64,000 nt of DNA. It comes from Myxococcota bacterium. GTDB taxonomy: Bacteria; Myxococcota_A; UBA9160; JAFDDA01. The stretch covers positions 2,112,001-2,176,000 of the forward strand of contig OZ245817.1 of NCBI GenBank assembly GCA_965228475.1. The letters are read 5' to 3'. Below the pieces are notes generated by a model. That model saw nothing but the letters and a program-made list of their open reading frames with translations, did no database searches and was not told the DNA's origin. Both the position numbers and the translations under genes were made by a program. Below, one piece after another: positions 1 through 64,000 of this stretch; positions within the stretch are counted from its first letter, which is position 1, and each line of letters begins with the position of its first letter.

Positions 1-2
1 TC

Positions 3-992
3 GACGCGCCCGCCGCGCACGAACACGCTGTGGCGGAAGAGATCCCCGAGGTAGTGGTCCGGGTGCGGGTTCTCGCGTCCGCCGAGGCGCGTGCGGAGGC
101 TTGCGAAGGCGACGCCGCACAGGGCGGCGAGGTCCACCGCGGCGGCGTAGAGCAGGCCGTGGTTCTTCAGCCAGTAGCGTCGCCGGGATTCGAACCAATA
201 GTCGGGTAGCCGCGGATGGTCGCTCTCGCGCCGGTCGATCCCGGAGCTCTGGGCCGCGATGTGCGCGACGCGGCTCTCGGCGACGTACCAGCACGGGTAG
301 CCGGCGAGCCGCGCGCGGCGGCACAGGTCGACCTCCTCGAAGTACATGAAGAAGCCTTCGTCGAGCAGGCCGACCTCTTCGAGCACCTCGCGGCGGATCA
401 TCATGCTCGCGCCGGCGACCCAGTCGATCGGGTGCGTCTCGGGCACGAGGGGCGGGGCGATCTGCCAGCGGGCGAGGAGCCGGGAGACCACGCCGAGGCC
501 GATCGCGCCATCTAACTCGTTCTGGAGCGAGGGAAAGCGGTAGCGCGAGTGGTGCTGGGTCCCGTCGGCGTCCTCGAGCCGGCTGCCCGCGATGCCGACG
601 TCGCCGTGGGCCTCGAGGAACTCGAAGAGCGCCTGGCCCGCGCCGGGCCGGGGGATCGTGTCGGGGTTCAGGATCCACACGTAGCGGTAGGGCTCGGCGG
701 CCAGGGCCGGGCGGATCGCGAAGTTGTTCCCCGCGGCGAAGCCGCCGTTGTGGGGCGAGCGCTCGAGCTTCGCCCAGGCTCCGAACCCCTCGGCCTCGAT
801 GGCCGCCTCGATGCGTTCGGCCGAGCCGTCCCCGGAGTCGTTGTCGACGACGACGGCACGGCAGCCGGGCTGGCCCGGGATCTGCGCCGCCAGCTCGCGC
901 AGGCAGCCGAGGGCGAGGTCCGCGACGCGGTAGTTCAGGATGACGACGAGGACGTCGCGCAGGGATGCCGGCCCGCGCGCGGTGTCTTCCAT
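3..992 (-). CDS. Glycosyltransferase family 2 (WbbL/WsaE-like), 3' end runs off the window
   Basis: Not in ORF track. Manual translation from ATG 992: MEDTARGPASLRDVLVVILNYR...VVVDNDSGDGS...NGGFAAGNN...LNPDT...DWVAGASMMIRREVLEEVGLLDEGFFMYFEEVDLC. Confidence 0.9.
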   Translation of the reverse strand, partial: MEDTARGPASLRDVLVVILNYRVADLALGCLRELAAQIPGQPGCRAVVVDNDSGDGSAERIEAAIEAEGFGAWAKLERSPHNGGFAAGNNFAIRPALAAEPYRYVWILNPDTIPRPGAGQALFEFLEAHGDVGIAGSRLEDADGTQHHSRYRFPSLQNELDGAIGLGVVSRLLARWQIAPPLVPETHPIDWVAGASMMIRREVLEEVGLLDEGFFMYFEEVDLCRRARLAGYPCWYVAESRVAHIAAQSSGIDRRESDHPRLPDYWFESRRRYWLKNHGLLYAAAVDLAALCGVAFASLRTRLGGRENPHPDHYLGDLFRHSVFVRGGRV

Positions 993-1000
993 GGGCTCCG

Positions 1001-2131
1001 TCACCCGAGCAGCATCGGGCCGTGGCCGTCCATGTTCGTGAGGTGGAGCCCGGCGAGGCCTTCTTCGTTCGGGCCGAAGCGCTCGCGCAGGGCGGGGGAG
1101 GCCGCGAAGAAGCGGCGATCCTGGACCAGGGCGAAGCCGTGGGCCGCGAAGCCGTCGAGCCAGGCGGGGTGGGACTGGTTCGACATGATGAGGTCGACGC
1201 CGCGGGCCCGGAGGAAGCGGTAGGCGGCGCCCACCACGGCCTCGGCGTGCTCGGGGAGGGCGAGCCCGTCGACGATCGAGCCGACCCGGCAGTTGCCGAA
1301 GCGCCGGTCGCTCTCCATCTGCTTGTCGAGCACGACGGCGAAGCCGAGCGTCTCGCCGCCCCGGGTCACGCGCAGCCGGAGCCCCGGAGGCCAGCCGACC
1401 TCGGGCACGAGCAGGTTCATGGTCGCCGCGTCCCGTTGGGCGATGCCGTAGTAGGCCGGCGCGCAGCGCTCCCAGAGATCGTCGGCCCAGCTCCCGAACT
1501 CGGGCACGAGCTCCGCTTCCGCTGCCGCCGAGCGCCGTCCGCGCAGGGCGAGGCCGGCGTGCATCGCCCGGAGCCCGATCGCGCCCGCGCCGCTGAAGGC
1601 CAGGGCGTCGAGCGCGAGCCGCCGCGCGGGGCTGGTGCGGAGGTAGGTGTTGTGGCGCAGGAAGCGGGCCGGTCGCAGGACGCGCAGGCAGAAGGGCGTC
1701 GGGTGGATCAGCCAGCCGAGGCGCCGGAGCATCTCGAGCATGGGCTGTTCGAGCCCGCCGTGGCCCCAGCTGTAGAGCAGCGGGTACTGCTTCTGCATCT
1801 CGCGCATCAGGCGTATGCCGAGCGTGGCGAACTTCCGGGAGAGGACCCCTTCGGTGATCGGGCCCTGCCAGTCCGCCACGACGTCGGTCTCGCCGCCGAG
1901 GCGCCAGGTGTGGGGCTTCAGCGCGTAGCCGCCGCGAACGAAGGGCTCGCTGCCGCCTTCCTCGACGGCGAGGTAGTACTCGCGCCAGGTGTGCTCGCCG
2001 CGCTTCGGGAGCCACTCGTCGACGGGGCTCTCGTACCAGCGCCAGTGGGTACCGCCCGCTTCCATGCGGCGGTTGAAGTCTCGAACGCGGGGGATCCACT
2101 CCTCCGTGTAGGGGACGACCTGGGTTCGCAT
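1001..2131 (-). CDS. GNAT/FemAB-fold acyltransferase-like protein
   Basis: ORF 1001..2170 trimmed to ATG 2131 (MRTQVVPY). Two GNAT-like halves (REYYLAVEE..VRGGYAL; GETLGFAVV..GSIVDGL); lies in a polysaccharide operon. Confidence 0.55.
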   Translation of the reverse strand: MRTQVVPYTEEWIPRVRDFNRRMEAGGTHWRWYESPVDEWLPKRGEHTWREYYLAVEEGGSEPFVRGGYALKPHTWRLGGETDVVADWQGPITEGVLSRKFATLGIRLMREMQKQYPLLYSWGHGGLEQPMLEMLRRLGWLIHPTPFCLRVLRPARFLRHNTYLRTSPARRLALDALAFSGAGAIGLRAMHAGLALRGRRSAAAEAELVPEFGSWADDLWERCAPAYYGIAQRDAATMNLLVPEVGWPPGLRLRVTRGGETLGFAVVLDKQMESDRRFGNCRVGSIVDGLALPEHAEAVVGAAYRFLRARGVDLIMSNQSHPAWLDGFAAHGFALVQDRRFFAASPALRERFGPNEEGLAGLHLTNMDGHGPMLLG

Positions 2132-2251
2132 CTTGGGCGGGCCTCTCCGAAAGGTTCGCAACGATAGCAACCGGCCGCGGACCGAGCCGGGCCTCGGCCG
2201 GCGCTCCGCGCTCTCGTCAGGTTCGCGGCTGCGGCTCTTCCCCGTTTCGGC

Positions 2252-3718
2252 TCAACGGCGTGCGGTCCGAAGCCCGAGCCAGCCGACGTAGAGCGCGAGG
2301 GGGGCCAGCGCGACGAGACCGAGGAGGCCGAGACACCAGGGTGCATCCGGAAGCGCGAGGGCTCGCGCCGCGGCGGCGGCGCCGGGGATCGCCAGGGCGG
2401 CGAAGGCGGCGCCGAGCAGCGTGAAGCCCGCGTCGCGTAGCAGTGTCGGAACACCCCCGCAAGCGATCTTCAGCGCCACGAAGAGGTACCCGCAGGCCGC
2501 GCCCGCGCCGGCGCCGACGATCAGGCCCGGCAGGCCGCCGGCGAGGAAGCCGAGCCAGCATCCCGCCGCGCTCGCCACGGTCTTCACGATGTTCGAGAAC
2601 GCCCAGCTGCGCGAATCGCCCCAGGCGAGCAGCACACGGCCCGCGGACTCCTGGAGGAAGGTGAACCAGACCGGAAGGAGGGCGAGCTGGGCGATCCAGC
2701 CCGCGTCGTGATAGCGGGCGTCGTAGAGGTAGAAGAAGAACGAGGGGGAGACCACGGCCAGCCCGAGCGTGGCCAGCAGGCCGAGGGGCAGCATCAGGGA
2801 GCGGGCCCGGTCGAAGTTCTCGGCCAGGCGGGTCTCGCCCCCGCGGTAGGACTCCGAGAGGGCCGGCATCAGCACGTTCTGGATGAGGCGCCCCGAGACC
2901 TGGCCGAGCAGGAGCGGGAGCATGATGGCGATGCTGTAGACCCCGAGCGTCGCGATCGGCAGGAGCTTCCCGAGCAGAACGACGTCGATGCGGAGCGCCA
3001 GGAAGGTGAAGAGCACGGCGACGAAGATCCACTTGCCGAAGGCGAAGAGCTCGCGCGCGGCGTCGCGGTCCCAGGCGAGGCGATCGCGTTCGCCCGGCAG
3101 CAGCGTGTGGCTGAGCAACACGCGGACGGAGACGCCGACCAGGCCGCCCACCACCAGCGCCCAGACCGAGCGCGTCCACCAGGCGACGAGGCACATCACC
3201 ACGACGGCGACGGCCCGTTCGGTGGCCTCGATCGCGGTCACCCGTCCGAGGTGCAGCCGCCGCGTCTCGAGCGCGAGGCGCATGGATTGGAAGCCGAGGA
3301 TCACCGCCGCGAAGGTCACGGCGGGGACGATGGCCACGAGCTCGGGCTGCTCGTAGATCCGCGCGAGGGGGACCGCCGCGGCGAGGGCCACGAGCCAGAT
3401 CAGGCCGCCGCGCGCGGCCTCGATCGTCCACGCCGTGTTGCGGAAGACGCGCTCTTCGCCCCGGGGATGCCGGATGATGGCCGGCTGGATCCCGACGCTC
3501 GACATGAGCTGGAGGCCGGTGAGCAAGAGGTTCGCGAGGGCCATGAGTCCGAAGGCCTCGGGGAACAGGAGCCGCGACAGGATGACGTTGCCCGCGAGGC
3601 GGAGCCCCTGCTCCGCGCCGAGGCCGATCACGCTGGCGACCGCGCCGCGGGCGGCGCGCGTGCCGAGGGCGCCCTTGGCGGGTTCGTTCTCCGCGGGGGC
3701 TTGGGGATCGCTACCCAC
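2252..3718 (-). CDS. wzx: Oligosaccharide flippase (Wzx family)
   Basis: About 12 hydrophobic segments; ILSRLLFPEAFGLMAL and ELFAFGKW..RIDVVLLGKLL..LGVYSIA motifs. Confidence 0.9.
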   Translation of the reverse strand: MGSDPQAPAENEPAKGALGTRAARGAVASVIGLGAEQGLRLAGNVILSRLLFPEAFGLMALANLLLTGLQLMSSVGIQPAIIRHPRGEERVFRNTAWTIEAARGGLIWLVALAAAVPLARIYEQPELVAIVPAVTFAAVILGFQSMRLALETRRLHLGRVTAIEATERAVAVVVMCLVAWWTRSVWALVVGGLVGVSVRVLLSHTLLPGERDRLAWDRDAARELFAFGKWIFVAVLFTFLALRIDVVLLGKLLPIATLGVYSIAIMLPLLLGQVSGRLIQNVLMPALSESYRGGETRLAENFDRARSLMLPLGLLATLGLAVVSPSFFFYLYDARYHDAGWIAQLALLPVWFTFLQESAGRVLLAWGDSRSWAFSNIVKTVASAAGCWLGFLAGGLPGLIVGAGAGAACGYLFVALKIACGGVPTLLRDAGFTLLGAAFAALAIPGAAAAARALALPDAPWCLGLLGLVALAPLALYVGWLGLRTARR

Positions 3719-3757
3719 GAGGAAGACGCGCCGGCCGCGGGGCGTGGGAACCGGGCA

Positions 3758-5353
3758 CTAGCTGGCCTCGAGCATCGCGCGAAGGGCTTTGCGGTCGACC
3801 TTCCCGTTGGCGTTCAGGGGGAACTCGGCGACCTCGCGGATCTCACGCGGTGCCATGTAGGCCGGCAGCCGGGCCCGGGCGGTCTTGAGGAGCGCGCCGG
3901 TGTCGATCCCGGAGCCGACGAAGGCGACCACGCCGTCCGCGCCTGCCGCGTTGACGGGCCAGCCGACGGCGATCGCGGTGTCCGTGCCCGCGAGGTCCCG
4001 CAGCAGTGCCTCGACTTCGCCGAGCTCGACGCGATAGCCCTGGATCTTGATCTGGTGGTCGGCGCGGCCCAGGTATTTGATCGGTTCGTCCCCGAGCGGC
4101 CGCCGAACGCGGTCGCCGGTGCGATAGAAGACCCGGTCTTCGCCCGGCGGCTCGAGGAACGCCGCCGCGGTCTTCTCCGCATCCCGCCAGTAGCCGGGTG
4201 TGAGCTGGGGCCCGGTCATCAAGAGCTCTCCGGACTCGCCGGGCTCGACCTCGTGCAGCGCCTCGTCGACCACGCGCACCTCCATGCCGGGGTAGGGCGC
4301 GCCGATCGGGACGAGGCCCTGCTCGCACTCGGCCGGCGAGCTCACCGGGTCGAAGCGGTAGAGCGTACAGGCGATCGTGAGTTCCGTCGGGCCGTAGAGG
4401 TTCTCGAGCGTGGCGCCCGGAGCCGCTTCGGCGAAGGCCGTCGCGAGATCGGCGGGCAGCGCCTCGCCGCAGAAGAGCGCCCAGCGCAGCGATGGGAAGG
4501 CGCCGGGCGTGAGCTTCCGGAGCTTGTTCAGGACGGCGGCGGTCGAGGGGACGGAGAACCAGACCGTCGGCTTCGCGGCGGCGACGTAGGAGGCGGGCAT
4601 CATCTTCTGTCCGGCCGTCGGGCAGCACACGCAGCCGCCGCACTGCCAGGCCAGGAACATGTCGAACACCGAGAGGTCGAAGGTCAGGTCGAAGAGCTGC
4701 GTGAAGCGGTCCTCCTCGGTCACGCCGTAGCGCTCGGCCATGACGTCGAGGAAGTGTTCGGCGTTGCGGTGCGCCACCATCACGCCCTTCGGGATGCCCG
4801 TGCTCCCCGAGGTGAACAACAGGTAGGCGACGTCGTCGGGGGTGGCTGGACGCGGTTCGAAGCCCGCGCCGGAGGCGAGCTCGGCGGCGCCGAGGAAGCG
4901 GTGGCCGGGGAACCGGGCCGCGAGCGGGGCGAGCGTCTCGGCGTCGGCCTCGGGCGCCAGGATGCAGCGCGGCTCGGAGACGCCCTCGAGCACGTCGCCG
5001 AGGAGCTTCAGTCCGGCCGCGTCGACGATCACGCTCCGGCAGTCCGAGCGCTCGAGCATCGTGCGCGTGCGGTCGGCCGGGAACTGCGGGTTCAGCGGTA
5101 CGTAGCCGTGGCCGCGGAAGAGCGCTGCGAGGATGCCGGCGTAGGCGGTGACCGAGCGGTGGGCGAACACGGCGGTCAGCCGCTCGGGCTCGAGGGCGCC
5201 GGCGGCTTCGAGGGTCGCTGCCAGCCGGCGCGCGCGGTCGTCGAGAGCCGCGTAGGCGATGGGCTCGCCATCGACCTCGAGGGCCGGGCGGTCCGGGAAC
5301 CGGTCGCGGGATGCCAGGAAACCCGAGCGAAGCGTGCGCGTCGATTCGCTCAT
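3758..5353 (-). CDS. Stand-alone amino acid adenylation enzyme (DltA-like)
   Basis: ATG 5353 (MSESTRT). YLLFTSGSTGIPKGV, FDLSV, LFCGE, NLYGPTE, YRTGD, GYRVELGEVE and NGKVDRKAL core motifs. Confidence 0.92.
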   Translation of the reverse strand: MSESTRTLRSGFLASRDRFPDRPALEVDGEPIAYAALDDRARRLAATLEAAGALEPERLTAVFAHRSVTAYAGILAALFRGHGYVPLNPQFPADRTRTMLERSDCRSVIVDAAGLKLLGDVLEGVSEPRCILAPEADAETLAPLAARFPGHRFLGAAELASGAGFEPRPATPDDVAYLLFTSGSTGIPKGVMVAHRNAEHFLDVMAERYGVTEEDRFTQLFDLTFDLSVFDMFLAWQCGGCVCCPTAGQKMMPASYVAAAKPTVWFSVPSTAAVLNKLRKLTPGAFPSLRWALFCGEALPADLATAFAEAAPGATLENLYGPTELTIACTLYRFDPVSSPAECEQGLVPIGAPYPGMEVRVVDEALHEVEPGESGELLMTGPQLTPGYWRDAEKTAAAFLEPPGEDRVFYRTGDRVRRPLGDEPIKYLGRADHQIKIQGYRVELGEVEALLRDLAGTDTAIAVGWPVNAAGADGVVAFVGSGIDTGALLKTARARLPAYMAPREIREVAEFPLNANGKVDRKALRAMLEAS

Positions 5354-5358
5354 GGGGT

Positions 5359-5604
5359 CTATTGGACGAAGAAGGTCTGGTAGAGCGTGTTCACGTCCTG
5401 GAGCGACTCGGGCTCGATCGCCTCGACGTCGACCTCCTCGCCGAGCAGGCTCTCGATGAATACGATCAGCTCGACCACGTCGAGGGAGGACAGGAGGCCC
5501 GACTCGAGAATCGGCGTCTCGTCGTCGAGCCCCGCGGCGTCCGCCTGGGCGCGGTCGAGGATCCAGCTCCGGAGCTGCTCCTTGATTTTCGCTTCTTCCG
5601 TCAG
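5359..5604 (-). CDS. Acyl/aminoacyl carrier protein (DltC-like), probable CTG start
   Basis: Not in ORF track. 81 aa: MTEEAKIKEQLRSWILDRAQADAAGLDDETPILESGLLSSLDVVELIVFIESLLGEEVDVEAIEPESLQDVNTLYQTFFVQ. Acidic, with GLLSSLDVVEL pantetheine-site-like motif. Confidence 0.88.
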   Translation of the reverse strand: MTEEAKIKEQLRSWILDRAQADAAGLDDETPILESGLLSSLDVVELIVFIESLLGEEVDVEAIEPESLQDVNTLYQTFFVQ

Positions 5605-6476
5605 AGCGCCGGGACCTCGTCGAGAATGCCCGTCTCGAGGAAGTAGTCGACGAGCTTCTTCGAGGCGCGGGCGCGCTGCTCACGGCAGGGCTCGGCCTCG
5701 AGGGCGAACTTGCGGGCCTCGTAGCCGTCGGGCACGCCCGCGTCCTTGTAGACGGCCGGGTTGTAGAAGTCGGCCCAGGAGGCGCGCAGGTAGTTCACCA
5801 GCCACTCGCGGAGGCCTTCGAGGGTTCCCTCGGGCCACTTCGGCGAGTACTCGTCGAACATCTCCTTGAGGAGCTGGCGTCCGAAGACGATGTGGCGCGC
5901 TTCGTCCCGATGATGGAAGCGGTTCACCTCCTGGACGATCTGCGGCAGGCGGTCGTCGTAGGACAGGGCGACGTTGTAGTAGTCGCCGAGCTCCTCGATC
6001 ACGAGCACCTTGATGAAGAAGACGACGTCCTCTTCGCCCTTCGCGTACTTGCGCGGGAGGGCGAGCTTCTTCAGCGGGTACACCTTGCCGGCGTAGCGGT
6101 TGCAGAACATGGCGAACATGACCATGTGCCGGTTCTCTTCGCCGAGGAAGTGGTGGATGTACTCGGTCACGTCCGCGTTCTGGCGCGAATACATCTGGTT
6201 GCACAGGCCCTGGACGAGCGGGCGCTCGCCGTGGAGCGTGAGGCTGAAGAAGTTCGCGAGCTCGTAGAGGCTCAGGCGGCGCCGGGTGGGTTCGTCCAGG
6301 GCATCCCAGGCCGGGGTGCCGTAGAGCGAGATCAGCTCCGGGGGCATGCAGTAGAGCTCGGGATCGAGCTTCTCGGGCCAATCGAACGCCGTGTAGACGT
6401 CCCAGGTCTTCTTGACGGAGGCAACGGAGAGCCGCGCGGCGAGGTCCGTTGCGGCTTCCTGGGTGACGAGTCCCAT
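5601..6476 (-). CDS. AurF-family ferritin-like diiron N-oxygenase
   Basis: FDWP..PELISLYGTPAWDAL N-terminus; EENRH, IEE and DEARH diiron ligand motifs. Confidence 0.85.
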   Translation of the reverse strand: MGLVTQEAATDLAARLSVASVKKTWDVYTAFDWPEKLDPELYCMPPELISLYGTPAWDALDEPTRRRLSLYELANFFSLTLHGERPLVQGLCNQMYSRQNADVTEYIHHFLGEENRHMVMFAMFCNRYAGKVYPLKKLALPRKYAKGEEDVVFFIKVLVIEELGDYYNVALSYDDRLPQIVQEVNRFHHRDEARHIVFGRQLLKEMFDEYSPKWPEGTLEGLREWLVNYLRASWADFYNPAVYKDAGVPDGYEARKFALEAEPCREQRARASKKLVDYFLETGILDEVPAL

Positions 6477-6755
6477 GAAATCGACCTTCCCAGGCCCCGT
6501 TCGGGCCTGCGAGCGCAGGCCGGTGGAGCCTGCGGGTGAGTGCCCCTTTCGGGCACTTCGGTGAATGTCTTTCTCGACGAATCGGCATGCTAGCGCGCAG
6601 CTTTTCGATGAAAACGTCGTTCCCGCGGCAAGCCACCGGCAGCAAGGGGGAAAAACGCCGGCCGGTGCCGGGTTTCGCGGCCGTCTCGGTTACCTTCGGG
6701 CAGCTCCGATGCACCCACGGCAGAGGCCCGGCACCGTCCGTCCACGCACGCATCC

Positions 6756-8522
6756 ATGGCAGAGATCTTCGGCATCGTCAGCACGGGCGCGCTCACGCCC
6801 GAGGACCGGGCCGCCTTCGAGGCGCTCGCGGCGGAGTTCCCCGTCGGCGCCGGGGGGCGGGTCGAGCGCCAGGAAGGGCAGGCCGCCCTGGTTGGCGTGG
6901 TGTCCCATCACGCGGCGGACCCGGTCGGTGTGGCTTCGGGCCACGAGCCGGCTGCGGCCTGGTTGGGTCTTCCCGGGGGCGAGGCGGGCAAGCCGCCCTC
7001 CTGGCTGGCCCATCACTCGGGTGCCCCGGCACGCTGGGAGGCGAGGGCCCCCTGGCTCGCATGCCTGATCCCTGCGGCGCGGCCCGAGGCGCGGGTCGTC
7101 GGCGACCCCTTCGGTCTCTCCCCGCTCTATTGGCGAGCCGACGGCGCGCGGGTGCTGTTCGCTTCCCGGGTGGCGCCGCTGCTGCGGGCCTCCGGCAGCA
7201 GCTGGCGCCTCGACCGAGCCGCCCTCCACGACCTGCTCGTCTACGAGCACGTCACCGGGCACCGGACCCTCGCCGAGGAGGTCCGCGTGCTCGCACCCGG
7301 GGCGTTCCTCGAGATCGCCAAGGGGCGCGTGCGCGAGCGGCGCTATTCGGACGGCCCCGTCGCGCCCTTGCCGGGCCAGGGCCTCGGGAACTCAGCCGTC
7401 GCCGAGGCGCTCGGGGTCGAACTCGGCGGCGCGGTGGCACGCGCCGTCGACGGCGTCGACCGCGTGGCGATAACGCTCTCGGGCGGGCTCGATTCCCGCG
7501 CGCTGCTCGGGTTCGCAGCAGACGCAGGGGCGAGCCTCCGCGCCTACACCTTCGGGGTTCCGGGTTCGCGGGACGTGAAGCTCGCCGCCGAGCTCGCCGC
7601 CGCCCGGGGCGTGCCCCACGAAGTGCTCACCATCGAGCCTTCGTTCCTCCCCGAACAGCTCGAGCACGCCGTCGACGTCACGGGCGGGATGGTCGGCGCG
7701 GCCCACTTCCACATCCTCTCGCTGGTCGATCTCGTGGCCGAGCGGGCTGACGCGGTGCTCGACGGCCTGGGTGGGGATGCCTTCACGGGAGCCCATCTCG
7801 GCTGGGGCATGTTCGCGACGCGCTCCTCGGCGCGCGTGGCCGAGCTCGTGCAGGCTCAGCGGGCGACCGGCTTCGCCGACGGCACCGCGCGCAACGCCCT
7901 GCTCGAGCCGGACTGGGCGTTGCCCCCGGGCGAGACCGCCGATGCCACGCGCCGTCACGCGGACCCGTCCGCCCAGGCCTGGTGGACGGCGCACCGCTTC
8001 GACCTGCTCGAGCGGCAGCGCCGCTTCATCCAGTTCGGCCCGCACCTGTTTCGCGCGAGGATCGACGTGCGGACGCCCTTCTACGATCGGGCGGTCGTGG
8101 ATCTGCTGCTTCGCGCGAGGGCCGACGCGCTGTTCGAGCAGCGGGCCTACCGGTGCATGCACGCTGCCTGCCTGCCGGACCTCGCCGCCGTGGACGAGGC
8201 GGGGCGAGGCCTGCCGGTCGGCGCCTCGACGGCGCGGCGCATGGCCCGGCGCATCGAGGACGGGTTGCGCCGACGGGTCCCCGGCGGCTCGCACGCGCCG
8301 AGCACGCTCCCGACCGACTATCCGGCCTGGCTTCGCGGCCCGCTGCGCGCGTTCATCGAGGAACGCCTCCTCGACGGACACGGCCCGCTGGAAGGCATCG
8401 TCCGGCGCGCGGCCATCGAGCAGCTGATCCGCGATCATGCGGACGGCCGCGACCACACGGCACGGCTGTGCGTCCTGCTTTCGCTCTCGACCTGGCTCCG
8501 GCGCGCGGGGCGCCCCTCGTGA
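6756..8522 (+). CDS. Asparagine synthetase-like ATP-dependent amide ligase lacking the N-terminal Cys
   Basis: DPFGLSPLYW, TLSGGLDSR PP-loop, DGLGGD, RTPFYD; begins MAEIFG rather than MCG. Confidence 0.8.
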   Translation: MAEIFGIVSTGALTPEDRAAFEALAAEFPVGAGGRVERQEGQAALVGVVSHHAADPVGVASGHEPAAAWLGLPGGEAGKPPSWLAHHSGAPARWEARAPWLACLIPAARPEARVVGDPFGLSPLYWRADGARVLFASRVAPLLRASGSSWRLDRAALHDLLVYEHVTGHRTLAEEVRVLAPGAFLEIAKGRVRERRYSDGPVAPLPGQGLGNSAVAEALGVELGGAVARAVDGVDRVAITLSGGLDSRALLGFAADAGASLRAYTFGVPGSRDVKLAAELAAARGVPHEVLTIEPSFLPEQLEHAVDVTGGMVGAAHFHILSLVDLVAERADAVLDGLGGDAFTGAHLGWGMFATRSSARVAELVQAQRATGFADGTARNALLEPDWALPPGETADATRRHADPSAQAWWTAHRFDLLERQRRFIQFGPHLFRARIDVRTPFYDRAVVDLLLRARADALFEQRAYRCMHAACLPDLAAVDEAGRGLPVGASTARRMARRIEDGLRRRVPGGSHAPSTLPTDYPAWLRGPLRAFIEERLLDGHGPLEGIVRRAAIEQLIRDHADGRDHTARLCVLLSLSTWLRRAGRPS

Positions 8523-9538
8523 CCGGGGCCACGGGCATCGGCGCGATCGCGATCGGACGCAACGAGGGCGCGCGGCTCGAGCGCTGCCTCGATTCCCTGG
8601 TCGGCGTCGCGGACGTCGTGGTCTACGTCGACAGCGGTTCGACCGACGGCTCCCGGGAGCGGGCGCGGGCCCGGGGCGTTCACGTGGTGGAGCTTCCGAA
8701 GGGGACCGGCTTCACCGCCGGCCGGGCGCGCAACCTCGGCTTCGAGACCCTCCGCGCGCAGGCGCCCGATCTCGCCTTCGTCCAGTTCGTCGACGGGGAC
8801 TGCGAGGTCGTCCCCGGCTGGCTCGGGGACGCGAAGGCGCACCTCGAAGCGCATCCCGAGGTGGCGGTCGTCTGCGGGCGCCGGCGCGAGCGCGCGCCCG
8901 AAGCCACGCCCTACAACCGGATCACCGACATGGAGTGGAACACGCCGATCGGCGAGCGGGACGATTGCGGGGGCGACGCACTCTTTCGCGCCGGGGTGTT
9001 CGCCGCCGCCGGAGGCTTTGACCCGAACCTGATCGCCGGCGAAGAGCCCGAGCTCTGTCTCCGGATCCGCCGCGAGGGCCACCGGATCCACCGCATCGAC
9101 CGGGACATGACGCTCCACGACGCGGACCTCCGGTACTTCGGGCAGTGGTGGCGGCGCCAGGTGCGGTCCGGGCACGCCTACGTCGAGTCGGTGCATCTCC
9201 ACGGCGGCAGCGAGGACCGCTTCTTCGTGCGCAACCTGGTCTCCATCGGGGCCTGGGCGCTCGCGCCCCCGGCGCTCGCGCTGCTCGGCGTGCTGTTCTT
9301 CGGGTGGCCCGGGCTCCTGCCGCTCGGGCTCTACGCGGTGCTGGCCGCGCGGGTGTTCCGGGCCAGGCGTCGCCTCGAGGATCCGGCGGGGCACGCCGCG
9401 CTCTACGCGGCTTCCGTCGTCGTCGGCAAGTGGGCCGAGTTCCAAGGCACCGTCACCTACGCCTGGAACCGCTTCGTGCGCGGCCGCCGGACCGGGCTGC
9501 TCGAGTACAAGGGGCCGGACGAGCCGTCGTCTTCCTGA
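8519..9538 (+). CDS. Glycosyltransferase family 2
   Basis: GTG 8519 overlaps the upstream TGA. IGRNEGARLERCL, YVDSGSTDGS, FVDGDC, AGEEPELC, C-terminal TM helices. Confidence 0.9.
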   Translation: MTGATGIGAIAIGRNEGARLERCLDSLVGVADVVVYVDSGSTDGSRERARARGVHVVELPKGTGFTAGRARNLGFETLRAQAPDLAFVQFVDGDCEVVPGWLGDAKAHLEAHPEVAVVCGRRRERAPEATPYNRITDMEWNTPIGERDDCGGDALFRAGVFAAAGGFDPNLIAGEEPELCLRIRREGHRIHRIDRDMTLHDADLRYFGQWWRRQVRSGHAYVESVHLHGGSEDRFFVRNLVSIGAWALAPPALALLGVLFFGWPGLLPLGLYAVLAARVFRARRRLEDPAGHAALYAASVVVGKWAEFQGTVTYAWNRFVRGRRTGLLEYKGPDEPSSS

Positions 9539-9557
9539 CGTCCGCGTCTCCGGCCGG

Positions 9558-11441
9558 CTAGCGCTGGGGATCGATCCGGACGTGGCGCCGGAGGTGCTCG
9601 CGGACGCGGCCGCGCTCCTCGCCCGCCAGACAGATGCGCGCCCAGACGTCGAGCAGCAGCAGGCGCAGGCGCAGGCCCGGATCGCCTTCGGCGACGACGT
9701 GACCGAGGGTCTCGGCGTCGAGCCCGAAGTGCTCCGCGACGAAGGAGCCCGCGAGGGCGTCCGCGTCGTACCGCATGCGCTCGAAGGCGCTCACCGGGAA
9801 GCCCATCTTCCGGCGCTGGGAGAGCTCGCGCGGGAGATAGCGATCGGCCACCTGACGCACGACCCACTTGTCCCGGAAGAACGGATGCGCGCGCTCGAGG
9901 GTGCGCGGGGAGAAGCGGATCTTGTAGCGGCGCGGCAGGTTGACGGCGAAGCGCACGAGCGGTTCGTGGAGGAACGGGAAGCGCGCCTCGATGCTCGCCG
10001 CCATGCCGAGGCGATCGTTGCGGTGGAGCAGGGTGCGCAGGTGATACCCGAGCAGGTCGAGGGTCCGGGCGTTGCCTCCGGGCTTTCGGCCGAGGGCCTC
10101 GGACCAGACGCGCCGGTTGGCCTCCTCTTCGCTCTCCCGCTCGCGGCCGTCGAGGAGCCAGAGTGCCGCGGGCACCGGCCCCTCCGGCGGCGGCAGGAGG
10201 CGGCGGCCGAGGCCGGGGATCGCGCGAACGGCCCGGGCCGCGCGCTCGAGCCAGCCCTTCCAGGCGCGCTCGACCGGCTCCTGGGTGAGCCAGGCGTAGC
10301 CGAGGAAGCACTCGTCCGAGCCCTCCCCGGAGAGCACGCCCTTCACGCCGTGCTCCCGGACGAGGCGGGAAACCGCAAGGAACGGGCCCGAGTTCGGGTG
10401 ATAGCTGAAGGGTTGCTCGTAGTGGGCGACGACGTCGGGGGCGGAGTCCAGGAAATCCGCGTCGCGAAGCTCGACCTTCGCGAGGTCGAGCTTCAGGTGA
10501 TCGGCCAGCCGGCGGGCGGCTTCGTACTCGCTTCCGGGGCCGACGACGTCCGCGTGGAAGATGGCGAGGTCGCCGTGGCGCCGGGCGGCCATGGCCATCA
10601 GCAGCGAGGAGTCGATCCCGCCGCTGCACAGCGCGCCGACGGCGGCGTCGGCGAAGAGCATCTGGTCGACGGCGTCCTGCAGGAGTGCGTCCGCGCGGTC
10701 GACGATGGCCGTCGCCCCGAGGTGTTCGAGGCTCTCACTCTCGTCCGGGTCGAGCCAATCGCGGGCCTGGAAGAAGACCCCGGGCCGGGCCTCGGCGCCG
10801 CCGAGGGTCCAGGTGAGGGTCGCGCCCGGCGGCAGGTTCCGCACGCCGGCGAAGAGGCTGCGCTCGCGCATCGGCGCCGGGGTCCCCAGCACGTAGCTGG
10901 CCAGGGCGTTCGGGTCCGGCGCGGGCGCGCTCCACGGGGCGAAGGCCGCCACCTCGGAGGCGAAGTAGAGTGCGTGCTCGTCCTCGAACAGACAGAGCGG
11001 TTTGATGCCGAAGCGGTCGCGCGCGAGCAGGACGCTTCCGGCCTCCCGGTCGTAGAAGGCGAAGGCGAACATGCCTTCGAGGCGGGCCAGGGTGGCGTCG
11101 GGCCCCCACTGGATGAGCGCGTGGAGGATGACCTCCGTATCGCTCGTGCTGCGAAACTTCACACCCGCGGCGTGGAGCTCCTCGCGCATCGGGCGGAAGT
11201 TGTAGACCTCGCCGTTGTAGACGAGGCAATGCCGCTGGTCGTCGCTCCAGAAGGGCTGCTGGCCCGCCGGCGAGAGATCGACGAGCGCGAGGCGCGTGTG
11301 CACGAAGCCGAGGCCGGGCTGGCGGTGGATGCCGGCCGCATCGGGCCCGCGATGGCCCAGCCGCCTGGCGGTGGCCTCGAGGCGGGCTTCGTCCGGGACG
11401 TGGCTCGCGTCTCGCGGAAGGACGCCGAAGATTCCGCACAT
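9558..11441 (-). CDS. asnB: Asparagine synthase (glutamine-hydrolysing) family amidotransferase
   Basis: MCGIFG start at 11441; HRGPD, YNGEVYN, RDRFGIKPL, SGGIDSS, SGEGSDE, IEARFPFL. Confidence 0.92.
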   Translation of the reverse strand: MCGIFGVLPRDASHVPDEARLEATARRLGHRGPDAAGIHRQPGLGFVHTRLALVDLSPAGQQPFWSDDQRHCLVYNGEVYNFRPMREELHAAGVKFRSTSDTEVILHALIQWGPDATLARLEGMFAFAFYDREAGSVLLARDRFGIKPLCLFEDEHALYFASEVAAFAPWSAPAPDPNALASYVLGTPAPMRERSLFAGVRNLPPGATLTWTLGGAEARPGVFFQARDWLDPDESESLEHLGATAIVDRADALLQDAVDQMLFADAAVGALCSGGIDSSLLMAMAARRHGDLAIFHADVVGPGSEYEAARRLADHLKLDLAKVELRDADFLDSAPDVVAHYEQPFSYHPNSGPFLAVSRLVREHGVKGVLSGEGSDECFLGYAWLTQEPVERAWKGWLERAARAVRAIPGLGRRLLPPPEGPVPAALWLLDGRERESEEEANRRVWSEALGRKPGGNARTLDLLGYHLRTLLHRNDRLGMAASIEARFPFLHEPLVRFAVNLPRRYKIRFSPRTLERAHPFFRDKWVVRQVADRYLPRELSQRRKMGFPVSAFERMRYDADALAGSFVAEHFGLDAETLGHVVAEGDPGLRLRLLLLDVWARICLAGEERGRVREHLRRHVRIDPQR

Positions 11442-11647
11442 TGCCGAGCGTTTGCTCCCGAGGCTGCCTTCGGCCGTGGCCGGGTTCGCGATCGAGCGTA
11501 ACCAACCCCTGGTTCGGCGCATCGCCCGCGGAGCTGAAACGAACCCTTGCCCTTGCGAGTGTGGCCGCGGGCAAACGAAACGGGCGGCCCGCACGCGAGC
11601 CGCCCGTTCGATCGATCATGCCCTAGCGCGTGCCAGGGCCTCCCGCG

Positions 11648-13564
11648 CTAGGGCAGGAGGATGGGCGCGGCCGGCGGCTGCGGGCCGTTGCCGCCGCCGC
11701 CTCCGGCCTGGCAGGCCGAGGCGCCGACCTCGTGGGCGCCGACGTCGAAGCCCGCGCCCTCGGCGCGGCAGTGGCGGTAGAAGTCGACGTGGACGAAGTC
11801 GCCCTGGTTCGCGGCCAGGTCGTGGCCGGCGTCGATCGCGGCCATCCCCGGCGTGAGCTTGAAGTCCTCGGGCCCGTCGAGCTGGGAGGCGCTCGCGATG
11901 AACGGGTGCCCGCCGTACTCCGAGCCGTCCCGCATGTTGCCGTGGGTCGTCCAGCCGCCGCCGGTGGCGAGCGTCTTGGTCGAGCTCGGCACCCACATCA
12001 GGTTGTTGGCGCAGAGGTGGGAGCTGCCGCCGGCGGAGTTCCGGCACATCACGGTCTGATGGGCCGCGCCGTTCCAGGCCACGGTGTTGTGGGTCACCGT
12101 GTGGTTGTCCCGGTTCGCCTGGGCGCCGCCGAGGGTCGGGCCGCGGTTGCTGATCTCGAGGATCGCCGTGTTCCAGGCTGTCGGCAGGTTCGTCAGGTTG
12201 AAGATGTTGTTGCGGACCGTCATGTCCGAGCCTTCGAGCCACAGGGCGCTGTTGAGCTGCGACGTCCCCGACGACGAGTAGTCGAAGTCGAAGTAGTTGC
12301 GCTCGAAGATGAAGTTCTCGGTCTGGTTGCCGTTGCTTCCGCCGAGGTTGCACTCGTGGTCGAGGCAGGTGCGGATCACCCGCGAGCCGGTCCGGTTGGT
12401 GAGCCGGTTGTCGGAGATGATGTTGTACTGATCCCGCACGTCACCGGAGCAGCCCGCCTCGGACTTTCCGCAGGCGCGGAAGGTGAACAGTCCGCCGTAG
12501 TTCGAGCTGACCGAGCGCCCGTGCTGGTAGACCGTGTGGCTCATCCGCATGCTGCGGAAGGGCGGCGTGCTGGCGCCCGAGCCGTCGATGTCGAGGCCCA
12601 GGTACATGGTGTCGACGCTGCGGTGCCAGATCCAGCGGACGTTGCCCCGCGGCCGGCACGAGATCTCGACGAAGGCGAGGCCGCGCGGGTGCGGGTTCGA
12701 CCGGTTCCAGAAGTCGATGCAGGCGAACACGTCGTTCATGTTCAGGTCGTAGCCGAGCGCGTGGTTCACGATCGCCGACGAGTTGCCGGGCTGGCCGATG
12801 GGCGTGCCGCCGCCCTGGAAGTCGAGCCCGGTCACGCGCCAATCCGTGCGCAGCTCGATCAGGACCTGGTCGTGGCTCCCGGTCGAGTTCATGCGCGGGC
12901 GCGCGCCGCTGCCGAAGGCGCCGATGTGGACCGGGCCCGCGGTGTTGTTCGCGTAGATGCCGATGGAGAAGGAGTCCCCGCGGCGGAAGAGGTGGCGCGT
13001 GTTCGGGCCCATGCGGCCCGAGAGCGCCGAGTTGAAGCTGCTGACGCCCGAGACCTGGTTGGAGCCCGACGGGCAGCCCGAGAAGTTGCTGCCGTTGGCG
13101 TAGCAGTAGGTCGCGGCCCAGTTGTGTTCGTCGTTGCCCTCGACGGTGATCGTCGTCGAGCGCGTGATCGACTCGCCGGCCGGGTTGGTGATGGTGACCG
13201 TGACGTCGTAGGTCCCGCCCTCGGTGAAGAGGTGGCCGGCGACGGCGCCGATCGCCTGGTTCTTGCTCTGGCCCGAGAAGGTCCAGGAGCCCGAGCCGGG
13301 ATCGTCGAAGTTCCACTCGTAGTGGAGCGTGTGGAACGGGCGCTGCACCGAGGAGTCCGTGGCCGCGCTGGCGTCGAAGTGGACGGCGAGCGGGGCGACG
13401 CCGCTCGTGCGGCTCACGCGGATGTTCGAGAGCGACGGTGCGGCCGCGGCTTCCAAGGAGAAGCCGAGCAGCAGGACGAAGCTCAACAATGCAGTGGCGC
13501 CCCAGGACCGCGGCGAAGCGGACGGGTGGGACCGGAACCAGGAAGACGGATGGCAGCGAGCCAT
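11648..13564 (-). CDS. Secreted PKD-domain / right-handed beta-helix protein with choice-of-anchor Q-like C-terminus
   Basis: Signal peptide; SGVAPLAVHFDAS..YEWNFDD..GTYDVTVT PKD motif; Asn-rich repeats; DFKLTPGMAAIDAG..FDVGAHE. Confidence 0.75.
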   Translation of the reverse strand: MARCHPSSWFRSHPSASPRSWGATALLSFVLLLGFSLEAAAAPSLSNIRVSRTSGVAPLAVHFDASAATDSSVQRPFHTLHYEWNFDDPGSGSWTFSGQSKNQAIGAVAGHLFTEGGTYDVTVTITNPAGESITRSTTITVEGNDEHNWAATYCYANGSNFSGCPSGSNQVSGVSSFNSALSGRMGPNTRHLFRRGDSFSIGIYANNTAGPVHIGAFGSGARPRMNSTGSHDQVLIELRTDWRVTGLDFQGGGTPIGQPGNSSAIVNHALGYDLNMNDVFACIDFWNRSNPHPRGLAFVEISCRPRGNVRWIWHRSVDTMYLGLDIDGSGASTPPFRSMRMSHTVYQHGRSVSSNYGGLFTFRACGKSEAGCSGDVRDQYNIISDNRLTNRTGSRVIRTCLDHECNLGGSNGNQTENFIFERNYFDFDYSSSGTSQLNSALWLEGSDMTVRNNIFNLTNLPTAWNTAILEISNRGPTLGGAQANRDNHTVTHNTVAWNGAAHQTVMCRNSAGGSSHLCANNLMWVPSSTKTLATGGGWTTHGNMRDGSEYGGHPFIASASQLDGPEDFKLTPGMAAIDAGHDLAANQGDFVHVDFYRHCRAEGAGFDVGAHEVGASACQAGGGGGNGPQPPAAPILLP

Positions 13565-13913
13565 GCGGTGAACCCCCAACGAAGACAATGGCAGAACTCC
13601 CGGACCGGACGCCACCGCGCCCAGTCGCTTCACCTTGAAGCGGGTGCTGGGAGAGACGGGTGGCTCAAGGGCGGACGCCCGGCTGTATGAGGGGGTATCG
13701 GTTGTGACACCGCCGACCGGCGTGATTCTCCACACCAATCGACTTCGGAGCGCATTTTCGGCGATTTTGCCGCTCTTCTGCACAGGAACGAAACGTTCTG
13801 CACACGAACGGGCACCACCGGCCTGCCGCTCGCGGGAGCTTGTAGTCCAGCTGCGGGCCGATTGCTAGCTTGCGAGCCCTCGCGATTTCGGCGGGTTTCC
13901 CGGGAGGAGGGCG

Positions 13914-15029
13914 ATGCGAGGCCTGATGGTACGGCTGGCAGCCTTGGCGGCGAGCGCGCTCCTGGCGCTGGTCCTGCTCGAATGCGGCGTCGTGGGCCTG
14001 ATCGGAGAACAGCCGAAGTTCCCGCGCCACGTGGTCGGCGCCGAGTTCGGCGTGCGCGTGAACGAGCCCGGGGCCCGCTATCGCCATCGCTCGGCGGACG
14101 TCGACGTCGGCTTCTCGATCAACTCCCGCGGGCTCCGGGACACCCGCGAGTTCGACTACGAGAAACCGCCGGGCCGGAGCCGGATCGTCTCCCTCGGAGA
14201 CTCCTTCACGGTCGGCTACGAGGTCGAGGCGGAGGAGACCTTCTCGCAGGTGCTCGAGGCCCGGCTGCGCGCGGCCGGCCACGACGTCGAGGTCCTGAAC
14301 GCGGGCGTCTCGGGCTACAGCAACGCCGAAGCGCTGCTCTACCTCGAGCGCGAGCTGCTCCGCTACGAGCCCGACGTGGTGGTGCTCTCCTTCTTCGGCA
14401 ACGATCTCGTCGACAACCGGCGGACGGGGCTCTTCCGGCTCGAAGACGGCGCGCTCGTTCCGGTGGCCGAGGGCTATGTGCCGGCGGGGGGCCTCGGAAA
14501 CTTCCTGAACACCAACCCGGTGTTCAACTGGTTCAGCGAGCACTCGAACGCCTTCGTCCTGGTGAAAGAGAAGGCGACCCACCTGGTGAAGCGCCGGATG
14601 GTGGCGCGCAACGTCGCGAACCTCGAAGCGGCCTCGGCCGAGCCGTCCGATGCCGAGCCCGCCGCGAGCGAGGGCGGCGGCGAGACCGGCGAAGACGCCG
14701 ACGCCCGGCTGGCCGCGGCCCTGATCGAGCGGATGTACGAGGTCGCGCGGGGGGCGGGGGCGGCCTTCCTCGTTCACAGCATCCCGTCGCCCGTGCCCGG
14801 CATCGAGCCGGAGCGGCTGCTCGAGCTCTTCCCCGTCGATCTCGTCGACTTCACGCGCGAGGGGATCGCCTTCGTGCCGAGCCAGCCGCTGCTCGAGCCG
14901 CTGCGCGAGCGGGAGCTCCTCTACTACACGCGCTCCCACGGCCACTGGACGCCCGCGGCCCACCGCGTCGCCGGCGAGGCGCTCGCCGAGGCGATCACTG
15001 CGCGGGGATGGCTTCCGTCGGGAGGCTAG
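13914..15029 (+). CDS. SGNH/GDSL hydrolase family protein (possible polysaccharide O-acetyltransferase or esterase)
   Basis: N-terminal TM; INSRGLRD, LGDSFTVG, NAGVSGY, GNDLVDN, HGHWTPAAH. Confidence 0.85.
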   Translation: MRGLMVRLAALAASALLALVLLECGVVGLIGEQPKFPRHVVGAEFGVRVNEPGARYRHRSADVDVGFSINSRGLRDTREFDYEKPPGRSRIVSLGDSFTVGYEVEAEETFSQVLEARLRAAGHDVEVLNAGVSGYSNAEALLYLERELLRYEPDVVVLSFFGNDLVDNRRTGLFRLEDGALVPVAEGYVPAGGLGNFLNTNPVFNWFSEHSNAFVLVKEKATHLVKRRMVARNVANLEAASAEPSDAEPAASEGGGETGEDADARLAAALIERMYEVARGAGAAFLVHSIPSPVPGIEPERLLELFPVDLVDFTREGIAFVPSQPLLEPLRERELLYYTRSHGHWTPAAHRVAGEALAEAITARGWLPSGG

Positions 15030-16416
15030 CGGCGCGCGCGGCTCGCGGGCGCCGCCGTCGGGCGTAGAGCAGCTGGCGCACGGTGGCGTGGAGCGCCCCT
15101 GCGAGGAAGATCGGGAAGCTCGTGTAGAAGCCGTTCGGGAGCTGGTCGAGCGCCCGCACGAGGATGATCGCCGCCGTCCCGACCACGATGATCCGGTCTC
15201 CGCGCCCGCGGATGCGCGAAAGGTTGCGGGCGGCGGACGTCGCGGGCCAGAGGTAGAGGATGTACCAGCACAGGAGCCCGGCCACGCCCCGGGAGCCCAG
15301 CTGGATGATCCACGCGCCGTCCGGGACGGTATCGCTCACGCCGGTGACCGGGTCGTAGATCCAGTTGCGGGCGTATCCGCCCCAGCCGAACCACGGCCGC
15401 TCGCGCCAGCGGTCGAGCATCCGGTCCTCGTTCTCGAAGCGGAAGTTCAGGGAGCCCGCCCGGGTCTCGTCGAAGGCCGCCGCGGTCTCGACCAGCAGGC
15501 CGGTGGGGAAGGTCTCCGTCATCCGCAGGGCCGGGTAGATCGCGATGAAGGCGACGATCACGAGACACATCCGTCCGAGCCACTGGGTGGGGAGGAGCGA
15601 GAGGACCGGCAGGAAGACGAGCCCCCAGACCGCGGCCGCAATGCTCTTGCACAGCAGCAGGATGCCGAGCAGATAGAACGAGAGCGGCCGGGCCGGGACG
15701 CCGACCACGCGCGCCCGGATCCTCGCGAGCAGGGTCGCCCCCATCACCGTCGTGGCCATGAAGACGCCGACCGCGATGCCGCTCTCCATGAAGACGGTCG
15801 GGCGATAGCCCCCGAAGCGGATGTTCTTCGCGAACTGGTTCTGGTGGTAGCCGTAGATCCAGTTGTGGAGCTGGGGCGAGAGCCGAAGCTCGATCAGGAT
15901 CAGCCCCGTGTAGATCACGCCCCCGGCGACGAGCAGCATCAGGACGAAGCGCAGGTCCCGCGGCGTTCGGATCAGCGCGCGGCCGAGGAAGAAGGGGAGG
16001 CCGAAGCGGATGAGGTCGTCGAAGGCCGTCGCCAGGCCGTCCCAGAGGGTGAGCCCGGGCTTCACCGTCGGGCCGTACTGCAGTACGTCGCGGTTGGTCA
16101 GGATCGTCAGGAAGCCGCAGAGCACGAGGACGAGGATCAGACCCTCGAGGCCCGAGCCGAAGCGTGCGCGGGCCAGGATCTGGGGCCGGGAGATCAGGAC
16201 TCCGGCCAGCACGCTCAGGTAGGTAATCTCCTCCTTGCCGAGGCTCGGGAGCCCCGGGAAGTCGAAGGAGATCCGTTCCGGCAGGAACAGCAGCGAGACC
16301 AGGATCAGCGCGGGCGCCGCCATGGCCGGGCGCCAGACCCGGCACGCGACCAGCGCGACCAGTGGCATGGCGATCAGGGTCGCCCAGGCCAGCAGGTTCG
16401 GCGTTCCGTAGATCAA
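14995..16416 (-). CDS. O-antigen ligase / Wzy polymerase family membrane protein
   Basis: Multi-TM; SLNFRFENE..RPWFGWGG periplasmic loop; downstream of a Wzz/Wzc pair. Confidence 0.75.
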   Translation of the reverse strand: MIYGTPNLLAWATLIAMPLVALVACRVWRPAMAAPALILVSLLFLPERISFDFPGLPSLGKEEITYLSVLAGVLISRPQILARARFGSGLEGLILVLVLCGFLTILTNRDVLQYGPTVKPGLTLWDGLATAFDDLIRFGLPFFLGRALIRTPRDLRFVLMLLVAGGVIYTGLILIELRLSPQLHNWIYGYHQNQFAKNIRFGGYRPTVFMESGIAVGVFMATTVMGATLLARIRARVVGVPARPLSFYLLGILLLCKSIAAAVWGLVFLPVLSLLPTQWLGRMCLVIVAFIAIYPALRMTETFPTGLLVETAAAFDETRAGSLNFRFENEDRMLDRWRERPWFGWGGYARNWIYDPVTGVSDTVPDGAWIIQLGSRGVAGLLCWYILYLWPATSAARNLSRIRGRGDRIIVVGTAAIILVRALDQLPNGFYTSFPIFLAGALHATVRQLLYARRRRPRAARAASLPTEAIPAQ

Positions 16417-16462
16417 TGGCGCGTCCCGAGGATCAATTCCGCGTCGCGTAGATCACGGGCTG

Positions 16463-17851
16463 CTAGGAGATCCGCGGCACGGACCCGAGCACCGGCAGAT
16501 CCGCGAGGCCCTCGACCTGGCTCGCGGAGATCAGCACCGGGTCGAGCGTCTCGAGCACCACGGCGATGCCGAGCGCCATGCCGAGGGAGACGACCAGGCC
16601 GGCGGCGAGGTACTTCCAGCGGTTCTTCGAGGGCCGCGTCGGGACCTCCGCCCAGTTGAGGACCGAGACGCGCTCGCCGTGCTGGGCGGTCTCGAGGCTC
16701 TGGGCGAGCTCGGCCTCCTGCACTTTCCGCAGGTAGTCGACGTAGGTCTCGCGCAGCACCTCGGCCTTCTCCTCGAGAGCGGAGAGCGCCTCGGAGCGCG
16801 AAGGCGTGCGCGCGACCTGGGAATCGAGGTCGCGCAGGTCCGCCTCCGTCTGGTTCAGCTGGGCCCGGAGTTCGAGCAGGGTGCCTCGCTCCGCGGCGAC
16901 CAGGGCCGCCTGGGGATTCGCCGCGACCGCCTGGGGGTTCGCGGCGATCTCGGCCTCGACCAGGGCGATCTCGTCCTTCAGCGAAGTCACGTCCGGGTGC
17001 CGTTCGGTCTTGATCGAGAGCTCGCGGGCCAGCTGGGCGCGCAGCTCCAGGAGCCGGCCGTCCGGTGTCGCCGTCGGGGCGGCTGGCGTCTGCGAGAGCT
17101 GCGCCATGCGGTTCGAGGCTTCCGCGATCTGCAGGGCCAGGGACTGCCGCTGCTCCTGGAGGCGGTCGAGCTTGCCGAGGTTCGCTTCGAGCTCCGAGGG
17201 CAGCTCGCCGCGGTAGGTCTCCTTGAATTCGCGGATCGCGGCGTTCTGGGCGCGCAGCTCCTCGTCCGCCTGTTCGAGCTGGCGACGCAGGAAGTCCGTG
17301 GTCAGCTGGGCCTGCTTCGTGCGGCTGCGGATGTTCTCGGCGGGCAGGAGACCGGCGACCTCGTTCGCCACGCCCGCGGCGGCGATCGGCGTGTCCGCCT
17401 CGAAGCGCACGGTGAAGATGCGGGCGCTGTCGGGGCCGGTGCGCGTGAAGCCGGCGGCCGGCTGGATGCGGGTCTCGAGCCGGGCCCGCGCCACGAGCTC
17501 GCCCATCGGGACCTTGCCGCGCAGGGCGGGGTAGAGATCGTGCTTCTCGATCAGGTCGGCGAGGGTCTCGTGGGTGAGCACGCGGCCGACCAGGGCGTCG
17601 ATGCGCTGGAGGGAGTCGTCGGCCACGGTCGGCCGGACGAAGTCCTCGGGGATCTGCTGTCGTTCGACGAGGACCGAGGCCTCGGCCTCGTAGCGCGGCT
17701 TCATCATGAAGAGCAGGGCGCCCGTCGCCACGAGCCCGACCAGCCCGGCGGCCAGCATCCAGCGCCAGCGGCGGCGCACCATGCCGACCGGGTCGGAGAG
17801 GAACGCCGGAAGGCTCGAACCTCCGCCGTCGTCGAATTCGTCCATGCTCAT
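16463..17851 (-). CDS. Polysaccharide chain-length determinant (Wzz/GumC, Wzc N-terminal part)
   Basis: TM-coiled coil-TM; PRYEAEASVLVE, TERHPDV, LPVLGSVPRI. Confidence 0.88.
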   Translation of the reverse strand: MSMDEFDDGGGSSLPAFLSDPVGMVRRRWRWMLAAGLVGLVATGALLFMMKPRYEAEASVLVERQQIPEDFVRPTVADDSLQRIDALVGRVLTHETLADLIEKHDLYPALRGKVPMGELVARARLETRIQPAAGFTRTGPDSARIFTVRFEADTPIAAAGVANEVAGLLPAENIRSRTKQAQLTTDFLRRQLEQADEELRAQNAAIREFKETYRGELPSELEANLGKLDRLQEQRQSLALQIAEASNRMAQLSQTPAAPTATPDGRLLELRAQLARELSIKTERHPDVTSLKDEIALVEAEIAANPQAVAANPQAALVAAERGTLLELRAQLNQTEADLRDLDSQVARTPSRSEALSALEEKAEVLRETYVDYLRKVQEAELAQSLETAQHGERVSVLNWAEVPTRPSKNRWKYLAAGLVVSLGMALGIAVVLETLDPVLISASQVEGLADLPVLGSVPRIS

Positions 17852-18852
17852 CGGGACGGTTCCTCGTCGCTCTCGAAGTCTTCTTCGCCGCTCAGGACTT
17901 CCTCGTCGCGGCGCATGTAGTAGCCGTACTGGCTGCCGTGGCGGCTCGTGCCGGCCTCGTTCAGGTGGATGCCGATCAGCTGGTCGCGCGGGAGGAGGCC
18001 GAGGGCCTCTTCCATGTTCGAGCGGGACGTCTGCCCGGACCGGACCACGAACAGCGCAGCGCCGAAGTGCGGCATGGCCAGGGAGACGTCCGGGACGAGC
18101 AGGACCGGCGGCGTATCGGCGACGACCAGGGCGTAGCGTTCGCCGAGCTCCTCCATCGCGCGGCCGAAGGCGGCGGTGGCGAGCATCTCGTGGGCGTGCG
18201 GGATGGGGCGCACGACCGGCAGGACGTCGAGGTCCGTCATGCTCGTGCGATGGCAGGCCTCGGCGAGGTCCGCCTCGCCGCGCAGCACGGCGTCGAACCC
18301 GACCTTCGGCCGGATCCCGAGGCCGCGCGCCACGCTCGGCCGGCGCAGGTCGAGGTCCACGAGGATCACGCGGCGCCCGGCCGACATGGACGCGAGCGCC
18401 ATGGCCAGGTTGCAGCTCGTGACGGTCTTGCCTTCGTGGCGCAGCCCGCTCGTGACGGCCAGACGGTTCACACCCCGGGCCTCGAGTTCGCGGCGAACGC
18501 GCAGGGCCAGATGGCGAAAGCGCTCGGTGACGGCGCCGGGCGGAGCGGACTCCATGGCGCGCGCTTGCCAGAAGCCCGAGCGGGTGGGCCGGATTCTCAG
18601 GATCTCCCGGTTCGGATCGAGGGGGCGGGGCGCCGGCGGGGCGGGGCGCGCCGGTGCGATCCGCGGCTCCGCGGGCGGCGGGACGTCCCGCTTCCGCTCG
18701 GCATCCGGTTTCCGTTCGGCATCCGGGGTCGGGCGCAGCTCACGTTCGGCGTCCGGGTCCCTTGCCGGGGGCCGGGGCTCGCGTTCGCCGCGCTCTTCGC
18801 GCGCGGCGCGTTCGGCCCGGGCCCGGCGGAGGGCATCGGCGATCTCACCCAT
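17848..18852 (-). CDS. CpsD/CapB family BY tyrosine kinase
   Basis: ATG 18852 (MGEIADAL); TSGLRHEGKT Walker A, LVDLDLRRP, DTPPVL, C-terminal YGYY. Confidence 0.9.
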   Translation of the reverse strand: MGEIADALRRARAERAAREERGEREPRPPARDPDAERELRPTPDAERKPDAERKRDVPPPAEPRIAPARPAPPAPRPLDPNREILRIRPTRSGFWQARAMESAPPGAVTERFRHLALRVRRELEARGVNRLAVTSGLRHEGKTVTSCNLAMALASMSAGRRVILVDLDLRRPSVARGLGIRPKVGFDAVLRGEADLAEACHRTSMTDLDVLPVVRPIPHAHEMLATAAFGRAMEELGERYALVVADTPPVLLVPDVSLAMPHFGAALFVVRSGQTSRSNMEEALGLLPRDQLIGIHLNEAGTSRHGSQYGYYMRRDEEVLSGEEDFESDEEPSR

Positions 18853-19771
18853 CGGCCGGGTCCTCCGTCGAGCGCGGGGCTGGGGCGGCGGGCATCGTGC
18901 CCTCCGCCGGAGGCGCACCGGGATTCAGGGGCGCCGGATGGATGGGGCCCGGAAGGAGCGCCGCGGAGTCGGCCATGCCGCGCGCCTTCTTCTCGACCAG
19001 CTCGGCGGGCACCGGGCGCACGCTCTTCCCGTAGGCGGCGAGCAGGACGCGGTCGGCCAGCAGGTTGATCAGGCGCGGGCAGCCGCGGGAGAACTCGTAG
19101 AAGACCTTCTCGACGCCGGGCCCGAAGACCTCCTCGTAGCGGCCTCCGGCGACTTCGATGCGGTGCGTGAGGTAGGCGGTGATCTCTTCGGGCAGGAGGG
19201 ACTCCACGTGGTGTTCGAGGGCGATGCGCTGCCGCAGGGGCCGGAGGGCCGGGTCGGCGAGGGTGGCGCGCAGCTCCGGCTGTCCGGTCAGCACGATCTG
19301 CAGGAGCTTCTCCGTATCCGTCTCGAGATTCGAGAGCAGCCGCACTTCTTCGAGCGCCACGCCGTCGAGGTTCTGCGCCTCGTCGATGATCAGGACGACG
19401 TTTCGGCCGTCGGCGAGGCGGTCGAGCAGGAAGGAGTTCAGCGCGATCACGTAGTCGGCTTTGGTCTCGAGTTCACCCTTCACGCCGAGCTCGCGAACGA
19501 TCAGCTTCAGCAGGTCGAGCGGGCCGAGGCCGGCGGTGTTCAGGATCAGCGCGGTGTCGGTCTCGTCCGGCACGCGTTCGAGCGCGGCGCGCAGCAGCGT
19601 CGTCTTGCCCGCGCCGACCTCGCCGGTCAGCAGCAGGAACCCGCGGCGGCTCTCGATGCCGTAGCAGAGCGCGCCGAGGCCTTCCTCGTGCGTTTCCGAC
19701 GGCCAGAGAAATCGCGGATCCGGCGTCAGCGAGAAGGCGGATTCCCGCATGCCGAAGAACGACTCGTACAT
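18845..19771 (-). CDS. ExeA/GspA-family AAA ATPase (exosortase/EPS locus-associated)
   Basis: MYESFFGMRESAFSLTPDPRF, GEVGAGKTT, IIDEAQNL, LTGQPEL, GCPRLIN. Confidence 0.9.
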   Translation of the reverse strand: MYESFFGMRESAFSLTPDPRFLWPSETHEEGLGALCYGIESRRGFLLLTGEVGAGKTTLLRAALERVPDETDTALILNTAGLGPLDLLKLIVRELGVKGELETKADYVIALNSFLLDRLADGRNVVLIIDEAQNLDGVALEEVRLLSNLETDTEKLLQIVLTGQPELRATLADPALRPLRQRIALEHHVESLLPEEITAYLTHRIEVAGGRYEEVFGPGVEKVFYEFSRGCPRLINLLADRVLLAAYGKSVRPVPAELVEKKARGMADSAALLPGPIHPAPLNPGAPPAEGTMPAAPAPRSTEDPADG

Positions 19772-19871
19772 CGCGAAAACGTTACCTCACTTCCCAGGGC
19801 CACCCCCGGGGGGTGCGCACCGCACGCTTCCCGAGTGAGAGTCCCTTTGTGGCTCGCGAGTGACGGGCGGT

Positions 19872-19887
19872 TGCGGACGGATTGCCA
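19872..19887 (-). promoter_or_regulatory. Possible sigma54 -24/-12 promoter for the ATPase-wzc operon
   Basis: Minus strand TGGCAATCCGTCCGCA: GG-N10-GC spacing is correct but the -12 element is weak. Confidence 0.3.
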
Positions 19888-20183
19888 CAATTCCGGGGCG
19901 GCTCCCGTCCGCCGCGTGTGACATCTCTGAAACTTGTGCCTGAACAAGCTCGGAACCACAAGGTTTTCCGACCCGAAGTCCGTTTCTGCAGCTATCGTCG
20001 CCCGCGGTGAACGGAGTTCGAAGAAAGCGCGCAACCTTCTCCCTCCCGAAGCCCACTCACTCCTTGGACCCTGGAGTGATCCTCGTCACCGCTTGGCGGA
20101 GTCGCTCGACCTAAACCTAGACGCACCGCGTCGCTCAGCGGCCCTCGCCGGAGCGGCGCCCTTCGCGGAAGAAGACGTTGTCC

Positions 20184-21584
20184 ATGCTGAAGTCCCATGC
20201 CCGCCAGCTCCACACGCTGATCCTTTCGGCCGACCTTCTCCTCTCGGCCGCGGTCTTCGTGGGAGCCCTCTCGCTCTTCGGTGCCCTCGACATCGACGAA
20301 GGGTCGGCCCTCAGTCTGATCGGGCTCGGCGCGGTCTCCTGTTTCGCCTGGCCGATCACCCTCGATCAGCTCGAACTCTACGGCTCCCAGCGTCGGAGCG
20401 ATTGGATCTCGCGCGCGGCCGGGCTCGTGCTCGCCGCGTGCGTCGTGACGGGGCTGACGCTCTCCACCTGGATGCTGCTCCGGCCGCCGGTGCCGTACTC
20501 GCTGCCGCTGCTTTGCGGCGCCGCCCAGCTCGCACTGCTCGGCAGCGTGCGCTTCCTGATCTGGGGCGGGCTCTGGGCGATGCGCCGGCGGGGCCGCAAC
20601 TACCGCAACGTGCTGATCTTCGGCACGGGGGAGCGCGCGGCGCAGGTCGGGGCCGAGATCGAGGCGAACCCCGGCTGGGGCCTGCGCGTGGTCGCCTTCG
20701 TCGACGACCGCGACACGCCGGTCGACGAGCGCGTCCCCACCGACCGCGTCCACAAGCTCTGGGACCTCGAAGACCTGCTGCGCGACCACGTGATCGACGA
20801 GGCGCTGCTCGCCTGCCCGCGCAGCATGATGGGCTCGATCGCACCGGCCGTGGCGATCCTCTCGGAGGCCGGCGTCCCGGTGACGCTGCTCTCGGATCTG
20901 TTCGGCGACATGGTGCCGCCGCCGCGCGTCACCCGCTTCGGCTCGATGGCCGCACTCTCCTTCGCGCCGGTCCACCACAGCAAGATGAAGCTCGCCCTGA
21001 AGCGCGGTGGCGACCTCGTCGCGACGACGCTGCTCTCGGTGGTGGCGCTCCCGATCGTCGGCCTCGCGGCGCTCGCGATCAAGCTGACCTCGCCCGGGCC
21101 GGTCTTCTTCCGCCAGGTCCGCAGCGGACTGAACGGTCACACCTTCGAGATGTTCAAGCTGCGCACGATGTACGTCGACGCCGAGGCCCGGAAGGCCGAC
21201 CTGCTCGAGCTGAACGAGATGGACGGCCCCGTCTTCAAGATCAAGAACGATCCGCGCATCACGCCGGTCGGCGGGTTCCTGCGCCGCTTCAGCATCGACG
21301 AGCTGCCGCAGCTCTGGAACGTCCTGCGCGGCGACATGAGCATCGTGGGCCCGCGGCCGCCGCTTCCGAGCGAGGTGAGCCAGTACCGCAACCGGGACCG
21401 ACGGCGCCTCTCCATGCGGCCGGGCCTGACCTGTCTGTGGCAGGTGAGCGGGCGCAACACGATCGGCTTCGACGATTGGGTCCAGCTCGACCTCGAGTAC
21501 ATCGACCGCTGGAACCTGGGCTCCGACGCCAAGATCCTGCTCAAGACGCCCGCCGCGGTCTTCCGCGCGAAGGGCGCGAGCTAG
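20184..21584 (+). CDS. Polyprenyl-phosphate sugar phosphotransferase (priming glycosyltransferase, WcaJ/EpsZ-like)
   Basis: 4-5 TM; FKLRTM, DPRITPVG, SIDELPQLWNVLRGDMSIVGPRP, RPGLTCLWQVSGR. Confidence 0.93.
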   Translation: MLKSHARQLHTLILSADLLLSAAVFVGALSLFGALDIDEGSALSLIGLGAVSCFAWPITLDQLELYGSQRRSDWISRAAGLVLAACVVTGLTLSTWMLLRPPVPYSLPLLCGAAQLALLGSVRFLIWGGLWAMRRRGRNYRNVLIFGTGERAAQVGAEIEANPGWGLRVVAFVDDRDTPVDERVPTDRVHKLWDLEDLLRDHVIDEALLACPRSMMGSIAPAVAILSEAGVPVTLLSDLFGDMVPPPRVTRFGSMAALSFAPVHHSKMKLALKRGGDLVATTLLSVVALPIVGLAALAIKLTSPGPVFFRQVRSGLNGHTFEMFKLRTMYVDAEARKADLLELNEMDGPVFKIKNDPRITPVGGFLRRFSIDELPQLWNVLRGDMSIVGPRPPLPSEVSQYRNRDRRRLSMRPGLTCLWQVSGRNTIGFDDWVQLDLEYIDRWNLGSDAKILLKTPAAVFRAKGAS

Positions 21585-21604
21585 GCCCGGATCCCGCGGC
21601 CCGC

Positions 21605-22129
21605 CTAGCGGGCCTCTCGCGAAACCAGACGGCCGGGCACGCCCACCACGACTCCCCCCGAAGGCACGTCCTCGAGGACGACGGCGTTGGCGCCGATCTT
21701 CGCGTGGGCGCCCACGCGGATGCCGCCCAGGATCTTCGCCCCGGCGCCCACGTCCACGTGTCCCTCGAGGACCGGGCAGCCCGGGCGCGGGCCCTCGCCG
21801 ACGGTGACCTGTTGGAAGAGCAGGCAGTTGGGACCGATCCGGGCGCGGGGATGGATCACGACCCCGTTCGGGTGCGGCAGGAGCAGGCCGCCTTCGATCT
21901 GGCAGTCGAGGGGAACGTCCGCGCCCGAGACCGCGGACCAGAAGCGGTGCGAAACCACGGCCAGGCGCGCGCGAAGCCCGCGGCTCGCCTGGTAGCGGCG
22001 CAGGGCGCCCAGCAGCTGACGGCCGGGTTCCCACTGCCAGCGATTCGCGAGCGCCTCGCGGGACCAGTCCGGGTCGACCGCGGAGATCGTCTCCTGTGCG
22101 GCCTCGTAGGCTGTTTCGCCGGATGCCAT
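21605..22129 (-). CDS. Serine O-acetyltransferase-like hexapeptide-repeat acetyltransferase (WcaB-like)
   Basis: LPHPNGVVIH, IGPNCLLFQQVT, VGAGAKILG, IGANAVV, VGVPGR. Confidence 0.85.
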   Translation of the reverse strand: MASGETAYEAAQETISAVDPDWSREALANRWQWEPGRQLLGALRRYQASRGLRARLAVVSHRFWSAVSGADVPLDCQIEGGLLLPHPNGVVIHPRARIGPNCLLFQQVTVGEGPRPGCPVLEGHVDVGAGAKILGGIRVGAHAKIGANAVVLEDVPSGGVVVGVPGRLVSREAR

Positions 22130-22241
22130 CGGCCGAGTGTAGTGGATCGGCGTTCGGGCTCACGGCGGCGTGGGCCGCCCGGGAGTCTCCTCCCGGACGG
22201 CCGGTGCCCGAGCCCCCATGATTGGCAACCGGAGAAAGCGT

Positions 22242-22706
22242 TCAGAGCACGATCGTCTGGGTCGACAGCGGCGACTCGCCGGCCTCGTTGTACAGGCTGG
22301 CCTTGAACTCGCCGTTGCCGCTGAAGCGCACGAACCAGAGCGAGAGCTCGGGGACCTCGCCGCTGCGGTCGATCTGCGCCGAGAGCGTCACGCCGAGCGT
22401 GTTGCCCGACGGATCGATCAGCTCGTACTCGAGGAACTCGGTGCCGTTCTCCTCGACGGTATCCGTGAACCGGATCTCCGAGAGCGGCTCGAACTCCCCG
22501 GTGACCTCGGACTTGCGCCACATCCAGATGCCGCCGATCGGACCGTCGTCCAGGGCGGGGACCTGCATGCGGAGCACCTTCACGTGCTCGGGAATGATCT
22601 GTTGCGTGACGAGATTCGGATCGACGGGGCCGCAGGCCACGGTGCCGAGAAGCAGCGTGGTCGCGAGCATCACCGCCGGGGTGGCGAAGCGGTGCGAACG
22701 TGACAT
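22242..22706 (-). CDS. Hypothetical lipoprotein
   Basis: Signal peptide with LLLGTVAC lipobox; GGAG RBS upstream. Confidence 0.65.
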   Translation of the reverse strand: MSRSHRFATPAVMLATTLLLGTVACGPVDPNLVTQQIIPEHVKVLRMQVPALDDGPIGGIWMWRKSEVTGEFEPLSEIRFTDTVEENGTEFLEYELIDPSGNTLGVTLSAQIDRSGEVPELSLWFVRFSGNGEFKASLYNEAGESPLSTQTIVL

Positions 22707-22844
22707 CGGAACTCCCTCCGCGAGTCCGGCTCCGAAGAGCCCCTCGCTGGGAATGCCGATCGGCCCTGGGCGGGCGCCCGGTTGTAAGGGGGATCACGAA
22801 TCGTTGGGATTTCTAGACGAAACCGGCGGAGGGCTTCGAGAGGC

Positions 22845-23609
22845 CTAGCCCTGGGGGCTCTCGGGGGCCTCCTGCGGCCAATGGCTGCCGAGCAGGACGT
22901 CGAGGTCGCCCCCGAACTCGACGAGCCGGCTGCGGCCCGCCAGGCGCTCCTCCTCCCCGGAGAGGGGCGTGGAGATGCGGACCACCGCCCCGTCGGCGCG
23001 GTCGTGGCGCAGGCGGCCGAGGAACCGGTCCCAGGTCTGATCGACCGCGTCGAGCATGCCGGTGCTGCGGTGGGAGCGGTACCAGAAGTGGACGAGGGCG
23101 AGGCTGCCGTTCTTCTCGACGAGCATCTCGTGCGCACGCAGCCCGCGCTCGGCGTCGACGGTCACGGTCTGCGTTTCCGTGATGGCCCAGCCGGCGTTCG
23201 GGTAGCAGACCCAGGGCGTGTGTTCGGGGCGGCCACCCCGATCGGTCCCGTAGTAGCCGACGTACACGCCGATGCGTACGCCGAGCGGGTGGACGTAGGC
23301 GCGCTGGAGGTTGTGGTCGGCGCGCAGGATCGCTTCGACTTCGGAGTCGAGGGGGATGTCGAGCGCATCCCATTCCCCGATCCGCGCGGGGACGCCGTCG
23401 AGGGGCGTCGCGTCGACGGCCAGGGGCTCGCGGAGCTGGAAGGACCAGGCCAGCGCGCCGACGGCGAGGAGCACGGTCGTGAGCACGGCGATCTGCAGGC
23501 GCTCGGCGCGTTTGCGCCGGGCGGCCTCGGCACTCGGCACGTCGGCCGGTGCGGCTTCGGCGGGGGGCCGCGTGGCTTCGGGCGGACTGGGGTCGGGGGC
23601 TTCGCTCAC
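22845..23609 (-). CDS. epsI: EpsI family exosortase-associated protein
   Basis: TM then VPARIGEW, ILRADH..RAY, YVGYY, HTPWVCYPNAGW, HFWY, DGAVVRIST. Confidence 0.85.
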   Translation of the reverse strand: MSEAPDPSPPEATRPPAEAAPADVPSAEAARRKRAERLQIAVLTTVLLAVGALAWSFQLREPLAVDATPLDGVPARIGEWDALDIPLDSEVEAILRADHNLQRAYVHPLGVRIGVYVGYYGTDRGGRPEHTPWVCYPNAGWAITETQTVTVDAERGLRAHEMLVEKNGSLALVHFWYRSHRSTGMLDAVDQTWDRFLGRLRHDRADGAVVRISTPLSGEEERLAGRSRLVEFGGDLDVLLGSHWPQEAPESPQG

Positions 23610-24490
23610 GGCGGGGACGAGGGTAGCGGGGCCTTCGGCTTCGCGGAGAGCGAGAACGCGAGAAGCGCCATCGTCGCGGTGAGTGCCCAGGGCGCGACGT
23701 CGAGGAAGAACCGCACGTCGAGGGGCGCGCTCATGCCGAGCAAGCCGCCGGCGAGGGCGATGGCGAGGATCTCGAGCGGTGCAAACAGCAGGCTCGCCGC
23801 GAGTGCGCGCAGGAGGGTCGTGAGGACCGGCCAGCCCCAGCGCAGCCCCGCATACCAGCCGAGCCCGAAGAGCAGGACGGCCACCGAGAGGCCGCCGTCC
23901 CGGTCGAAGAGCCCTAGGGTCTCGGCGCCGACGTGGAGCGTGGTCTCGTAGCGGTCGGCCTCGACCAGGGCCGGGAAGCCCGCCGCGCGCAGGACCCGTG
24001 CCGCAACTCCGGCGAAGGCCGCCTCGAGCCCGGGCGACCCGAGCGACACCAAAGCGTGGGGAACCGGCACAAACCCGAACAGCAGGAGTCCCGTCCGGAG
24101 GCGCGGGCGGCCGGTGAGCTGCGACACGCCGAGCGCGGCGACCGGCAGCAGGAGCCGCGCAGCCCGGGTGAAGCCGCCGGCGACGAGCAGGAGCTCCGCC
24201 GCGAGCGCGACGCCGAGCAGAAGCCAGCCGAGGCCCGGGCGGCGCGGGCCGGGAGCCTCGCGCAGGAGTTCCCGGGCGAAGAGCGGAATGAAGACGAGGC
24301 AGTAAGCTGCCCAGGGCCGCTCAACGAGATGTCTCGCGAGGTCGATGAGAACCGGGGAAAATGCCGCAAGAAGAAGCGACCAGCAGAGCCACTCCGGGGG
24401 AGCGGGAAGCGTCGACCCCGGGCCCGGCGCGGACGGAGCGGGGAATCGAGGCCCCGAGTCCGGAGCCGGGCGAGCGGGACCCTGCGGCAT
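23606..24490 (-). CDS. Exosortase-like membrane protein lacking catalytic residues
   Basis: ATG 24490. Segments parallel the neighbouring exosortase (AAFSPVL, FVPVP, AARVLRAAGFP) but has DRDGGL where ACSG is expected. Confidence 0.6.
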   Translation of the reverse strand: MPQGPARPAPDSGPRFPAPSAPGPGSTLPAPPEWLCWSLLLAAFSPVLIDLARHLVERPWAAYCLVFIPLFARELLREAPGPRRPGLGWLLLGVALAAELLLVAGGFTRAARLLLPVAALGVSQLTGRPRLRTGLLLFGFVPVPHALVSLGSPGLEAAFAGVAARVLRAAGFPALVEADRYETTLHVGAETLGLFDRDGGLSVAVLLFGLGWYAGLRWGWPVLTTLLRALAASLLFAPLEILAIALAGGLLGMSAPLDVRFFLDVAPWALTATMALLAFSLSAKPKAPLPSSPP

Positions 24491-25356
24491 CGTCCGGGCT
24501 GGATAGCGGTTCGCTCGGGGGGAGGGAAGGGCCGTCGTCCGCCTTCGACGCGCTGCTGCTCGGCGCCGTGCTGCTCGTGTTCTCGCCGGCTTTCCTGGCC
24601 ATGGCCGAGGTCTGGGAGGTCGTCGACTACCAGGCGCACGGCTTCCTCGTCGGTCCGGTCGCGGCGGCGATGGCATGGTCACGCCGGGAGTCCTTCGCGG
24701 CGGCGAGTGCGCCGGGCGCGGGGCTCGGCCTCGTCCTGCTCGTGGCCGCGCTGCTCGCCTACGTCGCGGGGGTGATGGCGGAGGTGCTCTCGCTGCAGGG
24801 CGTGGCGCTGCCCCTCGCGCTCACCGGGCTCGTTCTCTGGCGGCGCGGCGGTGCCGCGTTGCGCGTGCTGGCGTTCCCGATCGCGTATCTGCTCTTCATG
24901 GTCCCCGTCCCGCCCCAGTGGCTGACGCCCCTCGTGACCAAGCTCCAGGCCTTCGTGACGAACGCCGCGATGACGGTGCTGCGCCCCCTCGACGTTCCGG
25001 TGCTGCAGGAAGGCAACGTGCTGGTCCTGCCCGAGGGCTCGCTGTTCGTGGCCGAGGCCTGCAGCGGGATCACCTCCATCGTCACGCTCCTGCCCGTGGC
25101 GGCCCTCCTGATCTTCCTGGCGCCGACGACCCGGCGGCAGTCGATCGGTCTGCTGCTCGCCGTCGTCCCGATCGCGATGTTCTGGAACCTGGTGCGGGTG
25201 CTCGTCACGGTCGCCGCCACGCGCCAGGTCGGCGTCGTCCAGGCGACGAGCGGTTCTCTCCACGATACGGCGGGAATGCTCACGTTCGTGGCGGGTTGCG
25301 TGACGCTTCTGCTCGTTTCCTTCCGGTTCGAGCCGCCGGAGCCTGCGCGCGCCTGA
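24361..25356 (+). CDS. Exosortase (XrtA/EpsH family); start uncertain
   Basis: YQAHGFLV, FPIAYLLFMVPVP, EGNVL, VAEACSGI (Cys), NLVR (Arg), LHDTAG (His). Confidence 0.9.
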   Translation: MPQEEATSRATPGEREASTPGPARTERGIEAPSPEPGERDPAASSGLDSGSLGGREGPSSAFDALLLGAVLLVFSPAFLAMAEVWEVVDYQAHGFLVGPVAAAMAWSRRESFAAASAPGAGLGLVLLVAALLAYVAGVMAEVLSLQGVALPLALTGLVLWRRGGAALRVLAFPIAYLLFMVPVPPQWLTPLVTKLQAFVTNAAMTVLRPLDVPVLQEGNVLVLPEGSLFVAEACSGITSIVTLLPVAALLIFLAPTTRRQSIGLLLAVVPIAMFWNLVRVLVTVAATRQVGVVQATSGSLHDTAGMLTFVAGCVTLLLVSFRFEPPEPARA

Positions 25357-25470
25357 GCGGCGAGCGCGCGTGACCCAGGTCACCGATCCCATTCGGCCTT
25401 TCCGAGTAACCTCGTCCTGCGACGGGGGCACTCACCGTCGAACGCCGCCGAACCCGGCCGAGGATTTTCC

Positions 25471-26151
25471 ATGCTGAAGCGCACCCACCGAACGCTCTCC
25501 CTGCTTTCCGCTCTCGCCGTCGGACTGTTGCTCGGCGCCACCGCCCAGGCGGCGCCCATCGCCGACGTCCTCTCGGGGACCGACGGCAACTTCCGCTTCT
25601 CTGTCGTGCACACGTCGACGGGCTGCAGCGATGGACAGTGCGGCTCGATCCTCGGCGAAGTCAGCCTCGGAGCTGGCGGTGGCAACTGGCTCTCGGACGG
25701 CACGAACGCCTTCCTCGACCTCGAACTCGACGTGAACGTCGGCGGCTCGATCTCGACCTACAACGCCAAGGGCGCCTTCAGCGAGACCGCGCTCACCGAC
25801 TTCGGCACCCAGGCCGACGTGCTGCTCGGTTCCCTCGACGTCACGCTGCTCTCCGGCGCCGACGACGCCGGCCTCGACGGCCTGACCTTCCTCTTCGAAG
25901 ATCGGAACTACTCGACGGCGGCCAACCCGCCGAACGGCCTGACCGGCAACATGCTGACGCTCTGGGGCGCCACGGCCTACACCGGAACGCCGACCCTCGG
26001 CTCCGCCCTCGACCTCGTGCCCGGTGGCATCGGCATCGACCTGCGCGTCGAGATCGGCCCGCCGATCCCGGAGCCCTCGGCCAAGCCGCTCTTCCTGGCC
26101 GGCATCGCGGTGGTGGCCTTCGGCGCCTCGCGCATGCGGCGCAGCGCCTAG
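25471..26151 (+). CDS. PEP-CTERM sorting domain protein
   Basis: Signal peptide (AQA-AP); C-terminal IPEPS + hydrophobic helix + RMRR; directly after the exosortase. Confidence 0.9.
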   Translation: MLKRTHRTLSLLSALAVGLLLGATAQAAPIADVLSGTDGNFRFSVVHTSTGCSDGQCGSILGEVSLGAGGGNWLSDGTNAFLDLELDVNVGGSISTYNAKGAFSETALTDFGTQADVLLGSLDVTLLSGADDAGLDGLTFLFEDRNYSTAANPPNGLTGNMLTLWGATAYTGTPTLGSALDLVPGGIGIDLRVEIGPPIPEPSAKPLFLAGIAVVAFGASRMRRSA

Positions 26152-26178
26152 CTCGCATCGGAACGGTTCTCTCCTCGG

Positions 26179-26206
26179 CGGGGGTCGCGGGTTGCCGCGG
26201 CCCCCG
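26179..26206. terminator. GC-rich hairpin between convergent genes
   Basis: CGGGGGTCGCGG-GTTG-CCGCGGCCCCCG; no U-tract. Confidence 0.4.
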
Positions 26207-26238
26207 TCCTCGTTCGGGCAGCGTTCCGTGGCCGGGCG

Positions 26239-27381
26239 CTAGAGCGCCGCGAGCAGCCCGTCGATCTCGCCCTCGTCGTTGTAGAAGTGGGGCGATGCGC
26301 GGGCGCAGCCGCGCCGTGCGGCGAGCAGGAAACCCTCGCTGCGGAGCCGCCCGACGGTCCGCTTCGGCGCTTCGCCCGGCAGCTCGAAGGCCACGATCCC
26401 CGAAGCCTCCGCCCCGCGCGGGCTCACGACCCGGGCGCCCCGTTCCCGAAGGCCCTCGACGAGCCGCTCGGTGAGCGAGAGCACCCGCTCGGCGATCGCC
26501 TCGACCCCGAGTTCGAGCGTCAGGTCGATCGCGCCTCCGAGGGCGAAGATGCCGGGCGTGTTCGGGCTGCCCTCCTCGTAGCGCACCGCCGTCGCGGCCA
26601 GCTCGGTCTGGTAGGTGTCGAAGTCGTGGTTGTCGGCGACGCTGCGCCAGCCCACGACGCGCGGGACGAGCCGATCCTGGAGGGCTTCGGCGCAGTAGAA
26701 GATCCCGCAGCCCTCGATCGAGCAGAGCCACTTGTGGCCGTCCGCCGCGAGGAAGTCGATGCCGAGGGCGCCGACGTCGAGGGGCAGGCAGCCGACGCTC
26801 TGGATGGCGTCGACGCAGAAGAGTACGCCGCGCTCCCGGCACATCGCGGCGAGGGCGGCGAGATCGTTCCGCGCGCCCGAGCCGAACTCGACCGAGGAGA
26901 GCGCGAGCAGCCGCACGCGCGGCCCGGCGAGCGCCTGCTCGACGGTCTCGAGGGGGAGGCGCCCGTCCCGCCCCGGCAGCATCACGGTCTCGACGCCGCG
27001 GTCGCGAAGCGCCCACCAGGGGTAGACGTTCGAGGGGTATTCGAGGTCGCAGGCGAGGATCTGGTCGCCCGCCTGCCAGTCGAGCCCCTGGGCGACCAGG
27101 CCGAGGCCCTCGGTGGTGTTCTTCACGAAGGCGACCTCTTCCGGGCGCGCGCCGATCAGGGTCGCGGCGCGGCCGCGGACGCGCTCGATCTCGGCATCGT
27201 AGAAGGCGTCGTAGCGGAGCGCGCCGCGGGCGGTGGCCTCGGCGGCGTAGCGGGCCATGGCTTCCGCCGCGCGCGTGGAGATCGGCGCCACCGCAGCGTG
27301 GTTCAGGTAGACGATCTCGTTGCAGACCGGGAAGAAGGCGCGCGTCCGCGCCCACTGCTCCGGGGAGCGGCGGCTCGTCAT
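26239..27381 (-). CDS. Class V PLP aminotransferase (cysteine desulfurase-like)
   Basis: YLNHAA, NTTEG, VDAIQSVG, DGHKWL, RASPHFYN. Confidence 0.9.
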   Translation of the reverse strand: MTSRRSPEQWARTRAFFPVCNEIVYLNHAAVAPISTRAAEAMARYAAEATARGALRYDAFYDAEIERVRGRAATLIGARPEEVAFVKNTTEGLGLVAQGLDWQAGDQILACDLEYPSNVYPWWALRDRGVETVMLPGRDGRLPLETVEQALAGPRVRLLALSSVEFGSGARNDLAALAAMCRERGVLFCVDAIQSVGCLPLDVGALGIDFLAADGHKWLCSIEGCGIFYCAEALQDRLVPRVVGWRSVADNHDFDTYQTELAATAVRYEEGSPNTPGIFALGGAIDLTLELGVEAIAERVLSLTERLVEGLRERGARVVSPRGAEASGIVAFELPGEAPKRTVGRLRSEGFLLAARRGCARASPHFYNDEGEIDGLLAAL

Positions 27382-27463
27382 CGTCGAAGCCGGAGCGGCA
27401 CGGGTTCTCCTTCGCCGGCGATCGGCGCTCGCGCCCTAGGATGGTCCTTCGGAGCCGTCGCGG

Positions 27464-30400
27464 CTAGCGGCGCCGGGCGGCTCCCGCTCGGGCGTTCTCG
27501 ACGAGCTCGCCGACGTCCCACCGTGCCGGCAGGCGGACGCGCTCGCCATCCCGGGTGCGGAAGATCAGGTGGCCCTCGCGCGCAGCGAACTCGAACAGCT
27601 CGCGCAGGATCTCGACGTCCCGCCGGCAGTACGCCTCGACCTGATCGCGCTTGCCCTCCCGCCACCAGGTGATCGATTGGAGCCCGTCGCCGGACTTGCC
27701 GACGCCGAGGGTCTCCTCGGCCAGGTGGGCCAGGGGCAGCCGATAGCCGAGCCGCGCGTGGATGGCGTCGAGCATGTCGAAGGTCGGGAGCTTGCGGAGG
27801 TCCTGGTCCGTGTAGCCGCGCAGGACGCGGTAGTCGAAGCGCGCGATGTTGAAGCCGGCGACGAGATCCGCGGCCTCGAGCTGCTCGATCAGGGCCGGGA
27901 CGTCTCCTTCGAAGAACGTGCGGTACTCGCCCGTCGAGGAATCCCAGGTCACGCCGAGGGCGACCCGCATGAGGTGCGTGTTGTGCCAGCCGCCGACCTC
28001 CTCGGCGCTGCGCTGGGTCTCGAGGTCGAAGAAGACCATGCGCGGTGCGGGCGCCTCGGGCTCCTCTTCGGGCGGCTCGGCGGGGGCGGCGCCGACGCTT
28101 TCCTTCGCGAGACCGGCCAGGGGCGGTTCGAGCGCGGGCAGCGGGGCGTGGCCGAGCAGCAGCTCGAGGGTGCGGAGGGCGGCTGCCTTGTCGAGGGGGC
28201 GATTGCCGCTTCCGCAGCGCGGCGAGTGGATGCACGCCGGGCAGCCCTCCTCGCACGCGCACTCGCCGATGCGTTCGCGCGTCGCTTCGAGCAGGGTCTC
28301 GAAGCGGTCGAACAGGCTCGAGACGAGGCCGAGGCCGCCGGGCGCGCCGTCGTAGAGGAAGATGGCCGCCTTCTTCAGCTGGGGATGGTGCTTGTGCGAG
28401 ATGCCCGCGACGTCGAGCCGGTCGCACAGGGCGAAGAGCGGGAAGAGTCCGAGCGCCGCGTGCTCGACGGCGTGGATGCCGCCCATCACGTGGCCCTTGT
28501 CCGCTTCGACGGCGGCGGGGATCTCGTCCGGGATCTCGAGCCAGACCCCCGTCGTCTCGAAGGAGCTCGGCGGGAGATCGAGGGGCTCGGTGCCGAGCAG
28601 GTCCTGGCCGTGGACGCGGCGCCGCTCGAAGCCGCGCAGGAAGGTCGTGACCTTCACGCGGCCCTCGACGAGGCGGAAGTTCCCGGCGGGCCGCGCGCGG
28701 TCGCGGGAGAGGATCTCGGTCTCCTTCTCCGTGAGCGCCCGGGTGTAGTAGTCGACCCGGACCGGCCGCACGCTCACGGTCTGTTCGGTCGAGTCGAGCC
28801 GCGTCACGAGGTACTGGCGCCCGCGGTGGAGGTAGATCGCGCCCTCGTGGCACTCGGCGTGGACGAGGCCGCCGCCGATCGAGCCGATCGTGCGCGGGCG
28901 CGCGCCGTCGCCCGAGACGTCCTGGATCGCGTAGCCCGAGCCGATGTTGCGGAGCGAGACTTCGCGGTGGGGGAGGCGGCGCGCCGGGAACCACTCGCGC
29001 TCGGTCTCGCTGCGCAGGAGGCGGCCTTCCTCCTCGAGCCGGCCGACCGCCTCCGCGACGCGCGGCTCGGCGAACCAGGCTTCGTCGCGCCGCAGGGCGC
29101 TCTCCGCCGCCGCGCAGGGCAGGTGGTTCGAGAGGATCTCGGCGTTGCCCGGATCGACCACGGCATGCTCGTAGGCACGGTCGACGAGCAGCTCCGGGTG
29201 GTCGGCCAGGTACTGGTCGAGGGCGTCCGGCTGGGCGATCAGGGCGATGGCCGCCTCGCGCTCGCGGCCGACGCGCCCGCCGCGCTGCCAGAGCGAGACC
29301 TGGCTGCCCGGGTACCCGACGAGGATGCACACGTCGAGGGCGCCGACGTCGATCCCCATCTCGAGGGCCGAGGTCGAGATCACCCCGAGGAGCTTGCCCG
29401 AGAAGAGCCGCTCCTCGATCTCGCGCCGCTCGGAGGGGAGGAAGCCGGCGCGGTAGGAGCTGATGCGGTCGGCGAGGCCGGGTTCGGCTTCGAGGATCCA
29501 GGTGTGCATCAGCTCGGTGATGCGGCGGGCCTTGGTGAAGGCGAGCGTCCGCAGCCCGGAGCCGACCGCCATGCGGAACAGGCGAGCCGCCGTCGTGTAG
29601 GGCGAGCCGTCCGGGTTCAGCATCCAAAGGTGCCGGCGCGTGCGCGGCGCGCCGTCGCGCACGATGACCTGGAACGGGCGGCCGGTCAGGTCCGAGGCGA
29701 GCTCGCCGGCGTTGGCGATGGTGGCCGAGGCCGCGACGATCTGCGGCTCGCGACCGTGGAAGCGTGCCACGCGCAGGAGCCGGCGGAGCACCTGGGCCAC
29801 GTGCGAGCCGAACACGCCGCGGTAGGCGTGGAGCTCGTCGACCACGACGAAGGACAGCTCGCTGAAGAAGCGCTCCCAGCTCGCGTGGTGCGGGAGGATC
29901 CCGGCGTGCAGCATGTCCGGCGTGGTGATGAGCACGTGCGGCGGGTCCTTGCGGGTCTTGCGCCGTTCGTTCTGGGGCGTGTCGCCGTCGTAGATCGCCG
30001 CACGGACCGGGACGCCCAGGGCCGAGGCGTCGGATTCGAGGCGGCCGAGCTGGTCCCGGGCCAGCGCCTTCAACGGGAACAGGTAGAGGGCCCGGCCCGG
30101 CGGGTCCGAGAGTGCCCCGCGCAGGACGGGGAAGTTGTAGACGAGCGTCTTGCCGCTCGCCGTGGGAGTGGCGAGCGCCACGTTCTCCCCGCGGTTCAAG
30201 GCCTCGAGCGCCCGGGCCTGGTGGACGTAGAGACGCTCGATCCCGCGCCGCTCGAGCAGGGGCTTCAGGAGTTCGAACCCCGCCGGAATCGCCTCGCTGC
30301 ATTCCGCGCCGCGCTCCGGGAGCAGGCGTTCGTGGCACAAGGCTTCGGCGAGCAGCGGGTCGCGCCCGAGCTTTCGTCGGAGATCGGCGATGTCGGCCAA
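27464..30400 (-). CDS. DEAD/DEAH helicase with DUF1998 (MrfA/Hrq1-like) fused to a C-terminal DEDD/RNase H-like exonuclease
   Basis: PTASGKT, DELH, SAT, QRGGRVGR, HAVEHA, C..CACEEGCPAC; then FFDLETQ, GFNIARFD, YCRRDV. Confidence 0.9.
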   Translation of the reverse strand: MADIADLRRKLGRDPLLAEALCHERLLPERGAECSEAIPAGFELLKPLLERRGIERLYVHQARALEALNRGENVALATPTASGKTLVYNFPVLRGALSDPPGRALYLFPLKALARDQLGRLESDASALGVPVRAAIYDGDTPQNERRKTRKDPPHVLITTPDMLHAGILPHHASWERFFSELSFVVVDELHAYRGVFGSHVAQVLRRLLRVARFHGREPQIVAASATIANAGELASDLTGRPFQVIVRDGAPRTRRHLWMLNPDGSPYTTAARLFRMAVGSGLRTLAFTKARRITELMHTWILEAEPGLADRISSYRAGFLPSERREIEERLFSGKLLGVISTSALEMGIDVGALDVCILVGYPGSQVSLWQRGGRVGREREAAIALIAQPDALDQYLADHPELLVDRAYEHAVVDPGNAEILSNHLPCAAAESALRRDEAWFAEPRVAEAVGRLEEEGRLLRSETEREWFPARRLPHREVSLRNIGSGYAIQDVSGDGARPRTIGSIGGGLVHAECHEGAIYLHRGRQYLVTRLDSTEQTVSVRPVRVDYYTRALTEKETEILSRDRARPAGNFRLVEGRVKVTTFLRGFERRRVHGQDLLGTEPLDLPPSSFETTGVWLEIPDEIPAAVEADKGHVMGGIHAVEHAALGLFPLFALCDRLDVAGISHKHHPQLKKAAIFLYDGAPGGLGLVSSLFDRFETLLEATRERIGECACEEGCPACIHSPRCGSGNRPLDKAAALRTLELLLGHAPLPALEPPLAGLAKESVGAAPAEPPEEEPEAPAPRMVFFDLETQRSAEEVGGWHNTHLMRVALGVTWDSSTGEYRTFFEGDVPALIEQLEAADLVAGFNIARFDYRVLRGYTDQDLRKLPTFDMLDAIHARLGYRLPLAHLAEETLGVGKSGDGLQSITWWREGKRDQVEAYCRRDVEILRELFEFAAREGHLIFRTRDGERVRLPARWDVGELVENARAGAARRR

Positions 30401-30490
30401 GACGCGCCTCTGCGTCCTGGGCGCCCGGGGAGACGGCCGGGCTGGGGGAACGGGAAGTTATCACGTCGGCCTTCCCCTATCCTCCGCGGC

Positions 30491-30943
30491 GTGCGCTGGT
30501 CGCTCCAGGTGCAGTACGGCGTCTACGCCATGTTCGATCTGGCCTACAACGGCCGGGAGGCCCCGGTCCAGGTCCGGGTGATCGGCGAACGGCAGGCCAT
30601 CCCCGCGCGCTACCTCGAGCAGATCTTCCAGCGCCTGCGTCGGGCCGGGCTCGTCCAGGGCAAACGCGGGCCGGGGGGCGGCTATCGGCTCGAGCGCCCG
30701 CCGAAGGAGATCAGCCTGCGCGACGTGGTCGAGGCCATCGAGGGGCCGCTTCGGGAGAGCCTGGTGCCCGAGTCGGACCCCGAGCGCGCGGGGAGCGGAC
30801 TCCGGCCCACCTTCCTGTGGACCCAGCTCGCCGGGCGCCTCGCCGAGGACCTCGCCGGGACGACGCTCGACGATCTCTGCCGCCAGGCCGCCCGCCGCGC
30901 CGTGCCCCGGGCCGACGACGACAGCCACACCTACGTGATTTGA
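30491..30943 (+). CDS. Rrf2 family transcriptional regulator (CymR/IscR-like, no Cys triad)
   Basis: GTG 30491; YGVYAMFDLA, IPARYLEQIFQRLRRAGLV, RGPGGGY, ISLRDVVEAIEG. Confidence 0.9.
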   Translation: MRWSLQVQYGVYAMFDLAYNGREAPVQVRVIGERQAIPARYLEQIFQRLRRAGLVQGKRGPGGGYRLERPPKEISLRDVVEAIEGPLRESLVPESDPERAGSGLRPTFLWTQLAGRLAEDLAGTTLDDLCRQAARRAVPRADDDSHTYVI

Positions 30944-30999
30944 GCGGTCCGGACGAGGCCGGCGGGCCCCAAAAGACGCTAGGATCCGCCTCCGCGAGC

Positions 31000-31500
31000 G
31001 TGATCGAGATCGAGCCGCAGCGCGACGCCGTCATGGTCCCCGAGGCCGTGCTCCACGAGATCCGCTCCCACGCCCTGGAGGCGGTCCCGGAGGAGTGCTG
31101 CGGACTCGTGCTGGGCCGGGCTTCGACGGTCGCTGCCTCGCGATTCCGCCGCGTGTACCGCTGCCGAAACGTCATGGACCGAATGCACGAGGAAGACCCG
31201 ATGGGCTTTCCGCGGACGAACCGCGACGCGTTCTACATCGACCCGGCCGAGCTCTTGCGGGCCGCCAAGGACGCCGAGGCGACCGGCCTCGAGGTGACGG
31301 CGGTCTACCACTCCCACGTCGGGGCACGCGCCTACTTTTCGGAGATGGATCAGGCCTACGCCCTGGTCCCGGCATTCCCGTTCCCCAACGCGGACCACGT
31401 CGTCGTCTCGGTGCTCGGCCGTCAGGTCCATGAAGTCGGACTCTTCCGGCAGGTCGAGGGTGCCCTGTCCGGCTTCCGCGTGGCTTCGGTGACGGTGTGA
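31000..31500 (+). CDS. Mov34/MPN/JAMM metalloprotease (Mec-like)
   Basis: PEECCGL and YHSHV..YFSEMD JAMM motif. Confidence 0.85.
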   Translation: MIEIEPQRDAVMVPEAVLHEIRSHALEAVPEECCGLVLGRASTVAASRFRRVYRCRNVMDRMHEEDPMGFPRTNRDAFYIDPAELLRAAKDAEATGLEVTAVYHSHVGARAYFSEMDQAYALVPAFPFPNADHVVVSVLGRQVHEVGLFRQVEGALSGFRVASVTV

Positions 31501-32588
31501 CGGAGGCCCGGTCGCCGTCCCTGCAACGCCGCGCCTGCGCGGCGTCGAATCCGCTCGGGCCCGTCCGGGTGCTCGCGGGCCTGATGGCGGGCGCGTGGTT
31601 CGCGCTCGGCTGCGCCGGCAATGCGGTGGTGGTCGAAGAACTCCCCGGGGAGCCGATCGCTTTCATCTACCGGACCCTCGAGGAAGGCCGCGCGCGCGCC
31701 GAGGCGCTCGGGGCCAAGCGCGAGGCTTCGGGGAACGTGCCGATCGGCGCCGGCATGATGAACCTGAACGATGCGGACGAGTACCTGGCGACCATCACGG
31801 GGAACACCCGGCGGGTGCCGAGCCGCCACGATGGACGCGTGGCCTTGCTGTACCCCCGCACCGGGAAGGTGGAGGTGCTCGAGGCGCTCCTGCCCGGAGC
31901 GATTCCCCAGGCCTGGAACGAGCCGCGCACCAAGATGCTCTTCGCGAGCCGCCGCAGCGGCGGCTTCCAGCTCTACGAGTACCGGCTTCCCGATGGACTG
32001 CTCGGCCGGGTCGTCTCGGGCCACAGCCAGCAGCCGCAGGGCGTCTATGGGCCCGACGATCGGGTGGCCTACACGGAGATGCGCGGCGGCCGGAACGCCG
32101 ATCCGAGCCTCTCGATCTGGGTGACGACGGGGGCCGGGCGGCCCGAGCCGGTGACCGCGGGGCCGGCCGATGCGGGCCCGGTCTGGTCGCGCGATGGCCG
32201 CTGGCTCCTGTTCGAGAACACGGGCCCGCGGGGTGAGCGGCGCATCATGGCCCTCGACCGCTCCAAGGAAGGCGCCGAGCCGCGGATCGTCGCTCGAGGC
32301 GCCGACCCCGTGATCTCGCCGCGGGGCGACTGGGTCGTGTACTCCCGGGAGACGCGCGCCGGCTGGCGGCTCTGGCGCATGCGCCCCGACGGGTCGGGCA
32401 AGAGTGCGCTCGGCGTTCGCAACCAGGGCGAGGCGGACGAGCGTGCGCCCACGATTTCGCCGGACGGACGCTACGTGGCGTACGTCGCGGACAAGGATCT
32501 GCGTCAGCGGCTGCGTGTGCGCCGCATCGACGGAACCGGGGATCGGCCCCTGTTCGAGGATGGAGACGGCTCGCTTCCGGCCTGGTAG
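31497..32588 (+). CDS. TolB-like PD40 beta-propeller lipoprotein
   Basis: ALGC lipobox; PVWSRDGRWL, PVISPRGDWVVY and PTISPDGRYVAY repeats. Confidence 0.75.
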   Translation: MTEARSPSLQRRACAASNPLGPVRVLAGLMAGAWFALGCAGNAVVVEELPGEPIAFIYRTLEEGRARAEALGAKREASGNVPIGAGMMNLNDADEYLATITGNTRRVPSRHDGRVALLYPRTGKVEVLEALLPGAIPQAWNEPRTKMLFASRRSGGFQLYEYRLPDGLLGRVVSGHSQQPQGVYGPDDRVAYTEMRGGRNADPSLSIWVTTGAGRPEPVTAGPADAGPVWSRDGRWLLFENTGPRGERRIMALDRSKEGAEPRIVARGADPVISPRGDWVVYSRETRAGWRLWRMRPDGSGKSALGVRNQGEADERAPTISPDGRYVAYVADKDLRQRLRVRRIDGTGDRPLFEDGDGSLPAW

Positions 32589-32662
32589 GCCAGCCGCGAG
32601 CTCGAGGAAACGGCGCCGTGTGGCCCGGGCGGGCCCGAGCGTTCGAGAGGAGTCAGCTGAAG

Positions 32663-33934
32663 ATGGGTGCGGAAAACGAAGCGAAGCAGGATCTCGTTCC
32701 GGTTCACGGAGGTCTCTCGGCCCCGGTCGATCGGACGGTGCCGCTGTCCGAGCGCGCGGCCTTCCTCGAAGAGGCGTCCGGGCTGCCGAGGGTCCGGGTC
32801 TCGCGCGCGGATCTCTCGACGGTGTATCGCTTCGGCGACGGCGCGCTCTCGCCGCTCGAGGGTCCGATGAAGGAGGCCGCCTGGCGGCGCGTGCTCGACG
32901 AAGCCGTCGTCGAATCGGGCGGCAAGAAGTACGCCTGGGGCATCCCGCTCTCCCTGCCGCTCACCGACGCCGAGGCCTCCTCGATCTCGGCCGGTGGCGC
33001 CGCGGCCCTCGAGGACGAAGCCGGTACGGTCGTCGGCATCGTCGAAGACGCCGAGGTCTTCGACTGGGACAAGCCGGCGTACGTGAAGGGGGTCTACGGC
33101 ACCGAGCGCATGGATCACCCGGGCGGGGCCCAGGCGAACGACGACGAGCGCGGGAAGCTCCTCGGCGGGACGATCCGCGTCCTGCCCCAGCAGCACCCGA
33201 GCGAGTACGCCGAGTTCATGCTCTCGCCGCGCATGACGCGCGCCTTCATCCGCGACCGCAAGTGGGAGCGCGCGCTCGCCTTCCAGACGCGGAACCCGCT
33301 GCACCGCGCGCACGAGTACGCGCTCGTCGCCGGCGCCGAGCGGCTGACCGCGGCGGGCCACTTCACCGGCGTCGTTCTGAACCCGCTCGTCGGCGAACTC
33401 AAGGGCGACGACGTGCCGGCGGCGACGCGCATGCGCTGCTATCGCGAGCTGCACGACCGCGCGCTGCTCGGCGAGGGCGACCGCGATCCGTCGATCTGGG
33501 AGAAGGCCGGCTACGGACTGAACGAGGTCTTCGAGCTGATCGGTCTCGACATCAAGATGTTCTACGGCGGCCCGCGCGAGGCGATCATGCACGCGGTCTA
33601 CCGCCAGAACTACGGCTTCAGCGACATCGTGATCGGGCGCAAGCACGCCGATGCGCCGTACTTCGACGGGGACCCGATCTGGGGCGACTTCGACGCCCAG
33701 GAGATCTTCGAGAGCCTCCCGGGCGAGCTTCACATCCAGCCCTGCAAGATCGGCTTCGCGGCGTTCTACGAATCGCTCGGGCGGGTCGACCTGAACGAGA
33801 ACCACCCGGACGAGAAGCCCTACGGCATCAGCGGGACGAAGGTTCGCGAGCAGCTGAAGGGCGGCGAGCGGCCGGACGAGCGCATCATGCGCCCGGAGAT
33901 CGCCGACATCCTGATCGAGGCCTACCGCGGCTAG
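32663..33934 (+). CDS. sat: Sulfate adenylyltransferase
   Basis: LVPVHGG, LSPLEG, AFQTRNPLHRAHE, YGGPREAIMHAVYRQNYG, GRKHA, ISGTKVRE. Confidence 0.92.
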   Translation: MGAENEAKQDLVPVHGGLSAPVDRTVPLSERAAFLEEASGLPRVRVSRADLSTVYRFGDGALSPLEGPMKEAAWRRVLDEAVVESGGKKYAWGIPLSLPLTDAEASSISAGGAAALEDEAGTVVGIVEDAEVFDWDKPAYVKGVYGTERMDHPGGAQANDDERGKLLGGTIRVLPQQHPSEYAEFMLSPRMTRAFIRDRKWERALAFQTRNPLHRAHEYALVAGAERLTAAGHFTGVVLNPLVGELKGDDVPAATRMRCYRELHDRALLGEGDRDPSIWEKAGYGLNEVFELIGLDIKMFYGGPREAIMHAVYRQNYGFSDIVIGRKHADAPYFDGDPIWGDFDAQEIFESLPGELHIQPCKIGFAAFYESLGRVDLNENHPDEKPYGISGTKVREQLKGGERPDERIMRPEIADILIEAYRG

Positions 33935-33958
33935 GGGCGGGGCCGGGAGGAGAGCCGC

Positions 33959-35068
33959 GTGAAGATCGGCGTCCCGCGCGAGACGAAGGATCGCGAGTAT
34001 CGCGTCGGGATCACTCCCGACGGCGCCCGGATGCTCGTCGGGCAGGGGCACACCGTGGTCGCCGAGCGCGGCGCGGGCCTGGGCAGCGGCTTCACGGACG
34101 CGGACTACGAGAGCGCCGGGGCGGCCCTGGTCGATGCGGAAGAGGCCTTCTCCTCCGCCGACCTCGTGGTGAAGGTGAAGGAGCCCTCGCTCGAGGAGGC
34201 CGGGCGCCTCCACGCCGGCCAGACGCTCTTCACCTACCTCCATCTCGCGCCGGCGCCCGAGACGACGGCCGCGCTGCGCGAGGCGGAGGTCGTGGCGATC
34301 GCCTACGAGACGATCCGCTCGCCCGACGGCACGTTCCCGGTGCTCGCGCCCATGAGCGAGGTCGCCGGACGCCTCGCCGCGCAGGTCGGCGCCAACCTGC
34401 TCCAGAAGAACGCCGGCGGGCGGGGCCTCCTGCTCGGCGGGGTCCCGGGCGTGCCCCGCGGCCGCGTGTGCGTGGTGGGGGGCGGCGTCGTGGGCATCAA
34501 CGCCGTGCGGGTCGCCCATGCGCTCGGGGCCGAGGTCGACGTGCTCGACGTCGACCTGAAACGCCTGGCCTACGTCTACGACATCTTCTCGGGCGATCTC
34601 AACACGCTCTATTCGAACCCGGCCAACATCGAGCGATCGGTCACGACGAGCGACCTCGTGATCGGCGCGGTCTACGTCCACGGCCGCCGTGCGCCGTGTC
34701 TCGTCACCGACGCGATGGTCGATGCCATGGCCGAGGGTTCCGTGGTGGTGGACGTCGCGGTCGACCAGGGCGGTTGCGTCGAGACGATCCGGCCGACCAC
34801 GCACTCCGACCCGACCTACGAGGTCCACGGCGTGGTCCACTACGGGGTGGCGAACATGCCCGGGGCCGTCCCCCGGACCTCGACCTTCGCGCTCACGAAC
34901 ACGACCTTCCCCTACGTCGAGGCGATGGCCGGGCAGGGCGTCGCCGAGGCCATCCGCGGGGACGCCTCCCTCGCCGCCGGGGTGAATCTCGTGCGGGGGG
35001 CGGTCACGTGCGAGGGCGTCGCGGAGTCGCTCGGGCTCGAGTACGAACCGCTCGAAGGCGTCCTCTAG
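33959..35068 (+). CDS. ald: Alanine dehydrogenase
   Basis: MKIGVPRE, KVKEP, FTYLHLA, PMSEVAGR, DVAVDQGGC, VANMPGAVPRTST. Confidence 0.95.
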   Translation: MKIGVPRETKDREYRVGITPDGARMLVGQGHTVVAERGAGLGSGFTDADYESAGAALVDAEEAFSSADLVVKVKEPSLEEAGRLHAGQTLFTYLHLAPAPETTAALREAEVVAIAYETIRSPDGTFPVLAPMSEVAGRLAAQVGANLLQKNAGGRGLLLGGVPGVPRGRVCVVGGGVVGINAVRVAHALGAEVDVLDVDLKRLAYVYDIFSGDLNTLYSNPANIERSVTTSDLVIGAVYVHGRRAPCLVTDAMVDAMAEGSVVVDVAVDQGGCVETIRPTTHSDPTYEVHGVVHYGVANMPGAVPRTSTFALTNTTFPYVEAMAGQGVAEAIRGDASLAAGVNLVRGAVTCEGVAESLGLEYEPLEGVL

Positions 35069-35086
35069 CGCGAGGCGCCGCGGTCC

Positions 35087-37357
35087 TCAGACCATGCGGA
35101 TGCGGGGCGTCGCCGAGGCCTGGAGCAGCGCTTCGGGCTCGAGCGCGTCCTCCGGGTGGGTGGCGTAGCCGAAGGCCAGGGCCACGCGCGCCGGGGCATC
35201 GACGTCGTCACTCGAGATCGCCTCGGCCGCGGCGCGCGCGAGGCGCGAGACGGCCTCGCCCGGGGCCGGGTCCGCCTCGGGAAGCAGGAAGCGGAACTCG
35301 GAGACGCCGGTCCGCGCGAGCACGTCGAAGCCGCGGGCGTGGCTGCGCAAAGCGCGGGCGAGGTGCTGCACGATGCGGGTCATCTGCTCCGGGCGCGCGG
35401 CGGCCGCGAGCTCCTGCCAGTTCTCGATGCGGCAGCTCCCGAGCACGAAACGGCTGCCGCGCTCGGCGGCGCGGGCGATCTCCTCGGCGAGCCGCTCGCG
35501 CAGGTAGCGCTCGTTGCCGAGGTCGGTCTCTTCGTCGCGGCCGGGCTGCTGACGCGCCCAGGACTGGACCGTCGCGTGGGCGAGGGCGCGCTCGACGTAG
35601 GACCCGAAGTGGGTGAAGAGCTCGAGGTCCTCCTCGCCGAAGACGGTCGAGTGGAAGCGGTCCGAGGGGACCTTGTCATAGAGCGCGATCGTGCCGATCA
35701 CGCGGCCGTCGCGTTGGAGCGGCACGACCATCGAAGACTGGACGCCGGCGTCGAGGACGCGGTTCGCGTCGTCGCGGTTCACGTCGGCGTGGCGGCAGGC
35801 GCTGCGCGTCTTCACCGCCTCGGCGCTGATGCGCTGGTCGAGGCGGAAGAGCTTCTCCTGCTGACGTCCGTCGGCGGGGCCGTAGTAGGAGCGGATCACG
35901 AAGCGGCCCGTGGTGTCGTCCCGGAGGCGGAGGATCACGTGGTCGCACTCGAGGATCATGGCGATCGAGCCGGAGGCCAGGCGGATCACCTCGTTCGGCT
36001 CGGGCTTGCGCAGGAGCTGGAGGGCCAGCTCGTTCATCGCCGTCACGCGGGTGGCGCGCGTGGCGAGCCGCGCTTCGCGCGAGGCGTTGGCGACCTCGGC
36101 GGCGGCGGCCTGGGCGATCTCGCTGAGCGAGCGCTCGGGGTTCGAGCCGAGCCGGTCCGGGAAGTCGCCGGTCTGGATCGAGAGCAGGCCGACGAGCCCG
36201 TCCGGCGTCACGAGGGGCAGGGCGGCGTAGGCGACCTGTCCGGGCTCGCGATGCAGGAACATCGGCGTGCGGTCCCGTGCGGCGCGGCCGTCGATGCCGT
36301 GGCCGATCTCGACGCGGTACTCGCCGCCGAAGCCTCCCCCGGAGAGCGAGGTCGCCTCGAGCCGCAGGGCGGTCTCGTCCCGGTCGTAGAGGTAGAGCGT
36401 CACGATGCCGCCGCCGACCCGGCGCGCGAGGCTGCGGCACAGGCGCGTGAGCCGCTCCTCCAGCGGCGTGCTGCGGTCGCCGAGGACGGCGTGGAGGTCG
36501 TGGAGGGTGTCGTAACGGCCGGCGCGGTCGCGCGCGCGCTGGTGTTCGCGCGCCCGGACCATGAGTGCGCCGGCGAGGCTCGCGAGCTGCTCGACGAAGC
36601 CGAGGTCCGCTTCGGGGAGGGCCTCCGGGTCCGAGTGGTGCGAGAGGTTCAGGACGCCGAGGGTCTCGCCCTCGTGGCGCAGGGGGGCCGAGAGCGCGGC
36701 TTCCACGCCGGCGCGCTCGCGCACGAGCTGGAACGCGCGAGCGTCGGCGCGGCCCGAGACCCGGACCGCGGCGCCGTCGGCGGCCACGCGGCCGGCGATG
36801 CCGTCGCCGAGCGGCACGCGGATCTTCTTCCAGAGCTCTCGCTCGATGCCGACGGCGGTGCGCACGCGCAGATCGCCGCTCTCGGGGTCGAGCAGCATCA
36901 CCGAGCCGGCGTCGGCCCGGGTGGCGCCGATCGCGACGTCGAGCACGCGCTCCGCGACGACGTCGGCGTCGTCCGAGAGCTCGTGGGCGTCGACGACCTC
37001 GCGCAGGGCTTCGAGCAGCTCGGCCTTGCGCGCGGCCTCGCTCGGAGCCTGGCCCCAGAGCAACCGCGCCGAGAGCGGCGAGAGGACCCGGACGTCTCCC
37101 TCGGGTGCGTGCAGGGAGCGGGCCGCGTCGATCAAGGTGTGGATGCGGGCTTCCCGGCCCAGGGCCGCCGGGTCGTCCGTCAGGAGATGGCCCTGGGCTT
37201 CGGCGCGGGTGGCATCGACGCGTTCGAAGCGGGCGCGCGCCGCCGGCAGGTCCGCATCGAAGATCGCCACGATCTCGAGGTCCGGGTGGGCCTCGAGCAT
37301 GGGGATCAGCCGGAGCGCTTCTTCGCTGGCTCCGTGAATGGCGATGCGTTTACGCAC
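35087..37357 (-). CDS. Multi-GAF domain protein with degenerate GGDEF-like C-terminus
   Basis: GTG 37357; three GAF-like repeats (GDGIAGRVA, GHGIDGRAA, VVPLQRDGRVIG); DEETDLGNERYL..DVLARTGVSEF. Confidence 0.75.
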   Translation of the reverse strand: MRKRIAIHGASEEALRLIPMLEAHPDLEIVAIFDADLPAARARFERVDATRAEAQGHLLTDDPAALGREARIHTLIDAARSLHAPEGDVRVLSPLSARLLWGQAPSEAARKAELLEALREVVDAHELSDDADVVAERVLDVAIGATRADAGSVMLLDPESGDLRVRTAVGIERELWKKIRVPLGDGIAGRVAADGAAVRVSGRADARAFQLVRERAGVEAALSAPLRHEGETLGVLNLSHHSDPEALPEADLGFVEQLASLAGALMVRAREHQRARDRAGRYDTLHDLHAVLGDRSTPLEERLTRLCRSLARRVGGGIVTLYLYDRDETALRLEATSLSGGGFGGEYRVEIGHGIDGRAARDRTPMFLHREPGQVAYAALPLVTPDGLVGLLSIQTGDFPDRLGSNPERSLSEIAQAAAAEVANASREARLATRATRVTAMNELALQLLRKPEPNEVIRLASGSIAMILECDHVILRLRDDTTGRFVIRSYYGPADGRQQEKLFRLDQRISAEAVKTRSACRHADVNRDDANRVLDAGVQSSMVVPLQRDGRVIGTIALYDKVPSDRFHSTVFGEEDLELFTHFGSYVERALAHATVQSWARQQPGRDEETDLGNERYLRERLAEEIARAAERGSRFVLGSCRIENWQELAAAARPEQMTRIVQHLARALRSHARGFDVLARTGVSEFRFLLPEADPAPGEAVSRLARAAAEAISSDDVDAPARVALAFGYATHPEDALEPEALLQASATPRIRMV

Positions 37358-37540
37358 TCGGCTCGCCCATCTCCGGCAACAGGCCGGCCCTCCGAATCCA
37401 GGCCCTCTTCGGCGAGAGGCCAGGATCCCTGGGGAGTGAGTGCCGCGTTCGCGCCCGGCCGTGACGCCCGCTCTGCTGCGAGCTGCCAGCCGGCTGCGAT
37501 CTGCCACCCGGCTGCGCACGGTGTGCATGCGCGGTGCCGG

Positions 37541-38593
37541 CTAGGCGCGGGGCAGACTCCCGAGGTCGAGGGTGAGCACCAGCTCGCCCTCCCGCCCATC
37601 TTGATCGACCACCCGGAGGGGCAGCCGTAGGCGTCGTTCCGATTCGACGATCGGGGTCCCGCTCTCGACCAGCTTCAGGTCCAGGGGCTCGGCCGGCCCG
37701 GTCCGGGCGTCGAACCCGCCGGTGGCCGCGTCCCAGTGGTCGTCGAACACGCGCTCGGCCCGGCGGGCGGCGGCGTCGATGGCCTGGGCGACGCTGTCGC
37801 CGGTGCTGGAGGCCGGGGGCGCCGGCGGGGTGGCTTCCGGGGCGGTGTGCGCCTCGGGCTGGGTCCGATCCTCGGGGATCGTCGATTCTTCGGGAAGGGT
37901 GGACTCCCCCGGGACGGTCGATTCCTGATCGAAGGTCGGCACCGTCGTCCCGGGATGCTGGGGCAGGGTGACGCCGCCGCCCGGCTGGGTGACTCCGCCC
38001 GGGGGCAGCGTCAGCCCGGCGGCTTCGCGCCGGTTGCGGACCACGCGCTTCGAGATCGTCGTGAGGCTCTCGAGCACGCCGATGCCCCGGGTCGCGATGG
38101 CCTCGAAGGCGGCCGCGCGCAGGCCGATCTTGCGGTGGAGCTCCTCGACCGCGAGGTCGTCGGCTTCGTCCCGGTGGTTGTACTGAAGGACGACCGGCAC
38201 CTCGCCGAGGTCGCGGCCGTAGTCGGCGAGGACATCCCGGAGCTCCTCGAGGGAGGCGAGGTTCTCCGAGAGGCGGTCGCGCCGGGCGTCGATCACGAAG
38301 ACGACGCCGTCCACCTGATCGACGAGCTGCTTGCGCGTGCCCGTGTGCTCGGGGCCGCCGGGCAGGGCCATGACCTGGAGGCGCGTGCGGACGCCGGAGA
38401 TCTCGCCGAGTTCGATCGGCATGACCTCGTAGTGGACGCCCGGGTTCTCGGGGGTGGCGAGCCGCTCGAGTTCGCCGCGGTGGTCCGGGCGGAGCTTCTG
38501 GTGGATGCGCTCGAGGTTGGCCGTCTTCCCGGCCCCCGCGATGCCCCAATAGACGATCCGCGCGTTCACCACCTGCGTCGGCCCCTGAGCCAC
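37541..38593 (-). CDS. MglA-like small GTPase domain protein with low-complexity C-terminal extension
   Basis: NARIVYWGIAGAGKTANL, VDGVVFVID, VPVVLQYNHRD, EAIATRGIGV. Confidence 0.75.
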   Translation of the reverse strand: MAQGPTQVVNARIVYWGIAGAGKTANLERIHQKLRPDHRGELERLATPENPGVHYEVMPIELGEISGVRTRLQVMALPGGPEHTGTRKQLVDQVDGVVFVIDARRDRLSENLASLEELRDVLADYGRDLGEVPVVLQYNHRDEADDLAVEELHRKIGLRAAAFEAIATRGIGVLESLTTISKRVVRNRREAAGLTLPPGGVTQPGGGVTLPQHPGTTVPTFDQESTVPGESTLPEESTIPEDRTQPEAHTAPEATPPAPPASSTGDSVAQAIDAAARRAERVFDDHWDAATGGFDARTGPAEPLDLKLVESGTPIVESERRLRLPLRVVDQDGREGELVLTLDLGSLPRA

Positions 38594-38627
38594 TAGATCC
38601 GCCCCTTCATCGTCCGAACCCGCGCCA

Positions 38628-39743
38628 CTAGATCTTCCCCTTCTTGACGAGCAGTCGCCGCGCATGACTCGATACCGCAGACGGGACGTCTTTGCTCTTC
38701 ATGATCGCGCGCAGATCGCGATCCTGGAGGTGATTGACGAACTTCATGGCGGTCGGGGCCGGGCACTTGGGGTTCGTCGCCAGGCCGAGCTTGACCTGGT
38801 ACGCCCGGGTCCACTCCCGGTTCGTGGCGATCACGCGGATGACGTCGTCGCAGAGGTTCCGCGCCTTGGCGAAGCCGGCGACCTCGCCGTCGGTGATCTT
38901 CGGGCTGCGGATCGCCGCCGTCGCCACGATCTTGTTCTTGTCCCGGACGAGCAGGCCGCGGGCCTCCTTGTTGCCCACGCGGGCCAGCTTGATGCGGCCC
39001 ATGACCGACATCGTCTGGACGCGTTGGTAGAGGCTGCCGCGCTCCTCCTCGGACATCTCCTCGTCGCTGTCCTCGACGAGGCGCCGGTCGAGGTCGCCGT
39101 GCTCGTCGCCGAGGACGGCCGCGAGGGCCGCCCGGGCCGCCTCGTCGGTGATCTCCTCGGGGTCCGGCCACTCGTCCTGGCGCTCGGTCGTCTCCGGCAC
39201 TTCGGCCTCGCTCCGTTCGAGACCGAGGAAAGAGAGGATGCGGTCGATCTGGGCGCGTCCCGTGAGCGGGTTGTCGCCGAGCACGTCGACGATCTCCGGT
39301 CGCCGCAGGAGCCGCTGCTGGTTGTTGCAGATGATGTCCACGACGCGCCGGTGCGGAAGGCTCGCGAGGTACTCGATCGTGGCATCGTCGCAGGCCGCGT
39401 TCAGCGCGAGCTTCTCGGAGACGTCGGCGTCGTCCTTGTGGACCTGGGCCAGGTAGGAGAGCACCGCGGGGTTCGTCGGGCCGGTGACGACGGGCTCGCG
39501 CACGTTCTCCGGCAGCCCCTCGAGGCTCTCCCGGGCCCGAGCCTTGACCTCGGCGTCCGGGTCGTGACAGAGGACGAACAGGACCGTCGCGAGTTCGACC
39601 GGCGGCAAGGGCAGGGCGCCGCCGGCGGCCATGCGCCGCGCCTCGACCGGCGCGTCGCGCCGGCAATAGCGCTCCGCCTCCGGCGAGAGCCGGAGCTTGA
39701 TCGTCTGCTTCGCGCCCGCTTGTTTCGTGCCCGGTTCGGGCAT
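38628..39743 (-). CDS. Conserved hypothetical helical-repeat protein
   Basis: 371-aa ORF with strong coding bias; IKLARVGNKEARGLLVRDKNK..AIRSPKIT..LATNPKCP. Confidence 0.7.
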   Translation of the reverse strand: MPEPGTKQAGAKQTIKLRLSPEAERYCRRDAPVEARRMAAGGALPLPPVELATVLFVLCHDPDAEVKARARESLEGLPENVREPVVTGPTNPAVLSYLAQVHKDDADVSEKLALNAACDDATIEYLASLPHRRVVDIICNNQQRLLRRPEIVDVLGDNPLTGRAQIDRILSFLGLERSEAEVPETTERQDEWPDPEEITDEAARAALAAVLGDEHGDLDRRLVEDSDEEMSEEERGSLYQRVQTMSVMGRIKLARVGNKEARGLLVRDKNKIVATAAIRSPKITDGEVAGFAKARNLCDDVIRVIATNREWTRAYQVKLGLATNPKCPAPTAMKFVNHLQDRDLRAIMKSKDVPSAVSSHARRLLVKKGKI

Positions 39744-39804
39744 GCCTGCGTCACCCCCCGCGACGCGGCGTCGTCCCCGGGCCCGGCCGTCCGCCGGGCC
39801 GCCT

Positions 39805-41853
39805 TCAGGAATCCGCCGCCTTCGCCGCCTCCGCTTCTTGAACGATCTTCTCGCGCACCTGCGCCGGCGCCTCGTCGTAGTGGGAGAACTCCATGTGGAA
39901 GGCTCCCTGACCGCCGGTGATGCTGATGAGCGAGCTCTGATACTCGAGGATCTCGGCCATCGGGACCGACGCCTTCACGACGGTGGCGTGGCCGCGCGCC
40001 TCGGTGGACTGCACGCGCCCCCGCCGGCTCGAGAGGTCGCCCATGATGTCGCCGGTGAAGGCCTCGGGCGCCGTCACCTCGAGGTTCATGATCGGTTCGA
40101 GCAGGGCCGGCCGGGCGGCTTCCATCGCCGCGCGGAAGCCCATCGAGCCGGCGAGCTTGAAGGCCATCTCGTTCGAGTCCACGGAGTGGTGCTTGCCGTC
40201 GATGCAGCGCACGCGGACGTCGACCACGGGGTAGCCCGCGAGCGGTCCGCCGGACTCCATGGCCTCCCGCACGCCCTTCTCGACGGCGGGAATGAGCGCG
40301 CGCGGGATGGCCCCACCCACGATCTCATCCGAGAATTCGAAACCGGTTCCGCGTTCCATGGGCTCCACGGTCAGGAAGCAGACGCCGAACATGCCCTTGC
40401 CGCCCGTCTGCTTCTTCAGCTTGCCTTCGACGTTCTCCGCCTTGCGCGTGATGGTCTCGCGGTACGGCACCTTCGGGGTGGAGAGCTCGACCTCGACGTC
40501 GAACAGACGCCGGAGCTTCTCCACCGTCGTCCGGATGTGGAGCTCCCCCATTCCCGTGAGGAGGAACTCCCCCGTCGAGGCTTCGCGTGCGAGACGGAGA
40601 GTCGGATCCTCTTCCACGAGTCGGCCGAGCGAGGCGTGGACTTTATCCTCGTCCCCCTTGGATTTCGCGTGGATGGCGTAGGAAAGCACGCCCTCGGGAA
40701 TGGTGATCTCGGGCAGCCGCGCGCCCCCCTTCTCGGCCGTCAGGCTGTTGCCCGTGTGGACGCCCTTGAGCTTCGCGATGGCGACGATGTCCCCGGGGCC
40801 GGCGTCGCCGGTCTCCGCGTGCTCGCTGCCCTGGACCCGCAGAAGCTTCCCGAGGCGGACCTTCTCCCCCGTCGTGGCATCGAGAACGGGGCTGTCGCCG
40901 CGGAGGGTCCCCGAGACCACCCGCACGAAGGAGAGCGAGCCGGCGTAGCGGTCGAGGGTGGTCTTGAAGACCTGGGCGGTGAGGGGGGCTTCGGCCTCGG
41001 GGGAAAGCTCCAGGAGGTCGTCGGCCTCCATGGCCTGGGCCGCGCGCGGGCCGCGATCGACGGGCGAGGGCAGGAGACCCCCGACGGCCGCGAGCAGGTC
41101 GCCCACGCCGATCTCCTTCGTGGCCGACCCGCAGAGCACGGGCAGGACCTGGCCGGCGTGGACGCCGAGGACCAGCCCACGCATGGTCTCGTCCGGCGTG
41201 AGGTCGCCTTCCTCGAGGTACTTCTCGAGCAGGTCGTCGTCGCATTCCGCCGCGGCTTCGACCATGCGCTCGTGCGCCCGCTGGGCCTCGGCTTCGAGCT
41301 CGGCCGGGACGTTCTTCATGTCGAGCAGGTTCACGACGCCCTTGAAGCCCTCGCCGCTTCCGACCGGGAGGACGACGGGGACGGGATTCACCTCCAGCCC
41401 GCGCAGGGATTCGATCGCGGTCTCGAAGTCCGCGCGGTCGGAGTCCATGCCGTTCACGAAGGCGAGGCACGCGACGTCGGCTTCGCGGGCCGCCCGGAGC
41501 ATGCGGTCGGTCCCGACCTTCACGCCGTCGACGGCGGAGACCACGAGGATCGCGCCGTCGAGCGCGGCGAGGGCGACCAGGCCGTCGGCCTGGAAGTTCG
41601 GGTCGCCGGGGGTGTCGACCAGGGTGAGGGGCCGGCCTTCGTGCTCGAAGCTGAAGACCTTGGAGGAGAGCGTGTGGCGGGTGTGGCCGTCCTTCTCCTC
41701 GGGAAGGGTGTCGAGGTGGGACGTTCCCTCGTCCACCACCCCGAGCTTCGGCGTCGCTCCGGCGGTATGGAGGATGGCCTCGCCGAGCGAGGTCTTGCCA
41801 TCGTGGGAATGCCCGATCAGGGCGAAGTTCCGGACGTCGGCGGCTCGGGTCAT
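39805..41853 (-). CDS. Elongation factor G paralogue (EF-G2-like)
   Basis: RNFALIGHSHDGKT, DTPG, GMGELH, PKVPYRETI, KKQTGG, HSVDSNEMAF; outside the str operon. Confidence 0.9.
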   Translation of the reverse strand: MTRAADVRNFALIGHSHDGKTSLGEAILHTAGATPKLGVVDEGTSHLDTLPEEKDGHTRHTLSSKVFSFEHEGRPLTLVDTPGDPNFQADGLVALAALDGAILVVSAVDGVKVGTDRMLRAAREADVACLAFVNGMDSDRADFETAIESLRGLEVNPVPVVLPVGSGEGFKGVVNLLDMKNVPAELEAEAQRAHERMVEAAAECDDDLLEKYLEEGDLTPDETMRGLVLGVHAGQVLPVLCGSATKEIGVGDLLAAVGGLLPSPVDRGPRAAQAMEADDLLELSPEAEAPLTAQVFKTTLDRYAGSLSFVRVVSGTLRGDSPVLDATTGEKVRLGKLLRVQGSEHAETGDAGPGDIVAIAKLKGVHTGNSLTAEKGGARLPEITIPEGVLSYAIHAKSKGDEDKVHASLGRLVEEDPTLRLAREASTGEFLLTGMGELHIRTTVEKLRRLFDVEVELSTPKVPYRETITRKAENVEGKLKKQTGGKGMFGVCFLTVEPMERGTGFEFSDEIVGGAIPRALIPAVEKGVREAMESGGPLAGYPVVDVRVRCIDGKHHSVDSNEMAFKLAGSMGFRAAMEAARPALLEPIMNLEVTAPEAFTGDIMGDLSSRRGRVQSTEARGHATVVKASVPMAEILEYQSSLISITGGQGAFHMEFSHYDEAPAQVREKIVQEAEAAKAADS

Positions 41854-42674
41854 GCTTCGTTCTCCTTGCGTGCCTCCCCGGGTTCGGGGCGGTTCTTCTC
41901 GAACAGGATCCGCAGGCCCTCGAGCGTGAGGAAGGGCTCCACGCGCTCGATGGTCTCGGTCTCGGTGGAAATGCGCGCCGCCAGTCCCCCCGTGGCGAGG
42001 ACGCGCATCTCGTTGCCGAGCTCTTCGCGGATGCGTTCGACCATGGCGTCCACCATGCCGGCGTACCCGAAGAGCAGGCCGGACTGGAGGGAGGCGGTGG
42101 TCGTTCGCCCGATGACGGATTTGGGCCGCGCGATCTCGACGCGGTGGAGCATGGAGGCGCGCTCGAAGAGGGCCTCCATGGAGATGTGGATCCCCGGGAA
42201 GATGGCGCCGCCGAGGTATTCGCCCTTCTCGGAGACGCAATCGAAGGTGGTGGCCGTGCCGAAATCGACGGCGACGACCGGACCGCCCATCAGCGAGAAG
42301 GCGGCGACGGAGTTCACGATGCGGTCCGCCCCGACCTCGCGGGGATTCTCGTAGCGCACCGGCATCCCGGTCTTGATGCCGGGGCCGACGACCATCGGCG
42401 CCGTGTCGAAGAGCTTCGTTCCGACGCGCTCCCAGATCGGGAGGAGCGGCGGCACGACGCTCGAGATCATCACGTTCGTGACCTCGTCGATGTCGCGCCC
42501 GGCTTGCTGGAAGAGGGCGTTCAGCGCGATCGCGACCTCGTCCGAGGTCTGCTCCCGGCGCGTGCCGATGCGCCAGTGGTGCGACAGCACGGCCTCCTCG
42601 TCGCGGTAGTCGAAGATGCCGAGCGAGACGTTGGTGTTGCCGACGTCGATGACGAGCAGGCAGGTCCGGGTCAT
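41850..42674 (-). CDS. coaX: Type III pantothenate kinase
   Basis: IDVGNTN, SSVVP, VGADR, DFGTATT, GGAIFPG, ATGG. Confidence 0.95.
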   Translation of the reverse strand: MTRTCLLVIDVGNTNVSLGIFDYRDEEAVLSHHWRIGTRREQTSDEVAIALNALFQQAGRDIDEVTNVMISSVVPPLLPIWERVGTKLFDTAPMVVGPGIKTGMPVRYENPREVGADRIVNSVAAFSLMGGPVVAVDFGTATTFDCVSEKGEYLGGAIFPGIHISMEALFERASMLHRVEIARPKSVIGRTTTASLQSGLLFGYAGMVDAMVERIREELGNEMRVLATGGLAARISTETETIERVEPFLTLEGLRILFEKNRPEPGEARKENEA

Positions 42675-43729
42675 GAGGCTCCACCTGGGAGCCCTGAGGC
42701 TCCCCCTGGGCTTGGCGCGGAAGCCTCGGCAGCGGGGGGCCGCGCCGAGAGCGTCACGTCGCCAGCGAGGACGCGTTCGATCCGACCGTCGGCGCGGGCC
42801 ACGAGCAGGGCGCCGTCGTGGTCGATGCCACGGGCTTCGCCGTGAAGCTCCGGGCCGTCGAGGTCGCGCACCCGGACGGACTGGCCGGCCATGGCGAAGC
42901 GCGCCTCGAAGCGCGGCCGCACGGCGTCGAAACCGCCGGCGGCGTGAAGGTCGAGCACGTCCTCGAGGCCGCCGTAGAGCGTCCGGGCAAAGGTGGCGCG
43001 GTCGACGGCGGCGCCGGAGAAGCCGCGCAGGCTCGTGGCGGTGGCGCGGAACTCCTCGGGGAACTCCGCCGGGTCCACGTTGAGGTTCACGCCGATGCCG
43101 AGCACCAGGTAGGCCACGCGGGCCGCCTCGGAAGCCATCTCCATGAGGATGCCGCAGGTCTTCTTGCCCCCGAGCAGGACGTCGTTCGGCCACTTGATGC
43201 GAACGGCCTCGTCGTCACCCACGGTGGCGGCCACGGCTTCGGCCACGGCCACGGCGGCCGAGAGCACGACGGTGGGCGCCTCGGCGATCAGCATGTCCGG
43301 GCGCAGGACGATCGAGGTGTAGAGATTCGTTCCGGCCGGGGAGTAGAAGGATCGGCCGTGGCGGCCGCGCCCGGCGCCCTGGGCTTCGGCGACGACGACG
43401 GTGCCGTGGGGCGCACCGGCGCGGGCGCGCTCGTGGGCCTCGTCGTTGGTCGAGCCGATCTCTTCGAACCAGTGGATCTCGGTTCCGAGCCAGCGGGCTT
43501 CGAGGCCCGCCTGGATCTCTTCGGCGTAGAGCCGGTCCGGCGCTCCGGCGAGCGAATAGCCGCCTCCCGGTTCGCCGCCGATCTCGTAGCCGAGCTTGCG
43601 GAGGGCCTCGACGTTCTTCCAGATCTGGTTTCGCGAGACGCCGAGGGCCTCGGAGAGGGTGGCGCCGGAGCACGGCTGCCCGCCTTCGCGGCGCAGGAGG
43701 TCGAGAACGCGCGCCGCGCCCGGATTCAT
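42671..43729 (-). CDS. birA: Bifunctional biotin operon repressor / biotin-protein ligase
   Basis: HTH (LGVSRNQIWK), STN, QGAGRGRHGR, KWPND, GIGVN. Confidence 0.93.
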   Translation of the reverse strand: MNPGAARVLDLLRREGGQPCSGATLSEALGVSRNQIWKNVEALRKLGYEIGGEPGGGYSLAGAPDRLYAEEIQAGLEARWLGTEIHWFEEIGSTNDEAHERARAGAPHGTVVVAEAQGAGRGRHGRSFYSPAGTNLYTSIVLRPDMLIAEAPTVVLSAAVAVAEAVAATVGDDEAVRIKWPNDVLLGGKKTCGILMEMASEAARVAYLVLGIGVNLNVDPAEFPEEFRATATSLRGFSGAAVDRATFARTLYGGLEDVLDLHAAGGFDAVRPRFEARFAMAGQSVRVRDLDGPELHGEARGIDHDGALLVARADGRIERVLAGDVTLSARPPAAEASAPSPGGASGLPGGAS

Positions 43730-44622
43730 GCCGCCACACCTCCAGTCGGCCGCGCCTCTTCCTGGCTCGGGGAGCTCATCTCGAGGGCGACGTCCGCGAC
43801 CGGCGCCGAGTGCGTGAGCGCGCCGATCGAGATGCGATGCACGCCGGTCTCGGCGTAGGCCCGGACGTTCTCGAGCGTGATGCCGCCCGACGCCTCGAGC
43901 GTGATGCGGTCGCCGAGGGCTTCCACGATCGCGCGGATCTGGTCGGGGGTCTGGTTGTCGAGCAGGAGGGAGTCCGCACCGGCATCGGCGGCCGCCCGAG
44001 CATCCGCGAGGGACTCGACTTCGACCTGGAGGTGGAGGCCCTCGGCGGCTCCGGCGCGGGCCGCGCGGGTCGCCGCCGGGACGCCGCCGGCCGCGGCGAC
44101 GTGGTTGTCCTTCACCAGGAGCGCGTCGAAGAGGCCCATCCGGTGGTTCGTGCCGCCACCGGCCGCGACGGCGTACTTGTCGAGCACGCGCCAGCCCGGG
44201 AGGGTCTTGCGCGTGTCGACGATGGCGGTGCCCGTCCCGGCCACGGCGTCGACGTAGTGACGGGTCTCGGTGGCGATGCCGCACAGGCGGCCGAGGAAGT
44301 TGAGCGCCGTCCGCTCCCCGGAGAGCAGGGAGGTCACGGGCCCCTCGAGGCGGGCCAGGACCTGGCCGGGCTCGGCGGCCTCGCCTTCCTCGCACGCCGC
44401 GGCGCATCGCACCGCGGGGTCGACCTCGCGAAAGACGGCGGCGGCCAGCGGCAAGCCACAGGCGACCAGTGCGCAGCGCGCTTCGATGACGGCATGGCCC
44501 CGGGCATCGGCCGGGAGCACGGCGAGGGAGGTGGCGTCGCCCGGGCCGAGGTCTTCCGCCAGGGCCCGCTCGAGGAGCGGGAGCCAGGTCGCTTCGGCCG
44601 GGAAGGGCGGTCGCGTGCTCAT
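43726..44622 (-). CDS. nadC: Nicotinate-nucleotide diphosphorylase (carboxylating)
   Basis: EDLGPGDATS, ERTALN, DTRKTLPG, NHRMGL, KDNH, EASGGI. Confidence 0.95.
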   Translation of the reverse strand: MSTRPPFPAEATWLPLLERALAEDLGPGDATSLAVLPADARGHAVIEARCALVACGLPLAAAVFREVDPAVRCAAACEEGEAAEPGQVLARLEGPVTSLLSGERTALNFLGRLCGIATETRHYVDAVAGTGTAIVDTRKTLPGWRVLDKYAVAAGGGTNHRMGLFDALLVKDNHVAAAGGVPAATRAARAGAAEGLHLQVEVESLADARAAADAGADSLLLDNQTPDQIRAIVEALGDRITLEASGGITLENVRAYAETGVHRISIGALTHSAPVADVALEMSSPSQEEARPTGGVAA

Positions 44623-44741
44623 CAGGCCCCCAGTCTACCAGCCCCGGCGCGGGCGCGAGCGCTTTCGGAGGCCGGCGGGGAGGCGGCGAGCGGGACGCAG
44701 AAGAGAGCGAAAGGGCGCCGGGTGGCGAGGGCGCGGTCTCG

Positions 44742-47402
44742 CTAGGCGACGAGGGCGCGGAGTCGTTCGAGGCGCTGCCCGAGGGCGGCGGCTTCCTCTT
44801 CGAGGTCTTCGTGCTTCTCGCGTTCGCCCTCGACCACCTCGGGCTTCGCGCGTTCGAGGAACTTCGGGTTGTCGAGCTTGCGCGCCACGAAGGCGAGGTC
44901 CTTGGCCACGGTCTTCTGGCGCTTCTCGAGCCGCTTCACCTCGTCCTGCAGGAAGCGCGGGTCGTCGAGCTCGACGGCGACGGAGAACCCGCCGGCGCGG
45001 ACGACGGCCGCCGTCTCCGGCAGGGCGTCGTCGCTGAAGCGCCAGGACTCGGCCCGGAGCAGCGAGCGCAGCCCGGCTTCGTGCCGCGAGACGAGGGCTT
45101 CGAGCTCCGTCGGGAAGATCACGCGAATGGCCTGCTGCGGGGCGAGCCCGAGTTCGCCGCGGATCTGGCGCACGCGCGAGACGATCTCGGTGAAGGTCTC
45201 CATCTCCTGCGCTTCGTCGGCGTCGAGCCGCTGGCCGAGGCGGGGCCAGAGCTCGGAGAGTTCGGCGAAGCGGTGCTCGAGCACCGTGCGGTCCGCCGAG
45301 CCGGGCAGGGCGCGGAAGATCTCCTCGGTGATGAAGGGCATGGTGGGATGGAGGGCGACGAGCGAGCCCGAGAGCACGGCGACGAGCGTGTCCTGGGTCG
45401 CCGTGCGCGCGGCGGCCTCCTCGCCGTGGAGGCTCTGCTTCGCCAGCTCGATGTACCAGTCGCACAGCTCGCCCCAGACGAACTGGTAGAGGCCGCTGGC
45501 CGCGTCGTTGAAGCGGTACTCCTCGATCGAGTGCTTGTACTGCGCGAGGGCCTCGTCGAAGCGGGTCGTGATCCAGCGGTCGTAGAGGTTGCCCTCCGCC
45601 TCGGCGGAGGCGCCGCCGGGGGCGTAGCCTTCGAGGTTCAACAGGCCGAAGCGGGCGGCGTTCCAGAGCTTGGTCACGAAGGTTCGGCCGGTCGAGAGCT
45701 GTGCTTCGCCGAGCTTGATGTCGCGGCCCTGGGCGGTCAGCGCCGTCAGCGTGTAGCGGAGGGCATCCGTGCCGTGCGCGGACATCAGCTCGATCGGGTC
45801 GATCACGTTGCCCTTCGACTTCGACATCTTCTTTCCCTCCGCGTCGCGCACGAGCGGGTGGATGTAGACGTCGCGGAAGGGGACCTCCTTCATGAAGTGC
45901 ATGCCGAGCATCATCATGCGGGCGACCCAGAAGAAGATGATGTCGAAGCCCGTCGAGAGGACGGAGGTCGGGTAGAAGCGCTCGAGCTCGGGCGTGTCGT
46001 CGGGCCAGCCGAGGGTCGAGAAGGGCCAGAGCCCGCTCGAGAACCAGGTGTCGAGGACGTCGTTCTCCTGCTCGAGATCTTCGCTGCCGCACGCGTGACA
46101 GTGCGCGGCGTCCTCGACGGAGACCGTCCAGTCGTTGCAGGATCTGCAGCGCCAGGCCGGGATGCGATGGCCCCACCAGAGCTGCCGGGAGATGGTCCAG
46201 TCCCGGATGTTCTCGAGCCAGTGGAAGTAGGTGTTCTCCCAGCTCTTCGGGTGAAAGGTCGTGCGGCCGTCGCGGACGGCGGCGAGCGCCGGCTCGGCCA
46301 GCGGCTTCATGCGCATGAACCACTGGTCCGAGAGCAGGGGCTCCACGACCGTGTGGCAGCGGTCGCAGTGGGGCACCTCGTGGGCGTGCGGCTCGCTCCC
46401 GACGAGGGCGCCTTCGCGCTCGAGATCCTCGACGACGCGCACGCGGCCCTCGGCGGCGGGCAGGTTCGCGTAGGCGCCGGCGTTGTCGTTCAGCCGGCCA
46501 TCCGGGTGCAGCAGGTTGATCGCCTCGAGGCCGTGGCGGCGGCCACACTCGAAGTCGTTCGGGTCGTGGCCGGGCGTCACCTTCACGGCGCCCGAACCGT
46601 ACTCGGGGTCGACGAAGTCGTCGGCGATGATCGGGATCTCGCGCCCGACCAGCGGCAGACGGACCCGCCGGCCGACGAGCTCGCGGTACCGCTCGTCTTC
46701 GGGGTGCACCGCGACGGCGGTGTCGCCGAGCATGGTCTCGGGCCGGGTCGTCGCCACCTCGATGGCCCCCTCGCCGTCGACGAAGGGGTATCGGATCGAC
46801 CACAGGTGGCCCGCGGTGGATTGGTGCGGACTCTCGAGGTCGGAGAGCACCGTGGTGCAGCGCGGGCACCAGTTGACGAGCGACTCGCCGCGGTAGATCA
46901 GTCCTTCGTGGTAGAGCCGGACGAAGGCCTCGCGCACGGCGCGCGAGAGGCCCGGATCCATGGTGAAGCGCTCCCGGCGCCAGTCGCAGGAGGCGCCGAG
47001 GGCCTGGAGCTGCTCGATGATCCGCGCGCCGGACTGGCCCTTCCACTCCCAGACGCGGTCGACGAAGGCCTCGCGCCCGAGGTCGTGGCGCGTCTTGCCC
47101 TCCTTGCCGATCTCGCGTTCGACGACGACCTGCGTCGCGATGCCGGCGTGGTCCGTGCCCGGGAGCCAGAGCACGTTCTTGCCGTCGATCCGGTGGTGGC
47201 GGGCGAGCAGGTCCTGGAGGGTGTTGTTCAGGGCGTGGCCGAGGTGAAGCGTGCCGGTGACGTTCGGCGGCGGGATCACCATCGAGAACATCGGGCGCTC
47301 GTCGCCCGCATCGGCGTCGAACAGGTTGCGCTCGCGCCAGGTGGCGTACCACTTGGACTCGACCGGTCTCGGGTCGAAACGTTTCGGAAGGGCTTCGGTC
47401 AC
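44742..47402 (-). CDS. valS: Valine--tRNA ligase
   Basis: PPPNVTGTLHLGHAL, ISRQLWWGHRIP, DTWFSS, KMSKS, C-terminal coiled coil. Confidence 0.97.
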   Translation of the reverse strand: MTEALPKRFDPRPVESKWYATWRERNLFDADAGDERPMFSMVIPPPNVTGTLHLGHALNNTLQDLLARHHRIDGKNVLWLPGTDHAGIATQVVVEREIGKEGKTRHDLGREAFVDRVWEWKGQSGARIIEQLQALGASCDWRRERFTMDPGLSRAVREAFVRLYHEGLIYRGESLVNWCPRCTTVLSDLESPHQSTAGHLWSIRYPFVDGEGAIEVATTRPETMLGDTAVAVHPEDERYRELVGRRVRLPLVGREIPIIADDFVDPEYGSGAVKVTPGHDPNDFECGRRHGLEAINLLHPDGRLNDNAGAYANLPAAEGRVRVVEDLEREGALVGSEPHAHEVPHCDRCHTVVEPLLSDQWFMRMKPLAEPALAAVRDGRTTFHPKSWENTYFHWLENIRDWTISRQLWWGHRIPAWRCRSCNDWTVSVEDAAHCHACGSEDLEQENDVLDTWFSSGLWPFSTLGWPDDTPELERFYPTSVLSTGFDIIFFWVARMMMLGMHFMKEVPFRDVYIHPLVRDAEGKKMSKSKGNVIDPIELMSAHGTDALRYTLTALTAQGRDIKLGEAQLSTGRTFVTKLWNAARFGLLNLEGYAPGGASAEAEGNLYDRWITTRFDEALAQYKHSIEEYRFNDAASGLYQFVWGELCDWYIELAKQSLHGEEAAARTATQDTLVAVLSGSLVALHPTMPFITEEIFRALPGSADRTVLEHRFAELSELWPRLGQRLDADEAQEMETFTEIVSRVRQIRGELGLAPQQAIRVIFPTELEALVSRHEAGLRSLLRAESWRFSDDALPETAAVVRAGGFSVAVELDDPRFLQDEVKRLEKRQKTVAKDLAFVARKLDNPKFLERAKPEVVEGEREKHEDLEEEAAALGQRLERLRALVA

Positions 47403-47479
47403 GGGAGGCGGAGTCTACCGGACGCCGCGGGCCGCTGCCCTCGAACGGTGCCGCTGGACAGGGCCTGGAAGGGATGGCA

Positions 47480-47507
47480 CGGAGGGAACGGTCGCCCGTT
47501 CCCTCCG
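47480..47507 (-). terminator. Hairpin just downstream of romR
   Basis: Perfect 12-bp stem CGGAGGGAACGG/CCGTTCCCTCCG with a 4-nt loop (GCGA on minus strand); no U-tract. Confidence 0.5.
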
Positions 47508-47510
47508 GCG

Positions 47511-49220
47511 CTATTCCTCTTCGCTGCCCGCCTTCATGCGCTCGATCTCTTCGCGCACGAGGGTCTCGGCCATCTTCGGGATGACCTCCCAGGCGACGGC
47601 TTCGATCTGGGCGAGGGCCTGCTTGACGACCTGCTCCGAGAGGTCGCTGAAGGCCTCCCAGGCGACCTTCTCGAGGCTCGCGTGGATCTGCTGCTGGAAC
47701 CCGGGCGGGAGTTCGGTCCCGGTGCCGTCGGAGACGGCGCTCGGGCTCGGCTCGGCCGGCGTCTCGGGCTCGTTCGTGCCGTGCGGCGGGACGTCGGCCG
47801 GCGCCTGGACGCGGAGCGGATCGGCGTCTTCGACGACCCTCGTCGTGTCCTCGCCACCCGTGGCTTCGGCCTCGGGGGCCGGGTCGGCGACGAGCTGGGT
47901 CGGCTCGACGTCGAAGCGTTCCGCCCCAGCCGGGTCGATCTGGATCGCCTCGCCGCGCTGGGCGTCGTCGAAACCTTCGCCCACGCCCATGCCCACGCCG
48001 TTGCCCACGGGCTCGGAGACGGGGACCACCTGGGTCGCATCGAGGTCCGCCCCGGCGGGCTCGGCCGTTTCGGGCTGGGCCACCGGCGGGGTTCCGCCCG
48101 CGGCGGGGCCGGCGAGATCGAAGCTCACGAGCGGGTCCGTCGCGTCGGGCGAGGGCGTCGCCGCCGGCGGCTCCGTTCCCAACGGTGCTTCCGCCGCCAT
48201 GGCGGCGTCGAGATCCTTCACGGCCGGCGCGCTCGGCGTCGCCTCGACCGCAGGGGCGGGCTCTGCGTCGACCGCGGGAGCGGGATCCGGGGTCTCGGAG
48301 GCGGGCGCAGCGTCGAGGTCGGTGACCTGGGGCGGGCTCGCCATGGAGAAGGTGAGGTCGGGCGCGGGCGGCGCCACTTCCGGGACCGTGCTGGCCATCG
48401 AAAGGTCCGCCGTCTCGATGTCGAAGCCGCTGTCGCCGCCGACGGTCAGGTCACCGCCGCCGGAAAGCTCGTCGGCGTCGTCGACGTCGTCGCCGTCGTC
48501 AGGATCGGCGAAAGAGCGTTCGCCCGGCGCGTCGAAGGCCGCCGCCTCGACGGCCGCGTCGAAGGCCGGATCCTCGGCCGTCTGGCTGCCGTCGAGCAGG
48601 ACCGTCTCGTCGGCGTGCCCCGGCGAAACGCTCGGGCCCGAGTCGCTCATCAGGTCCGCGCCGCCGAAGGGCGAGGTTTCCTCCGGAGCGCTGGCCGCGC
48701 TCGGAGCCGAAGAGGCTTCCTGGCCGTTTCCGCCGGACGCGCCGCCGGCGCCGGCGAAGAAGTCGAAGGCCGCGCCGCCCTGGTTGGCCGGCGTCTGGGC
48801 CGCGGCGGGCGGAGCGTCGATCTTCGCGGCGGCGTCGTCGCCCATCGGCGTCGACCGGGCGAGGAGCTGGTTCACCTGATCGACGAGGGCCTGGGCCTCG
48901 AAGGGCTTCGTGATGTGTCCGTCGGCACCGGCCTGGCGGGCCCGCTCGGCGTCGAAGGCTTCGAAGGTCCCCGTCAGGAGGAGCACGGGCATCTGCGCCA
49001 GGCTCGGGTCGCCCTTCAGGGCTTCGCAGACCTCGTAGCCGTTCTTCCCGGGCATCACGATGTCGGCCAGGACGATGTCCGGCCGCAGCTCCTGGGCGCG
49101 CGACACGGCATCGTCGCCGTTGTCCACCGTCACGAGCTCGATGTCCTCGTTGGCGAGACTGATCCCGACCACCTTCTGAATCGTCACACTGTCGTCCGCA
49201 AGCAGCAGGGTCTTGGGCAT
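47511..49220 (-). CDS. romR: RomR-like response regulator (REC - acidic Pro/Ala linker - conserved C-terminal helix)
   Basis: MPKTLLLADDSVTIQKVV..MPGKNGYEVCEALK..GTFEAFD..HITKPFE; C-terminal VAWEVIPKMAETLVREEIER; adjacent to valS. Confidence 0.8.
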   Translation of the reverse strand: MPKTLLLADDSVTIQKVVGISLANEDIELVTVDNGDDAVSRAQELRPDIVLADIVMPGKNGYEVCEALKGDPSLAQMPVLLLTGTFEAFDAERARQAGADGHITKPFEAQALVDQVNQLLARSTPMGDDAAAKIDAPPAAAQTPANQGGAAFDFFAGAGGASGGNGQEASSAPSAASAPEETSPFGGADLMSDSGPSVSPGHADETVLLDGSQTAEDPAFDAAVEAAAFDAPGERSFADPDDGDDVDDADELSGGGDLTVGGDSGFDIETADLSMASTVPEVAPPAPDLTFSMASPPQVTDLDAAPASETPDPAPAVDAEPAPAVEATPSAPAVKDLDAAMAAEAPLGTEPPAATPSPDATDPLVSFDLAGPAAGGTPPVAQPETAEPAGADLDATQVVPVSEPVGNGVGMGVGEGFDDAQRGEAIQIDPAGAERFDVEPTQLVADPAPEAEATGGEDTTRVVEDADPLRVQAPADVPPHGTNEPETPAEPSPSAVSDGTGTELPPGFQQQIHASLEKVAWEAFSDLSEQVVKQALAQIEAVAWEVIPKMAETLVREEIERMKAGSEEE

Positions 49221-49392
49221 GGTCCCCCCCGGAAGACCGGCGTTGCCGGTGTTTGAGCCCTGTGGTCTCATCGACGGGGCTCGCCGGCGAATTTAACGGT
49301 TTTTGCGCGCTCCTGAGCGGCTCTTGCCGGGGGCGGGCCGGCCGCGTCAAGTCACGCAAGTGCGCGGCCGATGGACTCTTCAGGAGCTCCTC

Positions 49393-50124
49393 ATGCGTTT
49401 CGAAACCGCCGCGATTTCCGACGTAGGCCGCCGGCGACAAGCCAACGAGGACCGCTACGCCCTCGATCCGGATCTGGGGCTTTTCCTGGTGGCGGACGGC
49501 ATGGGCGGGCACCGGGCCGGCCGGACCGCGAGCGAGCTGGCGAGCGCCGCCGTCCTGGCCGCCATCCATACGCTCCAGGACGCGCCCGCGAGCCTCGCCG
49601 AGCGGCTGCGCTACGCCGTTTCCGCCGCCAATCGCGAGATCTTCTCCATGGCCGCCGAGCAGGCCGAGCTCGCCGGGATGGGAACCACCCTGGTCGTCCT
49701 GCTGGCGGGCGACGAGCGGGTCAGCCTGGCCCACGTCGGCGACAGCCGCGCCTACCTCGTGCGGGCCGGCGGGATCCGCCAGCTCACCGACGACCACAGC
49801 CTCGTGGCCGAGCTCCTGCGCCGCCAGAAGATCACCGCGGACGATGCCCGCGAGCACCCCCATCGACACGTTCTCACGCGCGCCCTCGGCGTGCGCCCGA
49901 GCGTCGAGCCGGATCTCGCCGAGATGACGCCCCTCGACGGCGACGTCTTCGTGCTCTGCTCCGACGGCCTGACGAACCACCTGCAGGACACCGAGATCGC
50001 GAAGATCGTGAGCTCGACGTCGGTGCTGGAAGATGCGGCACGTGCGTTGGTGGAGTGTGCGAATTCACGAGGTGGAGAGGACAACATCACGGTCGTCCTC
50101 GTCCGGTCCCGGTCTCAAGACTGA
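49393..50124 (+). CDS. Stp1/PrpC family PP2C Ser/Thr phosphatase
   Basis: SDVGRRRQANED, VADGMGG, GMGTT, HVGDSR, CSDGL, GGEDN. Confidence 0.93.
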   Translation: MRFETAAISDVGRRRQANEDRYALDPDLGLFLVADGMGGHRAGRTASELASAAVLAAIHTLQDAPASLAERLRYAVSAANREIFSMAAEQAELAGMGTTLVVLLAGDERVSLAHVGDSRAYLVRAGGIRQLTDDHSLVAELLRRQKITADDAREHPHRHVLTRALGVRPSVEPDLAEMTPLDGDVFVLCSDGLTNHLQDTEIAKIVSSTSVLEDAARALVECANSRGGEDNITVVLVRSRSQD

Positions 50125-50256
50125 GCGCCGCGCGCTCGGGCAGGTGGGCCTTCCGGCTCATGGCTCGCCCGGCTAGCACTCATCGCACGGGTACGACTTG
50201 GTAGTCCCGGGCTGCGCTTTACTTCCCCGGAAGGCCCACCTGCCCGAGCACGCTCC
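50125..50256 (-). repeat. Structured repeat unit 1 (132 nt)
   Basis: Perfect 23-bp inverted arms 50134-50156/50227-50249; 18-nt cores at 50153-50170 and 50208-50225 flank a 37-nt insert. Confidence 0.85.
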
Positions 50257-50318
50257 CAGGCCGCTAGCGACTCCGCGCTCACGATAGAAAAAAACAAAGA
50301 GAGACTACGAGCCGTCGA

Positions 50319-50448
50319 GGAGCGTGGGAGGCTGACGAGGGCCTCAGGCGAAGTAAAGCGCAGCCCGCACTCGGCAATCAGAAACGTCTCGGCAGTTCGA
50401 CAGGGCGAGCCATGAGCCGGAGGCCCTCGTCAGCCTCCCACGCGGCGC
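50319..50448 (+). repeat. Structured repeat unit 2 (130 nt), inverted relative to unit 1
   Basis: Perfect 24-bp inverted arms 50322-50345/50420-50443; the same two cores (50350-50367, 50403-50420) flank a 35-nt insert. Confidence 0.85.
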
Positions 50449-50463
50449 CCGGTCGAAGGGCGA

Positions 50464-51228
50464 CTAGCGCTCGGCCATCGCCTTGAGCCGGCTCCGCAGT
50501 CGGAGCACGGCCTTGGTGTGGATCTGGCACACGCGGGACTCGGTGATCCCGAGGATGTTCCCGATCTCCTTCATGTTCAGATCTTCGTAGTAGTAGAGCG
50601 AGACCACGAGCCGCTCCTTTTGCGGGAGCGAGGAGATCGTGTCCGCCACCACGTGCTTCATCTCGATCAGCTTGAGCGAAGCGAAGGGGTTCTCGGCCTG
50701 GACGTCTTCGATGATGTCCGTGTATCCGCCGGTGCGTTCGCCGTCGGCGTCGCGGCTGCGGATCTCTTCCAGGTTCACGAGCGAGATGCCGCGCACCTGG
50801 TTCAGCAGTTCGTGGAACTTGTCGAGCTGGATGCCGAGGGAGTCGGCGACTTCTTCCTCGTTGGCGGCGCGGCCGAGGCGCTGCTCCATGTCCGCGTAGG
50901 CGCGCTCGATCTTGCGGCCCTTCTGGCGCACCGAGCGCGGCACCCAGTCGAGGGATCGGAGCTGGTCGAGGATCGCGCCCTTGATCCGGAACTCCGCGTA
51001 GGTCTTGAACTTGCAGTTCTTCTCGGGGTCGTATTTCTCGATCGCGTCCATCAGCCCGATCACGCCGGTGTTGTGGAGGTCGTCGAGGTCGATGTGGGAA
51101 GGGAGCCGGACGGCGATGCGGTTCACGATGTACCGGATGAGCGGCGTGTGCTCGAGGACGATGCTCTCTCGCACCTGGTTGGTGATGCCCTCGCTTTTCT
51201 CCTTGGCCTCGCGCAGCATCGTTTCCAT
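50464..51228 (-). CDS. fliA: FliA/WhiG family sigma factor (sigma28)
   Basis: LPSHIDLDDL..GVIGLMDAIEKYDP..FKTYAEFRIKGAILDQLRSLDWVPRSVR..ITESRVCQIH; GGAGG RBS before ATG 51228. Confidence 0.9.
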   Translation of the reverse strand: METMLREAKEKSEGITNQVRESIVLEHTPLIRYIVNRIAVRLPSHIDLDDLHNTGVIGLMDAIEKYDPEKNCKFKTYAEFRIKGAILDQLRSLDWVPRSVRQKGRKIERAYADMEQRLGRAANEEEVADSLGIQLDKFHELLNQVRGISLVNLEEIRSRDADGERTGGYTDIIEDVQAENPFASLKLIEMKHVVADTISSLPQKERLVVSLYYYEDLNMKEIGNILGITESRVCQIHTKAVLRLRSRLKAMAER

Positions 51229-51322
51229 CGTCCCCTCCATTTGAACCCCCAGAAGTTGCGCGGTGGGCCTGGCGTCCCTGCCTAGGCTTTGCCCCCGCGA
51301 TGCGCCTTGGAGCAGGGGACAA

Positions 51323-51339
51323 AGCACGGCTCATGCCAA
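51323..51339 (-). promoter_or_regulatory. Sigma54 -24/-12 promoter upstream of fliA
   Basis: Minus strand TTGGCATGAGCCGTGCT, i.e. TGGCA..GC with exact GG-N10-GC spacing, about 95 nt before the start. Confidence 0.65.
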
Positions 51340-51593
51340 GCAGCAGAAACTTGCGGAGCGGGTGCGGGGCGCGGGCGGGGAGGACGCTGCCGGCGCGGGC
51401 AGGACGCGGTGGTAAGTCTTCGTTCGGATTGAGGAATCGGTCCGGGCGGCGGGCGGCGGTGCGGCGGGATTCAACCCGGGGTCGGGCTGCCGCGACGGGC
51501 TGCGGCCCATGCGGCCGTAGGCAAGAGCGTCGGGCCGCCGACGGGCCCGAGGGGCGAAGCGTCGGGATTCCGACCGCCCGCCGGGAAGCCGGG

Positions 51594-52979
51594 CTAGGGC
51601 TCGATCTCGAACTTCTTGATCTTCTCGAGCAGGGTGGTCCGGTTGAGGCCGAGGAGCTGGGCGGCCCGGTTCTTGTTCCAGCCCGTGAGTTCGAGGGCTT
51701 CGCGGATGAGCCGCGCCTGCAGGGAATCGACCACCTCGTTGAAGTTCAGGCCCTCGTGGGTGACGTGGACCTCGCCGCCGCGGGCCGTGCCCTGGCTCTC
51801 GCGGTACTCCGGGGGCAGGTCGTCGAGACCGATCTCGCCGTCGCGCCGCAGGATGACGAGGCGCTCCATCAGGTTCTCGAGCTCGCGCACGTTCCCCGGG
51901 AAGGGCTGCCGGCAGAGCACCTCGAGGGCCTCCGGCGAGATCCCCTTCACGCCGCCCCCGTTGCGCTCGCCGTGGGTCTCGATGAAGTGCGCCACCAGGG
52001 CCGGGATGTCCTCGCGCCGCTCGCGCAGGGCGGGGACGTGCACCGGAATGACGTTCAGGCGGTAGTAGAGATCCTCCCGGAAGCGCTTCTCCTGGATCAG
52101 CTCGGGCAGGTTCTGGTGGGTCGCGGCGATCACCCGGACGTCCACGGACTGGCTCTTCGAGGAGCCGACCGGCTCGAAGGTCCGCTCCTGCAGCACGCGC
52201 AGGAGCTTGACCTGGAGGTTCATCGACATGTCCCCGATCTCGTCGAGGAAGATCGTGCCGCCGTCGGCGAGGCTGAAGCGGCCCTCCCGGTGGGAGACCG
52301 CGTTGGTGAAGGCGCCGCGGACGTGGCCGAACAGCTCGCTCTCGAGCAGCTCCTCGGGGATGGCGCCGCAGTTCACCGTGATCATGGGGCGCCCGCTGCG
52401 CGGGCTGTTGTAGTGGAGGGCGCGGGCGATCAGTTCTTTGCCCGTGCCGCTCTCGCCGGTCACGAGCACCGTGCTGTCCGCGGCGCTCACGCGCTCGACC
52501 ACGTCGAGCACCTGGCGCAGGGCGTGGCTGTCGCCGACGACGTTGTCGAACTCGTAGCGGCTCTCGAGCTGCCGCTGGAGGTGCCGGTTCTCGGACTTCA
52601 GGCGGCCGTGCTCGATGGCCTGCTCGGCCAGGCGCCGGACGACGTCGAGGTGCCCCTGCTCGAAGGGCTTCTCGAGATACCAGAACGCGCCCGCGCGCAG
52701 GGCGTCGACGGAGCTCTCGGCGCTGCCGTAGCCCGTGATCACGATGCAGGGGAGGTCGGGCTGGATCTCGTGGACCTGGCGCACGAGTTCGAGGCCGTTG
52801 ATGCCCGGCATCTTGACGTCGGACAGGACGAGGTCGAGCGGCTGGGACGAGACGACCGCCATGGCCTCGCTCGCATCCCGCGCGGTCAGGACTTCGTAGC
52901 CGACCCGCTTGAGGATGCGTTCGAGGGCGCGCCGGTAGAGTTCTTCGTCGTCGACGACGAGAACGGTGACCTTGCGCAG
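51594..52979 (-). CDS. Sigma54-dependent NtrC-family response regulator (REC-AAA-Fis), probable CTG start
   Basis: Frame extends from track start 52862 to CTG 52979 (RKVTVLVVDDEE); GESGTGKE, GAFTNA, FLDEIG, FPGNVREL, HTH. Confidence 0.92.
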   Translation of the reverse strand: MRKVTVLVVDDEELYRRALERILKRVGYEVLTARDASEAMAVVSSQPLDLVLSDVKMPGINGLELVRQVHEIQPDLPCIVITGYGSAESSVDALRAGAFWYLEKPFEQGHLDVVRRLAEQAIEHGRLKSENRHLQRQLESRYEFDNVVGDSHALRQVLDVVERVSAADSTVLVTGESGTGKELIARALHYNSPRSGRPMITVNCGAIPEELLESELFGHVRGAFTNAVSHREGRFSLADGGTIFLDEIGDMSMNLQVKLLRVLQERTFEPVGSSKSQSVDVRVIAATHQNLPELIQEKRFREDLYYRLNVIPVHVPALRERREDIPALVAHFIETHGERNGGGVKGISPEALEVLCRQPFPGNVRELENLMERLVILRRDGEIGLDDLPPEYRESQGTARGGEVHVTHEGLNFNEVVDSLQARLIREALELTGWNKNRAAQLLGLNRTTLLEKIKKFEIEP

Positions 52980-53157
52980 GGGGTACTCCTTCCGAGGGGG
53001 CCTTGGAAACTAAGGATTCGTTTTCGCGCCTTCAAGGCTGATTCGGACCGCGCCGGGGCCTCCGAGAGCGTCGAGATCACTCGGACGGCTGCCCGCAGCC
53101 CGGCGGATCAGCTAGCCTTTCGCCGCCTGATCGACACGCCCCCCGCGGAGCCGATCC

Positions 53158-54863
<1,706 letters not shown>

Positions 54864-54867
<4 letters not shown>

Positions 54868-55226
54868 AACCCGTTCTGTTGATCGTCGACGACGAGGTGC
54901 GCGTGCTCTCGGCGCTGCGCCGGGTGCTTCGCCGCGAGGGCTACGAGATCCTGCTCGCCTCGACTTCGAACGAAGCGCTGAGTCTGCTGGCCGAGCGCGA
55001 GATCGACGCCATCCTGTCGGACCACAAGATGCCGGGCATGAGCGGCATCGAGATCCTGAGCGAAGCGGCGCGCCAGCGGCCCGGAGCCGCACGGCTCCTG
55101 ATCAGCGGGTGGCCGGAGGCCGTGACCCAGGAGGAGCTCGACGCCCTCTCGATCCACGCGTTGATTCCGAAGCCCTGGCGCGACGCGGAGCTCAAGGCCG
55201 AACTCGCGCGGGCCATGGGCCGCTAG
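54864..55226 (+). CDS. Single-domain response regulator
   Basis: GTG 54864; KPVLLIVDDE, SDHKMPGMSG, LISG, KPW. Confidence 0.88.
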
Positions 55227-55232
55227 AACCGT

Positions 55233-56513
55233 TCAGTCGCGAACGACGACGCGGCTCAGGTACTCGAGGTCGGGCTTCTGGGTGTTCTTGGCGCCCACGC
55301 ACAGCACGCGGAAGCGGCGCTGGCGGCCGTGGGTGTAGTAGATGCGGCCCTTGCCCGCGAAGCCGAGTTCGAAGCACGGAAGGCCCGGCGGGAGCCCGCC
55401 GACCTTGCGCCGCACCGCCGCGTTCTCCGCTTCGTCGCAGAGCCGCTTGAGCGCCTCCTCGGCCTTGAGCTGCATGGTCTGGTCGCGCAGGCCGACGAGG
55501 TCCTGGAGCGCGCGGTCGTCCACCTCGAGATTCTTGTAGAGCGTGCGCATCCGGCGCTCGAGGAGTTCGGCCTCGCGGCCGGCCTTGCTCCCGGACTTGC
55601 CTCCCGGCGCCTTCTTCTCGGCTTTCTGCACGCGGCTGCGCAGGGAATCGATCTCGCTGTTCTTCTCGTCGAGATCGCGCAGGGACTCGTCGAGCAGCTC
55701 CTCCAGGGTATGGAGCTCGTCGTCGAGCTCGAGGCTGCGCGCGGCCTTGGCGGAGAGCTCCTCCTCACGCCGCGCGAGTCCGGCGAGCTTGTCCTGCAGC
55801 GCGCGGCGCTCGGCGCGCATCCGCCGGATCTCCTCGGCGTGGGGCGTCTCGGCCGGGTCGACGTCGTGGGCGCGCCGCCGCGCCGCTTCGAGCTCTTCTT
55901 CGATCTTGCCCGCACGGCGCGCCGCCTCCTCCCGCGCGGTCTCGGCCGAAGCGAGCAGGGCCTCCTCGTGGCGGCCGAGGGCGCGGGTGTAGAGGAAGAG
56001 CGCCCAGAGCAGGGTGGCCGCGTAGCCGAGCAGGATGCTCACCGCGAGGAGCGAGTTGTGGGGGACGGAGACGGCGACCTGGTAGCTCGCCGGCAGGATG
56101 GACGCCGCCTCGCGCGTGGCCGCCTCGGGGTCGAGGAGACCGGCCACCCCCGATGGGGCCGGGTGGATCAGCCGGCCGTCGGCGCCGTAGACGAAGACCA
56201 GCACCCGCACCCGGCCGAAGCGGATCCAGGGGCTCGTGGTGACGTCGCGGCGGATGGCGGAGCGGATCTCGTTGGCGAAGCCGGCGGTGCTCGGCTGGCT
56301 CGCGTCGACGGCGACCGCCCGCTCGACGGCCGCCTCGAAGCGCGCCTGGAGCACCCATTCGGCGGCTTCGACCGTGAAGATGTAGAGCACCGCGAAGGCG
56401 AAGATCGCGGCGTAGATCACCCGGAAGGAAGCGATCCGGTCCACGCCCCGAGCGGTGGCGGCCTCGGAGGCGCGGGGAAAGAAATTTCCCTTCTGCGGAA
56501 CGGACTTTTCCAT
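55233..56513 (-). CDS. Membrane protein: 2 TM + extracytoplasmic loop + coiled coil + RelE/HigB-like C-terminal domain
   Basis: ATG 56513; two hydrophobic helices; long heptad region; FELGFAGKGRIYY..VLCVGAKNTQKPDL. Confidence 0.65.
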   Translation of the reverse strand: MEKSVPQKGNFFPRASEAATARGVDRIASFRVIYAAIFAFAVLYIFTVEAAEWVLQARFEAAVERAVAVDASQPSTAGFANEIRSAIRRDVTTSPWIRFGRVRVLVFVYGADGRLIHPAPSGVAGLLDPEAATREAASILPASYQVAVSVPHNSLLAVSILLGYAATLLWALFLYTRALGRHEEALLASAETAREEAARRAGKIEEELEAARRRAHDVDPAETPHAEEIRRMRAERRALQDKLAGLARREEELSAKAARSLELDDELHTLEELLDESLRDLDEKNSEIDSLRSRVQKAEKKAPGGKSGSKAGREAELLERRMRTLYKNLEVDDRALQDLVGLRDQTMQLKAEEALKRLCDEAENAAVRRKVGGLPPGLPCFELGFAGKGRIYYTHGRQRRFRVLCVGAKNTQKPDLEYLSRVVVRD

Positions 56514-56605
56514 CGCGCTGCGGATCATAACGATTCCCGGGAGAGGGCGGCCCTGGGCCACTTCTGGCGGCGTCCCGGGGCATGTTTCTTGCGTCACCGG
56601 GGGCC

Positions 56606-56920
56606 ATGGAGGACACCCGGGCAAAACCCCGCACCCGCTTCGACGACTGGGTCGAGGTCGAGTGGGATGGGCACCGCGCGCGCGGCGCCGGCGTCGACCT
56701 GTCCGTCGCCGGCCTGGGGCTCGCGCTTCCCGAGGGTGGCGTTGCCCTCGGCGGCCGGGTGATCTCGGAGTTCCCGCTCCCCGGGATCGCACTCCCGGTC
56801 GAGGTGGCGGGCCGCTGGGCCTGGGTGGATCCGTCGGCCAAGCGCGCCGGGATCCGGTTCGAGTCCGTCGACCCGGGCATCGCCGACCTGCTCGCGAACT
56901 TCGTCGCGGGCCGGCTCTGA
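56606..56920 (+). CDS. PilZ domain protein
   Basis: RAKPR (RxxxR) and DLSVAG (DxSxxG) c-di-GMP motifs; AGIRF. Confidence 0.85.
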   Translation: MEDTRAKPRTRFDDWVEVEWDGHRARGAGVDLSVAGLGLALPEGGVALGGRVISEFPLPGIALPVEVAGRWAWVDPSAKRAGIRFESVDPGIADLLANFVAGRL

Positions 56921-56964
56921 GCCACGTCAGGCCGACGTTCAGCGCGGGCCGGCTCTGAACAAGG

Positions 56965-57750
56965 CTACGCGGGCCCCGAGCGCGGGTGGCCCGCCAGGAC
57001 GATCACGTCCGAGAGCCGAGGAAACGCGCGGCCGAGGGCATCGAGGCCGCGCAGCAGCGCATCGGCCACCGGCTCCGGGAGCCGGTTCGAGGTGCGCGTC
57101 CAGGCCGGGAGCCCCCATCCGACGGAGATCCCCTCGACGACCTCGATCTCGATGTGGCGTTCCGCCTGCTCGCGCATGAGGTCGAGTTCGTACCGGGTGA
57201 AGTGGTCGCTCGGGACGTCGTAACCACGGCGTCCGCTGCGCACCGGCTGGCCGAGGGCCTGCTCGCGGAAGTCGTCCCAGCCGCGGGCGGCGCGGCAGGC
57301 CAGGGAGTCGAAGTTCGCGATGGCGAGCACGACGTAGCCGTCCGGCCGGACGACGCGCGCCATCTCGGAGATGGCGAGCTCCGGGCGGTCGAAGTGGTCG
57401 ATCGCGCCCTTGCACAGGGCCGCGTCGAAGCTGTCCGCGGCGAAGGGCAGCGCGTCCGCCCAGGCGCGCACCCAGGCGGGGAGCGGGCCTTCGGTCTTCG
57501 CGGCCTGGAGCTCGGCCAGCCCGATCATGCGGTGCGAGGGCTCGGCGCCGACGACGCTGGCGCCGGCCGCCTGGAGGGCGATGGCGTCCTGGCCGACGCC
57601 GCTGCCGACGTCGAGGATGCGCCGGCCCGGCCCGGGCAGGGTCTTCTCGAGCGTGGCCTCGGTCATGCGGGCGAACAGGTACTCGCTGTCCCGGGTCGTT
57701 CCGGTGGGGATCACGTCCTGCATGTCCCGGTCGAGGTCAACGACGCGCAC
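56965..57750 (-). CDS. Class I SAM-dependent methyltransferase
   Basis: ILDVGSGVG, ADALPFAADSFD, EMARVVRPDG. Confidence 0.88.
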   Translation of the reverse strand: MRVVDLDRDMQDVIPTGTTRDSEYLFARMTEATLEKTLPGPGRRILDVGSGVGQDAIALQAAGASVVGAEPSHRMIGLAELQAAKTEGPLPAWVRAWADALPFAADSFDAALCKGAIDHFDRPELAISEMARVVRPDGYVVLAIANFDSLACRAARGWDDFREQALGQPVRSGRRGYDVPSDHFTRYELDLMREQAERHIEIEVVEGISVGWGLPAWTRTSNRLPEPVADALLRGLDALGRAFPRLSDVIVLAGHPRSGPA

Positions 57751-57776
57751 GGGCTCGCTCCTTCATTCCTTGGGCG

Positions 57777-59087
57777 TCAATCGAGAGCACGGGCTCGGTT
57801 CTCCTCGACGGCTTCACGGTAGACGTCGACGGTGCGGGCCGCGATGACCGGCCACGAGAATTGCGACACGACCCGCTCGCGGGCGCGCTCGGAGAGCTCG
57901 CGGCGGGCCTCGGGCTGCTCGATCAGCGTGAGCAGCGCCTTCGCCAGGGCCCCCGGATCGCGCGGCGGCACGAGCAGGCCGCCTCCGCCCGCGCGAACCA
58001 CCTCCGGCAGGGCGCCGGCCGTACTCGCGACGACGGGCGTCCCGCAGGCCATCGCCTCGGCGGCGGGCAGGCCGAATCCCTCGAAGTTCGAGGGGACGGC
58101 GACGACGGTCGCGCGGTTGTAGAGGCGAACGAGCTCGTCGTCGGAGACGCGGCCGGTCACGTGCAGGCGATCGCCGCAGCCGAGCTTCGCGGCGCGCTTT
58201 CGCGCCCGGTGGCCCGGCGCGTCCTGATCGACCAGGGTGACCGTCACCGAGTCCGGGAGCAGGGCCAACGCATCGACCAGGGTGTCGACGCCCTTGGTCG
58301 GGTCGCCGGCGCGTCCGACGCACAGGACCTCGCCGCTCGCGCGCTCGATGCTCGGATCCGGGCGGAAGTGGTCCGTGTCGAGGCCGTTCGAGAGGTTCCG
58401 GATGCGCTCGGGGCGGACGTCGAAATCGCGCTCGATCTCCCGGGCCGAGACCTCCGAGGAGGTGATCACGCGCGCCATGCGCCGGGCCACGCAGGCCTGC
58501 ATCGCCACCGGATGGAACTTCACGGTGCCGACCGCGTCCGAGAGCGTCTTGTCGCGCTGGAAGGAGTGGCGCCGGTCGACCGAGAGCGGGTGATGGATGG
58601 TCGTCACCATCGGCATGCCGAGCCGGGCGATGCCGAGCTCGCCCCAGCCGAGGGTCTGCACGTCGTGGAGCAGGTCGAAGCGGTCGCCGGCCTTCACGCG
58701 GGCCACGAGCGCCCGCCACGCGCGCAGGCTGAATGCGAAGGGCTCGGGCAGGAAGCCGAACCAGCTCGCGCCGAGCTCGTAGAAGTTCAACGGCTCGAAC
58801 AGGCGGAGCCAGCCGCCCTCGGGCTCGAAGGCCGCGGGGTCGCGGAAGAACCACTTCCCCCAGAACTGGCCGTTCGGGAACTCGACGACGGAGCGCGCGA
58901 AGGGCATCGGGGCGGGGTGGGGCGGCCCGACGAAGACGTCGACCCGGTGGCCGAGGCGCGCGAGCTCCCGCGCCAGGTGCCAGAGGTAGATGCCCTGTCC
59001 GCCGCAGCTCATGTTGCCGCGGTAGGCGAGGAAGCCGAGGCGCAGGGGGCGCTCGGTCGCGGACGGAGCTGCGTGCAAGCCGGCCAT
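57777..59087 (-). CDS. Glycosyltransferase family 4
   Basis: ATG 59087; YRGNMSCGGQGIY, TIHHP, NGLD, PSNFEGFGLPAAEAMACG. Confidence 0.9.
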   Translation of the reverse strand: MAGLHAAPSATERPLRLGFLAYRGNMSCGGQGIYLWHLARELARLGHRVDVFVGPPHPAPMPFARSVVEFPNGQFWGKWFFRDPAAFEPEGGWLRLFEPLNFYELGASWFGFLPEPFAFSLRAWRALVARVKAGDRFDLLHDVQTLGWGELGIARLGMPMVTTIHHPLSVDRRHSFQRDKTLSDAVGTVKFHPVAMQACVARRMARVITSSEVSAREIERDFDVRPERIRNLSNGLDTDHFRPDPSIERASGEVLCVGRAGDPTKGVDTLVDALALLPDSVTVTLVDQDAPGHRARKRAAKLGCGDRLHVTGRVSDDELVRLYNRATVVAVPSNFEGFGLPAAEAMACGTPVVASTAGALPEVVRAGGGGLLVPPRDPGALAKALLTLIEQPEARRELSERARERVVSQFSWPVIAARTVDVYREAVEENRARALD

Positions 59088-59845
59088 CAGGCGGCGACCG
59101 CGGCCTTGCCCCGTTCGACTGTGTTCTCTCGCCCTGCGGCGGCCTGGCCTCGCTTCTGGGCATAGAGGATGACCGACTTCGGACAGATCCAGTTCAGGCC
59201 GCGTTCGACCTGGCTCATCAGCGGCGAGCCGACGACCTGGATCAGGAACTTGCGGTACGCCCGGACGAGGGCGCTCTCGTCCGCGTCGGGCAGGTGCATG
59301 GCGGAGCGCAGCACCCAGTAGGGCGTGTGAAACCCGTGGGCGAAGCCGCAACCGAGGGTGGCGAGCCCGGCGTCGGCGAGGGCCACGGCGAGGTCGCGCG
59401 GCTTGAAGATCCGGATGTGGCCGCCCGGGGATTCGAAGTACTCGTCGCCGAGGCGCAGGTAGAGGTGTTCGCTCGTGGCGGTCGGGATCGTCACCGCCAC
59501 GATGCCGTCCGGGCGCGTCACGCGCGCGAGCTCCCGCGCCGCCGCCGGGTAGTCATGGACGTGCTCCATCACCTCCGAGCAGATGACCTTGTCGAAGGTC
59601 TCGTCGCGGAAGGGCAGGCGGAAGACGTCGCCCTGCATCATCGCGGCGAGCTGGCCGAGCTCCTCGCCCCGGTTGCGCAGAGCCTTGCTGGCGGCCTTCA
59701 GGGACGGCAGGTCGAGGTCGAGGCCGACCACCCGGGCGCCGCGCTCGAGGGCGCCGAAGCAGTGGCGCCCTTCGCCGCACCCGGCGTCGAGCAGGGTCTC
59801 GCCGGGCCGGAGCCTAAGCCGCTCGAGATCGACCGTGAGCAGCAC
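59087..59845 (-). CDS. Class I SAM-dependent methyltransferase
   Basis: LTVDLERL..LLDAGCGEGRH, LPFRDETFDKVICSEVMEH, GGHIRIF. Confidence 0.9.
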   Translation of the reverse strand: MLLTVDLERLRLRPGETLLDAGCGEGRHCFGALERGARVVGLDLDLPSLKAASKALRNRGEELGQLAAMMQGDVFRLPFRDETFDKVICSEVMEHVHDYPAAARELARVTRPDGIVAVTIPTATSEHLYLRLGDEYFESPGGHIRIFKPRDLAVALADAGLATLGCGFAHGFHTPYWVLRSAMHLPDADESALVRAYRKFLIQVVGSPLMSQVERGLNWICPKSVILYAQKRGQAAAGRENTVERGKAAVAA

Positions 59846-61073
59846 GGACCGTCTCCTCGAAGATCTCGGCGAGCCCGGCCGCCGCCTGATCCCACTGGAA
59901 CAGGTGAGCCACGCGCTCCCGGGCAGCGCGGCCCATGGCGGCGGCGCGCTCGGGGTCTCCGATCACCTCCCGGATGGCGTTGGCCAGGGCCTGCGGGTCG
60001 CGCGGCGGGACGAGCCGGCCCGCGGTGCCATCCGTGCCGATCACCTCGGGCAGGGCGCCCGCGGCGTTGGCGATCACCGGAAGGCCCGCGGCCATGGCCT
60101 CGCTGGCGGGGAACCCGAAGCCCTCGAAGAAGGAGGGCACCACGGCGGCGCGTGCCGTCGAGTACTGCGCCACGAGGTCCGGCAACTCGAGCATCTCCTT
60201 GTGCAGAACGACGCGCTTCTCGAGCCCGAACTTGCGGATCAGCCGGGGCACGAGGCCGTCTTCCGGGATGCGGCCATCGACGATCTTCAGCGTGACGTCC
60301 TCGGGCAGGAGCGAGAGCGCCTCGAGCAGCGTCCCCATGCCCTTCTTGCGGTCTTCGGTCCGGCCCACGAAGAGGAGGTCCGTCTCGACCGGCGTATCCG
60401 GGACGGGCTTGAAGATGTCGAGATCCGTCCCGTTGTAGACGACGCCGATGTCCTTCTCGGGAATCCCGAAGTAGCGCTCGATCTCCCTGCGCGACGCCTC
60501 GCTCACCGTCACGATCTTGGCGAGCCGCGGCGCGACCTGCTGCTGCATGAAGAGCGGGAAGTAGAGCGTGCGCTTGATCTTCATCTTCAGGCGCGGGTCG
60601 ATCGCGAAATCCGCCTCGCGATCGATGTGCAGCGGGTGGTGGATCACCGAGACGACCGGCGTGCCGGCCGCCTGAATCCCGAGGAGGCCCCAGGCCAGGC
60701 ACTGGTTGTCGAAGACGACGTCGAAGCGGTAGCGCTGCTGGAGCTGCTTCCAGCGCATCAGGAGGCGCAGGCCGAAGGTCTGCATCTCCGGGAAGACGCC
60801 GAAGCGCGAGACGCCGAGCTCCCACAGCGTGATCGGGTTGAACAGTTCGAACGGATCGTCGCGGCGCGCGAAGTCCGGGTGCGGGACGCCGAAGACGTTC
60901 GCGTTCGGGATCTCGTGGAGCGGAATGCCGGGCTCGAGTTCCGGGAGCGGCGGGCCGGCGATCACGTGCACGTCGTGCCCGGCCTTCTTCCACTCGCGTG
61001 CCAGGTACGCGGCGTAGATGCCCTGGCCGCCGCAGTACATGTTGCCGCGATAGGTGAGGAGCGCGATCCGCAA
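59814..61073 (-). CDS. Glycosyltransferase family 4
   Basis: TTG 61073 (RIALLTYRGNMYCGGQGIY); IHHP, NGTD, PSFFEGFGFPASEAMAAG. Confidence 0.9.
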   Translation of the reverse strand: MRIALLTYRGNMYCGGQGIYAAYLAREWKKAGHDVHVIAGPPLPELEPGIPLHEIPNANVFGVPHPDFARRDDPFELFNPITLWELGVSRFGVFPEMQTFGLRLLMRWKQLQQRYRFDVVFDNQCLAWGLLGIQAAGTPVVSVIHHPLHIDREADFAIDPRLKMKIKRTLYFPLFMQQQVAPRLAKIVTVSEASRREIERYFGIPEKDIGVVYNGTDLDIFKPVPDTPVETDLLFVGRTEDRKKGMGTLLEALSLLPEDVTLKIVDGRIPEDGLVPRLIRKFGLEKRVVLHKEMLELPDLVAQYSTARAAVVPSFFEGFGFPASEAMAAGLPVIANAAGALPEVIGTDGTAGRLVPPRDPQALANAIREVIGDPERAAAMGRAARERVAHLFQWDQAAAGLAEIFEETVRAAHGRSRAA

Positions 61074-61084
61074 GCGCGGCGGTC

Positions 61085-61342
61085 CTAGCTGGCGGAGGAG
61101 CCGCCGGGGGCGGGCTCCGAGGGCGGGGCGTCGACGGGCGGCTCGGGCTCCACCTGGATGGTCATGATCGTCCAGCCCACCCAGAAGGCGAGGCCGAGCA
61201 CGAACAGCGTCAGCGCCGCCACGGGCAGCGCGAGCGCCCAGTAGCTCCCCGAGAAGATTCCGGAGAGGAACAGGAGGGCCAGGATCGTCACCGCAGCGCA
61301 GATGATTCCGCCCTGGGTCCGGGAGGAGTCGTTCATGCTCAT
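61085..61342 (-). CDS. Small two-TM membrane protein
   Basis: MSMNDSSRTQGGIICAAVTILALLFLSG..WALALPVAALTLFVLGLAFWVGWTIMT; GGAG RBS. Confidence 0.7.
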   Translation of the reverse strand: MSMNDSSRTQGGIICAAVTILALLFLSGIFSGSYWALALPVAALTLFVLGLAFWVGWTIMTIQVEPEPPVDAPPSEPAPGGSSAS

Positions 61343-61471
61343 CTCTCCACAACGTCGTTTGGGGAAGTTCCGAAAAAGCGAGGCCGCGCCGAGTATTCGG
61401 GCGGGCAGGGCGCCCGTCAAGGGCCGCCGAAAGTCGAGGGTCTCGCAGGGAAAGTGCCTAACATCGCGGGC

Positions 61472-62602
61472 ATGCTGGTGATCGGCCTGATGTCCGGGAC
61501 CTCCGCGGACGGCATCGATGCGGCCCTCGTCGAGTGGCCCGACGGCCCGGAGGTGCGCCCGTTCCGCCTGCTCGCCTACCGGGAGGCGCCCCACCCGCCG
61601 GAGCTGCGGGCGCGCATCCACGCGTTGGCGGACGGGGAGACGGCACCCGGCGAGACCGTGCGCGAGCTCGCGCGTCTGGACGTCGCGCTCGGGGAGGCCT
61701 TCGCCGTGGCGGCCCGGGCGGTCGCGGAAGAGGCGGGGGTGCCGGCCGAGGCCGTCCATGCCGTGGCCTCCCACGGCCAGACCGTCGGGCACTACCCGGA
61801 GGATCGCGCGACGGTCCAGATTGGCGATCCCTCGGTGATCGCCGAGCGCACGGGCTGGGTGACCGTCGCGGACTTCCGCACGCGCGACGTCGCGGCCGGC
61901 GGGCAGGGCGCCCCGCTCGCGCCCTTCTTCCACCACGCGGCGCTCTCCGACCCCGCGGAGTCCCGCGTGGTGCTGAACCTCGGCGGCATCGCGAACGTCA
62001 CCTGGCTTCCGGCCGGCGGGCGTGCGGACGACGTCGTGGCCTTCGACACCGGCCCGGCGAACAGCCTGCTCGACGAGTGCGTTTCCCTCGCGACCGGCGG
62101 CGCCGAGCGCGTCGACCGCGACGGTGCGCGCGCCGCGAACGGGCAGGTCGACGAAGCCTTGCTGGCCGAACTCCTGGACGATGCGTACTTCCGCCGCGAG
62201 CCGCCGAAGTCGACCGGCCGCGAGCGCTACGGGCGCGCCGAGGCCGAGCGGATCTTCGGCATCGCGCAGGACCGCAAGCTCGCGGTCGAAGACCTCCTCG
62301 CCACGCTCGTCGCACTCACCGCGGAGACCGTCGCGGGCGCGTGCCGCACACTCGGGCCGCCCGCCCGCGTACTCGTTGCGGGAGGGGGCGGGAAGAATCC
62401 CAGCGTGCTGGCGGCCCTCGCCGAACGGCTCCCGGGCGTGGCTCTCGATCCGCTCGAGGCCCACGGCGTTCCCTCGGAGGCGGCCGAGGCGATGGCGTTC
62501 TCGTTGATGGGCCGGAACACGCTGCTCGGCGTGCCGAATCACCTGCCGCGGACCACCGGAGCGCGGGCCGCGCGCGTTCTCGGCGAAGTCGTCCGGCCCT
62601 AG
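61472..62602 (+). CDS. anmK: Anhydro-N-acetylmuramic acid kinase
   Basis: IGLMSGTSADGID, SHGQT, DFR..GGQGAPL, NLGGIAN, FDTGPAN, PPKSTGRE. Confidence 0.95.
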   Translation: MLVIGLMSGTSADGIDAALVEWPDGPEVRPFRLLAYREAPHPPELRARIHALADGETAPGETVRELARLDVALGEAFAVAARAVAEEAGVPAEAVHAVASHGQTVGHYPEDRATVQIGDPSVIAERTGWVTVADFRTRDVAAGGQGAPLAPFFHHAALSDPAESRVVLNLGGIANVTWLPAGGRADDVVAFDTGPANSLLDECVSLATGGAERVDRDGARAANGQVDEALLAELLDDAYFRREPPKSTGRERYGRAEAERIFGIAQDRKLAVEDLLATLVALTAETVAGACRTLGPPARVLVAGGGGKNPSVLAALAERLPGVALDPLEAHGVPSEAAEAMAFSLMGRNTLLGVPNHLPRTTGARAARVLGEVVRP

Positions 62603-62627
62603 CGGCCGGCACGCACGCCGAAGTCTT

Positions 62628-63365
62628 TCAGACGCGGATGATCAGGCCGTCGTCGGCGGTCGGCAGCTGGCACTGGCCGCGCAGCTTCGCCATCTCGGTG
62701 CCGAGGTGGGTGAGGATCATCTCGCCCACGTCGAACTGGTCCTGGCGTTCGACGAGCTCCTCGAGGCTCAGGTGGTACTCGTACCCCGGTTCGACCTGGG
62801 TGCACTCGCTGATGAAGAGGTCCGAGCCGCGGACGAGGTCCGGGAGCGCGTCGAACCATCCGGTGTCGCCGCTGTACGCGACGCGTTTGTCGCCGACCGT
62901 CACGACGTAGCCCTGGGGGTTCGCCTCGGGGTTGTGATGGGTCTGGAAGCCGACCACGTCGACCGGGCCGAGGTGCGTCGGCTTGCCGGGCTCGAGCACG
63001 GTGAACTCGGTCTTGAAACTCCAGAGCCGGTCCTCGAGCGGGTGACCGAGTGCGTCGCACGCGGCGCGCACGCGCTGCTCCACCTCGGGCGGCCCGGCGA
63101 TGCGCAGCTTCTCGCCGCGCTGGTCCTCGTAGAGCATCGCGATCAGCATGCTCGGGACGCCCGCGAAGTGGTCCGCGTGGAAGTGCGAGAGCACGATGGT
63201 GTCGACCTCGCCGCGTTCGATGCCGAGCTCGTTCATGCCGCTCAGCGTGGTGCCCGCGCAGTCGAACATCAGGCCGCCGCTCGGGCCGCGCACCAGGGTG
63301 CTCGATTGGCGCCGCCCGCCCGCCCCGAAGGCGTCGCTGGTTCCGATGAAGACGACCTCGCTCAT
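62628..63365 (-). CDS. MBL-fold metallo-hydrolase (RNase Z-like)
   Basis: ATG 63365; GTSDAFGAGGR, SHFHADH, YSGDT, LTHL. Confidence 0.88.
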   Translation of the reverse strand: MSEVVFIGTSDAFGAGGRRQSSTLVRGPSGGLMFDCAGTTLSGMNELGIERGEVDTIVLSHFHADHFAGVPSMLIAMLYEDQRGEKLRIAGPPEVEQRVRAACDALGHPLEDRLWSFKTEFTVLEPGKPTHLGPVDVVGFQTHHNPEANPQGYVVTVGDKRVAYSGDTGWFDALPDLVRGSDLFISECTQVEPGYEYHLSLEELVERQDQFDVGEMILTHLGTEMAKLRGQCQLPTADDGLIIRV

Positions 63366-64000
63366 TCCACTGCTCCGTTGCCGCTGCTCGCATCGTCCGC
63401 TGCGCTGCCCGAGACATCCACCGCGTGAAAACGGCCGCCGGCGAAGACGCCGTGGCTTCCGGAGAACCCGTCCGGGACGTGCTCGCCGTCCCAGACCACC
63501 GCGCGTTCGAGGCGCGCGCCCGCGCCGAGGGTCGCCCCGGCGCCGAGCACGAGGCCCGCATCGACGCGGGTTCCCGTGAGGTCGGCGGCGTCGGCCGGAT
63601 CCAGGTAGGAGAGCCGCGGGCAATCGAGGTTGGCGGCGAGGTACTCGGCGACGGTCCCGACGGGCTCCCAGGTGCACTCGTTCTCCGAGAGCACGACGCC
63701 ATGGACGTCGTCCGCGCCCTCGGCCAGTCGCGGCACGATCCAGTCCGTCAGGTGGTTCGACGGCTCCTGGGCCGGGAGGGAAGCGAGGGTCTCCCCCGAG
63801 ATCACGGTCGCATGGACGTACACGCCGGCGCTCACTTCGCCCCCGAGATCGAAGTGGCGGCCGATGCGCCGCACGCGCCCGGCGGAATCCACCCCGATCG
63901 TTCCGAACAACGACCCCCGCCGATCTTCCTTGAGCAGAAACGTGACAGCGGCGCCACGGGCGCGGTGGGCATCGGCGAGTTTCGTGAGATCCGCGTCGAG
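63362..64000 (-). CDS. NDP-sugar pyrophosphorylase family nucleotidyltransferase, 5' end off the window
   Basis: Frame open to the window edge: DADLTKLADAHRARGAAVTF..WEPVGTVAEYLAAN..hexapeptide-like tail. Confidence 0.75.
   Translation of the reverse strand, partial: LDADLTKLADAHRARGAAVTFLLKEDRRGSLFGTIGVDSAGRVRRIGRHFDLGGEVSAGVYVHATVISGETLASLPAQEPSNHLTDWIVPRLAEGADDVHGVVLSENECTWEPVGTVAEYLAANLDCPRLSYLDPADAADLTGTRVDAGLVLGAGATLGAGARLERAVVWDGEHVPDGFSGSHGVFAGGRFHAVDVSGSAADDASSGNGAVE

Follow-up and report, generated by a model that had tools for sequence, protein, structure and literature searches.

What does an AurF-family diiron oxygenase do inside a polysaccharide operon? The question is raised by positions 1 to 6476 of a 64,000-nucleotide stretch of Myxococcota contig OZ245817.1 (the window), where six tightly coupled genes lie on the minus strand. 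In order of transcription, they encode an AurF-family diiron oxygenase (5601..6476, 291 aa; PF11583, 157.6 bits against a cut-off of 29.6), a small carrier protein (5359..5604, 81 aa), a stand-alone amino-acid adenylation enzyme or A domain (3758..5353, 531 aa; TIGR01733, 356 bits against 317.4; AMP-binding, 257 bits), a Wzx/MOP flippase (2252..3718, 488 aa; PF13440, 154.6 bits; PF01943, 77.5 bits), a 376-aa protein of an unnamed family that we call X389 (1001..2131), and a GT2 glycosyltransferase (1..992; PF00535, 45.3 bits) whose 3' end lies beyond the window edge. The stop codon of the diiron gene overlaps the carrier start in the sequence CTGA. The spacers that follow are 5 nt (carrier to A domain), 39 nt (A domain to Wzx), 118 nt (Wzx to X389) and 8 nt (X389 to GT2). 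A sequence-only reading of this DNA had proposed this gene order and tight minus-strand coupling, and the family matches, predicted fold and junctions agreed with it. Our answer, to which we assign a probability of roughly 55%, is that the cassette is a module for carrier-protein-dependent oxidative tailoring in a Wzx/Wzy, exosortase-type polysaccharide locus.

At about 1-26 kb the window holds an XrtA-like EPS locus, which includes the cassette. Divergent from the cassette, on the plus strand, are an asparagine-synthase-like protein (6756..8522; PF00733, 89.8 bits), in which no GATase domain was found, and a second GT2, GT2b (8468..9538; PF00535, 60.2 bits). The stretch 16463-21584 encodes Wzz, a tyrosine kinase, an XrtA-associated ATPase and a priming transferase. 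An exosortase and an adjoining PEP-CTERM protein follow on the plus strand (24568..26151; PF09721, 185.5 bits; TIGR02602, 166.9 bits against 105.55), with a C-terminus, IPEPS...RMRRSA, that fits the PEP-CTERM pattern.

Conservation of the cassette was analyzed in a survey of 234 diiron-enzyme relatives in contigs of one genome per species, from which the best 80 loci were taken. In 47 of these loci (class 1), a four-gene module of tandem GNAT (X389, see below), diiron enzyme, carrier and A domain was found again, with identities of 45-68%. Among these 47, a carrier was present in 44, an A-domain orthologue (at least 45% identity) in 42 and the GNAT in 39, and all three in 34. The GNAT gene was immediately upstream on the same strand in 34. 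Linkage of the cassette to polysaccharide genes, which had been claimed earlier, was confirmed: at least one glycan gene was found in 43 of the 47 class-1 loci, and a deacetylase (Polysacc_deac_1 or DUF2334) in 32, while the 25 class-2 and class-3 loci, serving as internal control, gave no glycan match. When only the 31 class-1 loci with at least 8 kb on both sides were considered, the counts were 28, 28, 28, 25 and 29. Because it is conserved across related loci, the arrangement is far beyond chance. The neighbors were conserved to different extents: GT2b, which travels with the module, has tblastn matches (43-55% identity) in 25 of the 80 loci, Burkholderiales loci carry an orthologue of the first GT2 (42-51% identity) immediately upstream of X389, and the asparagine-synthase-like protein has weak orthologues (25% identity) in three class-1 loci. 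Of 151 genomes from the same order, 15 carried the diiron enzyme and 15 the GNAT; 14 carried both.

The PP-binding score of the carrier (19.9 bits, E 8.9e-4) was just under the Pfam cut-off of 20.8, its best NCBIfam matches were all carrier proteins, each below cut-off, and the serine motif LSSLD was kept in 9 of 9 aligned orthologues. Since the gene has no ATG, GTG or TTG start, its start must be CTG 5604, which aligns with the Met of eight orthologues; such a start could mean low or no carrier expression in the window's genome.

The carrier gene was directly 3' of the diiron gene in 40 of the 47 class-1 loci and in all 14 loci of class 3, a sister clade. In class 3, the two genes occur with a SerRS-like amino-acid:[carrier-protein] ligase (match to PDB 3mey, E 2.3e-32) in place of the A domain, a non-orthologous displacement. 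The conserved adjacency of diiron and carrier genes with two unrelated loading enzymes supports the earlier claim that the substrate of the diiron enzyme is an amino acid tethered to the carrier. This swap of loading enzymes and the A-T-GNAT fusions described below support action of the module on aminoacyl-carrier, which we consider highly probable. Complex prediction of the diiron enzyme with the carrier lent weak support (0.47 against 0.00 for the best control). Of 157 solved complexes 116 passed the mark used, as did 2 of 215 mismatches, and scores of 0.60 or less that passed it came from only 18 of the 157 solved complexes and from both passing mismatches. The runs shared at least 92% of contacts, with a partner pLDDT of at least 83.

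The best solved relatives of the stand-alone A domain were the second A domain of LgrA, VinM (8k4r, E 2.8e-102), 6akd, 4oxi (E 4.9e-73), which we take to be AlmE, and DltA, and all the closest ones use small amino acids. The specificity positions, assigned with PheA numbering, read D-L-F-T-L-C-L-I-A-K and were nearly invariant in the window protein and 40 orthologues. We know of no specificity code that matches them, and they are unlike the canonical glycine code of a neighboring NRPS. The substrate would be a small neutral amino acid, with glycine or alanine as best guesses.

These relatives recall the D-alanylation of teichoic acids by DltA, DltC, DltB and DltD, the analogy drawn in the sequence-only reading. 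Both systems have a stand-alone A domain and a small dedicated carrier that would bring a small amino acid to a cell-surface glycopolymer. If the cassette were a plain Dlt/Alm-like aminoacylation system for control of polymer charge, the diiron gene would be an unrelated passenger. The A domain is indeed DltA-like in part, but its score against the DltA equivalog (TIGR01734) was 236.5 bits with a cut-off of 559.85, and that of the carrier against the DltC model 21 bits with a cut-off of 68, so the analogy failed the family tests. Furthermore, the window ORFs scanned gave no match to an MBOAT/DltB or DltD family, transfer would be made by a cytosolic tandem GNAT, and an oxidase stands between loading and transfer. 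The supposed passenger is translationally coupled to the carrier gene, and the adjacency of the two across classes 1 and 3 likewise makes this explanation very improbable. In the Alm system, transfer is made by a lipid A acyltransferase and not by a GNAT. AlmE/AlmF/AlmG of Vibrio cholerae are described as a trio of A domain, carrier and transferase by which the glycolipid lipid A receives glycine (PMC4278540); the cassette shares the trio and differs in its oxidase, its target and the GNAT fold of its transferase.

The oxidation chemistry was approached through the diiron enzyme itself. Among 29 aligned sequences, E72, E84, E113/E114, H117, E161/E162, H188/H189, E192 and H195 were invariant, including the pattern H188-x3-E192-x2-H195 and ExxH at 114-117. 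In a Foldseek search, the predicted model (pLDDT 91.5) matched CmlI (5hyh, E 3.4e-05, TM 0.62) and AurF (2jcd, TM 0.61-0.69) best, at 12-17% identity, with R2lox and RNR R2 ranking behind them (TM about 0.45). An extra histidine, which precedes the second ExxH glutamate by four residues and is a mark of AurF and CmlI, was invariant, and R2lox was gapped there in the profile alignment. To our knowledge, all characterized PF11583 members are N-oxygenases. Hydroxylation and desaturation, too, are known from the class of ferritin-like diiron enzymes, so the enzyme may instead hydroxylate or desaturate a carbon of the tethered substrate in the same setting, for example by C-alpha hydroxylation of a glycyl thioester to give a glyoxylyl group, or by beta-hydroxylation. 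The sequence comparisons leave room for this: similarity to AurF or CmlI was not significant (phmmer, CmlI E 0.44), and the only PDB sequences matched by the 29-sequence profile were R2lox/RNR-like chains (E 8e-4 and 3e-3). A companion NRPS of the locus also carries a luciferase-like monooxygenase (LLM) domain like the one found within myxothiazol MtaG, where it reportedly hydroxylates the glycine alpha-carbon. Against it are the strong Pfam AurF score, the closer fold and the extra histidine. We put the chance of N-oxygenation at slightly less than even, and regard carbon oxidation as possible and rather unlikely.

Carrier-bound N-oxygenation has precedents. HamC oxidizes NRPS-tethered valine, and HamC/PvfB with HamD/PvfC (fragin, valdiazen, pyrazine N-oxides) combine an AurF-homologous diiron N-oxygenase with a carrier-tethered amino acid (PMC11659414). 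There the pathway makes a small molecule, the carrier is within an NRPS-like protein, and no glycan genes or GNAT are involved. For althiomycin, Alb2/AlmD, another AurF-like enzyme, is proposed, not demonstrated, to make the oxime from the amino group of an assembly-line-bound intermediate (PMC3445576); this pathway ends in an antibiotic instead of a polymer.

X389 had no Pfam, NCBIfam or PDB sequence match. Its AlphaFold model (pLDDT 94.3) was a tandem GNAT, so that the predicted GNAT fold of the fifth protein was borne out with high confidence. The VIA Z-scores were 18.3 for N-myristoyltransferase (NMT), 16.5 for Eis2, 15.6 for a tandem GNAT, 13.5 for MshD, 9.9/10.6 for FemX/FemA and 9.6 for MprF. 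These acyltransferases share the fold at only 7-15% identity, and X389 matches no GNAT Pfam model. The gene start was set at 2131, not 2170, because the homologues only start to align at residue 14-17. At E<=1e-3 the family counts 929 representatives, and the named members among the best 120 are all labeled 'hypothetical'. AMP-binding(+FkbM)-PP-binding-X389 fusions occur, and these support the claim that the GNAT draws its donor from a carrier; off-loading from a carrier is likely, and the donor is probably an acyl-carrier, not acyl-CoA or aminoacyl-tRNA. In Drosophila Ebony, a GNAT-type domain that follows A-PCP transfers the aminoacyl group from its thioester to an amine (PMC10510592). Its A-PCP-arylalkylamine N-acetyltransferase-like layout is that of the AMP-binding-PP-binding-X389 fusions P0271 and P0239, although Ebony is eukaryotic, has a single GNAT and uses a biogenic-amine acceptor.

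The cassette is not self-contained. To the left of the window are a glycine-type NRPS module with embedded LLM, C-A(LLM)-T, and a one-module PKS, KS-AT-KR-DH-ACP-TE, both 9-20 kb from the window start. The same side also encodes a PPTase of the Sfp type and a pair made up of WecG and a polysaccharide deacetylase. The earlier statement that condensation domain, thioesterase and DltB/DltD are lacking held for 1001-6476 and for the window ORFs scanned, but not for the locus, because this NRPS-PKS-TE set lies outside the window. Both the set with its PPTase and the WecG-deacetylase pair (59-68% and 44-54% identity) accompany the module in other genomes; in Burkholderiales loci the pair follows directly after the A domain. 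The NRPS scored 515.8 bits with TIGR04020 and has glycine-like specificity positions (D-I-L-x-M-G-M-I-W-K). Its A domain with embedded monooxygenase resembles those of the MtaG/MelG type. In three loci (L010, L037, L067) the NRPS is F-A(LLM)-T, resembling the F-A-PCP initiation module of LgrA (PMC10510592). This NRPS differs from LgrA and from MtaG/MelG in feeding a one-module PKS-TE inside a polysaccharide locus.

The module may serve the NRPS-PKS line. Its oxidized aminoacyl group or carrier would be joined to the glycine-derived, PKS-extended chain, with the GNAT N-acylating the tethered amino acid or coupling both pieces, and the product would be either a lipopeptide/polyketide that is glycosylated or an acyl group of composite origin that only then goes onto the polymer. 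NRPS/PKS orthologues (42-59% identity) flanked 19 of the 47 class-1 loci, and four of five genomes without one within 10 kb had a full-length PKS orthologue elsewhere. Four loci break the module: L037 is a PKS-diiron-A-NRPS operon with no carrier or GNAT nearby, the diiron gene of L067 directly precedes F-A(LLM)-T, and L042 and L047 have GNAT and diiron genes with no A domain or carrier within 10 kb, so the diiron enzyme's partner may sometimes be the NRPS. In 11 of 11 loci, class-2 paralogues have as partner a stand-alone LLM that shares 49-57% identity with the LLM domain of the NRPS, and NMT, the best GNAT fold match, acylates an N-terminal glycine. However, the NRPS of L010, L037 and L067 opens with a formyltransferase domain and thus would be a self-sufficient initiation module without a donor site. 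For two of six other-genome NRPS matches, chosen by coverage of the N-terminal region that holds the window's C domain and not by domain scan, no diiron enzyme was found in the genome (86% and 89% completeness). In the order sample, 13 of the 15 diiron-positive genomes had the NRPS, but 12 genomes had the NRPS without the diiron enzyme, and the GNAT adjoins the diiron gene and GT2 genes, not NRPS/PKS, in 34 of 47 loci. We concluded that the module is an add-on to a larger NRPS(LLM)/PKS-TE/PPTase system that also occurs without it, and that its service to the NRPS-PKS line is unlikely.

For the tailoring module, the chemical steps that we infer from gene content, folds, conservation and co-occurrence would run as follows. 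The A domain would adenylate a small neutral amino acid and load it on the 81-aa carrier, whose priming would fall to the Sfp-type PPTase of the same locus. The diiron enzyme would oxidize the tethered amino acid, most likely at nitrogen, to a hydroxylamine, oxime or nitro group. The cytosolic tandem GNAT would then take the acyl group off the phosphopantetheine arm and transfer it to an acceptor before Wzx flips the repeat unit. The most plausible acceptor would be an amine that the co-travelling deacetylase frees on an amino sugar added by WecG to the lipid-linked repeat unit. We put the chance that the final acceptor is a glycan at about even; the NRPS in most diiron-positive genomes of the order sample means that it could be the NRPS-PKS product instead of a sugar.

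Overall, the sequence-only reading was supported in part: for the cassette, its glycan linkage, the GNAT fold and the carrier-bound substrate. It did not hold for the Dlt analogy, held only locally for the lack of a condensation domain and a thioesterase, and missed the wider system outside the window. We found no description of the cassette in the open literature. The results point to an undescribed kind of sugar-polymer decoration, made via a previously unnamed transferase.

Because the window has a G+C content of 72%, genes were called by third-position G+C and then checked against family models. All six minus-strand genes that the sequence-only reading had described between 1 and 6476 could be matched to a family or a fold. 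The AurF-family diiron protein (5601-6476) matched PF11583 with 157.6 bits against a cut-off of 29.6, over profile positions 3-282 of 282. It is followed by an 81-aa carrier protein (5359-5604), which scored 19.9 bits for PP-binding, slightly below the cut-off of 20.8, and whose top NCBIfam matches were carrier proteins only, each below its cut-off. Then come a stand-alone adenylation (A) enzyme (3758-5353; TIGR01733, 356 bits against 317.4), a Wzx/MOP flippase (2252-3718; PF13440 (Polysacc_synt_3) with 154.6 bits and Polysacc_synt with 77.5 bits, both above cut-off), a 376-aa protein of a family that we call X389 (1001-2131), which had no sequence match in Pfam, NCBIfam or PDB, and a GT2 (1-992). 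The AurF stop overlaps the carrier start, and the following junctions have gaps of 5, 39, 118 and 8 nt. As far as about 26 kb, the neighbouring sequence forms an exosortase-type EPS locus with two asparagine-synthase homologues, a second GT2, a PKD-domain protein, a Wzy-like membrane protein, Wzz, a tyrosine kinase, an XrtA-associated ATPase, a priming phosphotransferase, EpsI, an exosortase and a PEP-CTERM protein. The initial observation was therefore confirmed. Directly after the exosortase (24568-26151, plus strand), a 226-aa secreted protein ends in IPEPS, a hydrophobic stretch and RMRRSA, a PEP-CTERM sorting signal.

Upstream of its phosphopantetheine serine, the carrier gene contains no ATG, GTG or TTG. 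Since the gene lacks a normal start, a frameshift fusion with the AurF gene was considered. It was rejected, because 20/20 aligned diiron homologues share the same C-terminus and because a CTG at 5604-5602, overlapping in CTGA with the AurF stop, falls in the alignment on the start Met of eight separate orthologous carrier genes. This CTG could be a genuine but rare start codon, the site of a restart that depends on coupling, or the result of a mutated start codon.

We also examined 32 kb to the left of the window, where the same polysaccharide locus continues. From far to near, a Crp-type regulator comes first, followed by a set of genes from an NRPS to a glycosyltransferase (G000:C1:2092052-2107988; L086:12052-16488 and L085:485-15988 in the two flank segments). 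The NRPS (1478 aa) has the layout C-A(LLM)-T, its A domain being split by a TIGR04020 luciferase-like monooxygenase (LLM; 515.8 bits against 244.45); after it come a one-module type I PKS of 2143 aa (KS-AT-KR-DH-ACP-TE) and an Sfp-type PPTase. Next are a GDSL protein, a GFO/IDH/MocA oxidoreductase, a methyltransferase, a pair of WecG and Polysacc_deac_1, and finally a GT2, a 2OG-Fe oxygenase and a GT4 that abuts the GT2 of the window. The earlier claim that no condensation domain or thioesterase is present was thus right for 1001-6476 and wrong for the locus, which holds the C domain of the NRPS and the TE of the PKS. The specificity positions of the NRPS, D-I-L-x-M-G-M-I-W-K in this genome and in three others, are close to DILQLGLIWK, which we take to be the canonical glycine code.

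The X389 family was characterized mainly by its fold. When all 1.84 billion representatives were searched with HMMER, 929 relatives passed E<=1e-3, almost all with a length of about 370 aa. Among the best 120 in a 5.8-billion collection, every named one was a "hypothetical protein" and none had a precomputed Pfam domain. The window protein matched 0 Pfam families even at E<=10, and PF02388 (FemABX) in particular gave no match; GNAT sequence models were matched by 0/8 stand-alone members. Sequence searches against solved structures returned nothing usable, so that for this protein, as for the diiron protein, the folds alone were informative. An AlphaFold model built from a 44-sequence alignment reached pLDDT 94.3 and pTM 0.91. 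Its top Foldseek matches in PDB were Eis-like tandem acetyltransferases and N-myristoyltransferases (NMT), at E about 2e-9. The exhaustive structural aligner VIA, run on 48,161 chains, gave its highest score for NMT 8fbt (Z 18.3, 308 residues aligned, rmsd 5.2), followed by Eis2 (Z 16.5) and the tandem GNAT 7q3a from M. abscessus (Z 15.6). Tandem GNATs that use aminoacyl groups ranked lower: Sbb17 11.0, FemA 10.6, FemX 9.9 and MprF 9.6. In the ESM Atlas the nearest clusters were unnamed, and in more distant clusters a minority of the proteins had Acetyltransf_1 or Acetyltransf_9. The predicted structure makes the 376-aa protein a tandem GNAT whose family has no name; the GNAT fold had been named before any search, and VIA (Z up to 18.3) and Foldseek (2hv2, E 1.8e-09) bore this out.

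Four fusions were found among the long X389 relatives. P0271 (1311 aa) and P0239 (980 aa, with a truncated N-terminus) both have the order AMP-binding, PP-binding, X389, with the AMP-binding domain interrupted by an FkbM methyltransferase, and in P0208 an Acetyltransf_6/FemAB domain precedes X389. An off-loading enzyme is typically placed directly after the thiolation domain. The layout of P0271 and P0239 is the same A-PCP-GNAT type as that of Drosophila Ebony, as described (PMC10510592), and the off-loading step that we propose for the module resembles that of Ebony. The family is conserved to its last residues (alignment consensus ...NRGDGDGPxxL; window 1001-1040, minus strand). NMT, the best fold match, presumably uses its C-terminal carboxylate in catalysis; a parallel with the conserved X389 C-terminus would be a lead only, because the last block of the model has a pLDDT of 65.

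The diiron enzyme has 662 homologues at E<=1e-5, of which the top 120 carry PF11583 without exception. Residues invariant in an alignment of 29 sequences from three types of genomic context were E72, E84, E113/E114, H117, E161/E162, H188/H189, E192 and H195. Among these, E114-x2-H117 and H188-x3-E192-x2-H195 make up two ExxH motifs plus a His four residues ahead of the second Glu, all putative metal ligands; we regard the extra His of H-x3-E-x2-H as the one that serves AurF and CmlI as a further ligand. The model (pLDDT 91.5) has a ferritin-like helical fold, and Foldseek ranks 1-6 were all CmlI and AurF (E 3.4e-05 to 8.5e-04, TM 0.53-0.69), followed by R2lox and RNR R2 (TM about 0.45). A phmmer search against solved structures gave CmlI at a non-significant E of 0.44, and neither AurF nor CmlI came up with the 29-sequence profile at E<=0.01; its matches were two R2lox/RNR-like chains only, at E 8e-4 and 3e-3. 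We classify the enzyme as a distant PF11583 subfamily, because sequence alone gives no tie to AurF or CmlI, and "N-oxygenase" is our best guess for it, not a finding. Ten stretches of the 5.0-Mb genome exceed the PF11583 cut-off, the window copy with 157 bits and the other nine with 30-58 bits.

Complex prediction of the diiron enzyme with the carrier gave a score of 0.47, against 0.00 for the best control, in a range (0.60 or below) where just 18/157 solved complexes reached the mark, together with both mismatches that passed. Over all scores, the mark was reached by 116/157 solved complexes and 2/215 mismatches. Contacts agreed between runs by at least 92%, and the pLDDT of the partners was at least 83. 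The prediction weakly suggests that the two proteins interact.

The A domain carries the motif FDLSVFD, and its Asp, which we take to bind the alpha-amino group, is kept in the window and in all 40 aligned orthologues. Its best solved relatives were the second A domain of LgrA, which is presumably glycine-activating, 8k4r (E 2.8e-102), 6akd, 4oxi (E 4.9e-73), which we take to be the glycine-specific AlmE, and DltA; all of these use small amino acids. The chain 8k4r is VinM according to a preprint (bioRxiv 10.64898/2026.07.20.739675). The specificity positions read D-L-F-T-L-C-L-I-A-K (PheA numbering), and when their columns were sampled in the window and the 40 orthologues, 30 sequences were identical, eight had His239, two had Ile322 and one had a gap at 517, columns 330/331 being one residue off. 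We know of no code that matches these ten positions. Because the pocket residues are bulky and uncharged and the alpha-amino-binding Asp is present, the pocket favours a small neutral amino acid, of which glycine would be one candidate.

Dlt and Alm are known systems for the carrier-protein-dependent aminoacylation of surface polymers. The module resembles Dlt and AlmEFG in the loading and carrying of an amino acid as we propose it, and HamC and PvfB in the proposed oxidation step. It differs from Dlt and from the XrtA-associated ligase by failing the family-model tests for both: scores were below cut-off for DltA (TIGR01734, 236.5 against 559.85; NF003417, 243.7 against 476), for DltC (NF003464, 21 against 68) and for the XrtA-associated acyl-CoA ligase (TIGR03098, 230 bits against 592.35). 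Neither MBOAT (DltB) nor DltD was present among the ORFs scanned in the window and the left flank, in agreement with what had been read from the sequence. One related locus, L001, has an MBOAT gene. To our knowledge, no role has been assigned to the acyl-ligase and carrier genes that accompany exosortase systems since the system was first described.

The genomic neighbourhood of the diiron enzyme was surveyed in one genome per species over 185,579 species. This gave 234 relatives, and the best 80 of the 234 loci were retrieved together with flanks of up to 10 kb on both sides and sorted by tblastn with the window and locus proteins and by Pfam on the ORFs of 16 loci. The type of the window (class 1) comprised 47 loci, 31 of them with at least 8 kb on both sides; in the following, counts in brackets refer to these 31. 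A carrier was present in 44/47 (28/31), an A-domain orthologue of at least 45% identity in 42/47 (28/31) and a tandem GNAT in 39/47 (28/31), in 34 of the 47 directly upstream on the same strand; carrier, A domain and GNAT occurred together in 34/47 (25/31). At least one glycan gene was found in 43/47 (29/31) and a deacetylase (Polysacc_deac_1 or DUF2334) in 32/47 (22/31). The link between the cassette and polysaccharide genes, first noted in one operon, recurs in most of class 1. Most often the genes are arranged as GT2, GNAT, diiron, carrier, A, from which the window departs only by a Wzx between A and GNAT; in Burkholderiales, WecG, a polysaccharide deacetylase and the second GT2 come after the A gene. 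By their record titles, the class-1 loci belong to three groups: Burkholderiales (Rhizobacter, Methylibium, Rubrivivax, Aquincola), Pseudomonadales and Steroidobacteraceae; Myxococcota/"Deltaproteobacteria"; and Planctomycetota. Loci titled "Spirochaet-" were not counted as an extra phylum, because one of these titles has an isolate label with "MYXO".

Class 3 consisted of 14 loci (L063-L066, L068-L070 and L074-L080) from Acidobacteria, Cyanobacteria, Nitrospirota, Omnitrophota and Bdellovibrionia. Here the order, as at L064:6472-13648, is AMP-binding, KASIII-like, diiron, carrier, a SerRS-like class II synthetase-like protein of 286-292 aa and a thioester reductase, and the cassette also has a 194-aa ferritin/rubrerythrin-like protein. 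None of the 14 loci gave a glycan match, and the cassette has the look of a small-molecule or lipid pathway not described before. Bll0957, a solved amino-acid:[carrier-protein] ligase, is homologous to the synthetase-like protein (E 2.3e-32). The diiron-carrier pair is thus accompanied by two unrelated amino-acid-loading enzymes, which is our strongest argument that the diiron enzyme probably acts on an aminoacyl-carrier.

Further loci bear on the main rival explanation, in which the module acts on or with the NRPS-PKS product. Class 2 (L009, L024, L028, L030, L031, L036, L038, L039, L044, L050 and L054) contained mostly second diiron copies in Rhizobacter and Methylibium (MAGs); carrier and glycan genes were not found in these 11 loci, and in 11/11 a stand-alone LLM, 49-57% identical to the NRPS-embedded LLM, adjoins the diiron gene. 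This constant pairing speaks for the rival, as does L067, one of the remaining loci, where the diiron gene lies directly ahead of an NRPS; the other seven could not be classified, five of them being short contigs. In L028 (class 2), the diiron-LLM pair adjoins a PEP-CTERM protein. The rival is also favoured by L037, where one operon (L037:3168-17504) holds a PKS, the diiron enzyme, an A domain, a formyltransferase-A(LLM)-T NRPS, GT2 and EpsI, and a separate carrier and a tandem GNAT were not found within 10 kb. This operon suggests that the diiron enzyme can also partner carriers borne by an NRPS or PKS. A version of the rival in which the module supplies a starter unit is, however, opposed by the NRPS itself, which starts with a formyltransferase domain in place of the C domain in L010, L037 and L067. 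Its orthologues are formyl-initiating, with no donor site, in 3/3 other genomes scanned, and the NRPS is also found without the module. The idea that the NRPS C domain draws its donor acyl group from the carrier was weakened by the same replacement in these 3/3 genomes. It was also weakened by two of the six other-genome NRPS matches over the C-domain region, which came from genomes where the diiron enzyme was not found.

PKS (42-57% identity) or NRPS (49-59%) orthologues were present in the fetched flanks of 19/47 class-1 loci, and 4/5 genomes without either within 10 kb had a full-length PKS orthologue elsewhere (50-51% identity, about 2120 aa). WecG orthologues were 59-68% identical and deacetylase orthologues 44-54%. 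Among 151 genomes sampled from the order of the window's genome, 15 had the diiron enzyme and 15 the GNAT, with 14 genomes having both; neither was present in the sampled same-genus and same-family genomes (completeness 89% and 81%). The NRPS was found in at least 25 genomes, 13 of the 15 diiron-positive ones and 12 others, a floor because the search filter was stricter. When six NRPS loci from diiron-lacking genomes were inspected, four were near glycan genes, PKS or both, one had a PPTase only and one had nothing further. Because the NRPS-PKS-glycan genes travel with the module, yet the NRPS is also found without the diiron enzyme, the module seems to be an add-on to an NRPS-PKS-glycan system able to do without it.

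The reading that we prefer is the modification of the polysaccharide itself. The A domain would load a small amino acid on the carrier, the diiron enzyme would oxidise the carrier-bound amino acid, and the tandem GNAT would pass the oxidised group from the phosphopantetheine arm on to its acceptor, all in the cytoplasm and ahead of Wzx action. The most economical acceptor, purely by inference, would be an amino sugar added by WecG, at the amine that the co-travelling deacetylase exposes. Whether the oxidation falls on nitrogen at all is a second uncertainty, independent of the question that the rival raises about the acceptor. Precedents for the oxidation come from two reports: HamC oxidises a tethered valine (PMC11659414), and Alb2/AlmD was proposed as the maker of the althiomycin oxime (PMC3445576). 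A search of the open-access literature returned no description of the cassette, and returned the combination of a diiron N-oxygenase, a carrier and glycine in small-molecule pathways only. We estimate a chance of roughly one in five that the EPS of several phyla is decorated with an N-oxygenated aminoacyl group (e.g. N-hydroxyglycyl, hydroxyiminoacetyl or nitroacetyl), which an AurF-family diiron enzyme produces on a dedicated carrier and a new family of acyl-carrier-reading tandem GNATs attaches, perhaps as a hydroxamate-type unit together with the neighbouring formyltransferase-NRPS.

To the best of our knowledge, aminoacylation by Dlt/Alm and diiron N-oxygenation by HamC/PvfB are known only apart, the latter only in small-molecule pathways. 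Here, predicted carrier aminoacylation and diiron oxidation are combined in Wzx/Wzy polysaccharide loci with an NRPS-PKS line, and the large unnamed transferase family X389 gains a testable role. If the chemistry is as we propose, it would represent a new, directly testable class of glycan substituent, give a function to a large "hypothetical protein" family of at least 929 representative clusters, and tie natural-product enzymology to exopolysaccharide and PEP-CTERM biology. The substituent would be the first N-oxygenated one on a glycan and would offer a route to metal-binding or redox-active slime, for example in relatives of Rhizobacter, Methylibium and Rubrivivax.

Follow-up and report, generated by a model that had tools for sequence, protein, structure and literature searches.

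A pair of back-to-back hairpins between two convergent genes of a Myxococcota bacterium was found to belong to a dispersed family of long-stem elements, which we consider to be probably a non-autonomous, inside-out, giant REP/BIME-like ssDNA element served by a putative trans-acting enzyme. The pair is located at positions 50125-50448 of the window, which is the entire 64,000-nt stretch of contig OZ245817.1 that was analysed, in a genome (G000) of one contig of 5.0 Mb with 70% G+C and 96% completeness. A description of the family was not found in the literature searched, with most subscription papers and supplements lying outside that search.

Anatomy of the doublet

The doublet occupies the gap between a PP2C-family protein phosphatase gene (49303-50124, plus strand) and a gene for a sigma-70 family sigma factor with regions 2, 3 and 4 (50464-51327, minus strand), which we take to be FliA-type. 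Both are flanking host genes whose start codons were not fixed, and a sigma-54-type activator gene adjoins the sigma factor gene (window 50464-52862). Unit 1 folds on the minus strand as a hairpin of 50130-50253 with a 27-bp stem containing one G.T pair. Its 5' arm (50227-50253), G-rich on the folding strand, is followed by core A (50208-50225), which forms the left side of an internal loop and of the inner stem, a variable insert of 37 nt (50171-50207) that serves as a dispensable cap, core B (50153-50170), in which the inner stem is followed by the right-hand loop side and the first part of the 3' arm, and the 3' arm itself (50130-50156), ending 5 nt from the PP2C stop codon. A GGAG foot resembling a REP tag lies at the 5' base of the stem (50253-50256, minus strand). 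Unit 2 folds on the plus strand, where a GGAG foot (50319-50322), again at the stem's 5' base, leads into a hairpin of 50322-50443 with a 28-bp stem and one mismatch, composed of the 5' arm (50322-50349), core A (50350-50367), an insert of 35 nt (50368-50402), core B (50403-50420) and the 3' arm (50416-50443), whose end is 20 nt away from the stop codon of the sigma factor gene. The two units are separated by a linker without assigned strand (50257-50318) containing an A-rich run at about 50286-50304, and an A-rich linker is also present in the orthologous gap of a congener (G001). No promoter-like site was found in the PP2C-sigma gap of the window.

This layout had been proposed in a preliminary description made from the sequence alone, and a re-reading of the sequence agreed with its coordinates, cores and inserts: the two 18-nt cores are identical between the units, the longest perfectly paired runs of the arms are 23 and 24 bp as described (the full stems of 27 and 28 bp each including one non-Watson-Crick pair), the inserts have the sizes and positions given there, and the units, on opposite strands (minus for unit 1, plus for unit 2), diverge between convergent genes. 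None of 200 shuffled sequences matched the fold of either unit on either strand, as RNA (z of -5.2 to -7.7) or as DNA (z of -5.3 to -6.7). Pairing of the cores across the units, suggested as an alternative fold, is possible on paper, but when the whole 336 nt were folded, neither the minimum-energy nor the centroid structure contained it; both consisted of two separate hairpins, for DNA and RNA alike. The linkers of the other two doublets of this genome (G000:C1 1389452-1389572 and 4018049-4018160) contain a bidirectional terminator-like hairpin with similar centres, which places the units there between a stop codon and a terminator.

Copies in the window genome and in related genomes

Both cores were searched for in the genome and its relatives, as the preliminary description had suggested, and a family of 16 copies in the window genome emerged, with model hits in 65 of the 150 genomes searched from the order. 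Core A occurred 15 times at no more than one mismatch in the window genome, each time followed by core B and within arms of its own. A profile search gave 20 hits, adding a sixteenth copy and one half copy, and a covariance model also returned 16 copies. They include three back-to-back doublets, and all are extragenic by the gene calls made here, one overlapping a doubtful call. In other genomes, the exact core A pattern was found within the order in 16 of 64 genomes and outside it in 3 of 337, the latter three being single matches to core A only. The covariance model had hits at E<=1e-6 in the above 65 genomes, among which weak single hits were only partly inspected, and none in the other 85. 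A scan of a genome collection with a pattern that demanded 30-60 nt between the cores, and so misses variants outside that range, gave 19 loci with titles of Myxococcota, Deltaproteobacteria or, once, Desulfobacterales; 35 loci were obtained from a metagenome collection, and a scan of viral contigs for the element gave 0 matches. The number of copies per genome ranged from 1 to 40 and the element size from 95 to 190 nt.

A search for long stems that made no use of the cores recovered the same copies in the window genome, together with sister families of the same build with other cores. On G000:C1, family B was found at 1259032, 1955029/1955182, 2046523, 3261556, 3270546, 3364185, 3436107/3436260 and 4495530, family C at 27666, 30998 and 1252902/1253074, family D at 680757/680985, and family F at 207610/207850, 4317731 and 4319911. 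In these four, the arms of 22-33 bp are copy-specific, the conserved inner cores differ from those of the present family, the feet are similar and back-to-back doublets occur; family E (197094, 2033525 and 4473200) has conserved arms with a variable tip. Variant forms were also seen in other genomes. At L097:1460-1606 and L117:1463-1604, the same core is set in longer, less G+C-rich arms with GNA-capped hairpins in the insert, and the outer arm ends resemble what we take to be IS terminal repeats. In relatives, the PP2C-sigma gap and other places also contain small repeats, REP-like or tandem, that bear GNA-type mini-hairpins and some of which have short words in common with the cores (L131, L134, L137, L145, L150 and L322). 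One copy (L297:669-2111, genome G120) apparently falls within the 5' part of a long minus-strand open frame, probably upstream of the true start.

Conserved loop and covarying stem

Each unit of the family is built of an NNAG foot, a stem of ~27 bp, a near-invariant 13x9 internal loop, an inner stem of 2-5 bp and a cap. In an alignment of 31 sequences, 95.1% of 961 cells were paired and 290 had changed on both sides; this level of pairing was reached by 0 of 500 shuffles, and no slid register came near it. This covariation speaks for the structure being a selected one, as the preliminary description had held, and the one-strand bias of G.T pairs described below supports the same. Stem length had a median of 27 bp with a 10-90% range of 24-31 bp among 153 distinct copies. 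Arm identity between copies of the window genome was 0.50-0.55, and the arms fit a loose G-rich consensus (0.50 vs 0.39 in shuffled sequences), which marks them as part of the element and not as DNA captured from a target.

Both sides of the internal loop were nearly invariant in 115 copies, most of which had been found through the cores themselves. The inner stem covaries among GCCC/GGGC, GGCC/GGCC and GGGC/GCCC, and beside the outer stem tandem G.A pairs are swapped against Watson-Crick pairs. Among the 153 copies, the NNAG foot was present at the 5' end in 82 vs 9 at the other end, with GGAG in 30, CGAG in 21 and GTAG in 5, and no conserved upstream sequence was found beyond it. A complementarity between the foot and the start of the insert, seen by eye in 3 of 9 tagged copies of the window genome, did not covary and was dropped.

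Folding strand and molecule

Outer-stem mismatches read on the core-forward strand comprised 99 G.T vs 12 A.C in the 153 copies with the innermost six pairs left out, and 22 G.T vs 10 A.C in a smaller count of 80 copies; these counts, like those of triloops and covariation, come from related copies, and their independence is overstated. PMC5941160 and PMC8604942 describe template switching as able to make arms uniform and to invert spacers. As the sole cause, operating without selection, it was rejected: the residual mismatches are strand-biased, which template switching alone leaves unexplained, and so, judged from sequence comparison, the fold is selected on one strand, the core-forward one.

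The 3' end of the element faced a stop codon at a distance of 2-73 nt in 14 of the 16 copies of the window genome, the folding strand being opposite to that gene, where a share of about 0.33 was expected from the rough gene calls made here. Among 64 other copies examined, the same was seen in 43 of the 48 with a gene no more than 150 nt away on the relevant side. Both neighbouring genes run against the folding strand in 7 of the 16 copies, so that no neighbouring mRNA carries the fold there. With respect to replication, the copies were divided 10 vs 6 between the strands, and a leading/lagging bias was not significant.

DNA is favoured over RNA as the folding molecule. Minimal copies, described below, are mostly capped by GNA triloops, which are a DNA mini-hairpin motif whose RNA counterparts are much less stable, as stated in PMC13037366. 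Against a DNA-only reading, GNRA was enriched in the inserts as much as GNA and 2 of the 10 triloops were AAA; the G.T tolerance fits RNA (as G.U) equally. Searches of the region and of 18 other loci against Rfam 15 gave only sub-threshold hairpin matches, with no family at its gathering score. The suggestion of a noncoding RNA or ribozyme-like motif is accordingly disfavoured by the Rfam comparison and by the DNA-type triloop caps. Kink-turn and known ribozyme cores, compared by eye, did not fit. Contigs of one RNA sequencing run showed only distant organisms and had no cover at 50152-50435, so that they carry no information on expression. In the contigs compared, from four sequencing runs, one joint skipping 381 nt, with a side of 23 letters, was probably derived from another organism.

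The insert as a neutral cap

Insert lengths are narrow in the window genome (35-38 nt) and extend from 3 to over 90 nt across the family, and the insert is absent in minimal copies. The two inserts of the doublet, described at first as unrelated, are indeed hardly alike when compared with each other (identity 0.45 vs 0.40 shuffled), but the inserts are homologous family-wide, with a mean identity of 0.56 vs 0.40 in shuffled sequences over the 16 copies, and that of unit 2 is 0.78 identical to the insert of another copy. In four of the five closest orthologous pairs, identities of the insert and of four-fold sites were 0.90/0.93, 0.79/0.83, 0.84/0.81 and 0.74/0.70, suggesting that the insert drifts at about the synonymous rate and is thus about neutral. 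The cores at orthologous sites were identical at 237 of 242 positions over 11 pairs, where four-fold sites ranged from 0.54 to 0.93.

In the fifth pair (L103/L116), the arms match and the insert is closer to that of a copy at another site (0.76 vs 0.49). Likewise, L098 and L050 had an arm identity of 0.96 and an insert identity of 0.57, so that arms were retained while inserts were swapped in both L103/L116/L109 and L098/L050. Arm and insert identities in the window genome were uncorrelated (r -0.10). We infer that core-plus-insert is occasionally exchanged between copies, probably by recombination.

Of 192 genomes searched without bias for short spacers, 34 contained matches, 53 in all, and the reversed control gave 13. 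Thirty of these loci were examined and arms were present in 11, giving minimal copies of about 95 nt, of which 10 had a triloop cap closed by C-G (GAA in 6, GTA in 2 and AAA in 2) and none a tetraloop cap. Inside the longer inserts, GNA triloops numbered 8 on the forward and 1 on the reverse strand with 2.4 in shuffles, and GNRA tetraloops 7 and 1 with 1.4 in shuffles. Inserts had no match better than E=1 among 50,697 phage and 72,556 plasmid records, and their self-matches in their own genome equalled those of shuffled controls. With comparisons to phage, plasmid and self thus at chance level throughout, and with neutral drift, lengths of 3 to over 90 nt and insert-less copies, the proposal of a guide-like scaffold with a variable loop was not supported.

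Gain, loss and persistence of copies

The congener G001 had 39 core B matches, of which 32 were examined. For 21 of its copies both flanks were syntenic in the window genome, and 15 of these (at 13 sites) were empty there and 6 filled. Two empty sites lie in the window itself, at about 47418-47527 and 55208-55258, the corresponding copies in G001 being L170 and L173. The copy at G000:C1 4820300-4820424, one of the six filled cases, is reversed relative to its counterpart in G001 (L162) and has its foot-like motif at the opposite end, which may reflect either a core inverted within its arms or two separate insertions. The PP2C-sigma gap contains a doublet in both genomes, with different arms and inserts and each with the core variant of its own genome. 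Among 28 further relatives, in which three gap loci ended or differed before the PP2C gene and one was read for 500 nt only, G007 had one copy in the gap, and the other 27, among them the carrier genome G006, had no long-stem element there. The same heterodoublet was found to recur at several sites in G001, G013, G021 and G190. From these genome comparisons, the element is taken to be mobile, with copies gained and lost between related genomes and long-lived at some sites.

No signal of target-site duplication was obtained: the longest word shared by the two flanks averaged 4.24 vs 4.10 +/- 0.13 nt in shuffled pairings (n=80), although in old copies a duplication may have decayed. The sequencing-run contigs compared contained no junction indicative of excision or of a circle. 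The multiple copies, their extragenic position, the filled and empty orthologous sites and the recurring doublets speak for the REP/REPIN/MITE-type element with an enzyme encoded elsewhere that was among the readings of the preliminary description.

Search for the moving enzyme

The linked genes proposed as candidates, namely RAYT/TnpA, IS110 or reverse transcriptase genes, were not found in the window genome. It contained no match to Y1_Tnp, also with our own Y1 profile made from 28 proteins of relatives, or to RVT_1, Transposase_20 (IS110), DDE_Tnp_1, Y2_Tnp (IS91) or OrfB_IS605; four tyrosine recombinases are encoded. Among the Y1 loci of relatives, of which a part comprising 30 was inspected, none was flanked by the element, and Y1 presence in carrier genomes (4/12) and others (22/49) indicated no association. 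One of the 133 examined proteins encoded next to copies was a transposase and none was a RAYT or tnpA-REP, and the genes enclosed by outward-facing copies were ordinary or unnamed. An IS91-type fragment about 300 nt from one copy in G032 was seen at 1 of 9 loci and taken as chance.

A complete IS5-family element, with a CTAG duplication, terminal repeats and a DDE transposase, was found at L098:237-1437, with a copy of the hairpin located between the transposase stop codon and the right end. Relatives of this transposase were found in 17 of 225 genomes of the class, most with a plain 3' region of ~100 nt. In several such elements (L196-L199, L205, L207 and L208), the plain region keeps a small CGCCC/GGGCG hairpin and a C-rich tail, which by eye faintly recalls core B and the 3' arm. 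IS5 elements of three genomes belonging to one genus, G193 (L200, L213, L217, L219, L221, L222 and L235), G189 (L201) and G169 (L212), contain a sister long-stem hairpin at the same 3' place; in G193, it is present in six identical IS copies and one decayed copy and occurs only with IS5 ends. An IS5 end within 120 nt downstream was found for 1 of the 153 copies of the family, and the L098 hairpin is therefore read as a passenger. IS5 elements are a possible horizontal vehicle for the hairpins.

Comparison with known repeat systems

The closest known systems are the GTAG-tagged REPs, above all GTAG-3/-14/-15 (Di Nocera 2013, PMC3733652), and the group 2 REPs (PMC8266576; subclass 2.2 in PMC6006769), which have in common with the element an extragenic position behind coding regions, a foot tag, strand-specific features, heterodimers of opposite orientation and the order of stem, unpaired zone, inner stem and loop. 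GTAG-3/-14 REPs are depicted in PMC3733652 with a tag foot, a stem, an unpaired zone, an inner stem of GC/GGC type and a variable loop, and TnpA-REP acting on group 2 REPs is described in PMC8266576 as reading the tag and bulge on one folded strand, the upper stem-loop being non-specific. The element differs from the GTAG REPs in its stem (27 bp vs 6-13 bp), its size (95-190 nt vs 20-40 nt), its free stem sequence with an invariant internal loop where those REPs conserve the stem sequence, and its number per genome (1-40 copies vs hundreds). Its tag is NNAG (GGAG or CGAG, with GTAG in 5 of 153), whereas the REP superfamily has GT[AG]G. A flanking RAYT/tnpA-REP gene, which accompanies REPs and REPINs, was not found in the window genome, at the 30 Y1 loci or among the 133 neighbours. 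The multi-copy extragenic palindrome that characterizes REPs is seen in the 16 copies of the window genome, and where REPs and REPINs have strand-specific binding and cleavage of the folded ssDNA by an HUH enzyme, the element shows a strand asymmetry in its sequence.

REPINs and BIMEs moved by RAYTs (Bertels and Rainey 2011, PMC3337134) resemble the element as non-autonomous foldbacks of ~100 nt with a variable centre, gain and loss of copies and doublet units, the last two being seen here as three doublets in the window genome and 15 of 21 sites empty between relatives. REPINs, however, have conserved ends made of two short palindromic REPs around a varying spacer, while the element has free, non-palindromic arms and a conserved inside. 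The element is not a canonical member of the REP/REPIN group. The bacterial MITEs ERIC, Correia, RUP and bcr1 (Delihas 2011, PMC3184786) are similar in size, hairpin, position 3' of genes and filled/empty sites, and compensatory changes reported for bcr1 are found here likewise; the element differs in having no terminal inverted repeat common to its copies, no signal of target duplication and no matching autonomous IS other than the one passenger case (L098). The adjacent reverse transcriptase of retron msr-msd systems has no equivalent here, with no RVT_1 in the window genome and unrelated neighbours, and neither a target-matching segment nor a linked effector, as in CRISPR or bridge-RNA guides, was observed.

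Proposed mechanism and alternative explanations

For a REP/BIME-like ssDNA element of this kind, we propose that the core-forward strand would fold as single-stranded DNA, for example on the replication-fork template, and that a trans-acting protein, most plausibly an HUH-type nuclease or transposase, would act on it as TnpA-REP does on group 2 REPs. The putative enzyme would read the internal loop and the foot, and cut and re-insert a unit or a doublet. Arm sequence may be free because the enzyme would need only a perfect duplex of fixed length between the loop and the foot, and the arms would change in mirror under selection for pairing, helped by template switching. Core-plus-insert would be exchanged between copies now and then by recombination, and IS5 elements carrying hairpins as passengers may provide a horizontal route. 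Since no enzyme of the families searched was found in the window genome, the copies there may now be immobile. Counting against this reading, the invariance of the cores (237/242) at old sites would need per-copy selection or frequent conversion beyond selfish copying alone.

That invariance would suit a domesticated DNA site for a host protein (a primase/PriA-type single-strand initiation signal, a topoisomerase or a nucleoid protein), maintained locus by locus through host selection and spread through recombination or gene conversion without a transposase. Such a site would be in line with the arms kept at loci with swapped inserts, with the absence from the window genome of a mobile enzyme among the families searched, and with the C(GAA)G mini-hairpins that PMC13037366 reports in the RSF1010 ssiA primase signal and the phage G4 origin. 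We regard it as quite improbable, however, given that 85 of 150 genomes of the order lack a model hit, 15 of 21 sites are empty between congeners, a leading/lagging bias is not clear (10 vs 6), and more than one host protein would be required to account for the sister families, with their different cores, in a single genome. Core conservation at old sites is equally compatible with a multi-copy structured RNA, a small antisense RNA or ribozyme-like molecule transcribed from the core-forward strand so as to be antisense to the neighbouring genes at their 3' ends, in which the loop binds a protein or catalyses and the arms only pair. The one-strand covariation with its G.U tolerance, the tandem G.A vs Watson-Crick swap adjoining the stem, the GNRA enrichment in inserts and the fixed orientation to stop codons (14/16 and 43/48) would all suit an RNA, which we still hold to be unlikely: minimal copies are capped by triloops and not by RNA tetraloops, no promoter-like site in the gap or conserved upstream sequence past the foot was found, copies are patchy at orthologous sites and lie beside unrelated genes, and no Rfam family reached its gathering score.

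An origin of the hairpins in IS5-family elements is very unlikely. On this view they would be subterminal modules that the IS inserted at CTAG sites, often TAG stop codons, and that stayed behind once the IS decayed. The whole IS5 element containing the hairpin at L098 and the IS5 elements with a sister hairpin at the same place in G193, G189 and G169 agree with such an origin, but the latter three cases represent one genus, a single copy of the 153 has an IS5 end close by, the plain 3' region prevails among related IS5 elements, 80 copies gave no target-duplication signal, the distance to the stop codon varies from 2 to 73 nt and no such transposase is encoded in the window genome. A guide or spacer scaffold of CRISPR-like or bridge-RNA-like type, in which the insert specifies a target, has been largely refuted and is scarcely credible, even with the narrow insert length in the window genome and the occasional swapping of inserts between loci, in view of the phage, plasmid and self comparisons, the homology of the inserts and their drift at the four-fold-site rate in four of five pairs, the insert-less copies, and the lack of IS110 or RT matches in the window genome.

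Returning to the inside-out REP/BIME-like element, we tentatively raise the broader possibility that it represents a class of ssDNA mobile elements, the sister families of the window genome included, in which a fixed internal loop is the enzyme site, the 27-bp stem is a sequence-free ruler and core-plus-insert is exchangeable, with an enzyme outside the RAYT, IS200/605, IS91, IS110 and DDE groups. The near-perfect covariation and G.U tolerance seen here, which most likely stem from a DNA hairpin, call for caution in RNA discovery. The minimal copies of about 95 nt with a triloop cap are a small, testable bait for a binding protein. If the preferred reading is true, the REP/REPIN concept would be widened to recognition of an internal loop with a free stem, and the element would point to an ssDNA-processing protein.
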